Source: Solirubrobacterales bacterium
GTDB taxonomy: Bacteria; Actinomycetota; Thermoleophilia; Solirubrobacterales; 70-9
Reading direction: 5' to 3'
Length of the DNA: 64,000 bases
Assembly (NCBI GenBank): GCA_036780865.1
Contig: DAIQCC010000001.1
Location: forward strand, 60,446-124,445
Shown piece by piece: positions 1 through 64,000 of this stretch. The translations under genes and the position numbers were made by a program. The notes under the pieces are model-generated. The model had not been told where the DNA came from and did not search any database. It was given only the letters and a program-made list of their open reading frames with translations. Each line of letters opens with the position of its first letter. The first letter of the stretch is position 1.

Positions 1-50
1 AAAGGACTACCAGCACTTCTCCGCTTCGGGCCGCTGAGTTCTCCGCCAGA

Positions 51-395
51 TCAGGACTGGCTGGCCCGGGAGACGAAGTCCGCCAGCTGGTCGATCTCCT
101 GCGGCGTCAGTTCGTCCTTGAAGGCCGGCATCGATCCGCCACCGTTCTCGATCTGCGAGCGCACCTGGTCGACGCTCAGGTTCAGGCCGTCGAGTTCAGG
201 GCCGAGCGGACCTTCGGCATCCGCCTCGGAGAGCGTGTGGCAGCCCGCGCAACTGGCATCGAAGAGCTCGATCGCCGCCGCATCCGGGCCGCTGGCGGCC
301 GGACTTCCGCTGTCACCCGAGCCGCCGTCGTCGCTGCCGCCACAACCGGCAAGGATCGCCGCCGGGACGATCAGGAACAGAATGAGTTTCTTCAT
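51..395 (-). CDS. c-type cytochrome (class I), predicted lipoprotein
   Basis: 114-aa ORF with a lipobox (ILAGC), one CAGCH heme-attachment motif and a downstream GGSMPAF Met-ligand region. 4-nt ATGA overlap with the upstream ORF. Confidence 0.8.
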   Translation of the reverse strand: MKKLILFLIVPAAILAGCGGSDDGGSGDSGSPAASGPDAAAIELFDASCAGCHTLSEADAEGPLGPELDGLNLSVDQVRSQIENGGGSMPAFKDELTPQEIDQLADFVSRASQS

Positions 396-793
396 GCTTT
401 CACCACCATCTTGATGCTTCGGTCCCGATGAGCGGAACAGTTGGTCATGTAGGTACCTTCGCGGAGCAGGGGTATTTTCATCGTCTGGCCGGGGGAAATT
501 GCGAAACCCGAAACAAACTGGGTCGAACTGTCCCGGTTCTCGACGACCAGCGTGTCGCCCACCCGGGCCTCGATGCGATCCGGAATGCCCTCCACCTGCT
601 GGCCCGCATTCACCTTTTGCGAGGTGCCCGACGGGATGATCAGGCGAACCGTTTCACCCCGGTCTTCTCCGGATCCTCCGCAGGCCGCGAGCACCAGGCT
701 GGCCAGGGCTGCCAGAAGCAGCCCGGCCAGCACGCTTCGGGTCCGGCCCCGGGCCGGACCCTCGCGCTCGCAGGTGTTACTCGTCCCGGGCAA
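392..793 (-). CDS. secreted cupredoxin-like protein (putative)
   Basis: 133-aa ORF with a lipoprotein-type signal (LVLAAC). Beta-rich C-terminal part ends in C-x2-H-x6-M (NCSAHRDRSIKM), reminiscent of a type-1 Cu site. Overlaps both neighbours, suggesting translational coupling. Start could also be GTG at 733. Confidence 0.45.
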   Translation of the reverse strand: MPGTSNTCEREGPARGRTRSVLAGLLLAALASLVLAACGGSGEDRGETVRLIIPSGTSQKVNAGQQVEGIPDRIEARVGDTLVVENRDSSTQFVSGFAISPGQTMKIPLLREGTYMTNCSAHRDRSIKMVVKA

Positions 794-1361
794 GTGCGTC
801 GACCTGGACTTCGCCGGCCTTCTCGAAGGTCAGCGTTACCGGGATGGTGTCACCGGCGTTGATCTGGCCCTTGAGTTCCAACAGCATGATGTGAAAGCCG
901 CCCGGTTCCAGGGTGACGGTCTCACCGGCCGGGATCTCGAGCTGGTCGATCTGCTTCATGCCCATCATCGCGCCAGAGCCGCCGTGCATCCCGCTGGTTT
1001 CCCCTTCCATGCCCGAGTCACCCCCGGTGGTGTCCATGTCCTCGCTTCCGGAATCCATGCCGCCAGATTCCATCGAGTCCTCGGCAGCGGTCGGCTCGCC
1101 GCCCTCGGTCGTCGTTTCGTGTATTTCGGTCTTGCCGGCGATGCTGGTCGGCACCGCGGCGCTGGTCAGCGTGTCCCCGTCGGCCGAGTTAATGGTCATG
1201 TAGACCGCACCGGTGTCCTGGGTCGGGGTTGTGGCGCGGGCCCAGACGTCGGTTACCTCGACCGAGGGCGAGGATCCCGAGTCCGAATCATCGGATCCGC
1301 AGGCGGCGACGGCGATCCCCATCGAGAGGACGAGAGTCAAGAGCAGGGCTAGTTTCTTCAT
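777..1361 (-). CDS. PCuAC-type periplasmic copper chaperone (DUF461)
   Basis: 194-aa ORF with a lipoprotein signal (AVAAC). PCuAC-like blocks VTDVWARAT..GAVYMTI and GGFHIMLLELK with His/Met ligands. A Met/Asp/Gly/Ser-rich insertion lies between them. Confidence 0.8.
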   Translation of the reverse strand: MKKLALLLTLVLSMGIAVAACGSDDSDSGSSPSVEVTDVWARATTPTQDTGAVYMTINSADGDTLTSAAVPTSIAGKTEIHETTTEGGEPTAAEDSMESGGMDSGSEDMDTTGGDSGMEGETSGMHGGSGAMMGMKQIDQLEIPAGETVTLEPGGFHIMLLELKGQINAGDTIPVTLTFEKAGEVQVDALARDE

Positions 1362-1382
1362 TTGTTTTCTCCTTTTCGGGCG

Positions 1383-2048
1383 CTAGGCGTCCGGTTCACT
1401 GTTGTCTTGAAGCAGGGTTTCCAGGTCACGCGAGATCAGCTCCGGGTCGGTCTGGAATGGCCATTCGACCCGAACGATCCCGCGGTCGTCGACGGCAAAG
1501 ATCTGCGCGGTGTGGCTTACGTCGTACTCACCCTCCGCGTCGGGCTTGCCGAGTTTGTGGCTGGCACCGAAGACCTTCTCGGCCCGGGCCAGCTGGGCCG
1601 GCCGGGTGGTCCGAAGCGAGTGGAATTCCCCCTTCTCGAAGAAGTGACCGAGGTATCCGTTCAGGATCTTCCCGCTGTCACGCTTCGGGTCGACAGTGAC
1701 CATCGAGACCTGGACCTTTTCGCGCTGCTCCGGGTCCAGGTCGGCCAAGGCCAGCCGCAGGTCGGCCATCGAGGTCGGGCACACGTCGGGGCAGGAGGTG
1801 TAGCCGAAATAGACCAGCATCAGCCCGCCACCGTTGCCCTTCAGGGCGATCTCCCGGCCTTTTGACCCCGGACTTTCGTCCGGAAGGGTCACGCCGTCTG
1901 TCTTCGCGGGGGGATCCCGCGTTATTCCGCTCAGCCCGGGGCTGGATGTATCGCCACAGCCGACCGCCAGGACCGTGAGCAACACGGCCAGCGACGACAG
2001 GGAGAGAACCTTCCAGGTCCTGGCTGAACGAATTCCGAGAACCTCCAT
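1383..2048 (-). CDS. SCO1/SenC family copper chaperone / thiol-disulfide oxidoreductase
   Basis: Thioredoxin-fold block LMLVYFGYTSCPDVCP (CxxxC) plus a distal His (VSHTAQIF). I chose the internal ATG at 2048 (MEVLGIRS..), which gives a lipoprotein signal (LAVGC). The track ORF extends to 2333. Confidence 0.85.
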   Translation of the reverse strand: MEVLGIRSARTWKVLSLSSLAVLLTVLAVGCGDTSSPGLSGITRDPPAKTDGVTLPDESPGSKGREIALKGNGGGLMLVYFGYTSCPDVCPTSMADLRLALADLDPEQREKVQVSMVTVDPKRDSGKILNGYLGHFFEKGEFHSLRTTRPAQLARAEKVFGASHKLGKPDAEGEYDVSHTAQIFAVDDRGIVRVEWPFQTDPELISRDLETLLQDNSEPDA

Positions 2049-2103
2049 GGAGGCTCCTTTCGATTCGCAAATGTCCCGGCTACCCGCCGGGCAGTCTTCG
2101 GGT

Positions 2104-2406
2104 TCAGCCGAAGACGGGTGGTGCTCTCGGTCCGCCTGTTCCGAAGGACGGGGAAGCCGTCGCAAGGATCCGGAGAGCGGGAATCGCATGGCCGGGGGCC
2201 ATGGCCGGCCAAGGGCGTGCCCGAAGGGCTCTGGCCAGCTTCTCGATGATCTGCTCGCCGGGATAGAGACCGAGCAAGAGGAGGCCCAGCAGCCCCAGGA
2301 AGGGGGCGACCATGAGCAGGCCGGAAAGGTCATCGAGCAGCCCTGCCGCGCCCATGAGCAGGAGCAGGAGGGAGGCTACGATCATCGGTCCTTTGCGGGC
2401 CATCAT
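2104..2406 (-). CDS. small two-TM membrane protein (hypothetical)
   Basis: Last 100 codons of the 300-aa track ORF, starting at MMARKG. Two hydrophobic helices, same strand and just upstream of the SCO1 gene. The rest of the track ORF is antisense to the DUF1989 gene. Confidence 0.3.
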   Translation of the reverse strand: MMARKGPMIVASLLLLLMGAAGLLDDLSGLLMVAPFLGLLGLLLLGLYPGEQIIEKLARALRARPWPAMAPGHAIPALRILATASPSFGTGGPRAPPVFG

Positions 2407-2541
2407 CTCGATGGTACAACCATCGAGCGCACCAGGTGATGCGGTTTTCCACGGGTTATGATTCGGGTGAACCGTCGCACTGAGTTCGTAAGCACCGCTT
2501 CGATTAAGGAGTGCGACCCGACTGAAAGCGGGTGCGATGGC

Positions 2542-3123
2542 ATGTCTGGAATCTCTTTGGGGGTGGATCACGGAACGGCCTCCCGGTTCGATCTCGGGAC
2601 CGGTGACATGATCCGGATCGAGACCCCGGACGGGTCCCAGGGGGGTGACTTCAGCTTCCCCGGGTTCGACCAGGCGCTGACCCGCAACAAGCTCGGCTGG
2701 AAACGATTCAAGCGGCCCTGGCTGGTCTACTCGGCCGTGCCGGGCGACTCGCTCTTCGACGTCCACGGCGAGGCGACCTTCGAACTCACCGCATTGGAGG
2801 GCGAGGGCGTGGCCGACATCATGTATCCGGGCTGCTGGGACGAGGTGTACGAGGACCGCCGGCCCGGCTGCCAGGACCTGATCTCCTCGGCGCTTGACCT
2901 CGCCCGCAGCGAACTGGCCGGGATGCTCTCCTTCTTCATCGGTTACTCGGCCGACGATCTTGCCTACCGGGGGCTGGCCGGAATCGACCTCAAGCCAGGT
3001 GATCACCTCGAATTTCGCGCCCTCCGTCCGGTCAGCTGCGCGGTCTCCGCCTGCCCGGACCTGGAGATTCCGGGTTGGCGGCGCGGCAGCCTGCTGGTCA
3101 CCGTCACGGAGTCCGGCCAGTGA
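2542..3123 (+). CDS. DUF1989 family protein (urea-carboxylase-associated-like)
   Basis: Family call from memory of the DUF1989 pattern (GD.IRIE.PDG.Q..D...F..). Start placed at ATG 2542 (MSGISLGV). Stop overlaps the next start (GTGA). Confidence 0.55.
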   Translation: MSGISLGVDHGTASRFDLGTGDMIRIETPDGSQGGDFSFPGFDQALTRNKLGWKRFKRPWLVYSAVPGDSLFDVHGEATFELTALEGEGVADIMYPGCWDEVYEDRRPGCQDLISSALDLARSELAGMLSFFIGYSADDLAYRGLAGIDLKPGDHLEFRALRPVSCAVSACPDLEIPGWRRGSLLVTVTESGQ

Positions 3124-3983
3124 AATCGGCAGACACCTTCAGACTTGCCCTTGCCCAGCCTGCGGTCGACAGGGAAGTCGACGAGTCCGCGCGAGTGGAC
3201 GACGCAACGGCTCTGATCGCGTCCGCCGGGCGGGCCGGCGCCGACCTGGTGCTGTTCCCCGAGAGTTATCCGGGACCGATCACGGCCGGTCTGGAATGGG
3301 ACGCCTCGCAGGCGATCGCCGACGCCTGCCGGGAGGCCGGCGCGGCCGCCTGCTGGGGGCGGGTGGAACCGACCGGTGACGGACGCTTCGTGACAGTGGT
3401 CATCCTGACCAGTCGGCAAGGCGAGGAGATCGGGCGCTATCTGCGAAGCCATCCGGCAACCGGCGACGTGCATCCGGTCCTTTCCGGCGCTTCGATGGCC
3501 CCGGGACCGGAACCCGGCATCTTCGAACTGGACGGGCTGAGATTCGGAGTCGCGGTCTGCTCGGAGCTCTGGAATCCGGAACTCTGCAGGGTCCTGGCCT
3601 TGCGGGGGGCGGAGGTCCTCCTTGCTCCCGCCGGAGGCGGCTTTCATCGGGTCGCCGAGAACTGGAAGCTGATGGCCAGGGCAAGGGCGATCGAGAACGG
3701 GATCTTCGTGGGACTGACCCAGCAGCTTTTCGACGGTGAGTTCGGCTCGGCCCTGATCGCCGGACCGGAGGCTGTGCTTGCCGCGAGCGTTGAACCCGGG
3801 CTGGTGGTTGCCGACCTCGACCTCGAGCGGGCGAGATGGCTGCGAGGCCGGGACGACTCGATGGAGGAGCCGAAACCCTTCAGTTCCCTGCCCGGACTGC
3901 TCAGGGCACGCCGCCCCGAGCTCTACGGGGAGCTCGGGGCGGCGCGCGACGATCTCTACGACTTCGAGGCCGCCAGCACCTGA
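3120..3983 (+). CDS. carbon-nitrogen hydrolase (nitrilase superfamily)
   Basis: Conserved Glu block LVLFPES, catalytic Cys block AVCSELWNPE, and ARARAIENGIFV. GTG 3120 overlaps the upstream stop. Confidence 0.8.
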   Translation: MKSADTFRLALAQPAVDREVDESARVDDATALIASAGRAGADLVLFPESYPGPITAGLEWDASQAIADACREAGAAACWGRVEPTGDGRFVTVVILTSRQGEEIGRYLRSHPATGDVHPVLSGASMAPGPEPGIFELDGLRFGVAVCSELWNPELCRVLALRGAEVLLAPAGGGFHRVAENWKLMARARAIENGIFVGLTQQLFDGEFGSALIAGPEAVLAASVEPGLVVADLDLERARWLRGRDDSMEEPKPFSSLPGLLRARRPELYGELGAARDDLYDFEAAST

Positions 3984-5503
3984 GGTTCGGGGCGACCGAT
4001 CGGTCCGGGGAGATGCTCCCTCGCCGGACGCCCTTCTCCATCGGCTCCGCGCGTATCGTCACGGTCCGTCTTCGCGGCGTCCTTCTCGACCTCACCCCGC
4101 CCGGGGATCAGCAGGGCGAGGACCGCTCCGACCGCCAGCACCGCGACGGCCACGGGCATCGCCGCGACGACGCCGTCGGTGAAGGCCTGCGGACTGGTGA
4201 AGCCGCCGTTGGCCGCGAAGATCGAGGAAAGGACGGCGACACCCATCACACCGCCGATCTCGCGGATCGCATTGGTAGCGCCCGATGCCTTGCCGGTCTC
4301 CGATTCTCGAACCGAGGAGACCACGGTCGCGGCCGCGGTGGGGAAGACCAGCGCCATCCCGGTGCCCGCCATCATGAACGGCACGATCAGATCACCAAAG
4401 GCAGTGGTCGGACTGGTGATCGCGGTTATCCAGGCCAGGCCGCCCGCCTGAAGGACCAGGCCGCTGAAGATCAGCGGGCGGGTGCCAATCCGGTCGCTGA
4501 GGAAACCGGCCAGCGGCGCGACGAACATCGGCATCAGGGTCCAGGGGAGGGTGCGTAAGCCGGCCTCCAGCGGTCCCAGGCCCTGGGCTACCTGGAAGAA
4601 CTGGCTGAGCAGGAAGATCGCCCCGAAGGTTCCGAAGAACATCGTGAACGACAGCCCGTTCGTGGCGCTGAAGCCGCGGGAGCGGAAGAACCGCATCGGC
4701 AGCATGGGCTCCCGGGCACGTAGCTCCCAGGCGATGAAGGCACCGATCAGGGCGACGCCGATGATCAGCGAGGCCATGACCGTGGTGCTGGTCCACCCGA
4801 GCGACTCACCGCGGATGATTCCGAAGGTGACACCGAACAGTCCGGTCCCGACCAGGGCCAGACCGCGTAGGTCGAGGGCCTTGTCCGGACCGGTTGACTC
4901 GGGCAGCCTTCGCAGGGCGATGGGGATCAGGGCCAGACCAACCGGGACGTTCAGCCAGAAGATCCAGTGCCACGAGATGCCTTCGACGACTGCGCCGCCA
5001 AAGAGCGGACCCAGGGCGACGCCGAGTCCGCTGATGCCACCCCAGACACCCAGCGCTGCCCCGCGCTTCTCGGGCGGGAACGCGCCGGAGACCAGGGTGA
5101 GGGTGAGCGGCGTGACTATTGCCGCGCCGGCGCCCTGGATGGCCCGGGCTGCGATCAGCGCGTCCAGGCTGGGCGCCACGGCCGCGGCCGCGCTGGCCGC
5201 CGTGAAGATCCCGACCCCGATCGCGAACATGCGCCGCCGGCCGAATCGGTCGCCGAGGGCCGCGCCGGTAATCAGCAGCACGGCGAAGCTGAGCGTGTAC
5301 GCGTTGACGGTCCACTCGAGTGACTCGATCGTTCCGCCGAACTCGGCCTGAATCGATGGCAGTGCGACCCCGACCACCAGATTGTCGAGGGAGGTCATGA
5401 ACAGAGCCGCCCCCGTGATGATCAGCGTCCAGATTGCGCTCCTGGAGGAGGCGCCACCGTTGCCGGCAACGCCCCCTGCTGCGTTTGTCGTGTTGGCCGT
5501 CAT
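3956..5503 (-). CDS. MFS transporter, DHA2 (EmrB/QacA, 14-TMS) type
   Basis: 515-aa highly hydrophobic ORF. MFS motif A-like GDRFGRRRMF and DHA2-like length and TMS count. Confidence 0.85.
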   Translation of the reverse strand: MTANTTNAAGGVAGNGGASSRSAIWTLIITGAALFMTSLDNLVVGVALPSIQAEFGGTIESLEWTVNAYTLSFAVLLITGAALGDRFGRRRMFAIGVGIFTAASAAAAVAPSLDALIAARAIQGAGAAIVTPLTLTLVSGAFPPEKRGAALGVWGGISGLGVALGPLFGGAVVEGISWHWIFWLNVPVGLALIPIALRRLPESTGPDKALDLRGLALVGTGLFGVTFGIIRGESLGWTSTTVMASLIIGVALIGAFIAWELRAREPMLPMRFFRSRGFSATNGLSFTMFFGTFGAIFLLSQFFQVAQGLGPLEAGLRTLPWTLMPMFVAPLAGFLSDRIGTRPLIFSGLVLQAGGLAWITAITSPTTAFGDLIVPFMMAGTGMALVFPTAAATVVSSVRESETGKASGATNAIREIGGVMGVAVLSSIFAANGGFTSPQAFTDGVVAAMPVAVAVLAVGAVLALLIPGRGEVEKDAAKTDRDDTRGADGEGRPAREHLPGPIGRPEPQVLAASKS

Positions 5504-5518
5504 GCCGGCCCCCTTTCT

Positions 5519-5590
5519 GTGTGTGATTGGTTACTCACCTTGTTCGCCTGAAAAGTGTGTGATTGGTTACTCACTGTCTGCTCCTGAAAA
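5519..5590 (-). promoter_or_regulatory. tandem 36-bp duplication carrying two operator-like 16-mers between the tetR stop and the MFS start
   Basis: Plus-strand units are GTGTGTGATTGGTTACTCAC+16 nt at 5519-5554 and 5555-5590. The 16-mer core GTGATTGGTTACTCAC (5523-5538, 5559-5574) shares 11/16 positions with the palindrome at the tetR promoter. Confidence 0.5.
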
Positions 5591-5603
5591 AAGGCGGTTG
5601 CTG

Positions 5604-6236
5604 CTATCCGTTGCTGGCTGATTCGTCTGCACGCTGGAACGCGCACTCGCCTTCGAAATCGGCGAGTGTGTCGGCCCAGGGCTCGTTGACCTGGTTGGCG
5701 CCGATCGCGGTCATCACGTTGATCAGCATGCCGCCGGCCATCCACATCTTCAGTTCTTCCGGCGCTGCTTTCGAGTGCTCGGAGGCGACGGCAAAGAGGG
5801 TGGCGAAGCAGCGACGCATCGTGTCGCGGACGGCCGGGACCGACGGGGAGATCGCCTGGGCGTGAAGCTGTACCAGCAGCATCTCTCCCTGTTCCGCCAC
5901 CAGGTCGGCGTAGGCCTCGCCCATCACTTCGAGCGGTTCGCGGCCGTCCTTTGCGGCCTGGTCGGCGGCTTCGCTGAAGCTCTCACGCATCACTTCGCAT
6001 GAACGCTCGACCGCCGCGACGAAAAGATCTTCCTTGGTGGGGAAGAGCCGGAACAGGTATGCCTGGGAGATGCCGGCCCTCTTCGCGATCTCGACAGTGG
6101 GGGCGGCGTGGTAGCCCTTCTCGGCAAAGACCGGAATCGAGGCGGTGACGAGCTCCTCGCGCCGCTCTTCCGCGGTCGAGAGAGATCTCTCACCGGCCGA
6201 AGGAGCCCTTCTGGTCTTGTTCGAAGTCCGTGCCAT
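5604..6236 (-). CDS. TetR/AcrR family transcriptional regulator
   Basis: HTH block YHAAPTVEIAKRAGISQAYLFRLFPTKEDLF. ATG 6236 is preferred over the track GTG 6257 because the predicted -10 lies between them, implying a leaderless or short-leader mRNA. Confidence 0.85.
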   Translation of the reverse strand: MARTSNKTRRAPSAGERSLSTAEERREELVTASIPVFAEKGYHAAPTVEIAKRAGISQAYLFRLFPTKEDLFVAAVERSCEVMRESFSEAADQAAKDGREPLEVMGEAYADLVAEQGEMLLVQLHAQAISPSVPAVRDTMRRCFATLFAVASEHSKAAPEELKMWMAGGMLINVMTAIGANQVNEPWADTLADFEGECAFQRADESASNG

Positions 6237-6241
6237 CAGGT

Positions 6242-6273
6242 GTGAGTATGCACTCACTCACCCCATTTGTCAA
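6242..6273 (-). promoter_or_regulatory. putative tetR promoter overlapped by a palindromic operator
   Basis: On the minus strand: TTGACA (6273-6268), 17-nt spacer, CATACT (6250-6245). The palindrome GTGAGT-N4-ACTCAC (6242-6257) covers the -10. Confidence 0.45.
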
Positions 6274-6401
6274 GTGCAAATCGAGAATCCTCGGACGGGC
6301 AGGCTCGATGACCTTGAGTTTCTCGCCAAATAGCGCTCCTTTGTTCAATGTCATCGTCCACCGAAGGAAATCGAGGGTGACCGGGAAGCCAGCGGGCGAA
6401 C

Positions 6402-6430
6402 AAAGAAAAAGCCCCGGATCTCTCCGGGGC
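6402..6430 (-). terminator. intrinsic terminator (minus-strand orientation)
   Basis: GCCCCGGA-tctc-TCCGGGGC hairpin (6411-6430). On the minus strand it is followed by a U-rich tract (plus-strand AAAGAAAAA, 6402-6410). Confidence 0.7.
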
Positions 6431-6448
6431 CTTGATGAAAGAACCATC

Positions 6449-6568
6449 TGAGTTCTGTAGTCAAGCGGTGGCCGAAACAGTTCCTCGCGCAGCGCCACAG
6501 GTTCTGAGATCAGTTCTGAGGCGCTGGGGCCGGTCTGGGTGGTGCCTGTGACTGATTGACAGTGCTAC
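6449..6568. repeat. copy 1 of a duplicated non-coding module downstream of nrdJ
   Basis: GTTCTGTAGTCAAGCG (6452-6467) plus a 99-nt core (6470-6568). The core matches 6717-6815 at 94/99 positions. Confidence 0.85.
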
Positions 6569-6649
6569 TGAGAGCCGCAAAGTCCAATCTCAGTTTCTGT
6601 GGCCAAGCCAGGTGCCGTCTGGACCGGAGGGGCAGTTCAACGCGGAATC

Positions 6650-6815
6650 TGAGGTTCTGTAGTCAAGCGAGGGGCTGTTTCGGCCGGAGGGACAGTACCC
6701 AGACGTACGGCCCGTAGGCCGAAACAGTTCCTCGCGCAGCGCTACAGCGCCTCAGATCAGTTCTGAGGCGCTGGGGCCGGTCTGGGTGGTGCCTGTGACT
6801 GATTGACAGTGCTAC
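6650..6815. repeat. copy 2 of the duplicated non-coding module, with extra spacer sequence
   Basis: GTTCTGTAGTCAAGCG (6654-6669), a 47-nt spacer (6670-6716, versus 2 nt in copy 1), then the 99-nt core (6717-6815). Contains the perfect hairpin GCGCCTCAGA-tcagt-TCTGAGGCGC (6747-6771). Confidence 0.85.
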
Positions 6816-6863
6816 GCACGGCAAATGGTCACAGGCGCCGATACAGACCGAGCATCCAGCGTC

Positions 6864-15734: not shown

Positions 15735-18107
15735 ATGCGTCTGATCATCACCGAGAAAAACAACTCCGCCCAGAAGATCGCCGAGATCCTCTCGAACGGC
15801 GCTGCCACCGAGACAAAGTCCTTCACCGTGCCGGTGTTCCGCTGGGAGGACGGTGACGGCGAAACTGCCGTGATCGGCACTGGCGGACACTTCGTCGGAC
15901 GCGAGTTTCCGCAGGAGAAGGAGTACAAGCAGTGGAAGCTCGACTTGATCCCCGGGCTGATCGACGCGCCACTCGAAACCGGACCGATCGACGGCAAGAA
16001 GAACGTGATCAAGGCCGTCCAGAAAGAAGCCAGGCGGGCCGACAGCCTGGTCATCGGCACCGACTTCGACCGCGAGGGCGAGCTGATCGGGCTCGAGGCG
16101 CTCGAGGTCTGCCTCGAAGTGAACCCCGATCTCGAGCCCACACTTAAAAGGGCGCGTTACTCGGCTTTGACCAAGGAAGAGATCGAGGGCGCCTTCGGCA
16201 ACCTCGACGAGCTTTCTTTCCCGCTGGCGAATGCGGCCGGAGCCCGCCAGGACATAGACCTGATCTGGGGTGCCGCGTTCACCCGTGCCGTATCGCTGGT
16301 CGCCAAGGCCTACGGGGCGAACTTCCTCTCGGTCGGCCGGGTCCAGAGTCCGACCCTCGGCCTGATCGTCGAACGCGAACTCGAGCGCCGCGCCCATGTG
16401 GCGAAGCCTTTCTGGGAGCTGTTCGCCAAGTTCGAACATCCCAGTGGCCAGAGCTTCGAGGCCCATCACGCGACAGACAAGTTCTGGGACAAGGCCGAGG
16501 CCGACGCCGCTCTGAACGGAACCGCCAGCCCCGGCGTGGTCAAGTCGGTGACCAGCCGCAAGTCCTCGAGCAAGCCGCCGGCCCCGTACAACACGAACTC
16601 CTTCCAGGTGGATGCTTCGAGCCGCCTCGGGATCACCCCGAAGCGGGCGATGGACCTCGCCCAGGATCTCTACGACGACGGGTTCATCTCCTACCCGCGT
16701 ACCGACAACACGATCTACCCGGACTCGCTGCCGCTCGAAAAGACGATTCGCTCGCTGGTCAAGATCAAGGACTTCGCCGCTGCCGCTCCGATTCTCGAGA
16801 AGCCCCTGAAGCCGACCCAGGGCAAGAAGTTCGACGCCGCCCACCCGCCGATCTACCCGACCCACGCGCTCTACCCGAGCGCCCTGGACGGCCCCAAGGC
16901 CAGGGTTTACGAGCTGATCGTCCGTCGCTTCCTCGCCACCTTTGGCGAGCCGATGGTGACCGAGTCGACCCGGGCCGACATCGAGGCCGGCTCCGAGACC
17001 TACTTCGTGCGAGGAAAAGTCGTGGTCGATCCCGGCTACGCCGGCATCTACACCTACGCCCGCTCGGCCGACGAGGAGATTCCGGCGCTGGAGGAAGGCC
17101 AGCAGCTGGTGGTCGACGGCAAGCCCTGGCTCGTCGACAAGGAGACCCAGCCGCCTGCCCGTCTCTCGGAGGCAAAGCTGGTCCAGCTGATGGACGAGCA
17201 GGGCCTCGGCACCAAGGCGACCCGACCGGACATCATCCAGAAGCTCTACAACCGCCGCTACGTGCGGAACCATCCGCCCGAGCCGACCGCCACCGGAATC
17301 GCCATGTACAAGGCGTTCAAGGAGTACGTGCCGGACATGGCGACTTCCGAGATGACTGCCTCCCTCGAAGAGGAGATGGACGAGATCGCGGAAGAGAAGA
17401 TGACCAAGGAAGAGGTCGTCGAGGACAGCCGCAGGCTCGTCCACAAGACTTTCGAGGACCTGCTCAAGGGCGAGGAAGAGCTTTCGAAGATGATCTGGGA
17501 GGGCATGGATCAGGACCGGATCCTCGGACCCTGCATCGTCTGCAAGGAAGCAGGCCGCACCAGGGAGGATGGTTCACCGAACGTGCTGAGGATCATCCGG
17601 GCAAAGAAGTCAGGCAAGTCGTTTGTCGGCTGCACCGGCTGGGAGGCCGACAATCCGGAATCCTGCGATCAGACCTTCCCGATGCCGCAGCCGAACTTCT
17701 ACGAGGTCACCCCGCTGGAAGAGAACTGCTCGGTCTGTCACCGCACCCCCCGGGTGAACGTGAAGACCCGCGGCCGGGCCGGCCGCCCGTGGAAGCTCTG
17801 CTTCAACGACGACTGCCCGACGATGGTTGAAATGCGCGAGAAGAAGGCCGAAAGACTCGCGGCCCAGGAAGCGGCGAAGAAAGCGAAGGAACTCGACGAG
17901 GCCGAGGCAAAGAAGTCGGGCAAGAAGAAGCCGGCGACCAAGGCGAAGGGCAAGAAACCGGCCGGCAAGGCGAAGGGCAAGAAGCCGACCACCGTTGCGG
18001 CCCGGATCTCGAATCCCCCCGATCTCGGCACCCGCCGGGTCAAGAAGGCCGGTTCACGTGGCAAGGGCACCGGCAACTCCGGTGGCTCTTCGAGTCGCAA
18101 GGGCTAG
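15735..18107 (+). CDS. topA: type IA DNA topoisomerase (topo III/archaeal-like catalytic core, Zn fingers, Lys-rich tail)
   Basis: MRLIITEKNNSAQKIA Toprim start, GTDFDREGE, and active-site ISYPRTDN. Two 4-Cys modules are present, with a KK/AKGKK-rich C-terminus. Sits upstream of tmk-holB. Confidence 0.88.
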   Translation: MRLIITEKNNSAQKIAEILSNGAATETKSFTVPVFRWEDGDGETAVIGTGGHFVGREFPQEKEYKQWKLDLIPGLIDAPLETGPIDGKKNVIKAVQKEARRADSLVIGTDFDREGELIGLEALEVCLEVNPDLEPTLKRARYSALTKEEIEGAFGNLDELSFPLANAAGARQDIDLIWGAAFTRAVSLVAKAYGANFLSVGRVQSPTLGLIVERELERRAHVAKPFWELFAKFEHPSGQSFEAHHATDKFWDKAEADAALNGTASPGVVKSVTSRKSSSKPPAPYNTNSFQVDASSRLGITPKRAMDLAQDLYDDGFISYPRTDNTIYPDSLPLEKTIRSLVKIKDFAAAAPILEKPLKPTQGKKFDAAHPPIYPTHALYPSALDGPKARVYELIVRRFLATFGEPMVTESTRADIEAGSETYFVRGKVVVDPGYAGIYTYARSADEEIPALEEGQQLVVDGKPWLVDKETQPPARLSEAKLVQLMDEQGLGTKATRPDIIQKLYNRRYVRNHPPEPTATGIAMYKAFKEYVPDMATSEMTASLEEEMDEIAEEKMTKEEVVEDSRRLVHKTFEDLLKGEEELSKMIWEGMDQDRILGPCIVCKEAGRTREDGSPNVLRIIRAKKSGKSFVGCTGWEADNPESCDQTFPMPQPNFYEVTPLEENCSVCHRTPRVNVKTRGRAGRPWKLCFNDDCPTMVEMREKKAERLAAQEAAKKAKELDEAEAKKSGKKKPATKAKGKKPAGKAKGKKPTTVAARISNPPDLGTRRVKKAGSRGKGTGNSGGSSSRKG

Positions 18108-18116
18108 AGGCACCGC

Positions 18117-18710
18117 GTGTTCATCACGCTCGAAGGCGTCGACGGTTCTGGCAAGACGACCCAGGCGGCGATGCTCGCCCGGGCACTCGGCGCCAGCGCG
18201 ATGACCCTGCGCGAGCCGGGTGGAACCGACGCCGCGGAACGGATTCGCCAGCTGCTCGCGGATCCCGACACTCCGCTCGATCCGATCGCCGAGCTGATGC
18301 TGTTCTGTGCCGCCAGGGCGGACCTGGTCAGCCGCGTGATCCGCCCCGCCCTGGAGGTCGGAAGGATCGTGATCTGCGACCGCTTCACCGACTCGACCAT
18401 CGCCTACCAGGGCGTGGCGCGAGGCCTCGGGATCGTCCGGGTTCGCGAGCTCTCCGAAGTGGCGACCGATGGCCTGGTGCCGGACCTGACCCTGCTGCTG
18501 GAAATCGATCCCGCCTTCGGGCTCGACCGGGCGCAGTCGGACGACCGGTTCGAAGCCGAGGGCGTGCGGTTCCAGGAGAGGGTGGCCGAGGCCTACGAGG
18601 ACATCGCCCGCCGCGAGCCAAGCCGGGTTGTTCCGATCGACGCGACCGGCACCCCGGAGGACGTTCATGCCCTGATCATGGCCGAGGTCGAACCCAGGCT
18701 CCCGGCGTGA
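18117..18710 (+). CDS. tmk: thymidylate kinase
   Basis: FITLEGVDGSGKTTQ P-loop and DRF..S motif. GTG start. Confidence 0.9.
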   Translation: MFITLEGVDGSGKTTQAAMLARALGASAMTLREPGGTDAAERIRQLLADPDTPLDPIAELMLFCAARADLVSRVIRPALEVGRIVICDRFTDSTIAYQGVARGLGIVRVRELSEVATDGLVPDLTLLLEIDPAFGLDRAQSDDRFEAEGVRFQERVAEAYEDIARREPSRVVPIDATGTPEDVHALIMAEVEPRLPA

Positions 18711-18744
18711 CCGGAGACCCCGCGAAAGCGAAGCGAGGCCCGGC

Positions 18745-19845
18745 TTGATCGACCTGGCTGAAGCAACGGCCCGCCAACCCCGGGCGGGGGCTGAACTGAA
18801 GGCGGCGCTTGAGCAGGGCCCATCCCACGCGTACCTGTTCCGAGGGCCCTCTGGCTCGGGCAAGGCCAGCGCGGCGCGGGCTTTCGCGGCCGAGATCCTC
18901 ACGGCCGGCAACGCCGACCCGGAGGACGCCCGTCGCCGGGCGCTGCTCGAACCCTCGCCACATCCTGACCTGGTCTGGCTGGCGCCGAAGGGAATGAGCC
19001 ACGCCGTGCAGGAAATCCGCGACCGGGTGATCCACCAGGCACCGCTCAGTCCCTTCGAAGGTTCGGCACGGGTATTCGTTATCGAGGCGGCCGACGCCCT
19101 CAACGAGGAAAGCCAGAACGCGATGCTGAAGACCCTCGAGGAACCCCCGCCGCATGCCCACCTGATCCTGCTCTCGGCCGAGAGCGACGGCGTGCTGCCG
19201 ACCATTGCCTCGCGTTGCCAGCTGGTCGAGTTCGGGGCGCTCGCCCCGGAGGTGATCGAGGAGGAACTGGACGGACTGGCCCCCTCGGAGACACTTCACG
19301 CCGCCGCGAAGCTGGCCGGCGGCGATCTCGGCAAGGCAAGGTTCCTGGCCGGCAGCCGCGGCAGCGAGCTGCGCACCGCGGTCGAGAAGCTGATGAAGGC
19401 GGCGCTCGAGGACGATTTCGCCAACTCGCCCTGGCTTGACCTGCTCGCCCAGTCGAAGTCGGCCGGTGAACACTCGGGCCAGCTCGTCCAGGCCGAGTTT
19501 GACGAGGAAAAGGAAGAGGGGATCAAGCACACCAAGACGGAGATCGAGGAAGCGGTCCGTCGGGCCCAGCGGAAGACCCGGACCGGCATGCTCGACCTTG
19601 GTCTGCACCTGGCCGCCGCCTGGGCCCGCGACTGGGCGGCCGTGGCCGCAGGTGCCACCGGTGTCGTATTCAACTCGGACCGGATCGCGGTCCTCGAGGA
19701 GCAGGCCGGGGAGATCGAGCTTGCCCAGGCCAGGCAGGCGGTCTCGTTGATCCAGGACACCCGCCGGAGCTTCCAGCTCAACGTGAGCGAGGAACTCGCC
19801 CTCGAGGCCCTCGCCTTCCGCCTCGAAAAAGCGCTCCGCGACTAG
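18745..19845 (+). CDS. holB: DNA polymerase III delta-prime subunit
   Basis: HAYLFRGPSGSGK, NAMLKTLEEPP and SRCQ motifs. TTG start. Confidence 0.85.
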   Translation: MIDLAEATARQPRAGAELKAALEQGPSHAYLFRGPSGSGKASAARAFAAEILTAGNADPEDARRRALLEPSPHPDLVWLAPKGMSHAVQEIRDRVIHQAPLSPFEGSARVFVIEAADALNEESQNAMLKTLEEPPPHAHLILLSAESDGVLPTIASRCQLVEFGALAPEVIEEELDGLAPSETLHAAAKLAGGDLGKARFLAGSRGSELRTAVEKLMKAALEDDFANSPWLDLLAQSKSAGEHSGQLVQAEFDEEKEEGIKHTKTEIEEAVRRAQRKTRTGMLDLGLHLAAAWARDWAAVAAGATGVVFNSDRIAVLEEQAGEIELAQARQAVSLIQDTRRSFQLNVSEELALEALAFRLEKALRD

Positions 19846-19848
19846 CGA

Positions 19849-20247
19849 TTAGTCAGCAATCTCTTTCTCGGCGTTCTCTTCCTCGACCCCGTCGATCGCG
19901 GACTGCTGGGCCAGCCGGGTTATCTGCTTCGACTGGCGGGAGGCGATCACCGAGAAGTTCAGCGAGAGTGCGAGCAGGATCAGAAGCGTCACCGAGAAGA
20001 GCGCGATGGTCACGTCACGCACGCCCATCGCCTTGGCCAGCCACTCGAGCAGGATCGGGAAGACCGCCCCGAGCAGCATGCCGATGCCGAGCAGGAACCA
20101 GACGATCGAGTAGCGCTCGAGGAGCTTGTCGCGGCGGATCAGGTCGAGGATCAGGACCATGAAGGCGATCGCCAGCACGGCGGCGAGGATCCGCGCCTGG
20201 GGAGTCAGACGGACCACCGGCTCGGTGGCGGCGAGCAGGAAGCTCAC
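19849..20247 (-). CDS. DUF2304 family small membrane protein
   Basis: LILDLIRRDKLLERYSIVWFLLG block typical of DUF2304. 4-nt overlap with the upstream GT2 gene, which is its usual partner. Confidence 0.7.
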   Translation of the reverse strand: MSFLLAATEPVVRLTPQARILAAVLAIAFMVLILDLIRRDKLLERYSIVWFLLGIGMLLGAVFPILLEWLAKAMGVRDVTIALFSVTLLILLALSLNFSVIASRQSKQITRLAQQSAIDGVEEENAEKEIAD

Positions 20248-20960
20248 TGGTTCACCTGTCGGGGCCGGAGCTGGCCGATCAGCAGGACGATCAGCGTCTT
20301 GAAGATGTAGAAGGCCGAGGTCAGCGGGGTGATGAAGGAATGCCCGTGCTCGCGGGGGACCATGTGGACCGGCACTTCCCTGACCGTGAGGCCGGCCCTC
20401 ACTGCCTGCTGAAGTGACTCGACCTCCGCGAACTCCGAGGAGTAGCGCTCGGCAAACATCTCCATCGCCCTTGCGTTCAGGGCCCGCATGCCGCTGGTGG
20501 TGTCGGTGAATGTCTGCCTGGTCGAAGTGGAGACGAGCAGGCTGAAGAGGCGCTGGCCGAGCCGCCGGGCGAAGGTGGACCGGTACTCGGGGATGTCCGG
20601 GTTGACGTCATCTGCGAACCTCGAGCCGACCGCCAGGTCGGCCCCTCCCTCGACCGCCTCGATCAGGCGGGCAACCTCGGAAGCGGGATGCTGGCCGTCG
20701 CCGTCGAGCTGACCGCAGATCTCGTATCCGTGACGCAGCGCGTAGATGTAGGCGGTCTGGTGGGCCGCGCCCACTCCCTGGTTGAACGGCAACGAGGCAA
20801 CCAGGGCCCCGGCCCGGCGGGCGAGTTCCGCGGTGCGGTCGGTCGAGCCGTCGTCGACGACCATCACGTCAGAACCGGGCACATGCTCCCTCGCATCGGC
20901 GATCACGGCCTCGATCGACCGCTCCTCGTTCCAGGCCGGTATGAAGACGAGCTTCTTCAC
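20244..20960 (-). CDS. family 2 glycosyltransferase (polyprenyl-phosphate sugar synthase-like)
   Basis: FIPAWNEERSI and VVDDGSTDRT blocks. Start is uncertain: GTG 20960 was chosen, and the track ORF reaches 21098. Confidence 0.8.
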   Translation of the reverse strand: MKKLVFIPAWNEERSIEAVIADAREHVPGSDVMVVDDGSTDRTAELARRAGALVASLPFNQGVGAAHQTAYIYALRHGYEICGQLDGDGQHPASEVARLIEAVEGGADLAVGSRFADDVNPDIPEYRSTFARRLGQRLFSLLVSTSTRQTFTDTTSGMRALNARAMEMFAERYSSEFAEVESLQQAVRAGLTVREVPVHMVPREHGHSFITPLTSAFYIFKTLIVLLIGQLRPRQVNQ

Positions 20961-21069
20961 GCTGCGATTCTGGCATGCCGGGCCGGGCGAGGCCGTGGAT
21001 TCGGAGGGCCGGTGGGCCGATCGCGTCCGGCGCCTTTCAGTCATGGAACCATGAAATAGGGTCCGCCCC

Positions 21070-22827
21070 ATGAGTGGCAGCCCCGCGATGAGCCCCAATC
21101 GGGATCGACGGCGAAAAGACCGGCGGCCCCGGCGCCGTCACATCGGCATGCGGGTCTGGCTCGCCGCCGGCTTCACCCTGGTCTGCTTCCTGACTGCCGG
21201 CATCCTCTACTCCTTCATCACCGACAAGAGCCAGGACGTACTGAACGAACGCTCGACCGAACTCGCGGTTGGCCGCACGGTGAGGCTTGCCGACCGGCTC
21301 TCCGAACCCGACGTCGATCCCAACGCCGAATTGGAGGCAGCGAACGGGGAGGGCTACACAGCCTGGTATTTCGATCCCGATGGCGAGCTGATTGCGCCGG
21401 AGAACCCGAGGGCCGTCTATTCCGACGGAGTGGCCTACCAGGAGGTACTCGATTCGGCCCTTGACGGTTTCCGTTCCTCAAGGGATCTGAAGGGAGGCGA
21501 GATCGCAATCGTCGGGATCCCGATCGACACTCTCGGCAACAGCGAGGGAGCGGTGGTCGGACGCTACTCCCGGCCGATCGTGATCCAGTCCGCGATCGAC
21601 CGGCTCAGGTCCGAAAGCCTCCGGGCGGCGCTGATCGCGATCCTGATCGGCACCCTGGTCGGTGTCGGGATCGCTTCGGTCATCACCGGCCGCCTCAAGC
21701 GGATCGCCGCCAAGGCCGATGACCTGGCCTCCGGCAATTTCGACGTCCGGCTTCCGGTGCGGGGCCGCGACGAGATCGGCGACCTGGCCCGCTCGCTCGA
21801 CTCGATGCGTGAATCGCTCAAGGAGAGCTTCGGCGTGCTCACGGCCGACCGCGACAAGCTGGCCGCGATCTTCGACGGCCTCGGTGATGCGGTCATGGTG
21901 ATCGACCATGACGGTGACGTCCGGTTTCACAACTCGGCCGCCAACGCCCTGCTCGAGCAGGGAGGGAGGGCGCCGACGCCGATGATGTCGTCGGTCAAGC
22001 GGGCCGAGACCGAAGGCTTCGCCGCCCACCCGGCCCTCCGGATGGGCGACCGGGCATACGCCCTGCAGGCACGGGCGCTTCCCGACGAAGGCGCAGTCCT
22101 GGTCGTGGTCCGTGACCGGACCGACGAGATGCGCAAGGAGTTCGCCGAACGCGACTTCGTCAGCAACGCCGCCCACGAGCTCAGGAATCCCCTGGCCGGC
22201 ATCTCCGGTGCGATCGAGGTGCTGCAGTCGGGAGCGAAGGACGACCCGCCGGCCAGGGACCACTTCCTGAACCGGCTGTCGGCCGATGCCGAGCGCATGT
22301 CCCGGCTCACCCAGTCGCTGCTGACCCTGGCCCGGGTCGAGGCGCTCGGCACCGGGGAGGTCGAGGTCGTCGATATCAGCTCGGCCGTCAAGGACGTCGA
22401 AGCCGCGGTCGAAGTGCCGGTCGGGCTCGAGTTGAGGACCGACGTGGAGCCGGACCTCGCCGCCAAGGGTGATCCGACCCTGCTCAGGCAGGTGCTGATC
22501 GGGCTGGTGACCAACGCCTGCAAGAACACCCCGGCACCCGGGTCGGTGACGATCAGGGGCCGTCGCATCGGTGATTCGGAGATGTTGCTTGAGGTCATCG
22601 ACACCGGCACCGGAATCCCGCAGGCAGAGATCGAAAGGGTGTTCGAGCGCTTCTACCGGCGCTCCGAAACCCGCCGCCAGGAAGGGTTCGGACTCGGTCT
22701 GGCGATCGCCCGGCGGATGGCCGATGTGATGGGCGGAGAGATGGGAGCCCATTCAGTTGAGGGCGAGGGCAGTACCTTTTGGGTTCGGCTGCCTCTGATA
22801 GACCAGTCGGAAACACCGATCGCATGA
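21070..22827 (+). CDS. sensor histidine kinase (TM-sensor-HAMP-PAS-like-HisKA-HATPase)
   Basis: H-box FVSNAAHELRNPL and G-boxes GTGI, GFGLGLAI. HAMP-like segment after the second TM. Start may be ATG 21148. Confidence 0.85.
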   Translation: MSGSPAMSPNRDRRRKDRRPRRRHIGMRVWLAAGFTLVCFLTAGILYSFITDKSQDVLNERSTELAVGRTVRLADRLSEPDVDPNAELEAANGEGYTAWYFDPDGELIAPENPRAVYSDGVAYQEVLDSALDGFRSSRDLKGGEIAIVGIPIDTLGNSEGAVVGRYSRPIVIQSAIDRLRSESLRAALIAILIGTLVGVGIASVITGRLKRIAAKADDLASGNFDVRLPVRGRDEIGDLARSLDSMRESLKESFGVLTADRDKLAAIFDGLGDAVMVIDHDGDVRFHNSAANALLEQGGRAPTPMMSSVKRAETEGFAAHPALRMGDRAYALQARALPDEGAVLVVVRDRTDEMRKEFAERDFVSNAAHELRNPLAGISGAIEVLQSGAKDDPPARDHFLNRLSADAERMSRLTQSLLTLARVEALGTGEVEVVDISSAVKDVEAAVEVPVGLELRTDVEPDLAAKGDPTLLRQVLIGLVTNACKNTPAPGSVTIRGRRIGDSEMLLEVIDTGTGIPQAEIERVFERFYRRSETRRQEGFGLGLAIARRMADVMGGEMGAHSVEGEGSTFWVRLPLIDQSETPIA

Positions 22828-23546
22828 ACACGACACCTTCAATGAACGGCGCCGCCGGGCGCATCCTGATCGCTGACGATGAGCCGTCGGTCCGCGACTC
22901 GGTCGGCTACGCGCTCGCCCAGGAGGGCTTCGAGGTAACCGCCGCCGAGGATGGCACCGACGCCGAGGAGCGGCTGGCCGGGGACTTCGACTACGACCTG
23001 CTGATCCTCGACATCATGATGCCCGGCAAGTCCGGCCTCGACATCTGCCGCGAGGTTCGCTCACGCTCATCGGTCCCCATCATCATGCTGACCGCCAAGG
23101 ATGCGGAAGTCGACAAGGTAGTCGGGCTCGAAGTCGGAGCCGACGACTACGTGACGAAGCCCTTCTCGGTCCGGGAGCTGCTCGGCCGGGTCAGGGCGCA
23201 GCTCCGTCGCCGCGAACTCGACCGCGCCCCGGCCCCCGAGCAGACCCGTATCGTGTCCGGACCGGTCACGATCGATCTGGCCCGGCACGTGGTGACGGTG
23301 CGCGGCAAGACTGTCAGCCTGACCCGTTCCGAGTTCCAGCTGCTCCGGCTCCTCGCGGCCCGGCCGGGCGAAGTGTTCCGCCGCTCCCAGATCATGGAGG
23401 AGCTGTGGCAGACCGAGTTCGACGGTGACGAACGGGCTTGCGACGTTCACATCTCGAACCTGCGCCAGAAGGTCGAAACCGATCCCCAACGGCCGGAACT
23501 GGTGCTGACGGTCCGCGGCATCGGCTACAAGTTCGCTGATTCCTGA
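22824..23546 (+). CDS. OmpR/PhoB family response regulator
   Basis: RILIADDE, LILDIMMPG and LTAK receiver motifs, with a winged-helix C-terminus (TVRGIGYKF). ATGA overlap with the kinase stop. Confidence 0.9.
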   Translation: MNTTPSMNGAAGRILIADDEPSVRDSVGYALAQEGFEVTAAEDGTDAEERLAGDFDYDLLILDIMMPGKSGLDICREVRSRSSVPIIMLTAKDAEVDKVVGLEVGADDYVTKPFSVRELLGRVRAQLRRRELDRAPAPEQTRIVSGPVTIDLARHVVTVRGKTVSLTRSEFQLLRLLAARPGEVFRRSQIMEELWQTEFDGDERACDVHISNLRQKVETDPQRPELVLTVRGIGYKFADS

Positions 23547-23554
23547 CTGCAGTC

Positions 23555-23574
23555 GCGCCGGCCTGCGCCGGCGC
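23555..23574 (+). terminator. GC hairpin after the response-regulator gene
   Basis: GCGCCGGC-ctgc-GCCGGCGC, with no clear U-tract. Confidence 0.35.
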
Positions 23575-23625
23575 TCCCATAGCTTTCACACCGGTTGCCC
23601 ACTGCCAGTTCTGCGTGACACCCGC

Positions 23626-23771
23626 CGACCCATTACATCCTTAAATGGATGGGTCGGCTGGCCCGGGGGTACTGGCTTCGTCGACCCATTACATCCATGA
23701 ATGGATGGGTCGGCTGGCCCGGGGGCGGAGTCCTCCTGGCCCTTAACCACTCAGGAACTGATGGGTCGGCT
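23626..23771 (+). repeat. two 44-nt hairpin repeats plus a third half-copy, phased exactly 56 bp apart
   Basis: CGACCCATTACATCC(TTAA/ATGA)ATGGATGGGTCGGCTGGCCCGGGGG at 23626-23669 and 23682-23725. ATGGGTCGGCT recurs at 23649, 23705 and 23761. Confidence 0.85.
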
Positions 23772-23795
23772 CTACCCCAAGGGTAGTCTGGCGGC

Positions 23796-25028
23796 ATGAC
23801 CCTGGTGACCGACCTTGACCTGCCGGAGCTGGATCCGGCCGATCCCTCACTGAGCGGATGGAAGTGGCATGTCGAGGCCAATGCTCTCATCGACACCGGC
23901 AACTGGCTCGCCCGGGGCCCGTTGTCACTGATCGTGATCGATCGCGAGGCGGGTGAGTTTTTCCTCCGCTCCCGTGCGGCCGAATTTCCCGGCAAGCTGA
24001 TCGGCGAGCTGTTCGGGATCACCGAAGGTCCCCTGCATGAGCAGATCGTCTCGAACATCATCAACCAGGGCGGTGACGATCACCGGCGTCTCAGAAGCCT
24101 CGTCAACCCGGCGCTGACCCCGAGGGCAGCCGATCGCTGGCGCCCCGCCATGAGGGAGATCCTCGGGAGCCTCTGGGAAGAACTGGAGACCTTCGAGTTC
24201 GACTTCGTTTCCCGCTTCAGCCGGCCGTACCCTTCCCAGACGATCGCCCGCGTCATGGGTGCCCCGACCGTTGACGCCCTGCGACTCTACGACTGGTCCG
24301 AATGGATCCAGCGCCAGTTCGACCCGATCGCCCTCTCCGACCCGGAGACGGTCAACCAGATCCAGGAGAAGGTCGCCGAGTTTTACGCCTGGGTCGACCC
24401 GCTGATCGAGAACCGCCGGACCACTCCCGGCGACGATCTGATCACCACCCTGATCAGGACCGAGGAGGAGGGGGAGAAGCTTTCGGACGGAGAGCTGAGA
24501 AACCTGGTCCTGAACATCCTGGTCGGCGGAGTCGACACCACCCAGAGTCAGCTTTCCCACGCGATCAGGCTGCTGGCCGGCAACCCGGAACAGTGGAATG
24601 CCCTCCGCCATGACCCCGACACATTGGTGCCCCGCGCGGTCAGCGAGGTGCTCCGTTTCGAGCCGATCACTGCCTTCACGGCCCGCCAGTTGACCGAGGA
24701 GGTCGAGTACCGCGACGTCGTCTTTCCGGCAGGAACCCTGATGGTGATCTGCTCCTTTACCGCCAACCGCGACCCCGAGGCATTCGAGGAGCCGCGCGAC
24801 TTCAACATCCTGGTCGAGCGGGACCGGACCCGCCCGCTCACCTTCGGCGCCGGAATCCATTATTGCGTCGGGGCAAACCTTGCCCGGGCGGAGCTCGAGG
24901 AAGCCCTCCGTTTCCTGGCGGGGAAGGTGGAGAGCTTCAAGCTCAACGGCCTGACCGAGCTGCAGCCGGTCAGCGGCATCTACGGCGTGGATCGCATGGA
25001 CGTGAGGATCACTCCCGCAGCCGGGTAG
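23796..25028 (+). CDS. cytochrome P450
   Basis: Heme-ligand loop FGAGIHYCVGANLA, an EVLR ExxR motif, and I-helix GGVDTT. Confidence 0.9.
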   Translation: MTLVTDLDLPELDPADPSLSGWKWHVEANALIDTGNWLARGPLSLIVIDREAGEFFLRSRAAEFPGKLIGELFGITEGPLHEQIVSNIINQGGDDHRRLRSLVNPALTPRAADRWRPAMREILGSLWEELETFEFDFVSRFSRPYPSQTIARVMGAPTVDALRLYDWSEWIQRQFDPIALSDPETVNQIQEKVAEFYAWVDPLIENRRTTPGDDLITTLIRTEEEGEKLSDGELRNLVLNILVGGVDTTQSQLSHAIRLLAGNPEQWNALRHDPDTLVPRAVSEVLRFEPITAFTARQLTEEVEYRDVVFPAGTLMVICSFTANRDPEAFEEPRDFNILVERDRTRPLTFGAGIHYCVGANLARAELEEALRFLAGKVESFKLNGLTELQPVSGIYGVDRMDVRITPAAG

Positions 25029-25038
25029 GCTTCCCCGC

Positions 25039-26439
25039 ATGATCGAAGATTACGAGTTGGGGGTACGGCGGCCGGTCAAGATCCTGGTCGTCGCGGGCAC
25101 CAGGCCGGAGGCGATAAAGCTGGTGCCGATGATCCTCGCCATGAAGGCAAGCGAAGTCTTCGAACCCCAGGTCGTTTCGACCGGCCAGCATCACGAGATG
25201 GTCGAAGAGGTCTTCGGCCTCGCCGGGATCAGCATCGACTTCAACCTCTGGGTCGGCGGGGCGAGAAACGAACTCAATGACCGGGTGCGGGAAGTAATGG
25301 CGCGGCTCGACGACTTCATCCGGGTCGAGTACGGCGCCGACGGCACCGTCAAGCAGGACGAGGTCGTGGCCGGCAACTACCCGATCGCGATCTTCGTCCA
25401 CGGCGACACCACCTCGGCCTTCGCCGCAGCGCTCACCGCCTTCCACCTCCGCATCCCCGTCGTCCACGTCGAGGCCGGCCTGCGGACCGGATCGAACCTT
25501 TCGCCCTTCCCGGAGGAACTGAACCGGGAACTGATCACCTGCATCGCGGCCTTCCATCTGGCCCCGACCTCCCACAACCTTCAGAACCTGATCCGGGAGA
25601 ACGTGCCGGTCGAGCAGATCTTCATCACCGGAAACACGGGAATCGACGCACTCGAGTGGGCGGCGGGACTGAACGTCGAGTTCTCCGACCAGACGGTGGC
25701 GGAGATCGCAGCCACCGACCGGCGGGTGATCACGATCACCGCCCATCGCCGCGAAAACTGGGGCGACGGGCTCGAAGGGATTGCTGCCGGCGTTCGGATG
25801 CTCGCGGTTGATCATCCGAACGACTACTTCGTGATCCCGCAGCACCCGAACCCGGAGGTCCGCAAGCACTGGGAAACCCTCAACGACCTCCCGAACGTCT
25901 GCCTGACCGATGCGCACTCCTACCCGGAGTTCGCCCGGCTCATGGCGCGTTCCTACCTGATCATCACCGACTCGGGCGGGATTCAGGAGGAGGCACCTTC
26001 GCTCGACAAGCCGGTGCTGGTCTGCCGTGATTCGACCGAGCGCCGCGAAGGCCTCGAAGCCGGCACCCTGAAGCTGGTCGGCACCGACCCGGTCAAGATC
26101 CGCGAGGAGGCGGGCATCCTCCTCGACGACGAGCATGCTTACCAGGAGATGGCAGAGGCCGAGAATCCCTACGGCGACGGACGTGCGTCGGAAAGGATCG
26201 TGGCGGCCATGACCTATCTGTACCGGGGCGGCCGGCTCCCCGATCCGTTTCACTCGAGCTTTTCCCGGGCCGCCGTCATCGAGGCGTCGGGATACAAGCT
26301 GCCGGCGACGGCAAGGGAGCGGCTCGATCCGGCCCTGGTGCCGGAGTCGGAGCGTCATCAGGAGGAAGCGATCATGGACCCGATCGAGAACTTCTGGATG
26401 GAGTTCGGCTCCATCACCGATCGATGGTTTCGCCGCTGA
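25039..26439 (+). CDS. wecB: UDP-N-acetylglucosamine 2-epimerase (non-hydrolysing) with a C-terminal extension of about 75 aa
   Basis: GTRPEAIKL, HVEAGLRTG, PFPEELNR and TDSGGIQEE blocks. The usual C-terminal NPYGDG..RIV motif is followed by about 75 extra residues. Confidence 0.88.
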   Translation: MIEDYELGVRRPVKILVVAGTRPEAIKLVPMILAMKASEVFEPQVVSTGQHHEMVEEVFGLAGISIDFNLWVGGARNELNDRVREVMARLDDFIRVEYGADGTVKQDEVVAGNYPIAIFVHGDTTSAFAAALTAFHLRIPVVHVEAGLRTGSNLSPFPEELNRELITCIAAFHLAPTSHNLQNLIRENVPVEQIFITGNTGIDALEWAAGLNVEFSDQTVAEIAATDRRVITITAHRRENWGDGLEGIAAGVRMLAVDHPNDYFVIPQHPNPEVRKHWETLNDLPNVCLTDAHSYPEFARLMARSYLIITDSGGIQEEAPSLDKPVLVCRDSTERREGLEAGTLKLVGTDPVKIREEAGILLDDEHAYQEMAEAENPYGDGRASERIVAAMTYLYRGGRLPDPFHSSFSRAAVIEASGYKLPATARERLDPALVPESERHQEEAIMDPIENFWMEFGSITDRWFRR

Positions 26440-27857
26440 TCGCAGTCGAAGTACTTCCCTTTTCGGGTCTGGAGCCGTTCTTCCAGATCCTCTTCACGGT
26501 CACATTCCTGATCGTGATTGCGATGTTCTTGTGGACCTTCATCCTCTTCACCAGGGGGGTCCGCTCCGACCGCCAGATGGCCCGGCATGAGGAGGTAAAC
26601 CCGGAGCTGTTCGAGTGGATCTTCTTCGTGCCCGCCCTCAACGAGGAGGTCACGATCGCCGACAGCGTAAGCCGGCTGGAAGCGATCGAGGTAGATCGAA
26701 AACGCATCGTCGTGATCAACGACGGCTCCGACGACGGAACCTCGGAGATCCTCGCCGGGATGACCAATCCCAGTCTGGTCGTGCTGGAACGAAAGCCACC
26801 CCAGGCGCGTCAGGGCAAGGCCGCGGCCCTGAACTACGCCTTCGAAGAGATCAACTCCCGCTTCAAGCTCGACCCGCAACTGACGATCTTCTGCATCGTC
26901 GACGCCGATGGCCGGATCGCCCCCGACAGCCTCCGGTGCGTCGCCCAGCACTTCATGGATCCGAAGGTCGGAGGCGTCCAGACCCTGGTTCGCATCTACA
27001 ACCGGCACCGGCTCCTGACCTGGTTCCAGGACATCGAGTTCTCGATCTACGGTCGGCTGTTCCAGGCCGGGCGCAACAAGTGGGGCACCTCCGGCATGGG
27101 AGGAAATGGCCAGTACAACCGGATGGCCGCCCTCCAGGCAATCGATGATCGCGATCCCGGTCCCGCCGAGCCCGCCTATCCCGAAAACGACCCGGAAGAT
27201 CCGGTGATCGCACCGGAACCGGCCAGCCGCGGGCCCTGGCGTGATCGCCTGACCGAGGACCAGGATCTCGGCCTGAGGCTGCTCGTGGCCGGGTGGAGAT
27301 GCCACCACGACAATCGGGCGACCGTCTCGCAGCAGGGCGTTTCAGACCTCAGGCGACTGTTCCGCCAGCGGACCAGGTGGTCACAGGGCAACCTCCAGGC
27401 GATCGGCCTGATCGGCGAGATCGGCACCTCCAGGCTCTTCCTTCCGGCCCGGCTCGAACAGGTCCTCTTCCTGCTGATGCCGTTCTGGCAATTCATCGTG
27501 GGAGCGTCGCTCTTTGCCTCCATTTACCTGTTGTTATTCGAGGACGTGCCCTTCGTCATCGAGGGTGACGCATGGTGGTGGCTCTACTTCCTCTACCTGC
27601 TCGGCTTCGGCGGGACGGTGATGGGTTCGATCGCCGCGAAAATCGGTGATCGCACCACCATCCTCGGAATCATCAAGGGCGTGATCACCGGTCAGATCTA
27701 CGCCTTCTACACCTGGCTGCTCTGGCCGGTGCTTCTGCGGTCGGCTTTCAGGCAGATCACCAGCCGGGAATCATGGGCAAAGACCTCTCGAGAGGCAATC
27801 GACCCGCCCGATTCGGATCCGCCGCCTCCGGTGGAGGCGCCGGCAGCCGCGCCTTAG
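26424..27857 (+). CDS. processive family 2 glycosyltransferase (membrane-embedded synthase type)
   Basis: NDGSDDGT, VDADG, TEDQDLG and QRTRWSQG (QxxRW) motifs, flanked by multiple TM helices. 16-nt overlap with wecB. Confidence 0.85.
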   Translation: MVSPLIAVEVLPFSGLEPFFQILFTVTFLIVIAMFLWTFILFTRGVRSDRQMARHEEVNPELFEWIFFVPALNEEVTIADSVSRLEAIEVDRKRIVVINDGSDDGTSEILAGMTNPSLVVLERKPPQARQGKAAALNYAFEEINSRFKLDPQLTIFCIVDADGRIAPDSLRCVAQHFMDPKVGGVQTLVRIYNRHRLLTWFQDIEFSIYGRLFQAGRNKWGTSGMGGNGQYNRMAALQAIDDRDPGPAEPAYPENDPEDPVIAPEPASRGPWRDRLTEDQDLGLRLLVAGWRCHHDNRATVSQQGVSDLRRLFRQRTRWSQGNLQAIGLIGEIGTSRLFLPARLEQVLFLLMPFWQFIVGASLFASIYLLLFEDVPFVIEGDAWWWLYFLYLLGFGGTVMGSIAAKIGDRTTILGIIKGVITGQIYAFYTWLLWPVLLRSAFRQITSRESWAKTSREAIDPPDSDPPPPVEAPAAAP

Positions 27858-27880
27858 GCGCCACGCGCTGGAGGAGGGCA

Positions 27881-27909
27881 GACTTTTCATCCGTATTGCA
27901 TGGAAAGTC
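27881..27909 (+). terminator. AT-rich hairpin after the GT2 gene
   Basis: GACTTTTCAT-ccgtattgc-ATGGAAAGTC, with one G-U pair and no U-tract. Confidence 0.3.
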
Positions 27910-27950
27910 GGGGATCGGAAGGGCAAAGCCAGCATCCGCGCGCAAGATTG

Positions 27951-27978
27951 TTGACAGCGCAACCAAGTTCGCTACACT
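27951..27978 (+). promoter_or_regulatory. putative sigma-70-type promoter of lon
   Basis: TTGACA (27951-27956), 16-nt spacer, TACACT (27973-27978). Lies about 35 nt upstream of the lon ATG. Confidence 0.45.
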
Positions 27979-28013
27979 GTGCGCAGGACTAACTACAGAA
28001 ACTAGACTTACTA

Positions 28014-30308
28014 ATGGATCTTCTGCTGGTTCCAATCGACGAAGCAATTGTCTTTCCCTCCGTTACCGCCACCCTCCAGATCGAGGTCGGTGACGAGGAA
28101 CAGGTCTTCCTGCTGCCCCGCCGCGACGGGGAGTTCGCGCGCGTAGGCGTGATCGCTGACGTGGTCGAGAAGGGCCAGTCACCGCGGGGCGAAAACGTCG
28201 CCACCGTGGTCGGCCTCCGGCGTGGACTTGCCGGCATCGCCCATCCGGACGAGATCGATCCGGAAGCACTGCGGATCGAGGTCCAGGAAATCCACGACGG
28301 CCATCCCGACGACGAGCACACCAGGGAGCTGGTCCGCGAGTACCGGGCGATCGTCGAGGAGATCCTCGAACTGCGCAACGCCGACGGCCGGATCGCCGCC
28401 TTCCTGCGGAACGTGACCGAGCCCGGGAAACTGGCCGACACCTCCGGCCTCAGCCCCGACCTCAGTTTCGACCAGAAGTTCGAGTTGCTCGACACGCTGA
28501 ACGTCACCGCCCGTCTGGAAAAAGCGGTCGGTTTCCAGCGCGAACGCCTGGCCGAACTCCAGGTCCGCAGCAAGATCCGCGACGACGTCGAGTCCGGCGC
28601 CCAGCAGCAGCAGCGCGAGTACTTCCTGCGCGAGCAGATGAAGTCGATCCGCAAGGAACTCGGCGAAGATGACGCCAACCTGATCGAGGAGTACGAGCAG
28701 AAGATCGCCGACGCCGGGATGCCGGAGGCAGTCGAAGAGCAGGCAACTAAGGAACTTCGGCGGCTCGAGCGCCAGGGCGAGCAGTCGGGCGAAAGCTCGA
28801 TGATCCGCAGCTACCTCGACTGGCTGATCGCCGTCCCGTGGAGCAAACGCTCGGAAGAAAAACTGGACCCGGCGTACACCCGCGAAGTGCTCGACTCCGA
28901 CCACGCAGGGCTCGATGACGTCAAGCGGAGGATCACCGAGTTCGTCGCGGTCAGAAAACTGCGGCAGGAGCGCGAAGTCGAGGAGGACAGCCGCGCCGAC
29001 GGCGCGATCCTGACCCTGGTCGGCCCGCCCGGCACCGGCAAGACCTCGATCGGCGAATCGGTCGCCAAGGCGCTTGGCCGCGAGTTCGTCCGGATCTCGC
29101 TCGGCGGTGTCCACGACGAGGCCGAGATCCGCGGTCACCGTCGCACCTACATCGGCGCCATGCCAGGCCGGATCGTGCGTGCCGTCAGGGACGCCGGGAC
29201 CATGAACCCGGTCATCCTGCTGGACGAGGTCGACAAGGTTGGTGCCGACTGGCGGGGCGATCCCTCCGCAGCGCTGCTCGAGGTGCTCGACCCGGCCCAG
29301 AACCACAGCTTCCGCGACCACTACCTGGACGTCGAAGTGGACCTGTCAAAGGTCGTCTTCCTCGCCACCGCAAACATGCTCGACACCATCCCGGCACCGT
29401 TGCTGGACCGGATGGAGATCATCGCCTTCGACGGCTACACGGTCGAAGAGAAGCGGGCGATTGCCAGGGACTACCTGTTGCCCCGTCAGGTCAAGCGGAA
29501 CGGGCTGAGCGACGACGAAGTCGAGGTCGAGGACGCTGTGCTCGCCGACCTGATTGCCGAGTACACCCGCGAGGCGGGGGTCCGGCAGCTCGAACGGGAG
29601 ATCGGCAAGCTGATGAGGCGTTCCGCAACCCGGATCGCCTCAGGTGACGCCGAAGCGCCACTCAGGGTCGACGAGGAGTTCCTGCGCGACGCCCTCGGCA
29701 AGCAGAAGTTCTGGCAGGAGTCGGTCGAGAGGACCGCGATACCAGGGGTCTCGACCGGCCTGGCCGTCACCGGGACCGGCGGTGACGTCCTCTTCATCGA
29801 GGCAACCGCGATGGACGGTGACAAGGGGATGGTGCTGACCGGCCAGCTTGGTGACGTGATGAAGGAGTCGGCCCGCATCGCGCTGTCCTACGTGCGCTCG
29901 CACCGCGAACAACTCGGGGTGACCGCCGAGGCCTTTGATCGCGAGTTCCACCTGCATGTTCCGGCCGGGGCGATCCCCAAGGACGGACCAAGTGCCGGAA
30001 CCGCCATGACGACGGCGCTCGTGTCCCTGCTTACCGGCCGACCGGTAAAGCACACTGTCGGCATGACGGGCGAGGTAACCCTGCAGGGCCGCGTGCTGCC
30101 GATCGGCGGACTCAAGCAGAAGGTCCTGGCTGCCCACGCAGCCGGATTGACCGAGGTGATCCTGCCCTTCAGGAACAAGGCCGATCTCGACGACGTGCCG
30201 GAGGAAGTGCGCGAGGTCATGACTTTCCACCCGGTTTCCAGCATTGAGGAAGTAATCGACCTTGCCCTTGAGCCTGCCGGGACCCTCGCGGATGTCGCAC
30301 CGATGTAA
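28014..30308 (+). CDS. lon: ATP-dependent Lon protease
   Basis: LON N-domain, Walker [10 protein letters not shown], and protease active-site [11 protein letters not shown]. Confidence 0.95.
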
Positions 30309-30333
30309 CAGTTGCCAGCCGATTCCCGCCGAG

Positions 30334-30600
30334 ATGCGGGAGACGGCGGTAGTTCTCGAGCGCCGCTGGACCATGGCCACGATCTACGCGTGCTCCAGCG
30401 GCGCCACCCGCTTCAACGAGTTCCGGCAGTCGATGCCGGGCGTATCGCCGACCACCCTTTCGGACCGGCTCGAACAACTCGAGGCCGCCGGCATCGTTGA
30501 ACGCCAGACCGTGCCGGGCCGGCCCCCGCACACCGAGTACGCCCTGACCGAGAAGGGGGAGAGGGTGGCGCGCGCGGTCGCCGCGTTGCTCCGGTTCTAG
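30334..30600 (+). CDS. HxlR family transcriptional regulator
   Basis: RWTMATIY..ATRFNEF..PGVSPTTLSDRLEQLEAAGIVER winged-helix pattern. Start set at ATG 30334, just after the lon stop. Confidence 0.8.
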   Translation: MRETAVVLERRWTMATIYACSSGATRFNEFRQSMPGVSPTTLSDRLEQLEAAGIVERQTVPGRPPHTEYALTEKGERVARAVAALLRF

Positions 30601-30609
30601 ACTGGGCGG

Positions 30610-32094
30610 GTGCGCCGGCTCGTCCTCTTTGCCACCCTCGCCGCCCTGACGCTGGCTCCCGCCGGCGCCCGGGCGCTCGAGTTCAAGATCGTCAACCAGA
30701 GCAGCCAGCCCGCCGACAAGGTGTTCGTGACCGTCGCCGGTGATGCCGCCACCTACGACGTGCCCGGAATGCCGAACAACTCGCCGGTGAAGCTCTCGGG
30801 TATACCTGGCCAGAAGTTCACCGTCAACAAACTGGTCTCCGGCCGGGTTTACATCTCCTACGGCAAGGGAGTGAACCTTTCCGTGCCGTTCACTTCTTCG
30901 ACCCGGTTCGACTGGGCCGAGCTGACAGTGATCCCGAGCTCCTCTGACGTCGCCAACCTCACCGCCGTCGATCAGTTCGGCATCGGCATGAGACTCGCCA
31001 CCTTCAACGGTTCGGGCTCGAAGCTGGAGACCCTGGGGTCGGCCAACTCGAACACGGTCTTCAACGCGCTCCAGAAGATCCCCGGTGGCCCCGGCGCGAC
31101 GATCCGCAACTCGAACGGAAAGATCATCAGGGTCCTCTCCCCGAACAAGAACACCTCCTACCCGAAGCTCGGCCAGTACGTGAAGTCGATGTCGGGAAAG
31201 AAGATCTGGCTCCACACGGCCTTCTACGGGACCCCATTTACCACCAGCACCTACTCCGGCACGTTCCAGTCCGACGGCTCGATCGAGCTGAGCGGCCAGT
31301 CGAATCCGCCCGGAGGGGCACCGGCGACGATCCAGATCCCCGGGACCCGGATCATCAATGACATCTACACCGGGGGCAACACTCCCAACAGCCTCTCGGG
31401 CGCGATCTACCGCGACCTGCTGGCCGGCTTCAGTACCGGCCTGTGGGGCGGCAAGTACGGCAACAACGCGCTCAGCTTCTGCAGCGATCCGCTGACGACA
31501 AACCAGGGAAGCTGGTGCCCGCAAGGGTTCAACAAGCCGGCCTTCGGTGACGCCCGCAAGTCGCTCTCGAGCTTCCCGACCTGTGAGCAGTATGCGGCGG
31601 TGATCAACCGGTACTCCGACTCGTACGGGAATCCCTACAGCGACGCCTCCAAGAAGGTGACGGTGAGCATCAACCAGCCAGCCACCGGGGGCACGGTCTC
31701 GACCCTCCAGCTGACGATCCTTCCCGACAGCGGCAACGCCGGACCATCCGAAGGCGGGAACGCAAACTGCGGCGCGGCGCCGAAGCCGGCCGTCAGGAAG
31801 GTGAGCTTCTACAAGCAGGCGAAGCTGAAGAACGGATCGGCCAAGGTCGGGAAGGCGACCTGTTCATCCGCCTGTGGCCAGATCAAGGTGATCGCCAGAC
31901 GAAACGGCAAGCAGGTCGGCTACCGGAAGTACAAGGCGACCGGCAAGAACCCGTACCTGACGATGAAAGTGACCAAGGCCGGCCGGGAGGCGTTCAAGCG
32001 TCAGAAGAGGCTGAAGGTCAAGGTCCAGGTCTGGATCAAGCCGGCCGGCGGCAAGCAGGTCAAGAAGACCCGCACGATGAAGTTCGTGAAGTAG
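30610..32094 (+). CDS. secreted GH64-like beta-1,3-glucanase-family protein with a Lys-rich C-terminal domain
   Basis: Signal peptide (LAPAGARA). SGRVYISYG...FDWAELT...NLTAVDQFGIGM pattern resembles GH64, recalled from memory. The C-terminal part of about 100 aa is K/R-rich. Confidence 0.55.
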   Translation: MRRLVLFATLAALTLAPAGARALEFKIVNQSSQPADKVFVTVAGDAATYDVPGMPNNSPVKLSGIPGQKFTVNKLVSGRVYISYGKGVNLSVPFTSSTRFDWAELTVIPSSSDVANLTAVDQFGIGMRLATFNGSGSKLETLGSANSNTVFNALQKIPGGPGATIRNSNGKIIRVLSPNKNTSYPKLGQYVKSMSGKKIWLHTAFYGTPFTTSTYSGTFQSDGSIELSGQSNPPGGAPATIQIPGTRIINDIYTGGNTPNSLSGAIYRDLLAGFSTGLWGGKYGNNALSFCSDPLTTNQGSWCPQGFNKPAFGDARKSLSSFPTCEQYAAVINRYSDSYGNPYSDASKKVTVSINQPATGGTVSTLQLTILPDSGNAGPSEGGNANCGAAPKPAVRKVSFYKQAKLKNGSAKVGKATCSSACGQIKVIARRNGKQVGYRKYKATGKNPYLTMKVTKAGREAFKRQKRLKVKVQVWIKPAGGKQVKKTRTMKFVK

Positions 32095-32154
32095 CTGCCA
32101 CAGTCTGACGGTCCGGCTAGGCTGGAGTTTCAGCCATCGAGAACGGGAGCGAAG

Positions 32155-32565
32155 ATGAAGCGCATCGCAGTGGCGGCAGTTACGTTGGCTCTGTTCGGAG
32201 TGGCCGGCTGCGGGAGTGACGATTCGGGCGGCTCGACTGAATCGGGGCCCTCGGATGAGGAACAGATCCAGGCCGTGGCCGAGAACTACTCCCAGGCGGC
32301 CCTCGATGGCGACGCTGCGGCCGCCTGCGACCTGTTCAGCGAGGCGGCTCTGGAAGAGCTGAACAACTCGGAAGAGTTCGAAAGCTGCGAAGAAGTCGTC
32401 GAGACCGGCTTCGGGATCCTCGACGACAGCCAGAAGAAGGAGATCGCCGAGATCTCCAACATCCAGGTCGACGGTGACACCGCGACTGCCGAGGGTCGCG
32501 ATGGGGAGGTAAGCCTCGTCAGGGAGAACGGTGAGTGGAAACTCGAAACCCAGAATGGCGAGTAG
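32155..32565 (+). CDS. lipoprotein, function unknown
   Basis: Lipobox GVAGC. Acidic 136-aa product with coding-like GC3. Confidence 0.6.
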   Translation: MKRIAVAAVTLALFGVAGCGSDDSGGSTESGPSDEEQIQAVAENYSQAALDGDAAAACDLFSEAALEELNNSEEFESCEEVVETGFGILDDSQKKEIAEISNIQVDGDTATAEGRDGEVSLVRENGEWKLETQNGE

Positions 32566-32608
32566 GGCGCCCGGCGAGTCGGCCGGTCGTATCGAGCAGG
32601 ACTGACTG

Positions 32609-32950
32609 ATGGCGAAGAAGCCGGCCGACCGCACCGAGGGCTGGAAAGACGACCCGAAGAATCCGGAACTGGAGCGCTACTGGCGCGGGAGGTACTGGTC
32701 CGAGATCCGGCGGCCCAAGAACCCGGAGGCATGGGAGAAGAAGCTTGAAGCCAGCCAGGTCGAGCTTTCGACTGTGGCTCCCACACCTTCCGCCACCGCA
32801 CCCATCCCCGGAGCGGGCGACGACCCTCTCCCGACATCGCCACCGGCACCGCCCGCGGGCTGGTACCCGGACCAGCTCGACCCTTCACGCGAGCGCTACT
32901 GGACCGGCACCAACTGGACCTACGAGGTGCGGCCGAAGGAGTCTGCCTGA
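32609..32950 (+). CDS. DUF2510 repeat protein
   Basis: Two GW..DP....RYW.G..W modules (GWKDDPKNPELERYWRGRYW and GWYPDQLDPSRERYWTGTNW). Confidence 0.7.
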   Translation: MAKKPADRTEGWKDDPKNPELERYWRGRYWSEIRRPKNPEAWEKKLEASQVELSTVAPTPSATAPIPGAGDDPLPTSPPAPPAGWYPDQLDPSRERYWTGTNWTYEVRPKESA

Positions 32951-34215
32951 CCCTCGCCTGTCCTGGCCGGTGCCGTTTCCGGTGAAGCGGCGATCACGAA
33001 AAGAATCAGGACCGAAGTGACCGCGAGCAGAAGCCCCGGCGCGAGGTTCCAGCCGGTGATCGAGATCAGGGCGGTGCAGAGGAGTGGTGCGGTGCCGCCG
33101 AAGACCGTGGCTCCGAGGTTGTAGCCAACCGCGACTCCGCTGTAGCGGGTTGGCTTCGTGAAGAGCTCGGTCGCGATCACCAGCGCGGGGGCCGTGAAGA
33201 TCACGACCAGGACCATCAGACCGAGTTGCCCGCCCATCACCGCAGGCAACGACACCTTCGTTATCAGGGCGAAGAGCGGGATGGCTCCGATCGCCATCCC
33301 TACCGCCCCGATCGCGAGCACCGGCCGGCGGCCGAGCCGGTCGCTGAGTGCTCCGGCCGGTGGGCAGAGTGCCATGAAGGCGATCGCCGCGATCGCGGAT
33401 GCGAAAAGGCCCTCCTGCGGGGGTCCGCCGAGGATCGATGTGACGAACGTGGGGATGAAGGTGGCGACCACGTAGTAAATGAGCGACTGCTGTCCGTTCA
33501 GCAGGAAGTTGATCGTCAGCGGTTTGCGTTCCTTCTCGAACAGGGTCTTCAAGGGAACGTCCGGGCGCGACTGCGCTGCCTCGTCCTCGTCCAGTTCCAC
33601 CTTGGTCAGGAGCAGGTAGAGCGCGAGCGCCCCGATCGCGGCGCCGATGAAGAAGGGCAGCCGCCAGCCCCACGTGTCCATCTGCTGGTCGGTAAGCATC
33701 GCGTGGAGAAACGCAACCGTCGCCGAGCTGAGGAGAAAGCCGATCCCGGTGGAAATCTGGACCAGGTTCGTGGTGAAACCCCGCCTGCGCGGGTTGGCGC
33801 TCTCGGCCAGCAGTACGATCGAACCGCTGAACTCTCCCCCCAGCGAGAAACCCTGGGCAAGGCGGATCAGGACCAGCAGGATCGGGGCGAGCACGCCGAT
33901 CGTGCTCTCGGTCGGCAGCAGTCCGATCAGCAGCATGCCGACGGCCATCAGGCTGATCGAGAGGCCCAGGGCAAACTTCCGGCCCTTCGTGTCACCGATG
34001 TTGCCGAGTACCGCGGCACCGAGTGGCCGCATCAGGTAGCCGGCGGCAAAGACTCCGAAGGTCGCGAGCAGCGAGTCAAGCGAGTTGTCGGAGGGGAAGA
34101 AGAGGCCCGAGATGACCGGGGCGAGGTAGATGTAGAGCGTGAAGTCGTACCACTCCATCGCCGCGCCCAGGGTGCCGAACCAGGCTGATCGCTTCCGTTC
34201 CTCCCCCGATTCCAT
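32920..34215 (-). CDS. MFS transporter, metabolite:H+ symporter (MHS) type
   Basis: WYDFTLY N-terminal signature, GDTKGRK motif A, 12 TMS. Confidence 0.85.
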   Translation of the reverse strand: MESGEERKRSAWFGTLGAAMEWYDFTLYIYLAPVISGLFFPSDNSLDSLLATFGVFAAGYLMRPLGAAVLGNIGDTKGRKFALGLSISLMAVGMLLIGLLPTESTIGVLAPILLVLIRLAQGFSLGGEFSGSIVLLAESANPRRRGFTTNLVQISTGIGFLLSSATVAFLHAMLTDQQMDTWGWRLPFFIGAAIGALALYLLLTKVELDEDEAAQSRPDVPLKTLFEKERKPLTINFLLNGQQSLIYYVVATFIPTFVTSILGGPPQEGLFASAIAAIAFMALCPPAGALSDRLGRRPVLAIGAVGMAIGAIPLFALITKVSLPAVMGGQLGLMVLVVIFTAPALVIATELFTKPTRYSGVAVGYNLGATVFGGTAPLLCTALISITGWNLAPGLLLAVTSVLILFVIAASPETAPARTGEGQADSFGRTS

Positions 34216-34271
34216 TCCGGCAGCCTAAGGGTTCCGTGGTCCCCGTCCGCTCGTGACTAGGCTGTAGGGAA

Positions 34272-34823
34272 ATGGGCAAGAAAAAGTCAAAAGGCAAGAA
34301 GCAGGCCGCGACCCTGGCGGAGATCCAGCTCAAGGCCGTCGAGAAGGCGATCGAGATCCTCCGCGAGTCACCCGGCTACAAGAGCCTTGAGCGGAAGACT
34401 GTCGATTTCGGGGAGTACGAGTACCCGCTGGACGGTGTCAATTCGACCGGCAGCCGCATGGTCGAGATCAACGCGCATGTCGGCAGGATGGAGAGTGTCG
34501 ACCTGCCGAAGGTGACCGAAGACATCCTCAGGTTCGCGGCGATCAGGTCGCAGCCGGGTCGCGAGAAGGCCCGATGCGAAATCTTCTTCGTTGACGAGAA
34601 GGCCCGCGATTCGATCAGCGGCTGGATCAAGGCGGCTGCGGACGAGCTCGGAGTCGGCCTCGAAGTCGTCGAGGGCTTCCCGGAGAAGCTTCACCAGAAG
34701 CTGGTCAAGGCCCAGAAGAGCCGGAACAAGGAAACCGGCAAGAAGCAGGCCCTCGAGGATCGCCTCCGCAAGGAGATCCGCCGGGAGATCGAGATCCAGT
34801 ACCGGCTCTCCCAGGAAGTCTGA
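34272..34823 (+). CDS. hypothetical protein with basic N- and C-termini
   Basis: 183-aa ORF with strong GC3 and an SD-like GGGAA upstream. I recognise no family. Confidence 0.55.
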   Translation: MGKKKSKGKKQAATLAEIQLKAVEKAIEILRESPGYKSLERKTVDFGEYEYPLDGVNSTGSRMVEINAHVGRMESVDLPKVTEDILRFAAIRSQPGREKARCEIFFVDEKARDSISGWIKAAADELGVGLEVVEGFPEKLHQKLVKAQKSRNKETGKKQALEDRLRKEIRREIEIQYRLSQEV

Positions 34824-34826
34824 GTC

Positions 34827-35258
34827 TCAGTCGATCGCGACCGAGAGCATCGCGATCACTACGCCGGCATGGGCCGTCCAGGCGATGGTCCGCAACCAGC
34901 TGATCCGAAGCAAACGGTTCTGGAGATCGGGACCGAGCCCTTCCCGGCCGATCCGGCCGTGAGCGGGCGCCGCCCCCAGGGCGGTCAGGGCCCAGGTCGC
35001 GCCGGCGAGTGCCGCGCCAGCCACAGCCAGACCGGACGCATCACCGGGGGGATCAAGCAGGAGCCAGAATGAAGTCACCAGCTCGACCAGCATCGGCGGC
35101 AGCACCACGAAGGTCGTCCGGTTCGAATGCCGCCGGTGATACTCGGTGAAGCCGTCGCCGACCAGCGGAAAGAGCGGATAGTGGACGACCTGGACAAACC
35201 AGGTCAGGCCGGCCATGAAGAGAGTGGCTGCAGCGTTGGCGAGGAGCACGGTGGTCAT
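34827..35258 (-). CDS. 4-TM membrane protein (DUF1772/anthrone-oxygenase-like, tentative)
   Basis: Last 143 codons (MTTVLLANAA..) of the 397-aa track ORF. The upstream 250 codons are Arg/Pro/Gly-rich junk antisense to the photolyase gene. Confidence 0.45.
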   Translation of the reverse strand: MTTVLLANAAATLFMAGLTWFVQVVHYPLFPLVGDGFTEYHRRHSNRTTFVVLPPMLVELVTSFWLLLDPPGDASGLAVAGAALAGATWALTALGAAPAHGRIGREGLGPDLQNRLLRISWLRTIAWTAHAGVVIAMLSVAID

Positions 35259-35332
35259 GGGACTGCGGCTGAGGATATTCCCCGGCTTCCATGCGCGGTC
35301 CGGGTTGACGACCGCCCATAAGATTCGATCCG

Positions 35333-36862
35333 ATGTCTGGCACGACCGCCTGGGTGCTGGGGGACCAGCTCTCGCACGAAAGCCCGGTACTTGAGGGCGC
35401 CCGCCGGATCCTCCTGGTCGAGTCAGAAGCAGCATTGGCCAGACTCGGGTTTCACCGCCAGAAGCTTCACCTGGTCCTCGTCGCGATGCGAAGCTTCGCG
35501 AGCGAGCTCGAGGAGCGGGGTTTCGAGGTTGACCTGCGCCGGGCTCCGAGCCTGGCCGACGGGCTGAGAGGCCACCTCGGGAACTTCGATCCGGAGGAGG
35601 TTCTTCTGCTCGAACCCCACACCCTCGGAGCCGGTCGCCGATTGGGGGCGCTCTCGGAGAAGGTCCGCGTGGTTGAGGGAGGGCTCTTCCTGACCGCTCC
35701 CGCCGACTTCTCCAACTGGGCGGAGGGTCGCAAGCAGCTGCGGATGGAGGACTTCTACCGGTCCCAGAGGAAGCGCTTCTCCCTGCTGATGGATGGTGAC
35801 GGGCCAGAGGGTGGCCAGTGGAACTTCGACGCGGAGAACCGCCAGACTCCCGAGTCCGGGACCGGCATTCCCCGGCCCTACCGGCCGCGGGAAAGCAGCG
35901 TCGACGAGGCCGTGCGAAGCGACCTCGACAAGCTGGCGGCTGGCCTTCCGATGAGCGGGGTCGACGGCCCGCGGATCTTCCCGGCCACCCGCGCCGAGGC
36001 TCTCCGTGCACTCGATTCATTCATCCGGAGTCGACTGGCCGATTTCGGTCCCTTCCAGGACGCGATGATCGCCGGAGAGCGGTTTCTGTGGCACTCGCTG
36101 ATCTCGACCTCGCTGAACCTCGGTCTGCTCGGCCCCCTCGAATGTGCCCGCGCCGCCGAACGTGCCTACCGCGAAGGCAGGGCGCCGATCTCCTCGGTCG
36201 AGGGCTTCATCCGCCAGGTGATCGGCTGGCGCGAGTACGTCTGGGGGGTTTACCGGCTGCGAGGATCGGACCTCAAGAACGAGAACGCGCTTGGAGCCGA
36301 TCGCGCCGTGCCGGTCTCGATCGCCAACCTGGACCCTGAGGCGACGGAGATGGCCTGCCTGTCGGATGTGATCGCGGGGGTCCGTGACACTGGCTACGCC
36401 CATCACATCGAGCGCCTGATGGTGCTCGGCAACATGATGCTCCTGCTGGGGGTGGAACCGCAGTCCGCGACCGACTGGTTTCACCGGTCGTTCGTAGACG
36501 GCTACGAGTGGGTGATGGTGCCAAACGTCTCCGGCATGGCGCTATGGGCGGACGGCGGCCGGATGATGTCCAAGCCCTACGCGGCTTCGGGCCGCTATAT
36601 CGACCGAATGTCGGATCACTGTGGCCGTTGCCGGTTCAGCCCGAAGGACCGAAGTTCGGAGGATGCCTGCCCGTTCACGGTGCTCTACTGGGACTTCCTC
36701 GCCCGAAACCGGAAGCGGCTTTCAACGAATCACCGCATGAAGATGTCGATCGCCAACCTCGACCGGATCGACGGTGAAGAACTCCGCGGAATCCGTCGCC
36801 GGGCAGCCGCGTTGAGAGGCGGACCGCAAGACTCCGGAAGCATTTCCGGAACGTCCCCGTAA
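35333..36862 (+). CDS. cryptochrome/photolyase family protein, FeS-BCP (PhrB/CryB, COG3046) type
   Basis: N-terminal WVLGDQL...HRQKLHLVLVAMR pattern. Four Cys are spaced as in the 4Fe-4S ligands of this family (MACLSD ... HCGRC ... DACPF). Confidence 0.8.
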   Translation: MSGTTAWVLGDQLSHESPVLEGARRILLVESEAALARLGFHRQKLHLVLVAMRSFASELEERGFEVDLRRAPSLADGLRGHLGNFDPEEVLLLEPHTLGAGRRLGALSEKVRVVEGGLFLTAPADFSNWAEGRKQLRMEDFYRSQRKRFSLLMDGDGPEGGQWNFDAENRQTPESGTGIPRPYRPRESSVDEAVRSDLDKLAAGLPMSGVDGPRIFPATRAEALRALDSFIRSRLADFGPFQDAMIAGERFLWHSLISTSLNLGLLGPLECARAAERAYREGRAPISSVEGFIRQVIGWREYVWGVYRLRGSDLKNENALGADRAVPVSIANLDPEATEMACLSDVIAGVRDTGYAHHIERLMVLGNMMLLLGVEPQSATDWFHRSFVDGYEWVMVPNVSGMALWADGGRMMSKPYAASGRYIDRMSDHCGRCRFSPKDRSSEDACPFTVLYWDFLARNRKRLSTNHRMKMSIANLDRIDGEELRGIRRRAAALRGGPQDSGSISGTSP

Positions 36863-36884
36863 CGAAATTGCTTACTCTTGTGTC

Positions 36885-37490
36885 ATGGCTGCGGAAGCAG
36901 ACAGACCAGGGCGCCCGCGCGACGCGGGGATCGACCGGGCGATTCTCGTCGCCACCCGGGACCAGCTCGCGAGCCGCGGCTACGAGGGAATGTCGGTCGC
37001 AGTCATCGCCAAGGAAGCCGGCACCACCCGGCCGGCCATCTACCGGCGCTGGAGCAGCAAGGCCGAGCTTGCGGTTGCGGCAATCGCCGACATGTCGACC
37101 GCGCACCAGCGCCAGGAGACTGACGATCCGCGAGCCGACCTGATCGAGGAGCTGGCGGCATTCCGCCGCGGGGTCCTTCGGCCCAACGGGCTGGGCATGA
37201 TCGGCGCGATGTTCCAGGCCACCACCGACGAACAACTCGTCACCGAGTTCCGCGAATGCATCGTCCTACCTCGGCGAACCCGGATCCGTCGCATCCTCGA
37301 CCGCGCCAGCGAGGCGGGGATGCTTGCCCCCGACGCCGACCTCGATTACGCGGTGGCGGCGTGCACGGGGATCCTCTACGCGCTGGTTCTGGCTGAGCGG
37401 CCGATCGGCAGGGACTGGGCCGAGCGCACTGCCGACTTCGTCTGGCGCGGCGCCGGTGGATCGACCGGTCAGGAACCCGGGCCCGCCTGA
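36885..37490 (+). CDS. TetR/AcrR family transcriptional regulator
   Basis: HTH block YEGMSVAVIAKEAGTTRPAIYRRWSSKAEL. Confidence 0.85.
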   Translation: MAAEADRPGRPRDAGIDRAILVATRDQLASRGYEGMSVAVIAKEAGTTRPAIYRRWSSKAELAVAAIADMSTAHQRQETDDPRADLIEELAAFRRGVLRPNGLGMIGAMFQATTDEQLVTEFRECIVLPRRTRIRRILDRASEAGMLAPDADLDYAVAACTGILYALVLAERPIGRDWAERTADFVWRGAGGSTGQEPGPA

Positions 37491-37497
37491 GCTCCAG

Positions 37498-38418
37498 CTA
37501 CCAGAGGTATCCGCTCTGCGCGACCGCGGGTGGCGGCACCTCGAGTCCACCGACCGTGGAGGCAACATCCCGTTCCAGCTCGGTGCAGACCGCCTCGACC
37601 GGAACGTCGGTCACCTTGCCGGTGAAGGGCTCGTCGTTCGCCGCTCCCGTCACCGACATCACGATGAAGATGCCGCTGATCGAGATCGCCAGAGGCAGGA
37701 TCAGCCAGACCGGGTCGGGGGCGAGCGAGATGATGCCGAAGGGGGTCTGCGCTGCGAGCAGTTGAACCCCGCGCCGGTTCAGGTAGTCGTACTGCCGTTG
37801 GGGGGGGGTGGCGGCGATCCGCTCGACGACCCCCTGGGCGTTGTTCAGGGCGACGAGCTGCGGCTCCAGGGAAATCGGGTCGAACTGGCCCAGCGCACCG
37901 ACCCGGATTCCTTCCTTGATGTGCCTGGCAAGTTCGACGAGTGTCGCCGCGGGCGGGTTGACCGCGGCCGCCACCGACTGGTCTCCGGCCAGATAGCCCT
38001 GGCTCACCTTCCGGCCCGGTCGAAGCTTGGCGGCAAGCAGCCAGCCAAAGGAGATCAGCAACTGCCCGGTGCGCCGGCGGAAGGCGTCCGCCTGCTCCTG
38101 ATCGATCGCGTCTGAGTTCACGCCGTTGCCGGTCGAGGCGACGACCTGCCTGGCCAGGATCCGCGAGGCGACCAGAACGGACTGCATCGCGGTCCGGGCT
38201 TCGCTCCAGCGGGCGAATGCCGTGTTGTTGCGGAAGGCGATGAAGATCGCCAGCGCGGCGGTCAGGGTGCCGACCACGGGGAAGGGGATTCCGGTCCAGG
38301 TGTCGAGAAGCGTGTAGGCACCAACCACCGCGACCGCCGACCAGCTGATTGCCCAGACCATCGGCCTGGCTGTGTAACGGGCAACCTGAACCGGGCTCAG
38401 GTTGCGCTTCGCGATCAA
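37498..38418 (-). CDS. bestrophin/UPF0187 (YneE) family anion channel
   Basis: FRNNTAFARWSEAR signature and 4 TM segments. Confidence 0.75.
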   Translation of the reverse strand: MIAKRNLSPVQVARYTARPMVWAISWSAVAVVGAYTLLDTWTGIPFPVVGTLTAALAIFIAFRNNTAFARWSEARTAMQSVLVASRILARQVVASTGNGVNSDAIDQEQADAFRRRTGQLLISFGWLLAAKLRPGRKVSQGYLAGDQSVAAAVNPPAATLVELARHIKEGIRVGALGQFDPISLEPQLVALNNAQGVVERIAATPPQRQYDYLNRRGVQLLAAQTPFGIISLAPDPVWLILPLAISISGIFIVMSVTGAANDEPFTGKVTDVPVEAVCTELERDVASTVGGLEVPPPAVAQSGYLW

Positions 38419-39047
38419 GCGGCGCCCTCCGGCAGGTCCCGGCTCTTCGCGACCAGAACCGTCCCGCGGCCTCGATTGCCGGCGATCGCGACCAGGCCCC
38501 AGTAGCGGGCGGCCTCTTCCATGACGGCGGCGGCCTCGAGTCCCCCCACGTCAACCGCGTCGAAGCCGAGCGTCTCGGCCAGCGCGACCACCTGGTCCCG
38601 GACCTCGGGATCGTCGGCGGCCACCGGCAGGAGCGGGCGGGAGCCGTCGGGCAGCTCCGGTGCCGCCATGTGCTCGGCGCCAAGCACGTTGAAGGCCTTG
38701 GCCACCTTCGCGTCCTCGCCGACCAGTCTCGACACCAGCGAGGCGCCCGAGAGGGCGCCATCCGGCAGCGGCATGCCGAAGGGGTTGGTTGCGTCGATGA
38801 CCACGCAGCCTGGCGGCAGGTTCAGGGTCGGCACCGCCTCCGGAAGGACTCCGAACGGCAGTGCGAGCAGGACGGCCTCGCCTTCATCGACGGAATCCTC
38901 GAGATGGCCGACCCCGGCGCCTTCGGGCACCGATGCTTCGTCGGGTCGGCGCACCAGGTAACGGACCCCGATGCCGTGGCCGATCATGTTGGTGCCGAGC
39001 GCGCGACCCACGCGCCCGGCACCGATGATCGTGACTCTGGTGGTCAT
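38415..39047 (-). CDS. NAD(P)-binding oxidoreductase (F420-dependent NADP reductase-like fold)
   Basis: VTIIGAGRVGRALG Rossmann motif at the N-terminus. ATGA-type overlaps with both neighbours. Confidence 0.6.
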   Translation of the reverse strand: MTTRVTIIGAGRVGRALGTNMIGHGIGVRYLVRRPDEASVPEGAGVGHLEDSVDEGEAVLLALPFGVLPEAVPTLNLPPGCVVIDATNPFGMPLPDGALSGASLVSRLVGEDAKVAKAFNVLGAEHMAAPELPDGSRPLLPVAADDPEVRDQVVALAETLGFDAVDVGGLEAAAVMEEAARYWGLVAIAGNRGRGTVLVAKSRDLPEGAA

Positions 39048-39802
39048 CGACCCAGCGCTTCCACGACCAGCCTTGCGGCGGCCGTGCCCGAGTACTGCTG
39101 CTGGCCGGTGATCAGGTTGCCGTCGCGAACCGCATGGGGCCGGAACCGCCCCTGGACGATGAAGTTGGTGTCTTCGATCTTTGCCGCTTCGTCCTCGATC
39201 CAGAAGGGCTGGATGCGCTGGCCCACGAACTCGTCGGCGTACGCTTCCTCGCTGTTTGCGAACCCGGTCCAGGTCCGGTTCCGGACGACCAGCTCGCCGT
39301 CAGGTGTCTTCGCGTCAAGCAGCACGCATGTTGCGTGGCAGACGACGGCCACGATCTTGTCTGCTTCGATCGCCTGCCCGACCAGATCCTTGACCCGCTG
39401 GTCGTTGCGGAAGGTGTACATCGGGGCCTGGCCGCCGACGAGGAACAGGGCGTCGAAGCCGGAGAGGTCGATCTCGGCGAGTGAGGGGGTCGCTTCGACC
39501 ATCGCCCGGTGCGCTTCGCTGGCGATGAAACCGCGACTGATCAGGTCGTCAGCCGAGTAGCCGGACTCGTCGCCAGGGTCCGAGAACGAGTCAGCCTGCA
39601 GAGCGCCACCGTCGGGACTTGCCACGGTGACCTCGTATCCCGCTTCGGTGAACTCCCAGTAGGGGTGGGTGAGTTCCGCCCACCAGAAGCCGATCGGCCA
39701 TCCGGTCTGGTCGGAGACGCCCGGGTTGGAAACCACCATGAGCACCCGCTTCGGCGCTCCCGTCACATCGATGCTTGCCGACAAAACATCCTCCTGATTC
39801 AT
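39044..39802 (-). CDS. DJ-1/PfpI (class I glutamine amidotransferase-like) family protein
   Basis: RVLMVVSN.., nucleophile-elbow AVVCHATCVLL and LITGQQ blocks. Confidence 0.75.
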   Translation of the reverse strand: MNQEDVLSASIDVTGAPKRVLMVVSNPGVSDQTGWPIGFWWAELTHPYWEFTEAGYEVTVASPDGGALQADSFSDPGDESGYSADDLISRGFIASEAHRAMVEATPSLAEIDLSGFDALFLVGGQAPMYTFRNDQRVKDLVGQAIEADKIVAVVCHATCVLLDAKTPDGELVVRNRTWTGFANSEEAYADEFVGQRIQPFWIEDEAAKIEDTNFIVQGRFRPHAVRDGNLITGQQQYSGTAAARLVVEALGR

Positions 39803-39894
39803 TTCGATACGGACTCGTATTGAAAACCTATCAGGCAGCTCGTCCCGGCCTCCGTTTCTTGGCTTGCCGGAAAGGTGCTGCGATAATCAAATTC

Positions 39895-40500
39895 ATGGTG
39901 GGGGTCTCGAGGAAATGGATCTCGCTGGCAGCCGTGCTGCTGGCTGCCTGCCTCTGCGCCCCGGCCCCTTCTTCGGCGGCACCGGATGATCCGGCCGCCC
40001 AGAGCAGCCGGGCCAAGCTGAAGAGGCACGAGTCCAGGTACTGGATCTGGTACTCGCCGAGAGGCTGGGTTGCGGCGCGGGGCGCGGCGGGCATAGTCGT
40101 CAGTTCCCCCGACAGCGGCCGCAAGTCGGCGGGCGTGGGCTTCTCCGGGTCGGGCTATCCCGTGACCCACACCTTCGTCTTCAATTACCTGAAGGCTTCC
40201 GGGGGTCTGGATTCACACCCCCTCCGCAACGTCCGGGTGATCAGCAGGAGCCGGAAGATCGGTTTCAGCGGCGGTTCGCGTCGGGTCTACATCTGGACCG
40301 CCCGCCGGACGGACCTCGGCGGGAAGGTGCGCGGCAAGCTGAAGATCGATGTCTTCACCTCCGCGGGCTACGGCTTCATGGTCGCCGGCATCAACGCCCC
40401 GAACGCTTCCTGGCGAAGGGATTTCAAACTCCTCAACCGGATCGCCGGCACCATCTTCTACCGCCCCCAGGCAATCGACCCCTGGGACCCCCCGGGCTGA
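39895..40500 (+). CDS. secreted hypothetical protein
   Basis: Start moved to ATG 39895, giving a signal peptide (LLAACLCAPAPSSAA). No family recognised. Confidence 0.5.
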   Translation: MVGVSRKWISLAAVLLAACLCAPAPSSAAPDDPAAQSSRAKLKRHESRYWIWYSPRGWVAARGAAGIVVSSPDSGRKSAGVGFSGSGYPVTHTFVFNYLKASGGLDSHPLRNVRVISRSRKIGFSGGSRRVYIWTARRTDLGGKVRGKLKIDVFTSAGYGFMVAGINAPNASWRRDFKLLNRIAGTIFYRPQAIDPWDPPG

Positions 40501-40606
40501 GCCGATCCTGAGCAAGCTTCCGCGGAGACGGGACTGAGAATTCCCGGATTTCGCGCGATTCGAGAATAGAATTGGCCAGGCCCGGAATCAAGAAAGAAAG
40601 GTCGAG

Positions 40607-41056
40607 ATGAAGAAGGCGGCGCTCGTAGTTCTTTCGCTGGCGGTTTTCGCCGTGAACCCAGTGCCTTCCGCTGCGCAGGCTGGTGGACCTACCGTGACGG
40701 TTCGCGCGGTGAAACCAGAAGTTGTCTGCATGAACTACAGATATGGGTTCTTCTTCTTCAAGGCACGTCCGGCGAACTGTGACTTTCCCGATCGTTTCGC
40801 GGAGCCCGGGGGAAGTAGCTGGAGCCTCTTCCCGACCCGAAGCGTTCGATGGCCCCATTGGGGGTATCGAACAGCCCTAGGGCGCGGTAAGGCATTCATG
40901 CGAGGCGTGGGGTGGAGGCCGGCACGCGTAAAGCTCCTCAGGCCTCGAGTTGTTTGCGGCACCAAAGTATTCACGAGGCTAAGAGCCAAGATTGATGTTC
41001 CAGGTAGCGGCTGGTCAGGTTGGGGTCGAAAAGTGGCACTCAAGACCTGCCCTTGA
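40607..41056 (+). CDS. secreted hypothetical protein with atypical codon usage
   Basis: Signal peptide (AVNPVPSAAQA), four Cys, and Trp/Arg-rich. Many A/T-ending codons, unlike the neighbouring genes. Confidence 0.45.
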   Translation: MKKAALVVLSLAVFAVNPVPSAAQAGGPTVTVRAVKPEVVCMNYRYGFFFFKARPANCDFPDRFAEPGGSSWSLFPTRSVRWPHWGYRTALGRGKAFMRGVGWRPARVKLLRPRVVCGTKVFTRLRAKIDVPGSGWSGWGRKVALKTCP

Positions 41057-41153
41057 GAGAAATCGGTTTGCTCAAGTCTTCTGTTGATCCCCGCCTATTC
41101 GAGAAGATGTCGAATTCCGCGAGAACGGCATATCAACAGCAGCGAGCGCCTGA

Positions 41154-41226
41154 AGCCGACGAGCGGAATCGAACCGCTGACCCCTTCATTACGAGTGAAG
41201 TGCTCTACCAACTGAGCTACGTCGGC
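41154..41226 (-). tRNA. tRNA-Thr (anticodon CGT)
   Basis: Hand-folded cloverleaf: acceptor GCCGACG/CGTCGGC, D-arm GCTC/GAGC, anticodon stem CTTCA/TGAAG with loop CTCGTAA, T-arm AGCGG/CCGCT with TTCGATT. No encoded CCA. Confidence 0.9.
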
Positions 41227-41309
41227 GCTGGAGGGGCATTGTAAGTGGTGATGGGCCGGGTGGATTTCCGCCCGCCCCGATCGTCCGGGGGTGGTGGGAG
41301 AATCGGCCC

Positions 41310-41999
41310 GTGAGCGTGGATCCCGGTTCCGAGGATGAACTTCCGACCCTTGAGAGGGGCAAGGACCTCTCCCGGATATTCGCCTTCACGGACGGCGTCT
41401 TCGCGATCGCGATCACCCTGCTGGTCCTGCAGATCGAAGTTCCGGCCGGCCTGGGCTCGAACAGCGACTTCCTCGACCAGCTGGGGGACATGTGGCCGGA
41501 CCTGCTCGCCTTCGCGATCAGCTTCGCCGTGATCGGCGGCTACTGGGTGCGCAACCACCGGCTGATGAGGATGGTGCGCGAATACGACCACGGGCTGATG
41601 GGCCTGACCATGCTCTACCTGTTCTGGGTCGTGCTGATTCCGTTCTCGAGCCAGTTGATTGGCGAGTATGGGAGCGAGTTCTCTCTGAGCGTAATCGTCT
41701 ACTCCCTCAACCTCGCCCTGATCGGACTCTCGATGGGGCTGATGATTCGCCTGATCATCAGGCATCGGCTCGCTGATCCGCGATACCAGTGGGATCTTGA
41801 GCTCAGTCTCCGCTCAACCCTGTTCACCGCCGCGGTTTTTGCCGCGACAGCGCCGTTCGCTTTCCTGATCGGCCCCTGGGTCCCCCTCACGTGGGTGTTG
41901 CTCATGCGCCTCGACCCCTGGGAGCGAAAGCGAAACGCGACCTACGCTTCAGGTGGCAAGCCGGGGCCCGAGGCAGACCCTGGGCCTGACGGCGAATAA
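41310..41999 (+). CDS. TMEM175/DUF1211 family potassium channel
   Basis: RIFAFTDGVFAIAITLLVL signature helix and 6 TM segments. GTG start. Confidence 0.8.
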   Translation: MSVDPGSEDELPTLERGKDLSRIFAFTDGVFAIAITLLVLQIEVPAGLGSNSDFLDQLGDMWPDLLAFAISFAVIGGYWVRNHRLMRMVREYDHGLMGLTMLYLFWVVLIPFSSQLIGEYGSEFSLSVIVYSLNLALIGLSMGLMIRLIIRHRLADPRYQWDLELSLRSTLFTAAVFAATAPFAFLIGPWVPLTWVLLMRLDPWERKRNATYASGGKPGPEADPGPDGE

Positions 42000-42051
42000 G
42001 GCCAGCCTCCGATCCGGAACTCAGCCAGGACCGGCTCAGCCGTGACGGAAC

Positions 42052-42615
42052 TCAGCCCGAGCCGAGGCGGGCAGGGGCGAGGCAGTTCACGACCCCCTGC
42101 CAGGGCAGGGTGCCGCCGTTGCCGTCCACGTTCACGTTGGTGACCGTGACCCACCAGGTGTTCGGGGTGTACTTGCGGGTCAGCGGGTGGTTGGGGGAGG
42201 AAGAGGAGACAAGCAGGTTTATGTATTTCGAGAGAACCCCGCCGGAGATCGCCTTCGCCCCGACCGGGCACTTGATCCCGACGAACGTGCCCTTGCCTTC
42301 CTCAGTCAGGATCTCCTGATTGGTGATGCGCGAAGTGATCGTGATTCGGCGGACCGCCGAACGGTTTCGCTGGCGGCTCTTGCCCGACCGGGAAGCGATC
42401 GCGCCCGAACTGGCCAGCCCCTGGGCACCTGCCACCTGAAGCGAGGTGGCAGGCCGGGTTTCGGGGACGAGCACCGGCGCGGGGCCGGGACTGCTGTTCA
42501 GGCCGTCACCGACCACGGGGGCGGCAACGAAGAGCAGCATGCCGGCGACAACCGCGCCGCAGCCAGCGGCCCAGCGTCTCCTCCGCCTGGAGGAATCTCC
42601 CTTGCTCCCGGCCAT
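42052..42615 (-). CDS. secreted hypothetical protein
   Basis: Arg-rich n-region (SSRRRRRWAAG) plus a hydrophobic helix, then a beta-rich C-terminal domain. No family recognised. Confidence 0.5.
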   Translation of the reverse strand: MAGSKGDSSRRRRRWAAGCGAVVAGMLLFVAAPVVGDGLNSSPGPAPVLVPETRPATSLQVAGAQGLASSGAIASRSGKSRQRNRSAVRRITITSRITNQEILTEEGKGTFVGIKCPVGAKAISGGVLSKYINLLVSSSSPNHPLTRKYTPNTWWVTVTNVNVDGNGGTLPWQGVVNCLAPARLGSG

Positions 42616-42674
42616 GGCGACATTCTCGCAGGCGGAAGGAGATCGTCAAGTCACCCGGCGACTTCGCCCCGAGT

Positions 42675-43418
42675 TCACCCGGCCGGACCGAGCCCGGCCA
42701 GCTCCCGCGCGCGGGCGAAGACCTCGTCAAGCATCTCCGCGCTGAGGCGCCCGGTCTGCGTGTTCAGCGGACTCGGGTGAAAGCAGCCGAGCAGAATCCA
42801 TTGGTCTGGACCAGTCCACCCCTCGCTCCGGGGTGCCCCGAGGGTCACCTCGGCCTGATGGCCGAAGCGTGGCTTGGGCCGCGGCACCTCGCCGCCGAGC
42901 CCCCGGACGGTTCGCAGCATCGCCTCCCAGGCGAAGTTGCCCAGGGCGACGACCACCTTCACCTCGGTCAGGAGAGCGAGTTCGCCCTTCAGCCAGGGCG
43001 CGCAGTTGTCCCGCTCGGACGGGCTCGGCTTGTTCTCGGGTGGGGCGCAACGGACCGCTGCGTTGACGAAGGTGTCGTAAAGCTCGAGTCCGTCTTCGCG
43101 GTTGACGCTCTCGGGCTGGTTCGACAGCCCTGCCCGGTTGATCGCGGCGAACAGCCAGTCGCCGGATCGGTCGCCCGTGAACGGCCGGCCGGTCCGGTTG
43201 CCTCCGTTCGCGGCCGGGGCCAGTCCATGAACCAGGATCCGGGCCCGGGGATCGCCGAAGCCCGGCACCGGTCGCGCCCAGTAATCCTCGCCACGGTGGC
43301 GTTTGGGCGGGTCGGCCGCCACCGCCTCGCGCCAGGCGACCAGGCGCGGGCAGCGCCGACACTTGGTGATCGACTGCTCGAGTGCATCCAGTTGCCGGTC
43401 TGCGTCAGTACTACCCAT
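42675..43418 (-). CDS. uracil-DNA glycosylase, family 4/5 (UdgB-like)
   Basis: CRRCPRL Fe-S Cys motif and GLAPAANGGNRTGRPFTGD (family-5-like motif A, from memory). HPSPLN motif B. Start set at ATG 43418. Confidence 0.8.
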   Translation of the reverse strand: MGSTDADRQLDALEQSITKCRRCPRLVAWREAVAADPPKRHRGEDYWARPVPGFGDPRARILVHGLAPAANGGNRTGRPFTGDRSGDWLFAAINRAGLSNQPESVNREDGLELYDTFVNAAVRCAPPENKPSPSERDNCAPWLKGELALLTEVKVVVALGNFAWEAMLRTVRGLGGEVPRPKPRFGHQAEVTLGAPRSEGWTGPDQWILLGCFHPSPLNTQTGRLSAEMLDEVFARARELAGLGPAG

Positions 43419-43441
43419 GGCCCGTACACTAGGAGTTGCGA

Positions 43442-43687
43442 ATGGCTTTCCTGCCGAACATAGGCCCGCTCGAGCTGGCAATCGTGCTGGTCATCGTGAT
43501 CATCATCCTTGGTCCCAAGCGGATTCCGGCCGCCGCGAAGTCGGTCGGTCAGGGCATGCGGAACTTCAAGAACTCGCTGGGCGGGGGCGATGACGACGAG
43601 GACAAGTACGAGAAGTCCAAGTCCGAGCTCGAAGCCGAGGCCGGGACCAAGGCCGGCGAGCAGACCAAGACCAAGACCGGGGCCTGA
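43442..43687 (+). CDS. tatA: twin-arginine translocase subunit TatA/E
   Basis: MAFLPNIGPLELAIVLVIVIIILGPKRIP with an amphipathic, acidic tail. AGGAG lies 6 nt upstream of ATG 43442. Confidence 0.85.
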   Translation: MAFLPNIGPLELAIVLVIVIIILGPKRIPAAAKSVGQGMRNFKNSLGGGDDDEDKYEKSKSELEAEAGTKAGEQTKTKTGA

Positions 43688-43709
43688 ACGGCGCCAGCGG
43701 GCCGAGCCG

Positions 43710-44321
43710 GTGGTACCGCTCAATCTCCCCAACGTTCTCACCCTGCTCCGCATCCTCGCGGTGCCGGTGGTCGTCGTAGCGCTGCTCGACGGCACCCCTC
43801 ACGGGGACACGCTCGCGGCGATCGTCTTTGCCCTCGCCGCCCTGACCGACGGGCTCGACGGTTACATCGCCCGTTCGCGGGACTCAGTCACGACCTTCGG
43901 CAAGCTGATGGATCCGCTGGCCGACAAGCTGCTGATCACTGCTGCCCTGATCTCGCTGGTCTCACTGAACCGCCTGCCGGCCTGGGTTGCGATGGTGATC
44001 ATCGCCCGGGAGTTCGCGGTCACGGGACTCCGTTCGATCGCCGCCGACCGGGGCGTGGTGATTGCCGCCAGCTGGATGGGCAAGGTGAAGACAGTGCTCC
44101 AGATCGGGGCCGTGTTCGCCCTGATCATTTTCAACCCGGCACCACTCTGGGCCGACATTCTCGTCTACCTGGCGCTTGCCGCAACCGTGATCAGCGGCTT
44201 CGACTACTTCTTCGGCCTCCGCAAGCGGATCGAGGAGCAGCGGCTCAAGGAGAAGGCTCACCGCGACGAGCGGCGGGCCGACGATTCGGCCGAGATCGAC
44301 CTGATCAGCGAAAACCGCTGA
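43710..44321 (+). CDS. pgsA: CDP-diacylglycerol--glycerol-3-phosphate 3-phosphatidyltransferase
   Basis: CDP-alcohol phosphotransferase motif DGLDGYIAR..G..DPLADK. GTG 43710 chosen as start. Confidence 0.85.
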   Translation: MVPLNLPNVLTLLRILAVPVVVVALLDGTPHGDTLAAIVFALAALTDGLDGYIARSRDSVTTFGKLMDPLADKLLITAALISLVSLNRLPAWVAMVIIAREFAVTGLRSIAADRGVVIAASWMGKVKTVLQIGAVFALIIFNPAPLWADILVYLALAATVISGFDYFFGLRKRIEEQRLKEKAHRDERRADDSAEIDLISENR

Positions 44322-44342
44322 CCAGCCGGCTCGCGCCGGAAA

Positions 44343-45329
44343 TCAGACCTGAATTTCCAGCCATTCCTTCATGGTCAGATGGCGGCGGCTCGGGTTCTCC
44401 CCCGCGATCTCACGGCGCAGGTCCTCGACCGTGCCGAAGCGCTCGGCGACCACGTTGTGACGATGGATCGTCTCGAGGTTTTCCTGGCGGGCCATCACGA
44501 AACCCTCGCCGGCCAGTCCCGGGTAGGTGTCGATCACCTGGCGGATCATTTCCCTGACGCAGTCCTCGACGAAGCGGGGCTGGCTGTGGGCTTTGACCAC
44601 GACCGACATCTCGTCCGGCCGCTTCATCAGCTCGTAGATCTCCGAGCTCATCGAGCTCTCGACCAGGCGAAGCATGTCGCGGGCGTCAAGTTCCGGTCCG
44701 CCCTCGGTGCAGCCGATCCAGAGGGTGCCGATGCCGCGCTGGTTGTGGGTGGCGATCGGAACCGTCTCGACGATTTCCTCGACCTGGTCATCGGTGTAGC
44801 CCTTCTCGGAGAGCCGTCCGCGGGCGAGGTCGGCGACCATCTCCTGTGCGCAGGGGCAGGCGGTCATTCCCTGGGCCTGGACGCCGGTCACGGTGCGGGT
44901 CTCCTTCTCCGAGGCGACCGCGGTGCCGAGCAGATTGTAGATCTCCTGGTTCTCGATCCCGGAGACCGGGGCGGGCATCTTCTGGGCGTAGCGGGCGTTG
45001 ATCGAAACTTCGGCCCGGAGGCCCTTCTGCTTGACCCGGACGAGTTCCGCGATCCGCGCGGCGAGCCGTTCGGCCCGCATCGACTGGGTGGCGATCACTT
45101 CCTCGATCGCCTCGGAAACGTTTTCCTCGAAGCGGGACATGTGCACGCCGGCCTGGTCGGGCGCGAGGTCCACGTAGCACTCGAGTTCCGCGTGGTAGTG
45201 GCCTTCCTCGCCGATGCTGATCACCTTCTCGACACCGGTGACACCGACCCGCGAAAGACTCACTCGCGTGGCGGGCTGGGAGGCCTGGACGTCAATTGCA
45301 TTTGGGGAAAGCGCGATCTCAGGGTTCAT
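44343..45329 (-). CDS. folE2: GTP cyclohydrolase I type 2 (FolE2/MptA family)
   Basis: [22 protein letters not shown] and THNQRG blocks. Confidence 0.85.
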
Positions 45330-45382
45330 TTTTCTCTTTGCAGCCTAGTAACCAGCCCGCGTGGGCATTGAGGGACACTCCG

Positions 45383-45388
45383 TATAAT
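45383..45388 (+). promoter_or_regulatory. perfect TATAAT -10 hexamer upstream of the sigma-factor gene
   Basis: TATAAT lies 60 nt upstream of ATG 45449. No convincing -35 is present. Confidence 0.3.
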
Positions 45389-45448
45389 TTCGCAACCGCG
45401 CACGAACTCAGGGTTTCCATCAAGTGGAATCCGTTACTGGGGGTAGTC

Positions 45449-46606
45449 ATGGAGTTCGAAACCGAGGAGTTGAAGGTATTGGCCGCTTCCGGCCGGGAGC
45501 GCGGATATCTCACGGTCGACGCGGTGGCGGAGGCGGTTTCCGAACTTGACATCACCCGCACCCAGGTCGAGGAACTGAACACCTGGCTAACCGACCAGGG
45601 GATCGACCTGATCAGCCAGGAGGAGTCCGACATCCGGGGCGGCCCGGGGGACGACGCGCCACCGAGCCTCGATTCGCCCGCCCCGATCGAGGGCGAGCCG
45701 GAACTCGAAGAGACGACGATCCCGACCCCCGCTGCCGCGGCGGCAGCACCGACGGTCGGTGCCGGCGAGGTCGGCTCCGACGCGAACCTCGACTCGCTGC
45801 GGCTTTACCTCCGCTCGATCGGCCAGGTCGACCTGCTCACCGCGCAGCAAGAGGTCGAACTGGCCAAACGGATCGAGCGCGGTGACATGGAAGCGAAACG
45901 TCAGATGGTCGAGGCCAACCTGCGTCTGGTGGTTTCCATAGCCAAGGGATATCTCGGTCGCGGCCTCAGCTTCCTGGACCTGATCCAGGAGGGTTCTCTC
46001 GGCCTGATCAGGGCGGTCGAGAAGTTCGACTACCGGCGCGGCTACAAGTTCTCCACCTACGCGACCTGGTGGATCCGCCAGGCGGTGACCCGGGCGGTCG
46101 CCGACAAGTCGCGGTCGATCCGGATCCCGGTCCACATGGTCGAGAAGCTGAACCGCGTCCACTTCGTCGAGCGCCAGCTGGTTCAGGACCTGGGCCGTGA
46201 ACCGGAACCACAGGAGATCGCAGCCGAGCTCGGCTGGACGGTCCAGGAAGTTCGCGATGTGTGGCGGGTTTCGCAGACGCCGGTCTCGCTGGAGAAGCCG
46301 GTCGGTGAAGGCGAGGAGACCGAACTGGTCGACCTGGTCAAGGACGAGAACCAGATGGAGCCCTTCGATGAGGCTTCGCTGAATCTCAGGAGCGAAAGCG
46401 TGCGTCGGGTCCTCAACAGCCTGCCCGAACGGGAACGCGAGGTGCTGATCATGCGCTACGGGCTCGGCGGCATGAACCCGCGCACCCTCGAGGAATGCGG
46501 TGAGGCTTTCGGCGTGACCCGCGAAAGGGTCCGCCAGATCGAGACCTCGACCCTGAGGAAGATCAAGTCCCTGCCCGAGGCCCAGGGCCTCCGCGAAGCC
46601 GGCTAA
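45449..46606 (+). CDS. RNA polymerase sigma-70 family factor (group 1/2, RpoD/HrdB-like)
   Basis: Regions 1.2-4.2 are present: [54 protein letters not shown], and [23 protein letters not shown] 45449 follows a GGGGG SD. Confidence 0.9.
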
Positions 46607-46733
46607 AGGCCGGTAGGTCGCCAGCGGCGCGCTGGCAAGGAAGAGGTCGAATCGGGCGACGATAGTACGCGGGTACGTGAGGAACCCGATTCGGGCGATG
46701 ACGCCGCCAGCGTGTCGCTGGTGGCTTACCGGA

Positions 46734-46815
46734 TGGGGGAGACAGGATTCGAACCTGTGTAGGCAGAGCCAACTGGTTTACAGCCAGTCCCCTTTAACCA
46801 CTCGGGCACTCCCCC
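46734..46815 (-). tRNA. tRNA-Tyr (anticodon GTA)
   Basis: Hand-folded: acceptor GGGGGAG/CTCCCCC, anticodon stem ACTGG/CCAGT with loop CTGTAAA, long variable arm, T-arm ACAGG/CCTGT with TTCGAAT. No encoded CCA. Confidence 0.9.
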
Positions 46816-46884
46816 GGCTGAGCCGGTCAGTTTATTGACCCTGCCCGGGAGAGGTCATCCCGTTGAAGGGGCATACTTCCGGCA

Positions 46885-47937
46885 ATGACCGAGACCGGCC
46901 CCAGGGGTTTTGCCTCCGACAACTGCTCCGGCGCCCATCCGGCGATGCTCGAGGCCATATCCCTCGCCAATGACGGCCATGCTGCTTCCTACGGCGCCGA
47001 CCCCGAGACCACCCGCTTCGACGAGCTGGTCCGGGCCGAGTTCGGGGCGCAGGCGACCGGATTCCCGATGCTGAACGGAACCGGCGCCAACGTCGCTGCG
47101 CTTCGGGCGATGGCGCGGCCACATCAGGCGGTGATCTGCGCTTCGACCGCCCACATCCACATCGACGAGACGGCCGCCCCGGAAGCGATCGCGGGCCTGA
47201 AGCTGCTGACGGTCGACACCCCCGACGGCAAGCTGACCCCGGAGCTCGCCGCGAGCCGGCTGGTCGATCCGGCCGACGTTCCCCACGCCCCCTGGCCGGC
47301 CGTGATCTCGGTCGCGCAGGCAACCGAGGTCGGGACCGTGTACGCGCCTGAGGAGATAACTGCGCTCGCCGACTTCGCCCACGAACACGGGATGCTTCTC
47401 CACGTCGACGGGGCGAGGATCGCCAATGCGGCCGCCTCGCTGGGTGTCGGACTGGACGCGGCCAGCCTCGGGGCCGGAGCCGACGTCCTCACCCTCGGTG
47501 CGAACAAGAACGGGGCGGTGTTCGGAGAGGCGGTCATCTTCGCCGACCCGGACCTGGCTCGCGGCTTCGAGGTGCTCCGCAAAGGCTCGCTTCAGCTCGC
47601 CTCCAAGATGCGGTTCGTCTCGGCCCAGCTCAACGCCCAGCTCGAGGACGGGCTGTGGCGTGAGATTGCCGACCATTCGAACGCGATGGCGCGGCTGCTC
47701 GGCGACGGGATCGGCTGGACCGAGGGGGCCGACCTGGGCCAGCCGGTCCAGGCCAACATCGTCTTCCTCTCGATGCCGATCGAAGCGGCGCGGAAGTTGG
47801 TCGAGGCCTGCGAGCCGCATCCGCCGCTGCTCTTCGAGGCCGGCGAGGCCGGAGTGATCAGGTTGGTCTGCTCCTGGGACACCACTCCCGAGGACGTGGA
47901 CCGGCTGCTCAGGCAGATCCGCCATGCCCTCCACTAG
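46885..47937 (+). CDS. low-specificity threonine aldolase (PLP-dependent, beta-eliminating lyase family)
   Basis: FASDN start motif, HVDGARI, and a GANKNG Lys region. Confidence 0.8.
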   Translation: MTETGPRGFASDNCSGAHPAMLEAISLANDGHAASYGADPETTRFDELVRAEFGAQATGFPMLNGTGANVAALRAMARPHQAVICASTAHIHIDETAAPEAIAGLKLLTVDTPDGKLTPELAASRLVDPADVPHAPWPAVISVAQATEVGTVYAPEEITALADFAHEHGMLLHVDGARIANAAASLGVGLDAASLGAGADVLTLGANKNGAVFGEAVIFADPDLARGFEVLRKGSLQLASKMRFVSAQLNAQLEDGLWREIADHSNAMARLLGDGIGWTEGADLGQPVQANIVFLSMPIEAARKLVEACEPHPPLLFEAGEAGVIRLVCSWDTTPEDVDRLLRQIRHALH

Positions 47938-48188
47938 GGCCCTCCCTGCCAGGCGAGCCGCGGAGCACGCGCCAGGAGCGCGCGGCCGGAGCCCGAGGCC
48001 GAGGCGCGCGGCCGGGGCCCGAGGGGACGGAGCGAGAGCAGAGTTGTGTTGCCAATTGGCGCAACAGTCTGCTTTGGACCCGGCTCGCAGCCTCGGCGTT
48101 TCGTGACCCGCCCGGCAGCCTTGGCGTTCTTTGAACCCCCCCTTGGCCCTCCAGGTGGCAGTCCGCCTTGGGACCACCCTTGTTGGGG

Positions 48189-48905
48189 TCAGTCGAGGAG
48201 GTTTCTTTCGTTGGCCCAGCGGGTCAGCTCGTGCCTCGAGGAGAGCTGCAGCTTGCGAAGGGTCGAACTGGTGTGGGCTTCGACCGTCTTGATCGAGATG
48301 CCGAGCCGTCGGGCGATCTCCTTGTACATGTATCCGCGGGCGATCAGTCGCAGCACCTCCTGCTCACGCGGGGTGAGCAGGTCGAGCTCGTCGTCCTCGC
48401 CCTCCGCGGCAGCGCCGGCAAAGGCGTCGAGCACGAAGCCGGCGAGCTGGGGCGAGAAGACCGCATCACCGTGGTGGACCCGCTCGATCGCGTCGATCAG
48501 GTCGGGCCCGGAAATCGTCTTCGTCACGTAGCCGCGGGCTCCGGCCCGGATCACGCTGACGACGTCCTCCGGGTCGTCGCTGACCGAGAGCGCGAGGAAC
48601 CGGGGAGGGGTGGGACCGTCCGGGCCGGAGGCCGCTTCGGCGACCTCGCGGATCACCTCGACCCCGCCTCCGCCCGGCATGTGCACGTCAAGCAGGACCA
48701 CATCCGGCCTGGTCCGCTCGATCAGCAGTACAGCGTCACCGACCCCGTCGGCCTCGCCGACCACGTCGACCCCGGCCACCAGCTCGGATCGGACGCCCGC
48801 CCGGAAGATCGCGTGATCGTCCACGATCGCGACCCGGACCCGGTCGGCCGTCGCGGCCTCACCGGGCTCGCTCTCGGGTTGATTCCTGTCGTTCGCCTCG
48901 CTCAT
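48189..48905 (-). CDS. NarL/LuxR family response regulator
   Basis: VAIVDDH and LLDVHMPG receiver motifs. LTPREQEVLRLIARGYMYKEIARRLGISIKTVEAH HTH. Confidence 0.9.
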   Translation of the reverse strand: MSEANDRNQPESEPGEAATADRVRVAIVDDHAIFRAGVRSELVAGVDVVGEADGVGDAVLLIERTRPDVVLLDVHMPGGGGVEVIREVAEAASGPDGPTPPRFLALSVSDDPEDVVSVIRAGARGYVTKTISGPDLIDAIERVHHGDAVFSPQLAGFVLDAFAGAAAEGEDDELDLLTPREQEVLRLIARGYMYKEIARRLGISIKTVEAHTSSTLRKLQLSSRHELTRWANERNLLD

Positions 48906-50122
48906 CTGTTCTCCATCACGAGTTCCACTTCGGTCCCTTCGCCGGGAACCGAGCGGATCTCGGCCTTTCCTCCATGGGCCTCCATGCGGCCCAGGATCGA
49001 GTCTCTCACCCCTCGCCGGTCATCCGGCACCGACTCCGGGTCGAATCCGGGTCCACGGTCGTGGATGAACACCTCGGTTCGCTTGCGGTCGATCTCGGCG
49101 TAGAGCCGGACCGGCCCGGCGTGACCGGCGTGGCGTGCTGCGTTGTTCATCGCCTCCCGGCTCGCAGCGACCAGGGCAGCGGCGTTCTCGTCCAGTGGCA
49201 GATCGCCTACCGTTACCGCGTCGATCGGAACCTGATGTCGCTCCTCGATCTCCGCCGCGGCTTCCTTCAGGGCCTCGGCCAGCGAGTCGGCGCGGTCGGC
49301 CTCGGTCTTTCCGGACAGCCACTCACGCAACTCCCGCTCCTGGCTACGGGCGAGAGTTGAGATGCGACGGCTGTCCTCCGGGTTCTTCTGGATCAGGGCG
49401 AGGGTCTGCAGCACCGAGTCGTGAAGGTGCGCGGCGACCTCGGCCCGTTCCTCGGAGCGGATGCGCTCTGCCCGTTCCACACTCAGTTCCCGGGCCGAGC
49501 GGGCCCAGAGTGGTGCCGCGACCAGGCCGATCACGATCACGGCGGTGAGCCCGGCAAGGGCGACGTCGCCGCCGGCGCTGAGCGCCCCGTTGATGTAGAG
49601 GAAGAGGACGGCCCCGCCGAGCAGGAGGGCGACTCCTACACCGCCACGAAAGGGTCCCAGGAACAGATGGCGGCGGCTCGCTTCTTTGCCCGAGCCAGTT
49701 CCGGCGTCTTCTCTCGCCTCGCGCTCGCGGACCGTCTCGTTGATCTGTCGCCAGATCAGCGCGACGCCGGCCGCGGCGATGACCAGCGGCCAGACCAGCG
49801 CGTCCGACCACCAAACGCCGGTCTCCCGGAAGATGAAGAGCAGGCCGAGGGTGACGAAGCCGGCCCCGGCGCCGACCGCCCAGGATCCCTTGAACTGGCG
49901 GGGCGGGGCGGTGGTTCGAACGCTGTCCCGGCTGCCCTGCCGTGGCTTCCACCTCCTGCCGCCGGACTCGTCCCCGGCATCCGGCAGCGCCACCCAGAGC
50001 AGCCCGTAGCCGATCGCCGCGACACCGCCGGTGATCACGGTCAGCACGACCGTAATCACCCTGACCAGCGTTGGGTCGACCCTGAGGCGAAGCGCGATGC
50101 CGGAGCAGACTCCGGCAATCAC
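48902..50122 (-). CDS. PspC-domain-containing sensor histidine kinase (HisKA_3 type)
   Basis: N-terminal PspC domain (IAGVCSGIALRLRVDPTLVRV), TM helices, H-box AAHLHDSVLQTL, and a HATPase region. 4-nt overlap with the RR gene. Confidence 0.85.
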   Translation of the reverse strand: MIAGVCSGIALRLRVDPTLVRVITVVLTVITGGVAAIGYGLLWVALPDAGDESGGRRWKPRQGSRDSVRTTAPPRQFKGSWAVGAGAGFVTLGLLFIFRETGVWWSDALVWPLVIAAAGVALIWRQINETVREREAREDAGTGSGKEASRRHLFLGPFRGGVGVALLLGGAVLFLYINGALSAGGDVALAGLTAVIVIGLVAAPLWARSARELSVERAERIRSEERAEVAAHLHDSVLQTLALIQKNPEDSRRISTLARSQERELREWLSGKTEADRADSLAEALKEAAAEIEERHQVPIDAVTVGDLPLDENAAALVAASREAMNNAARHAGHAGPVRLYAEIDRKRTEVFIHDRGPGFDPESVPDDRRGVRDSILGRMEAHGGKAEIRSVPGEGTEVELVMENR

Positions 50123-50166
50123 GCCGCCTTCACGATCGCGCTGCCACCGCTTGTCGGCCGGCTCGC

Positions 50167-51606
50167 TCAGGGGCGACCGAGCACTTTCTTCTTCGGGACC
50201 AGCCTGGCGGCGCAGGCAGCCTCGGCCCTGTCCCTGGCCTGGGCGCTGGTGATGTCATCCGGTTCGAGATCGTTGTCCTCGAAGCTGCCAGCCCTGCCGT
50301 CCTGGCGCCACTGGGTGTTGTCGACGACCTCGAAGGCGCCGAGCTTGATCTCTCCGTCAACGGTCACCACGGGGTTCGCCGCCAATCCGGTTGCCAGGGT
50401 CGAGGGCACATCCTGGGTGATGTCGATTCCGCTGGTCTGGCGGCCCCTGATGTTGATGACGCCGGCCTTCCCGTAGACGTCACCGGCGACGCAGACATCG
50501 TCAGGCACGATCACCGAGGTCAACCCGATGCCACTCCTGACCGGCACTTCCAGCTTCCGCGTGTTCTCGAAATCGAACTTTCGCAGGTCTATGGTCAGGT
50601 TGCCGGCAGCCATCCGGTAGCCGTCGGCCGGGATGTCGGCCCTGGCGACCGGGGACTTCTTGAGTTCACCGTAGCTGCCTTCGACCCGCAGGTCGGCGAT
50701 CGAGACGGCCGCCATCGGCAGTGTCACGGCGACGGCTGCGGTCAGGAGCCAGAGGGAAAGCTGGCGGCGGCCTTTGAGTCCGGCGTAAACCATGGCCCCG
50801 CCGAGAACGATCACCAGACCGGCCATCGGCAGCCCGCCCAGCAGGACGGTGGTTCCGGCCGAGATCACAAAGATGGTGCAGAACACGGTCAGTGCGGCCA
50901 GGCCGATCGCTATCCAGAGCATGATGCGGCCAATCACCGACGGGGCGTCCTGTCCGGACTGTCCGGCGGGGGAGGGCTTGCCGCCACCACCGGTGACTCC
51001 GCTGCTGCCGGCGGACATCTGGCGGGTCTGCATGATCTCGGTGCGACTGAGCTGGGTCGGGGACTCCGCGAAGGTGCCGGTTCCGGCCACCGGCTCAGGA
51101 TCCCCGGCGGGGGGACCGGGCTTTGCGGAAACGGGGGCGCCAGCGGCCGGGGAAGGGGAGGGGGTCGCTGGTGTTTCCGCCCCGGCCTCCCGGCCGAACC
51201 GGCCGGTGGCGAGGAGCCAGATTGAGAGGACCGCCGCAGCCGACCAGAAGAGGATCCCGAAGACGGTTCCGGGCCAGAATCCGAAGAGCCATGAGCTGAA
51301 GGAGCCGGTGCTGGCGGTGACGACGCTGATGATGCCGACGATCACGGCCAGTCCGATCATCATGTTCCTTCGCTTTGGCTCGATCGGCGGCAGTGGCTCG
51401 GACGGGTCACCGTCGACCGGCATCACTGCCAGCAGCGCCAGGTAGACGATCATGCCGAGACCGCCCAGCGCGAGGCTGGCGATGAACGCGATCCGCACGA
51501 AGATCGGGTCGACGCTGAAGCGTTCGGCAAGTCCGGCTGCGACACCGCCGATGTAGCGGTCGCTCCGGGAGCGGGTGAGTTTCTTGGGGGGAGACTGTTC
51601 TGTCAT
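50167..51606 (-). CDS. PspC domain membrane protein
   Basis: RSRSDRYIGGVAAGLAERFSVDPIFVRIAF PspC domain, multiple TM segments, a Pro/Ala/Gly-rich linker, and a beta-rich C-terminal domain. Start set at ATG 51606. Confidence 0.75.
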   Translation of the reverse strand: MTEQSPPKKLTRSRSDRYIGGVAAGLAERFSVDPIFVRIAFIASLALGGLGMIVYLALLAVMPVDGDPSEPLPPIEPKRRNMMIGLAVIVGIISVVTASTGSFSSWLFGFWPGTVFGILFWSAAAVLSIWLLATGRFGREAGAETPATPSPSPAAGAPVSAKPGPPAGDPEPVAGTGTFAESPTQLSRTEIMQTRQMSAGSSGVTGGGGKPSPAGQSGQDAPSVIGRIMLWIAIGLAALTVFCTIFVISAGTTVLLGGLPMAGLVIVLGGAMVYAGLKGRRQLSLWLLTAAVAVTLPMAAVSIADLRVEGSYGELKKSPVARADIPADGYRMAAGNLTIDLRKFDFENTRKLEVPVRSGIGLTSVIVPDDVCVAGDVYGKAGVINIRGRQTSGIDITQDVPSTLATGLAANPVVTVDGEIKLGAFEVVDNTQWRQDGRAGSFEDNDLEPDDITSAQARDRAEAACAARLVPKKKVLGRP

Positions 51607-51716
51607 GTCCACGAGGCTGAAGGCCCGGGCCCGCTTTGTCGATTGGGAATGACCCTTAGATGGCATCAGGGTCGTCCCCGGGTGCTGCGGTGCGATTCCG
51701 CCTACGATCCTTACAG

Positions 51717-52502
51717 GTGACAGGCGCAAACGGGAAAGCAATCGGCACGACCGAGGCCGCCGCAGCCGAGAGGATCACGATCGTCGAGCTGGCCGAACGG
51801 ACCGGGATGACGGTGCGGAACATCCGCGCCCATCAATCCCGCGGCCTGCTTGACCCCCCGGTGGTGGTCGGGCGCACCGGCTACTACGGCCAGGGTCACA
51901 TCGACCGGATCGAGCTGATCCGGGAACTGCAGGAGGAGGGGTTCAACCTCGAGGCGATCCGCCGGATCGTCGCCAGCGCCGGCGAGGATCCCGGGGAACT
52001 TCTGCGTTTCACCCGGGACGTCCGGGCGCCCTACGAGGACGAGCAGCCCGAAGTGATGTCGCTGCGGGAGATAGCCGGTCCCTGGGGCGACGAGAAATTT
52101 GACGAGGAGAGGCTGCGGCGTTCGGAGGCGCTCGGCCTGATGCGTCCGCTCGGTGACGGCCGCTTCGAGGTCCTATCCCCGAAGCTGCTCAGGGCCGGCC
52201 ACGAACTCGCCGCGATCGGGGTGCCGATGGACGACTGCCTCGACACGCTGGAGACCCTGAAGGAACGATCGACCACAGTCGCCGAAGTGTTCATACGGCT
52301 TTTTGACCGGCAGGTCTGGCAGCCCTTCGACGACGCCGGAAGGCCGCGGGACCGCTGGCCCGAGGTGCGCGATTCACTCCGGCGGCTGCGGCCCCTTGCC
52401 TCGGAGGCTTTCATCGCTTCCTTCCAGTTCGCGATGGAAGAAGTCTCCGAGAAGGCGATCTCCGAGGGCATCCGTCGCGATCTCGGCGAAGACGACCGGT
52501 AA
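51717..52502 (+). CDS. MerR family transcriptional regulator
   Basis: ITIVELAERTGMTVRNIRAHQSRGLL HTH. Start is uncertain (GTG 51717 chosen; the track start is 51660). Divergent from the PspC gene. Confidence 0.7.
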   Translation: MTGANGKAIGTTEAAAAERITIVELAERTGMTVRNIRAHQSRGLLDPPVVVGRTGYYGQGHIDRIELIRELQEEGFNLEAIRRIVASAGEDPGELLRFTRDVRAPYEDEQPEVMSLREIAGPWGDEKFDEERLRRSEALGLMRPLGDGRFEVLSPKLLRAGHELAAIGVPMDDCLDTLETLKERSTTVAEVFIRLFDRQVWQPFDDAGRPRDRWPEVRDSLRRLRPLASEAFIASFQFAMEEVSEKAISEGIRRDLGEDDR

Positions 52503-52532
52503 GCCGCTTCCCCGCTAAAGTTCTCCGTCTGC

Positions 52533-52605
<73 letters not shown>

Positions 52606-52834
52606 TCCCAATCACCATGCCGAACGCGGGGCGCGCGGAACTTCAAACCAGCCCCGCATATCCGCTCCATTTTCTGCACTAGTGCCACTTTTCGGCTCGA
52701 TATGCGCCGATTCCGGTGGATTTCCTCGGATTCCCGGTCGATTCCGGGCTGGTTACCCGATATGGGTGGGAGCCAGTGCGGCTCAGGGACCGCTGGATCG
52801 AGTCCACCCTTTCAGGGGCGGGAAGGAGCATGAG

Positions 52835-53602
52835 ATGCATCGCAACGAGAAGCATTGGCTGACCGAGGAGGAGTTGGAGACCGGGACTTGGGGTGAGAGC
52901 CTGGAGGGGACGGTGGTCGAGATCAGGAACATGCGGCCGTTTCTGGAGACCGCGTTCAGCGGGATCGAGTTCGCGGCGGCGGCGGTCAGAGCGAAGGAGC
53001 TTGGTTTCGATCGGTCGACGGTGTTCTGGCCGGATGTGTTTCCGAAGGAGGTCACCTACGGGATGGCATGGAAGGACGACCCGGACCTGGTCGCCGAGAT
53101 CGACCCTCCACCGGATCTGAGCCCGGGCTGGAAGCTGGACCCGTACTGGGGCGATCGGGTGAGGTATTGGAACGGAGAGGAGTGGGACCTGGTTGCCGCC
53201 CCGGCCCCGGGGAACCTCGATCTCTACAAGAGGATCGCGACGGGTGAGGATGTTGGTGAGATCCCGGAGGCGGTAACGATCCATCCGGCCAACTCGAAGG
53301 AGTCGGATCCGATTTTGGTAACGCTCAAAGGATCCTCGGACGCTGCACGCGTTATCGAAAAGACCGAAGATCAGCATGAATCGGGGGCGCTGCCGGTGGA
53401 AGCAGGAGAGGAGGTGTCTGCGTCCGATCTTGAGATGTCGAGGGAGATCGCGAGGTTCGTCGCGGAGCGGGCGTTCGAGTTCGACGACCACGAGGCTCGG
53501 GCGTGGGCGCTTACCGATTTTGACGTGTGGGCCTCGATCGCCGGGGAATCAGCGCAGCTTTCATTCAATCCGGCCGCAGGCGGCAAGACTCCCCGGCGAT
53601 GA
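52835..53602 (+). CDS. hypothetical protein with one DUF2510-like module
   Basis: ATG 52835 lies 6 nt after a GGAAGGAG SD. Contains GWKLDPYWGDRVRYWNGEEW. Acidic 255-aa product. Confidence 0.55.
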   Translation: MHRNEKHWLTEEELETGTWGESLEGTVVEIRNMRPFLETAFSGIEFAAAAVRAKELGFDRSTVFWPDVFPKEVTYGMAWKDDPDLVAEIDPPPDLSPGWKLDPYWGDRVRYWNGEEWDLVAAPAPGNLDLYKRIATGEDVGEIPEAVTIHPANSKESDPILVTLKGSSDAARVIEKTEDQHESGALPVEAGEEVSASDLEMSREIARFVAERAFEFDDHEARAWALTDFDVWASIAGESAQLSFNPAAGGKTPRR

Positions 53603-53609
53603 TCGGTCT

Positions 53610-53627
53610 GGCTCGCTCAAGCGAGCC
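53610..53627. terminator. hairpin between convergent genes
   Basis: GGCTCGC-tcaa-GCGAGCC, located between the 53602 stop and the copZ stop. Confidence 0.3.
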
Positions 53628-53665
53628 GCGACGTGCGGTTTGGGTTAGGCGAAGTTGTGAACGAC

Positions 53666-53872
53666 CTACGCCGCGACTTCGTACCCGGCTTCCGCAACTG
53701 CGCGACGGATCGCTGACTCGTCGATGTTCGTGCCGCGAACGGTGAGACGCCCGGCTGAGCGATCGGCCTCGACCGACTCGACGCCGGGAACTTCCGCAAC
53801 CTGCTCGCGCACCGACGACTCGCAATGCCCGCAGGTCATCCCCGTGACGGAGTAAGTCTGTTCTTCTGCCAT
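53666..53872 (-). CDS. copZ: heavy-metal-associated copper chaperone CopZ
   Basis: 68-aa product with GMTCGHC and a ferredoxin-like fold pattern. AGGAGG lies 6 nt upstream of ATG 53872. The track ORF (to 54481) is an upstream read-through artefact. Confidence 0.9.
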   Translation of the reverse strand: MAEEQTYSVTGMTCGHCESSVREQVAEVPGVESVEADRSAGRLTVRGTNIDESAIRRAVAEAGYEVAA

Positions 53873-53920
53873 TTTGAGCCTCCTGAGTGGGGTGAGGGTG
53901 GTTCCATGGGAAACTAGCAT

Positions 53921-53943
53921 TATAAACCCCCGGGGGGTATATA
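53921..53943. promoter_or_regulatory. CsoR/RicR-type operator-like palindrome upstream of copZ
   Basis: TATAAACCCCC-GGGGGGTATATA is a near-perfect palindrome with C5/G6 tracts flanked by AT. It lies about 50 nt upstream of the copZ start. Confidence 0.5.
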
Positions 53944-54030
53944 ACAGCGGTGGGAAATCGCTCGCACCATCTCGCCTCCAGCTAGGCCGTGAGGATGTCT
54001 CCGCCTTCCGTCGACGGCGCCACACAAGGG

Positions 54031-54052
54031 ATCTCCTACAGTCCGTCGTAAA
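54031..54052 (+). promoter_or_regulatory. box d of the recurring 22-nt motif
   Basis: ATCTCCTACAgtcCGTCGtaaa, located between copZ and the first M23 gene. Confidence 0.55.
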
Positions 54053-54221
54053 TATCGGTACATTGGTTACCGACAAACAAGCCGAGTCCGGTTCCAGCCG
54101 GATCGGGGGACCCGTTTGAGGCCGACCGTGGCCTCTGGGGCGAATCGCAGAAATGCGTAGCGCGAACTCTTTCAGCGCGAGCCCGTCAGCTAACCCCGAA
54201 GGCAGATGAAAGAGAGACGAA

Positions 54222-54785
54222 ATGAAACCCAGCACCGCGTTTTGGCGGCCAGTTCTGACCTTGACCACCACGATTTTGGGAGTGTTCAGCATTTCCGTCG
54301 GCATCGCAGAAGCTTCTTCCACCTCGTCTGGAGGCTTATCCGTCAAGCCGCCAGCATCGGCGGCCCCCACATCGACAAAGGGAGCTTTCCCGGTGAGAGG
54401 ACCCGTAACCTGGGGTGACGGCATCGGGGCGGGGCGAGGCCACCAAGGGCAGGACCTCCTTTCCAGGTGCGCTAGGCCCATAGTCGCGGCGCAGACTGGA
54501 CGGGTGAGACTCGTGAGCTACCAGGCCTCCGGGGCCGGCAACTACGTCGTGGTGCGCGGCACCACCACGAAGTTCGACTACGTCTACATGCACATGCTTC
54601 GTAAGCCTTCCTTGAGGGCGGGTCAAACCGTTCGAGCTGGTCAGCGGATCGGGCTCGTCGGCTCCACGGGCCGATCCAGCGCGTGTCACCTCCATTTCGA
54701 GATGTGGACTAGGCCGGGCTGGTACAAGGGCGGAGACGTGAGCGACCCGGTTCCGTACCTGCGCACGTGGAGAAGATCACGCTGA
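54222..54785 (+). CDS. secreted M23 family metallopeptidase
   Basis: Signal peptide, HQGQD, and GSTGRSSACHLHFEMW (HxH) motifs. Confidence 0.85.
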   Translation: MKPSTAFWRPVLTLTTTILGVFSISVGIAEASSTSSGGLSVKPPASAAPTSTKGAFPVRGPVTWGDGIGAGRGHQGQDLLSRCARPIVAAQTGRVRLVSYQASGAGNYVVVRGTTTKFDYVYMHMLRKPSLRAGQTVRAGQRIGLVGSTGRSSACHLHFEMWTRPGWYKGGDVSDPVPYLRTWRRSR

Positions 54786-54840
54786 ACTACCGACGATTTA
54801 CAGCCCCGATCGTTCTAGATCGCCGGCCGTGGAGGTCGTC

Positions 54841-55194
54841 ATGGCTGTGAGCAGCTATCGGCGTTTCCTGGACCCGGTCAGGGGCTCGCTGATCGCCGGT
54901 GTCGCCGTTCTTTCGATAGTCCTCGCCATCGTCATAGCCCACAGCGGTCCCATAGCGCATCAGATGGGCGACGACTCCATGAACCTGCATGAGGCGATCT
55001 CGGTTTGTCTGGCGATCATGCAAGCCGGCGGCAGCATCATGGTTGGGTTTCTCCTACGCAGGTCTCGTCGGTTGAGGCCTTCGCTCGTACCGTTGGTCCC
55101 AGCCGTCAGGGGTGTGTCTACGCGCACAGCCCGGGCCAACGCGGGAAGCCGCATAAGAGAAGGACCGGCTTGTCAGCAGATTTTCCGGAATTGA
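54841..55194 (+). CDS. small membrane protein (DUF6153-like?), hypothetical
   Basis: GGAGG lies 5 nt upstream of ATG 54841. Two predicted TM helices with His/Met residues. Positioned before DUF305, as small membrane proteins often are in copper loci. Confidence 0.4.
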   Translation: MAVSSYRRFLDPVRGSLIAGVAVLSIVLAIVIAHSGPIAHQMGDDSMNLHEAISVCLAIMQAGGSIMVGFLLRRSRRLRPSLVPLVPAVRGVSTRTARANAGSRIREGPACQQIFRN

Positions 55195-55279
55195 GATTCG
55201 CCCGCGAGCCAGAAGGCTCGCGCAACCGATTTGCGTGGTCCCCGCCGACCACGCCTCGACTCAATTCAAGGAGAAGAAA

Positions 55280-55936
55280 ATGACAAAGAAAACTCTGGCT
55301 GCCGGGATCATCGTCATCCTCGTGGTCGTTGGCGCCTACGTGCTCATCAGTGGATCAAGCGATTCCGGCGATTCCGACGACGCCGATGTCGCGTTCGCGG
55401 CGCAAATGGTTCCCCACCATGAGGCAGCGATCGAGATGGCAAAGCTGGCGCAACAAAAGGCTGAGCATCCCGAGATCACCCAATTGGCGAACAACATCGT
55501 GGAGACCCAGAGCTCTGAGATCGAGACCCTGAACTCGATCCACGATCGCCTCACGAAAGGATCTGACTCAGGCGACGAGAGCATGGGAATGAGCGACTCA
55601 ATGATGGGCATGGACATGGACATGGCCGCACTCGAGACCGCCGATCCCTTCGATCGGGAGTTCATCGACCAGATGATTCCTCACCATCAGGGCGCGATTC
55701 GGATGGCGTATGCCGTGCTGGAGAACGGTGAAGATCAGGAGACCAAGGATCTCGCCAATGCGGTCATTGCGGCTCAGTCGAAAGAGATCGCTCAGATGAA
55801 TAGCTGGCGCACCGACTGGTACGGGTCGCCCTCCCCAGCGGGAGGAGTGCCGACGGGTCCTACCGGCATGGAGTCCACTGACTCGGGTGACATGGACTCG
55901 GGTGACATGGGTTCGATGGAGGGCATGGACCACTAG
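55280..55936 (+). CDS. DUF305 domain protein with Met/Asp-rich segments
   Basis: Two DUF305 half-domains (QMVPHHEAAIEMA and QMIPHHQGAIRMA). AAGGAG SD before ATG 55280. Also MGMSDSMMGMDMDM and a DSGDMDSGDMGSMEGMDH tail. Confidence 0.85.
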   Translation: MTKKTLAAGIIVILVVVGAYVLISGSSDSGDSDDADVAFAAQMVPHHEAAIEMAKLAQQKAEHPEITQLANNIVETQSSEIETLNSIHDRLTKGSDSGDESMGMSDSMMGMDMDMAALETADPFDREFIDQMIPHHQGAIRMAYAVLENGEDQETKDLANAVIAAQSKEIAQMNSWRTDWYGSPSPAGGVPTGPTGMESTDSGDMDSGDMGSMEGMDH

Positions 55937-55958
55937 CTCGGAACCAGATGTGGGCTTG

Positions 55959-55988
55959 TCTCCCGTCCGCCGGCCGGCGGACGGGAGA
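55959..55988 (+). terminator. perfect 15-bp-stem palindrome after the DUF305 gene
   Basis: TCTCCCGTCCGCCGG/CCGGCGGACGGGAGA, with no U-tract. Confidence 0.5.
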
Positions 55989-56089
55989 AGGCACCACACG
56001 GGCTCGTTCTCCTAGGCGACTCGATCTGGGTGAAACCTAGCCACGGTGGATCGGCGGCGGTCTAACCTGGAGCGCTGTAGGCTCTTGCC

Positions 56090-56482
56090 GTGGCCCGTGA
56101 ACCCGCCGTTCAGCTCCAAGGAGAGCTTCAGTTGGAAGTGATGCGGGCGCTTTGGCGTCTCGACCGCCCGGTCGGGGTTGAGGAAGTGCGAAGCGAGCTT
56201 CCGGCCCGTCAGCAAGGTGCCTACACCACGATCCAAACCATCCTCACTCGTCTCGCCGAGCGAGGATTGGTGGGACGGAAGCGCGAAGGCAAGGCAATCT
56301 CCTACAGGGCGAAGGTCTCAGAGGCCGACTACTACTCGCGGTCTCTTCGGGAGACGCTTGCATTGGCTTCCGACGACGCGCGACGGGCCGCGCTCGCGCA
56401 GCTTGTGGGGGACCTGGACCCGGGAGAACTCGACGAGATCGAAGCACTCGCGCGCGAGGTAGCCACGCGGAGAGACCGATGA
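56090..56482 (+). CDS. BlaI/MecI/CopY family transcriptional repressor
   Basis: LGELQLEVMRALW...YTTIQTILTRLAERGLV winged-helix pattern. No C-terminal CxCxxxxCxC copper motif. ATGA overlap with the next gene. Confidence 0.85.
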   Translation: MAREPAVQLQGELQLEVMRALWRLDRPVGVEEVRSELPARQQGAYTTIQTILTRLAERGLVGRKREGKAISYRAKVSEADYYSRSLRETLALASDDARRAALAQLVGDLDPGELDEIEALAREVATRRDR

Positions 56483-57450
56483 CCGGCATCGTCGTTGTCC
56501 TGATAGGTCTATTGGTAGCCGGCACCGCAGTCTGTTACTTGCTGCCGCGCGCCAGCTTGGCTCCCATGACCGGGGCGTCCCTGTGGCTGGCGGTGCTTGG
56601 CTTAAGAGCGGTTCTCGTCTTGCTCACCGCCCTGATAGCAGTCTTCTACCTGCCAGCTACAGAGCTCTTTCAGATACTGACCCATTGGTGCATCCATGCC
56701 GTACTGCCTTTCATAACCACTCACCTAGGCTTCTCCGGGCACGGAGTTGGGGACGCGGCAAGCGCGCTCCCAGGCCTTGTCGTCGGTGTCTCCGCTATGT
56801 GGGCCGCTTTCGGGTTGGGACGGGCCGCGAGAGCTATGCGTCGCTGGGTGAAACGCAGCTCCTTGGGAGTGGGACCCGGTGAGAGCGTCATCATCGGAGG
56901 CGAAAAGGTCCTGGTCGCCGCTGCTGGCATACGTAGTCCAAAGGTCGTCGTCTCCACAGGCGCCCTGGCTCGACTCGATGAGGACGAGCTTGCCGCAAGT
57001 CTCGCGCACGAACGCGGCCACATCGCCCGGCGGCATCCCTACCTGGCCCTTGCCGGCGATCTCGCCTACGCGGTGGCCCGTCCGGTGCCTGGTTCCAAGG
57101 ACGCCCTCCAGCGGCTGAGGTTCTGCTTGGAACGCGATGCGGACGAGTACGCGGTGAACTGCACCAGCGATCCGATCGCCCTTGCCAGTGCTATCTGCAA
57201 GGCCGCGGCCGACTCGCCCGCGCCCAATGTCGCGCTGGCTACGCTCGCTGGTTCGGGTGCCCCGGCTCGGCTGCGGCTGCTTCTCGACCGTCCAGCCGCC
57301 CGCCCGAAGACGTGGGCGGAGATCATGGGCCGCGGCGTCGTGGTGCTGATGGTCGCCGGCACTCTTCTCGCGCTGGGGATGACACCGTCTCTGGCAAGAG
57401 CTGGCGTCGCCACCCTGGAGGCCAGTCCTCCGGCCCACTCCTGCGAGTAG
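56479..57450 (+). CDS. M56 (BlaR1/MecR1-like) membrane zinc metalloprotease without a penicillin-binding sensor domain
   Basis: HERGH (HExxH) after 4 TM helices. The 323-aa protein ends after one more TM segment. Confidence 0.8.
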   Translation: MTGIVVVLIGLLVAGTAVCYLLPRASLAPMTGASLWLAVLGLRAVLVLLTALIAVFYLPATELFQILTHWCIHAVLPFITTHLGFSGHGVGDAASALPGLVVGVSAMWAAFGLGRAARAMRRWVKRSSLGVGPGESVIIGGEKVLVAAAGIRSPKVVVSTGALARLDEDELAASLAHERGHIARRHPYLALAGDLAYAVARPVPGSKDALQRLRFCLERDADEYAVNCTSDPIALASAICKAAADSPAPNVALATLAGSGAPARLRLLLDRPAARPKTWAEIMGRGVVVLMVAGTLLALGMTPSLARAGVATLEASPPAHSCE

Positions 57451-57492
57451 CTTCGAAAGGTCGAAGCCGAGTCGGTCGTGATCCTCGCGACC

Positions 57493-57514
57493 AACTCCTA
57501 CATGCTGTAGTATT
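57493..57514 (+). promoter_or_regulatory. box a of the recurring 22-nt motif
   Basis: AACTCCTACAtgcTGTAGtatt, 25 nt upstream of the 57539 start. Confidence 0.6.
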
Positions 57515-57538
57515 GGCGAGCCTAAGACGGACGACTCA

Positions 57539-58129
57539 TTGCCAGCCATCGCCCCCCAAACGATCACCGGGCAACTAACGCCCCCTTCGCTTCTGAGCGC
57601 GCGCTTTCTCGTCAGCGCTGTCGTCGGGATAGTCCTAGCGTCGGTGTTGATCGGGGTGCCGACCGATGTCCTCCCCAATCCGTGGTTCACGCGTATGACC
57701 CCCATCCGCGTATTCGACTACCTGTTCTGGGTTACGAACAGCGTGCTGACGGGTGTCCTGCTAGCGACCTATCTCCTGCCCCGTCGCACTCAGTCCAACG
57801 TCGCGACCGCGAGCGCCGGCACTGGATTGTTGACCGTGTTCGCGGTCGGCTGCCCTATCTGCAACAAGCTCGTTGTTTCCTTGCTAGGGATCTCGGGGGC
57901 TCTCAACTACTTTGCTCCGATACAGCCACTGCTCGGCATCGCCGGTTTGGTTACGGCATCTATCGCCATTGGGGTTCGTCTACGTGGGGCCAGGGGCGCC
58001 TGCGCGGTTGTTCCGGCAAGTCGATCCGTCCGGGACGGCGGTATCCAAGGGACGGAAGCCGACGATCACTTGGATGATCCGGGACCGAGCACCCAAGGGC
58101 TTGGTGAGGAATCAGGGCCGAGAATGTGA
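57539..58129 (+). CDS. integral membrane protein with an intramembrane CPxC motif
   Basis: 4 predicted TM helices and GCPICNKLVVSLLG. TTG start. The hydrophilic C-terminal tail may be over-extended. Confidence 0.5.
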   Translation: MPAIAPQTITGQLTPPSLLSARFLVSAVVGIVLASVLIGVPTDVLPNPWFTRMTPIRVFDYLFWVTNSVLTGVLLATYLLPRRTQSNVATASAGTGLLTVFAVGCPICNKLVVSLLGISGALNYFAPIQPLLGIAGLVTASIAIGVRLRGARGACAVVPASRSVRDGGIQGTEADDHLDDPGPSTQGLGEESGPRM

Positions 58130-58145
58130 CCGCGGTGCCTTCCTG

Positions 58146-58802
58146 ATGACCGGCACCAACTACATCCCCGCTCTCCGCTTCCGCGCCCTCACCGGCCTCT
58201 ACGACCCGCTGGTCCGTTTGACGACCCGCGAGCGCAGATTCAAGCGGCAGCTCCTCGAAAGGGCCGGCGTGCGTCCTGGTGAGCGCGTCTTGGATCTCGG
58301 GTGCGGGACCGGAACGCTCGCGCTCGCCGCCAAACGGGCACAGCCCGAAGCCATTGTGATCGGCCTGGACGCCGATCCGGCGATTCTCGACCGGGCTCGC
58401 CGCAAGTCCGAGGAAGCGGGAGCAGAAATCACCTTCGCGGACGGGGTTTCCACCGAACTGCCCTTCGCCGACGCCTCCTTCGACATCGTGCTCTCGACTC
58501 TCTTCTTCCATCACCTCGAGTCCGATTCGAAGAGGACGACTGCCAATGAACTGGCGCGCGTCCTCACGCCATCCGGACGACTGCACGTCGCCGATTGGGG
58601 ACCACCCCAGGACCCACTGATGGCCTTCCTCTTTCTCGGCATCCGACTGCTCGACGGCTTCGAGCCGACCCGCGAGAACGCCGCTGGTGGCCTGCCGTCG
58701 CTCTTCTCGAAGGCCGGCTTCGCCGAGTTCGGACCCCGTGAACAGCTTCGCACCCCGTTTGGCAGTCTCGCCTTCTACTCGGGCTCTCGGGCAAGTGAAT
58801 GA
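58146..58802 (+). CDS. class I SAM-dependent methyltransferase
   Basis: VLDLGCGTG motif I and FDIVLSTLFFHHL. Start set at ATG 58146. Confidence 0.85.
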   Translation: MTGTNYIPALRFRALTGLYDPLVRLTTRERRFKRQLLERAGVRPGERVLDLGCGTGTLALAAKRAQPEAIVIGLDADPAILDRARRKSEEAGAEITFADGVSTELPFADASFDIVLSTLFFHHLESDSKRTTANELARVLTPSGRLHVADWGPPQDPLMAFLFLGIRLLDGFEPTRENAAGGLPSLFSKAGFAEFGPREQLRTPFGSLAFYSGSRASE

Positions 58803-58828
58803 CCTGTATGCGATGGGTCGTAGATCCC

Positions 58829-58850
58829 AACTCCTACATCCTGTAGGAAT
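58829..58850 (+). promoter_or_regulatory. box b of the recurring 22-nt motif (best palindrome)
   Basis: AACTCCTACAtccTGTAGGAat. TCCTACA-N3-TGTAGGA is a perfect 7+3+7 palindrome. Confidence 0.65.
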
Positions 58851-58878
58851 GTCACTCGAAAGGGAGAACAAGGAGCCG

Positions 58879-59034
58879 ATGAAAGCTCTCGCGACAGACC
58901 GCCGCGCCAACTCTCTTTCGCGAGTGGCCAGAGCTTGGATAGGTCGACTCCCGGACGGCGCTTTCTATCCGGGTCTGCTGCTCGGCTGCACCGCGGCGAT
59001 TATGGTGCTCTATCTATTCGGAGTAGTCGTGTGA
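58879..59034 (+). CDS. small single-TM protein, hypothetical
   Basis: 51 codons (MKALATDRR...LLLGCTAAIMVLYLFGVVV). AAGGAG is just upstream. An alternative ATG at 58849 overlaps box b. Confidence 0.3.
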   Translation: MKALATDRRANSLSRVARAWIGRLPDGAFYPGLLLGCTAAIMVLYLFGVVV

Positions 59035-59336
59035 TCTTCCGGCGTCGGCGGCAACGAGACGAAGTGACGAATCCCATTCCGGGCCGGGCGCGCGTTCAGT
59101 CAGCGAAGCACGGGCTGAGAGTGCTACTCCAGCTGCTGTCAGACGGAAGCGAGGCAGAGCAGATCATCAAGGTGATCGGCGATCAATACGAAGTAGTGCG
59201 TAATGGCGACGTGGTCGAGGTTATTGTCGATGATGTCCGTTTCCCCGATGAGGCGGTTGTGCGCCTCGCGTTGCTCTTGGACGACATCGAGCCAGATTGG
59301 CAGAGCGTGATCTCGTGGCCGAGGACAAAGTCTTGA
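59031..59336 (+). CDS. hypothetical protein
   Basis: GTG 59031 overlaps the upstream stop (GTGTGA). 101 codons with an acidic C-terminal half. No family recognised. Confidence 0.3.
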   Translation: MIFRRRRQRDEVTNPIPGRARVQSAKHGLRVLLQLLSDGSEAEQIIKVIGDQYEVVRNGDVVEVIVDDVRFPDEAVVRLALLLDDIEPDWQSVISWPRTKS

Positions 59337-59384
59337 GGTTCGAGAATCTGTCCGAATCAAGCCTTGGTGGCTCAATGAGACTCG

Positions 59385-60218
59385 ATGTCCGTAGGAGGTC
59401 ATGAAGTGGCATCCATTCCCAGCCCCGCGTCAAGCGGATTCTCGTTGGGTCCGTTCGAGGTACACGCCTACGGGCTGATGTACGTGGTCGCGGTCGCCGT
59501 GGCGATGCTGATGACGGTGCGTCGCTGGGAGGCTCAAGGCGGCTCCCGGGAGACCGTCTATGACGTTGTCATATGGGCTTTCCCCGCTGGTTTGATCGGC
59601 GGTCGCCTCTACTTCGTGTTGACGAGTTGGGGCGAAGTGCCGCAACATTGGTGGGGTCCGTTCGCGGTATGGGAAGGGGGTCTTGGCATATGGGGTGGCA
59701 TCGCGGCCGGAACGGCGGTTGGGATCTGGCGGCTCAAGCGCTCTGGGACTCCCGTCGCCGCTTTCATGGACGCGGCCGCCCCGGCCCTCCTCGTCGCCCA
59801 GTCGATCGGCAGAGTGGGCAACTACTTCAACCAAGAGCTGTTCGGTGGGCCAACGAGCCTGCCGTGGGGTGTTGAGATCTCCCCCGAACATCGTCCCGAA
59901 GGCTACGCCACGGACGCGGTCTTTCATCCAACTTTTTTCTACGAGATCGTCTGGAACCTATGCCTCGCCGCCTTCTTGGTATGGCTAGGCAATCACCGCC
60001 GCATCCGTCCCCCAGGGCTCTTCGCTCTCTATGTGACCGGATATTCGGCATTCCGCATCTTCGAGGAGTTGTTGAGGATAGATCCGGCCAATCACATCTT
60101 GGGCATGCGACTCAACTTCTTCGTCGCTTGCCTCTTGACGATCACGGGCGCGATCTGGTTCGCGATGACCCAGGGGTGGCTCCAAGGGCGAGAGCGAGAC
60201 GGTCCGCCACCTGGATAG
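59385..60218 (+). CDS. lgt: prolipoprotein diacylglyceryl transferase
   Basis: IPSP..F.LGPFEVHAYGLMYV start, GGRLYFV, WEGGLGIWGG, GRVGNYFNQELFG, and 7 TM segments. Confidence 0.85.
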   Translation: MSVGGHEVASIPSPASSGFSLGPFEVHAYGLMYVVAVAVAMLMTVRRWEAQGGSRETVYDVVIWAFPAGLIGGRLYFVLTSWGEVPQHWWGPFAVWEGGLGIWGGIAAGTAVGIWRLKRSGTPVAAFMDAAAPALLVAQSIGRVGNYFNQELFGGPTSLPWGVEISPEHRPEGYATDAVFHPTFFYEIVWNLCLAAFLVWLGNHRRIRPPGLFALYVTGYSAFRIFEELLRIDPANHILGMRLNFFVACLLTITGAIWFAMTQGWLQGRERDGPPPG

Positions 60219-60300
60219 CGGCGTTCGCCTCGTCCTCGCCGCATGTCTAGTCCGCAATCGAAGTTTCATCGGCGCGCCTTGGAACTCGCACTCGAGCAGT

Positions 60301-60322
60301 TGCTACTACGGTCTGTAGGACT
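60301..60322 (-). promoter_or_regulatory. box f of the recurring motif (inverted orientation)
   Basis: The minus strand reads AGTCCTACAgacCGTAGtagca. The box lies about 21 nt upstream of the second M23 gene. Confidence 0.5.
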
Positions 60323-60343
60323 GGCGCAATTCGCGTCGCCCTC

Positions 60344-61564
60344 TTGACCGTGATCCCCTCCTCAACCGACAACGCCCTCGCGAAGCCGGCGACGCGCCTG
60401 GCAGCGCTCGTTCTCTTCGCCCTCGCTCTCGCTGGCATCACCGCGGGAACCGCGATCGGGAAGAGCGCCGAGGAAAAGCTCGAAGCCGTGGAAAAGAAGA
60501 TCGACACGGCCCGGGACAGGGAGGGAGTGTTGACTACCGAGATCGAGGCGATGGGCGAGAAGATCGCCTCCCTCGAAGGTCAGGTGACCGAACTGCGAGG
60601 CCAGGAAGCCGCCGCGGAAGCTGAACTCGCGGCGAAGCAGACCGAACTCGACCAAGCGGTCGTCAAGCTCGAAGAGGCGATCGACGAACTAGAGGTCATT
60701 CGAGCCCGGCTGCGGCGGGCGCTCAACATCCTCCGCGACCGTCTGGTCGCCATCTACATGTCGGGCACGCCCGACATCGCCTCCATCGTCCTGGCTGCCT
60801 CTGACTACGGCGACATGGTGTCCGTGGCTGAATACGCGGAACAGATCCAACGTAGCGACGAGGTGGTGGTTGACCGAGTGCGAACGCTTCGCGAAGATGC
60901 TGAGAACCTAGTTGAGATCCGGCGCGACGCGAAATCCACGATAGAAGCCGCTCGCGATCAGATCGCCGCCGAAGAGAATCGCCTTGAGGTCACACGGACC
61001 GCGTTGGAGAGCAGGGAAGGCGCCCTTGTCGCGGCCCGTACCAACCGTCAATCGACCTTGGAAGGCGTGCAGGGGGGCATTCACAAGTACGAAGACATCG
61101 CCGCGGATCTCCGAGCGAAGATCGAAAGGGAAGTCGCCGAGGCAACCACCAGCGCCGCACTCCCGACCGGACCCGAGCCAGCACCTAGCGACGCGGGGTT
61201 CATTTGGCCGGTCGAAGGTACCTTCACCTCGCCCTTCGGTGCTCGATGGGGGAGCATGCACGAAGGCATCGACATCGCCGCGCCCGGAGGCACCCCCATC
61301 CGCGCGGCCGCCTCGGGAACCGTGGTCCTGATGCAGTCCGAAGCCGAGAGCGGCGGCTATGGAAACTACACATGCGTCGATCACGGTGGAGGTCTAGCCA
61401 CCTGCTACGCCCACCAGTCGGGTTTCGCCACCTCGACCGGGGCAACGGTAAGCCAGGGCGACGTGATCGGCTACGTCGGCAACACAGGGCACAGCTTCGG
61501 GGACCATCTCCATTTCGAGGTGCGCATCGACGGTGCAGCCGTCGATCCGATGGGCTACCTCTAG
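60344..61564 (+). CDS. secreted coiled-coil + M23 peptidase (EnvC/peptidoglycan DD-metalloendopeptidase-like)
   Basis: Signal/TM segment, a heptad-rich region of about 230 aa, then HEGIDIAAP and GNTGHSFGDHLHFEV. Confidence 0.85.
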   Translation: MTVIPSSTDNALAKPATRLAALVLFALALAGITAGTAIGKSAEEKLEAVEKKIDTARDREGVLTTEIEAMGEKIASLEGQVTELRGQEAAAEAELAAKQTELDQAVVKLEEAIDELEVIRARLRRALNILRDRLVAIYMSGTPDIASIVLAASDYGDMVSVAEYAEQIQRSDEVVVDRVRTLREDAENLVEIRRDAKSTIEAARDQIAAEENRLEVTRTALESREGALVAARTNRQSTLEGVQGGIHKYEDIAADLRAKIEREVAEATTSAALPTGPEPAPSDAGFIWPVEGTFTSPFGARWGSMHEGIDIAAPGGTPIRAAASGTVVLMQSEAESGGYGNYTCVDHGGGLATCYAHQSGFATSTGATVSQGDVIGYVGNTGHSFGDHLHFEVRIDGAAVDPMGYL

Positions 61565-61599
61565 CCGCGCCCCCACGCGTTTGGACATCGCGGCGCCGC

Positions 61600-61621
61600 A
61601 ACTCCTACACTGTGTCGTATA
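61600..61621 (+). promoter_or_regulatory. box c of the recurring 22-nt motif
   Basis: AACTCCTACActgTGTCGtata, 46 nt upstream of the ATPase start. Confidence 0.6.
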
Positions 61622-61667
61622 TGTCAGGTAATTCGGCGACTCCAGCTCTCGACCAAGGAATGATGTC

Positions 61668-64000
61668 TTGAGTCAGACGGCACCGGCAGACAGTCCGGCT
61701 TCCGCGGTCCTTGAGGCGGGCGGCATGTTGCGAGCCTCGGAGAAGTCCGTGGTCGAAACAGCTTTGCGACATCGGCCAGGTGTGATCGAGGTCGAAGCCA
61801 ATCCGGTCGCCCAGACAGCGACCGTGACTTACGATCCGAAACTCACGTCGGTCGAAGAGCTGAGCAGGTGGATCACAGAATGCGGGTATCACTGCGCGGG
61901 CCAGTCGGTTCCCGACCATGTGTGTGACCCGATGCTCGGGCCGGCCGATTCGTCCTCCCACGAACACACCGAGATGCGAGGCACACCCGATGAAGTGATG
62001 GGTCACGGTGGTCACGGCGAGATGTCGATGGCCGCGATGGTCGCCGACATGCGCAACCGCTTCCTGGTCGCCGCGTTCTTCTCGATTCCGATCCTGCTTT
62101 GGTCGCCGATCGGCCGCGACGTGTTCGGCTTTGAGGCTCCGGTTCCGTTCGGCCTGCGCGAGGACGTATTCACGTTGATCCTCAGCCTGCCGGTGATCTT
62201 CTACTCCTGCTCGATCTTCTTTACCGGAGCGGTCCGGGCACTGCGCGCCCGGACGCTCGACATGATGGTGCTGGTCGCGGTCGCGGTCGGGGCGGGTTGG
62301 ACTTATTCGTTGGTCGTCACCCTCACCGGCGGTGGTGAAGTCTTCTATGAGGCGGCGACCGTTCTCGCCGCCTTCGTCCTGCTCGGTCATTGGTTCGAGA
62401 TGCGAGCCAGGGGCGGCGCCAACGACGCGATACGCACCCTGCTGGATCTCGCACCTCCCAAGGCGCTTGTGGTTCGCGACGGAGATACGGTGGAGATCCC
62501 GACCAGCGAAGTGCAAGTGGGCGACGTGCTCCTGGTGCGTCCCGGTTCGAAGATCGCAGTAGACGGGATCGTCGAGGACGGAGAAAGCGAGGTTGACGAG
62601 TCCACCGTCACCGGCGAGAGTCTGCCCATCCACAAGGGGCCAGGCTCGGAGGTCATCGGCGCCACCATCAACACCAACGGGACACTCCGGGTGCGGGCCA
62701 CGAAAGTCGGGTCCGATACCGCCCTGGCGCAGATCGTCAAGCTGGTCCAAGAAGCCCAGAACTCCAAGGCCCCAGGACAGAAACTCGCTGATAGAGCCGC
62801 GTTCTGGCTCGTTTTCGTCGCTCTCATCGGTGGTGCCGCGACTTTTGCCGCCTGGGCGATCTTCAGTTCAGAGCCGATCTCGACCGCGGTCCTCTTCGCG
62901 ATCACGGTGGTCGTCATCACATGCCCGGACGCATTGGGGCTCGCGACACCGACAGCGATCATGGTCGGTAGCGGCCTCGGAGCGAAACGCGGGATTCTCT
63001 TCAAGAACGCGATCGCACTCGAGACTTCGGCCCGGATCGACGTGGTGGTCATGGACAAGACGGGCACGCTTACCAAGGGCGAGCCGGAAGTGACCGATGT
63101 CTTCGTCTATGGGTTTGATCGTGGCGAGCTGTTGAGTCTCGTCGCGGCCGTTGAACGCTCCTCGGAACATCCTCTGGCTGAGGCCATCGTCCACCAATCC
63201 GAATCCGACGAAGTGCCCCGGTTGGATGCCGAGAGCTTCGAGAACGTCCCTGGGCACGGTGCGGTGGCGACGGTTCAGGGACGCAAGGTGCTGGTCGGAA
63301 ACAGGCGACTGATGGAGGACAACGGCGTGGAGCTTGGTTCCCTGACAGCGCGCCGCGAAGAGTTGGCGGCCAGCGGACGCACAGTCGTGGTCGTCGCCGT
63401 TGACGGACGTGCCGCTGGCTTGATCGGGATCGCTGACGCGCCACGCGAGACATCTGAGGAAGCCATCGGAGCTCTACATGAGGCGGGCGTCGAGGTGGTC
63501 ATGTTGAGCGGCGACAACCAGGCGACCGCCGAACGGATCGCCGGACAGCTAGGCATCGACACCGTGATCGCGGAAGTCTTGCCGGGAGACAAGGCAGCGA
63601 AGATCTCGGAACTACAAGCCGATGGGCGGAAGGTCGCGATGGTCGGCGACGGGGTCAACGACGCGCCGGCTCTCGCCCAGGCGGACCTCGGAATCGCGAT
63701 CGGTGCCGGCACGGATGTCGCGATCGAGACGGCGGATGTCGTTCTGATGCGCTCCGATCCACTCGACGTGCCAACGGCCCTCGCGATAGGACGGGCGACT
63801 CTGAGAAAAATGCATCAGAACCTGGGCTGGGCGGTCGGCTACAACTCCGTGGCGCTGCCGATCGCGGCCGGAGTTTTCGAACCTTCGCTCGGCCTCATGC
63901 TTCGACCCGAGATCGCGGCTCTTTCGATGTCGGGTTCGAGCTTCATCGTTGCCGTCAATGCGCTGACTTTGAAAGGTGCGCGACTACCGGGAACCTCGAA
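61668..64000 (+). CDS. P1B-type heavy-metal ATPase, CopB-like, 3' end outside the window
   Basis: Not in the ORF track because no stop occurs before the window end; I translated it by hand from TTG 61668 (AAGGAA SD 7 nt upstream). Motifs: DKTGTLT, SEHPLA, GDGVNDAPAL, and TM7/8 NLGWAVGYNSVALP and MSGSSFIVAVN. There is a His/Met-rich stretch before DMRNRF. The TM6 motif reads CPD. Confidence 0.9.
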   Translation, partial: MSQTAPADSPASAVLEAGGMLRASEKSVVETALRHRPGVIEVEANPVAQTATVTYDPKLTSVEELSRWITECGYHCAGQSVPDHVCDPMLGPADSSSHEHTEMRGTPDEVMGHGGHGEMSMAAMVADMRNRFLVAAFFSIPILLWSPIGRDVFGFEAPVPFGLREDVFTLILSLPVIFYSCSIFFTGAVRALRARTLDMMVLVAVAVGAGWTYSLVVTLTGGGEVFYEAATVLAAFVLLGHWFEMRARGGANDAIRTLLDLAPPKALVVRDGDTVEIPTSEVQVGDVLLVRPGSKIAVDGIVEDGESEVDESTVTGESLPIHKGPGSEVIGATINTNGTLRVRATKVGSDTALAQIVKLVQEAQNSKAPGQKLADRAAFWLVFVALIGGAATFAAWAIFSSEPISTAVLFAITVVVITCPDALGLATPTAIMVGSGLGAKRGILFKNAIALETSARIDVVVMDKTGTLTKGEPEVTDVFVYGFDRGELLSLVAAVERSSEHPLAEAIVHQSESDEVPRLDAESFENVPGHGAVATVQGRKVLVGNRRLMEDNGVELGSLTARREELAASGRTVVVVAVDGRAAGLIGIADAPRETSEEAIGALHEAGVEVVMLSGDNQATAERIAGQLGIDTVIAEVLPGDKAAKISELQADGRKVAMVGDGVNDAPALAQADLGIAIGAGTDVAIETADVVLMRSDPLDVPTALAIGRATLRKMHQNLGWAVGYNSVALPIAAGVFEPSLGLMLRPEIAALSMSGSSFIVAVNALTLKGARLPGTS

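Follow-up and report, generated by a model that had tools for sequence, protein, structure and literature searches.

The window, by which we mean the whole stretch of 64,000 nucleotides that was analysed, contains an island of about 10 kb that adjoins a tRNA gene in a soil actinobacterium and is mobile. Past tRNA-Thr the GC content goes from about 0.67 to about 0.62, and in a related locus (L081) integrase and relaxase genes border the island on its flanks. The following features were identified in this region (for boxes, the coordinates are those of the 17-nt core):

52533-52605, plus strand: tRNA-Thr, probable left edge of the island
53666-53872, minus strand: CopZ copper chaperone (CGHC), matching NCBIfam CopZ families
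53922-53942: putative CsoR-type operator, minus-strand sequence ATATACCCCCCGGGGGTTTAT, 50 nt in front of copZ
54034-54050, plus strand: box d, TCCTACAGTCCGTCGTA, in the divergent copZ/M23 intergenic region
54222-54785, plus strand: M23a, small secreted M23 peptidase with HxxxD and HxH motifs
54829-55194, plus strand: small membrane ORF between M23a and DUF305, with no family match
55235-55936, plus strand: DUF305/CopM-family copper-binding protein (Pfam DUF305, E 8e-58; NCBIfam CopM, E 1e-38)
56090-56482, plus strand: BlaI/MecI/CopY-family winged-helix repressor, 130 aa (Pfam Penicillinase_R PF03965, E 1.7e-23, residues 11-121)
56479-57450, plus strand: membrane zinc metalloprotease of M48/M56 (BlaR1) type, 323 aa, with HERGH and four predicted TM helices
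57496-57512, plus strand: box a, TCCTACATGCTGTAGTA, 26 nt upstream of TTG 57539 (CxxC-membrane/methyltransferase operon)
57539-58129, plus strand: four-helix membrane protein from a family that has no name; GCPxCNKL, PNPWFTRM and a third Cys are all invariant
58146-58802, plus strand: class I SAM-dependent methyltransferase (UbiE/ArsM-like), from profile matches
58832-58848, palindromic: box b, TCCTACATCCTGTAGGA, 30 nt upstream of ATG 58879 (orf51-orf101-lgt)
58879-59336, plus strand: two small overlapping ORFs of 51 and 101 aa, upstream of lgt
59385-60218, plus strand: Lgt, prolipoprotein diacylglyceryl transferase (Pfam LGT, E 1.6e-59)
60304-60320, minus strand: box f, TCCTACAGACCGTAGTA, 23 nt upstream of TTG 60344 (coiled-coil M23 peptidase gene)
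60344-61564, plus strand: M23b, coiled-coil M23 peptidase with intact HxxxD/HxH
61603-61619, plus strand: box c, TCCTACACTGTGTCGTA, 48 nt upstream of TTG 61668 (P1B ATPase gene)
61668-64000, plus strand: P1B-type ATPase running past the window end, with CPD rather than CPC in TM4 and YN and MSGSS motifs

The P1B ATPase has an HMA-like domain without Cys and a His/Met-rich N-terminus. The true start of the DUF305/CopM gene is probably ATG 55281, and a 12-bp GC hairpin lies downstream of this gene at 55960-55987. The putative CsoR-type site is a second, independent copper input. No beta-lactamase or PBP2a gene was found among the scanned island genes (53.6-64 kb).

A first-pass annotation had described five boxes in this region as the sites of a putative BlaI/CopY-type regulon. 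All five were present as written and where it had placed them; the site of box f is real although its minus-strand alignment was off by one base, and aligned on CCTACA it fits the pattern. The ORF map of the window agreed that the boxes are intergenic (5/5). Boxes a, b, f and c, announced as 20-50 nt upstream of a start codon, lie at measured distances of 26, 30, 23 and 48 nt, and box d, announced at 170 nt from the first M23 gene, lies 171 nt from its ATG (54222) and 161 nt from copZ (start 53872, minus strand). Since copZ has its own CsoR-type operator, box d more likely serves the M23a-TM-DUF305 operon. All five boxes have a 3-nt spacer, and box b was confirmed as a perfect 7+3+7 palindrome, identical to the family consensus. 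The pattern CCTACANNNYGTMG (TCCTACA-N3-YGTMGKA), searched with zero mismatches in the 64-kb window, matched these five boxes only, against about 0.004 chance matches per window expected by arithmetic. The reported clustering of the 8-mer CTCCTACA was upheld as to rarity, with 6 copies in the window vs 0.48 expected and 6 reached in 0 of 100 shuffles, but a copy at 49633, within coding sequence and outside the cluster, had been overlooked. The copy placed inside the blaI-like CDS near 56300 was found at 56299, where it differs from the full box at 2 positions. Immediately in front of the window's own blaI there is a half-site only and no full box.

Homologs of the repressor belong by name to the BlaI/MecI/CopY family. 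Its best solved relative was 2g9w from M. tuberculosis (E 1e-16), which we take to be Rv1846c BlaI, and its profile also matched 1p6r, 1okr and 1sd4. No cysteine was present in the repressor or in 17 aligned homologs, and the CopY-type C-terminal CxC motif (CxCx4CxC) was absent from the repressor; as the first-pass annotation had proposed, the protein therefore has no CopY CxC switch. The proposed pairing with an M56-type protease was also borne out: the protease gene overlaps the repressor stop codon (ATGA at 56479-56482) and is translationally coupled to the repressor gene, and BlaR1 was the best Foldseek match of its product.

The HERGH of the protease corresponds to residues 177-181, and the helices are placed by the model at residues 2-21, 29-57, 87-127 and 278-300. 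Pfam scored the protein as M48, not M56, and its homologs carry the NCBI name 'M56 family metallopeptidase'. The AlphaFold model (pLDDT 80) has a BlaR1-like fold, with five S. aureus BlaR1 cryo-EM entries (8exs, 8ext, 8exq, 8exr, 8exp) as top Foldseek matches at probability 1.0, E 4e-4 and a TM of only 0.42 over 311 columns; no sequence-level match to BlaR1 was found in the PDB. A penicillin-binding sensor domain is absent, as PF00905 was not found in the protease and the chain ends about 20 residues past the last TM helix. Among homologs, C71, H82, H88 and C322 were invariant and H69 and H73 nearly so. The conserved Cys/His loop (residues 58-92, THWCxH...THLGFSGH), located between TM2 and TM3 and modelled at pLDDT <50, offers ligands of the classic metal/thiol type. 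By analogy with BlaR1, whose EL1 (residues 56-96) drives signalling, this loop would face outside. The short C-terminal tail with the invariant Cys is probably extracellular.

Phylogenetic footprinting, the check put forward with the first-pass annotation, covered 80 loci outside this species, for the most part in Thermoleophilia, in which this BlaI-family regulator is encoded. In these loci (1.15 Mb), whose selection via the regulator means that co-occurrence is partly built in, the box was counted 243 times when up to one mismatch was allowed, vs about 1 expected. A 3-nt spacer was found in 76 boxes, whereas spacers of 1, 2, 4 and 5 nt gave at most one each (2 nt: one case), and 17% of boxes fell within called genes vs 75% of bases. 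The family consensus is symmetric (TCCTACA-N3-TGTAGGA), with conservation that stops at 17 bp and a free spacer sequence; the TACA/TGTA half-sites and 3-nt spacer of the original motif stood, while its 'AAC' prefix and 'GTA' end are confined to the sub-clade of the window. Box density was highest beside the regulator-protease operon: the kb before blaI had 0.83 per kb and the stretch immediately behind the protease gene 0.58 per kb, as against 0.03-0.1 per kb at a distance of 8-10 kb. A box was located within 250 nt upstream of blaI in 40 of the 80 loci, which fits the autoregulation typical of the repressor family, and the position directly downstream of the protease gene, as in box a, was the second commonest. 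The protease, alone among the gene families, accompanied the regulator in the majority of loci (68 of 80), and no other recurring regulator family was found. In L081 the island genes are rearranged, and each operon still has a box. Three loci (L071, L074 and L078) encode a protease without the conserved Cys/His residues, and they have neither boxes nor target genes. The converse search, which started from the motif in metagenomes and looked at the neighbouring genes, was overwhelmed by chance matches.

The genes downstream of these boxes, as assigned by a crude ORF procedure, fell into the same families as in the window despite rearrangement, which argues for the proposed regulon. Boxes preceded M23 peptidases (40 cases in 33 loci), methyltransferases (35), blaI (32), Peptidase_C39_2 (27, with C39-like proteins in 15 loci), the CxxC membrane protein (17), ATPase/CopZ (15), DUF305 (7), multicopper oxidase (7), PG_binding_1 (7) and lgt (6). 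Genes for PBP, DsbA and thioredoxin-like proteins were also preceded by boxes; for a class B PBP this was so in only 3 related loci, and for homologs of the 101-aa ORF in four. Among genes with a box in front, in the window and the loci alike, none was of the petE/petJ type.

Altogether, the assignment of the boxes as BlaI/CopY-family operators with an M56-type protease partner has as much support as sequence analysis can give. We consider it likely that they are the operators of the repressor encoded at 56090, that the membrane protease relieves repression, and that copper or thiol damage is the signal. The repressor would bind as a dimer to the 7-3-7 palindrome TCCTACA-N3-TGTAGGA and keep five transcription units repressed: M23a-TM-DUF305/CopM, possibly reading through into blaI-protease; the CxxC membrane protein with the methyltransferase; orf51-orf101-lgt; M23b; and the CPD-type P1B ATPase. 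The co-translated protease (56479-57450) would probably degrade the repressor, as BlaR1 and PetP do with BlaI and PetR. Sensing may reside in the Cys/His loop between TM2 and TM3, placed like EL1 of BlaR1, together with the invariant C-terminal Cys. The likeliest signal would be extracytoplasmic copper or thiol damage caused by it, and we infer copper or envelope thiol stress. The output would include copper removal, by the ATPase, CopM and, in relatives, a multicopper oxidase, and the repair or bypass of copper-poisoned envelope steps (Lgt acylation, peptidoglycan remodelling and disulfide formation). The Lgt step, LD-transpeptidases and the formation of disulfides are described as being blocked by copper (PMC6593411). 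Cytoplasmic Cu(I) would be sensed apart, through the CsoR-type sites that precede copZ and the ATPase.

The identity of the signal may be read in another way, in which the repressor and protease act as above in response to an envelope or peptidoglycan cue unrelated to copper, and the copper genes are island cargo controlled mainly by CsoR and secondarily by the box. This reading agrees with peptidoglycan hydrolases being the commonest targets, with the number of loci having a boxed cell-wall gene (41 of 63) vs a boxed copper gene (26 of 63), and with the CenIR system, which controls the hydrolase Cwp6 and for which such a cue is suspected (PMC13492132). CsoR-type operators were seen upstream of copZ or the ATPase in the window and in five other loci, so that copper need not be the signal of the repressor/protease system. 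However, an ATPase, DUF305, multicopper oxidase or YHS-domain gene is directly boxed in those 26 loci, over a regulator identity of 43-79%, the boxed ATPases are of one conserved CPD subtype, the loop is made of metal/thiol ligands, and the homologous design in cyanobacteria senses copper. On balance we regard a copper-unrelated cue as unlikely, though a serious contender.

It is far less probable that the boxes belong to a different, unlinked transcription factor and that the BlaI-like protein binds elsewhere. The box-to-repressor assignment comes from sequence comparison, and the window's blaI has no full box in front; against this, box density peaks on both sides of the blaI-protease operon, no second recurrent regulator family appears in the loci, the half-sites are of the TACA/TGTA type of the BlaI/CopY family, and distant homologs with a different protease loop have no box. 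The least credible reading, to which we give hardly any weight, is that of non-regulatory island repeats (recombination or attachment sites, miniature repeats) or a chance cluster. Although the island adjoins a tRNA gene, and that of L081 lies between integrase and relaxase genes, the end of conservation at 17 bp, the free spacer, the position of each box shortly upstream of a start codon in spite of rearranged gene order across species, and the low chance expectation all speak for operators. CsoR was likewise rejected as an explanation of the five boxes, its operator being unrelated, and is retained as a co-regulator only.

If the preferred reading, release of the repressor by its protease upon copper or thiol damage, is true, clearance of one repressor by its protease would appear to switch on the export of copper, enzymes that cut the cell wall and the processing of lipoproteins all together. 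To our knowledge, a copper-sensing system with this design of repressor and sensorless protease has so far been known only from cyanobacteria.

The BlaI/BlaR1 and MecI/MecR1 systems of S. aureus share with this locus the Penicillinase_R repressor fold, the membrane gluzincin fold, TACA/TGTA half-sites and a signal-transducing EL1 loop located between helices 2 and 3. Unlike them, it has no penicillin-binding sensor, no beta-lactamase or PBP2a target and a 3-nt spacer, and the similarity of the protease to BlaR1 is under detection at the sequence level. The M. tuberculosis pair BlaI/BlaR (Rv1846c/Rv1845c) is also actinobacterial and provides the closest solved relative of the repressor. Its BlaI reportedly targets blaC, ATP-synthase-linked genes and cell-division genes, and we know of no copper regulon for it. 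M. tuberculosis BlaR is described as having no beta-lactam-binding domain (PMC13492132).

CopY/CopR of Firmicutes, with the operator RNYKACANNYGTMRNY (PMC7253601), belong to the same repressor family and control a copper ATPase, and the box half-sites CTACA/YGTM resemble their consensus, with KACA/YGTM being close. On the other hand, CopY senses Cu(I) directly through its C-terminal CxCx4CxC, has a 2-nt spacer in its cop box (KACANNTGTA) and lacks a protease partner, whereas the present repressor is cysteine-free, has a 3-nt spacer in its putative boxes and is accompanied by a protease. CsoR, with the Streptomyces consensus ATATACCCCTNAGGGGTATAT (PMC3902906), also controls copZ and a copper ATPase in Actinobacteria, and such a site stands before copZ here, but protein family and G-tract operator are unrelated.

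The first-pass annotation knew of no description of the combination of proteolytic signalling, copper export, cell-wall hydrolases and lipoprotein maturation; precedents exist in PetR/PetP (copper, proteolysis) and CenIR (peptidoglycan hydrolase). CenI/CenR of Clostridioides difficile (2026) is a sensorless BlaIR-family pair whose regulon includes a peptidoglycan hydrolase (Cwp6) and envelope proteins, and according to the same paper about 94% of M56 proteins have no transpeptidase domain (PMC13492132). It differs in being a Firmicute system, in the long unstructured C-terminal tail of CenR, in a reported regulon without copper genes and, in the sections consulted, in having no defined operator (PMC13492132).

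The closest likeness is to PetR/PetP of Synechocystis sp. PCC 6803 and other cyanobacteria (Garcia-Canas et al. 2021; bioRxiv 10.1101/2020.07.31.226407; commentary PMC7896320), in which copper triggers degradation of the BlaI-like factor (bioRxiv 10.1101/2020.07.31.226407). The comparison is made with the published description of that system, and the copper response of the present one is what we infer. Both have a BlaI/CopY-family factor without the copper-binding cysteines of CopY, an overlapping next gene whose product is a four-TM M48/M56 protease that lacks a penicillin-binding domain, an inverted-repeat operator with a 3-nt spacer (GACA-N3-TGTC for PetR, TACA-N3-TGTA here) and candidate copper ligands in the TM2-TM3 loop, where copper binding by PetP has been proposed. 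The PetP loop has 14 residues with two Met, whereas that of the present protease has about 35, with invariant Cys/His, in addition to the C-terminal Cys. Finally, PetR governs a four-gene plastocyanin/cytochrome c6 switch in cyanobacteria, whereas the putative regulon described here, carried on a mobile island in Actinomycetota, would extend in many operons from the efflux and binding of copper to peptidoglycan hydrolases, lgt and a methyltransferase.

Positions 53500-62500 of the window were read and their open reading frames mapped. The five putative operators reported by the first-pass annotation were all present at their positions; only the alignment of box f needed correction, by one base. 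Aligned on CCTACA, the 17-nt palindromes (7+3+7) are:

Boxes in the window
54034, box d: TCCTACAGTCCGTCGTA
57496, box a: TCCTACATGCTGTAGTA
58832, box b: TCCTACATCCTGTAGGA
60304, minus strand, box f: TCCTACAGACCGTAGTA
61603, box c: TCCTACACTGTGTCGTA

All five are intergenic, as had been described, with boxes a, b, f and c at 23-48 nt from a start codon and box d at 161 and 171 nt from the flanking ones. The clustering of CTCCTACA noticed earlier was also borne out (six occurrences in the window vs 0.48 expected), although the count of five had overlooked a sixth copy at 49633, inside a gene. At zero mismatches, the 14-mer CCTACANNNYGTMG matched these five boxes and nothing else in the 64 kb. 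A scan for sigma-70 consensus promoters gave no match above chance.

To place the boxes in an evolutionary context, 80 loci, each with flanks of up to 10 kb, were retrieved through a regulator alignment from a one-genome-per-species collection, the closest repressor homologs being found in metagenome-assembled genomes of Solirubrobacterales and other Thermoleophilia. In the 1.15 Mb thus obtained, TCCTACANNNYGTMGKA with at most one mismatch occurred at 243 distinct positions, against about one expected from order-1 Markov simulations, so that the phylogenetic footprinting proposed for the boxes gave a clear enrichment. The family consensus is symmetric (TCCTACA-N3-TGTAGGA), its logo being partly circular because it was assembled from pattern matches. 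Three further properties are free of this circularity. The 3-nt spacer previously pointed out proved to be strict, with 76 core matches at this length and at most one at each of 1, 2, 4 and 5 nt. Only 17% of the boxes lie inside called genes, which cover 75% of the bases. Finally, the boxes are densest beside the regulatory pair, with 0.83 per kb over the kilobase 5' of the regulator gene and 0.58 per kb directly 3' of the protease gene, falling to 0.03-0.1 per kb at a distance of 8-10 kb. The protease gene stands beside the regulator in 68 of the 80 loci, and no other gene accompanies it in most of them. In half of the loci a box lies no more than 250 nt 5' of the regulator, which indicates autoregulation; upstream of the window's own blaI there is no full box, only the half-site TGTAGG at 56077-56082. 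Altogether, the sequence data indicate that the boxes are real and almost certainly operators of the BlaI-family repressor.

Some members of the collection deserve separate mention. Two assemblies contributed two loci each, with boxes near both regulator-protease pairs (L024 and L034 in JAUXSD01; L030 and L047 in JBPPNC01). A contig labelled as a Bifidobacterium breve metagenome-assembled genome (L073, CAMCUD010000015.1) is probably mis-binned, since its regulator is 62% identical to the Thermoleophilia protein and it carries four boxes. The regulator of L080, a distant homolog (39% identity, Acidimicrobiaceae), is preceded by another palindrome, ACTACTACAG-AC-CTGTAGTAGT (TACA-N4-TGTA, at about 5590-5615); further upstream there are three copies of ACCTACACCTCGTCGGG at 221, 571 and 920, about 350 bp apart. 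A scan of metagenome contigs for the perfect palindrome matched at least 120 contigs, mostly low-GC and unrelated, and a BlaI homolog was nearby in three among the 120 matches listed; 14 specified bases are too few for a collection of this kind.

The boxes are distributed over an island of about 10 kb with the following genes:

Genes of the island and its left edge
52533-52605: tRNA-Thr, directly before the island
53666-53872, minus strand: copZ
54222-54785: small M23 peptidase
54829-55194: membrane ORF
55235-55936: DUF305/CopM
56090-56482: Penicillinase_R repressor with zero cysteines
56479-57450: HExxH membrane protease of 323 aa, its ATG overlapping the repressor stop
57539-58129: CxxC membrane protein of an unnamed family
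58146-58802: SAM methyltransferase
58879-59336: two small ORFs
59385-60218: lgt
60344-61564: coiled-coil M23 peptidase
61668 onward (61668-64000 within the window): P1B ATPase, extending past the window end

Downstream of the DUF305 gene, a perfect GC-rich hairpin at 55960-55987 (12-bp stem, CTCCCGTCCGCC GGCC GGCGGACGGGAG, with no T-tract) may attenuate read-through into the blaI-protease operon. The membrane protein at 57539-58129 belongs to a large family (1287 homologs) for which no Pfam or NCBIfam model matches. Its invariant features are PNPWFTRM, GCPxCNKL...YFxPIQP and a third Cys past the last helix, and its AlphaFold model (pLDDT 59.5, pTM 0.36) was too weak for a fold search. In the window and in L081/L082 the methyltransferase gene lies directly 3' of this membrane gene, and methyltransferases behind boxes recur among the related loci. 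The P1B ATPase has TCPD in TM4 where CPC is usual, retains the copper-pump motifs YN and MxxSS, and bears an HMA-like domain lacking CxxC together with a His/Met-rich N-terminus. The TCPD subtype is common to 11 of 12 full-length box-preceded ATPases, the window's included (the loci being L001-L004, L007, L028, L030, L035, L036 and L050); the sole mention of a CPD motif that we found describes it as "novel" in three rhizobial ATPases (PMC5552934).

At the left edge of the island the GC content drops from about 0.67 to about 0.62 next to the tRNA-Thr gene, and the closest relative's island (L081, 16246-20393) terminates in genes for a phage-type integrase, an N6/N4 DNA methylase and a relaxase; these observations suggest an integrative mobile element whose right end lies past the window. 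No homologs of the protease were found in PLSDB plasmids. Just outside the island, 48902-52502 contains genes for two PspC-domain proteins, of which one bears a histidine-kinase-type ATPase domain and the other a LiaF-like C-terminus, and for a MerR-family regulator. This stretch looks like a cell-envelope stress module adjoining the tRNA gene, and none of its three genes is preceded by a box.

The genes next to the boxes were then compared among loci. Because a GC3-based caller and a codon-usage caller each missed several island genes, on each flank of every box the best ORF whose start lay at most about 220 nt away was used instead; these ORFs were clustered by BLAST with the window's proteins, and cluster representatives were annotated. 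One large cluster turned out to be the shadow ORF antisense to the protease gene.

Gene families preceded by a box in the related loci (cases; loci)
M23 peptidases: 40; 33
SAM methyltransferase: 35; 21
regulator itself: 32; 30
Peptidase_C39_2 proteins: 27; 15
CxxC membrane protein: 17; 17
P1B ATPase/CopZ: 15; 14
DUF305: 7; 6
multicopper oxidase: 7; 5
PG_binding_1 proteins: 7; 6
lgt: 6; 5

Smaller groups comprised class B PBP, DsbA, AhpC/thioredoxin-like, YHS-domain cyclase, LemA and SHOCT proteins. Among 63 loci, with regulator identities of 43-79%, 26 had a copper gene behind a box, 41 had a cell-wall gene behind a box, and 20 had both. Independent gene calls for L081, which is on the contig of L004, gave the same gene set as in the window in a changed order, with intergenic boxes upstream of the ATPase, the divergent M23/blaI, the CxxC-methyltransferase, the small-ORF-lgt and the M23-DUF305 units, and with a CsoR-type site in place of a box at copZ. 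The window layout is thus one of the orders in which a conserved and probably mobile module occurs.

Regarding the regulatory pair, the best solved relative of the repressor is 2g9w from M. tuberculosis (E 1e-16), which we take to be Rv1846c BlaI, the next matches being B. licheniformis BlaI, L. lactis CopR and S. aureus MecI/BlaI. The cleavage site N101/F102 of S. aureus BlaI could not be mapped reliably onto the window repressor. By Pfam score the protease is M48 and not M56, the homologs being named 'M56 family metallopeptidase' by NCBI, and single-sequence and profile searches of the PDB gave no BlaR1, only weak HtpX/M48 matches. An AlphaFold model built from 20 homologs (pLDDT 80, pTM 0.77) had as its best PDB fold matches five cryo-EM entries of S. 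aureus BlaR1 (about 300 columns, probability 1.0, E 4e-4, TM 0.42); the low TM-score may stem in part from comparing a monomer model with domain-swapped dimer chains. The protein stops about 20 residues past its last helix and hence has no penicillin-binding domain. By homology, the repressor is likely to be released by proteolysis.

An alignment of 68 locus homologs revealed a candidate sensor site in the loop that joins helix 2 to helix 3 (residues 58-92), where T68, W70, C71, P77, H82, G84, H88 and G91 are invariant and H69 and H73 nearly so. The penultimate residue, C322, is also invariant, and C240 in the protease domain is near-invariant. The equivalent loop of BlaR1, EL1 (residues 56-96), faces outward and sits in the active site of the sensor; when it is displaced, helix 3 and the protease domain move (PMC9834060). 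In L071, L074 and L078 the corresponding Cys/His residues of the protease are replaced by Ser/Glu, and no box or target gene was found within 10 kb; these loci probably form a single clade and count as one observation.

The copper genes of the module are by themselves no proof that copper is the signal, given a second, CsoR-type operator among them. At window positions 53922-53942, 50 nt upstream of copZ, there is a CsoR-type palindrome, ATACCCC-N2-3-GGGGTAT (ATATACCCCCCGGGGGTTTAT, minus strand), which fits the Streptomyces consensus ATATACCCCTNAGGGGTATAT (PMC3902906); a search for the RLxRIxGQ signature found no csoR gene in the window. The palindrome recurs in related loci (L004 8458, L009 14243, L012 5218, L028 4981, L030 4977, L042 5862, L060 158, L067 15298 and L069 12032), in the first five of these just upstream of copZ or the ATPase. 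With CsoR-type operators at copper genes, boxed copper genes could also belong to a response to an envelope cue unrelated to copper, a reading we consider rather improbable. The same operators imply that cytoplasmic Cu(I) has its own sensor, so that the membrane protease would most naturally serve an extracytoplasmic input. The conserved regulon includes copper export and copper binding functions, and it also holds counterparts to steps that copper poisons in E. coli, where prolipoproteins are modified by the metal at their +1 Cys, the Lgt step is blocked, LD-transpeptidases are inhibited and mis-oxidised disulfides arise that need DsbC (PMC6593411). These counterparts are lgt, the M23 and C39-like hydrolases with PBP, and DsbA with thioredoxin-like proteins. 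On this evidence, copper or a copper-type thiol stress is, by a modest preference, the signal we favour.

If so, we tentatively propose that a sensorless BlaR1-type protease switches on a mobile envelope copper-stress module through an extracytoplasmic metal/thiol site formed by its invariant Cys/His loop and C-terminal Cys, a scheme that goes further than the signal assignment and may well need revision. The penicillin-binding domain would have been supplanted by this built-in site. The module would join copper export (CPD-type ATPase, CopM, multicopper oxidase) to an accessory Lgt, peptidoglycan endopeptidases, thiol oxidoreductases and the uncharacterised CxxC-membrane-protein/methyltransferase pair, which could represent a new detoxification activity. 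Such a system would be the first copper-resistance regulon gated by a protease, and it would directly link copper toxicity, at the genetic level, to the biogenesis of cell wall and lipoproteins in a monoderm phylum. With copper as the signal, efflux would be deliberately co-regulated with the envelope processes that copper poisons in E. coli, namely Lgt acylation, peptidoglycan cross-linking and disulfide formation. The apparent mobility of the module bears on the spread of metal resistance in soils. According to PMC13492132, M56/BlaR-like proteases mostly lack a beta-lactam sensor, only about 6% of M56 proteins having a transpeptidase domain, and their signals and regulons are largely unknown; the present locus offers a precisely defined operator, a multi-operon regulon shared by dozens of species, a concrete candidate sensor site and cultured carriers (Svornostia abyssi J379 and Patulibacter spp.). 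The system is also present in the complete genomes OY969812.1, CP088295.1 (S. abyssi) and CP108400.1.

The combination had been presented as undescribed, and our literature search indeed found no report in which BlaI/BlaR is connected with DUF305 or with copper resistance in Actinobacteria; there are, however, precedents for its parts. The CopY operator, RNYKACANNYGTMRNY, has a 2-nt spacer (PMC7253601), and CopY senses Cu(I) by a C-terminal CxC motif (PMC11672702), a copper switch that, as previously noted, is absent from the cysteine-free window repressor. The nearest precedent is the PetR/PetP pair of Synechocystis. It consists of a BlaI-like factor and a four-TM M48/M56 protease devoid of a sensor domain, encoded by overlapping genes, and copper causes PetP-dependent degradation of PetR (bioRxiv 10.1101/2020.07.31.226407). 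The PetR operator core is GACA-N3-TGTC, and two conserved Met in the TM2-TM3 loop of PetP are the proposed copper ligands. Were copper the signal here, PetRP-type protease sensing would reach past cyanobacteria, and past the choice of a cofactor into metal resistance. C. difficile CenIR is likewise a sensorless BlaIR pair, with the peptidoglycan hydrolase Cwp6 in its regulon (PMC13492132). Compared with PetRP, CenIR and BlaIR, the operator sequence, the candidate sensor site, the phylum and the mobile context are new, and the regulon is much larger and of a different composition.
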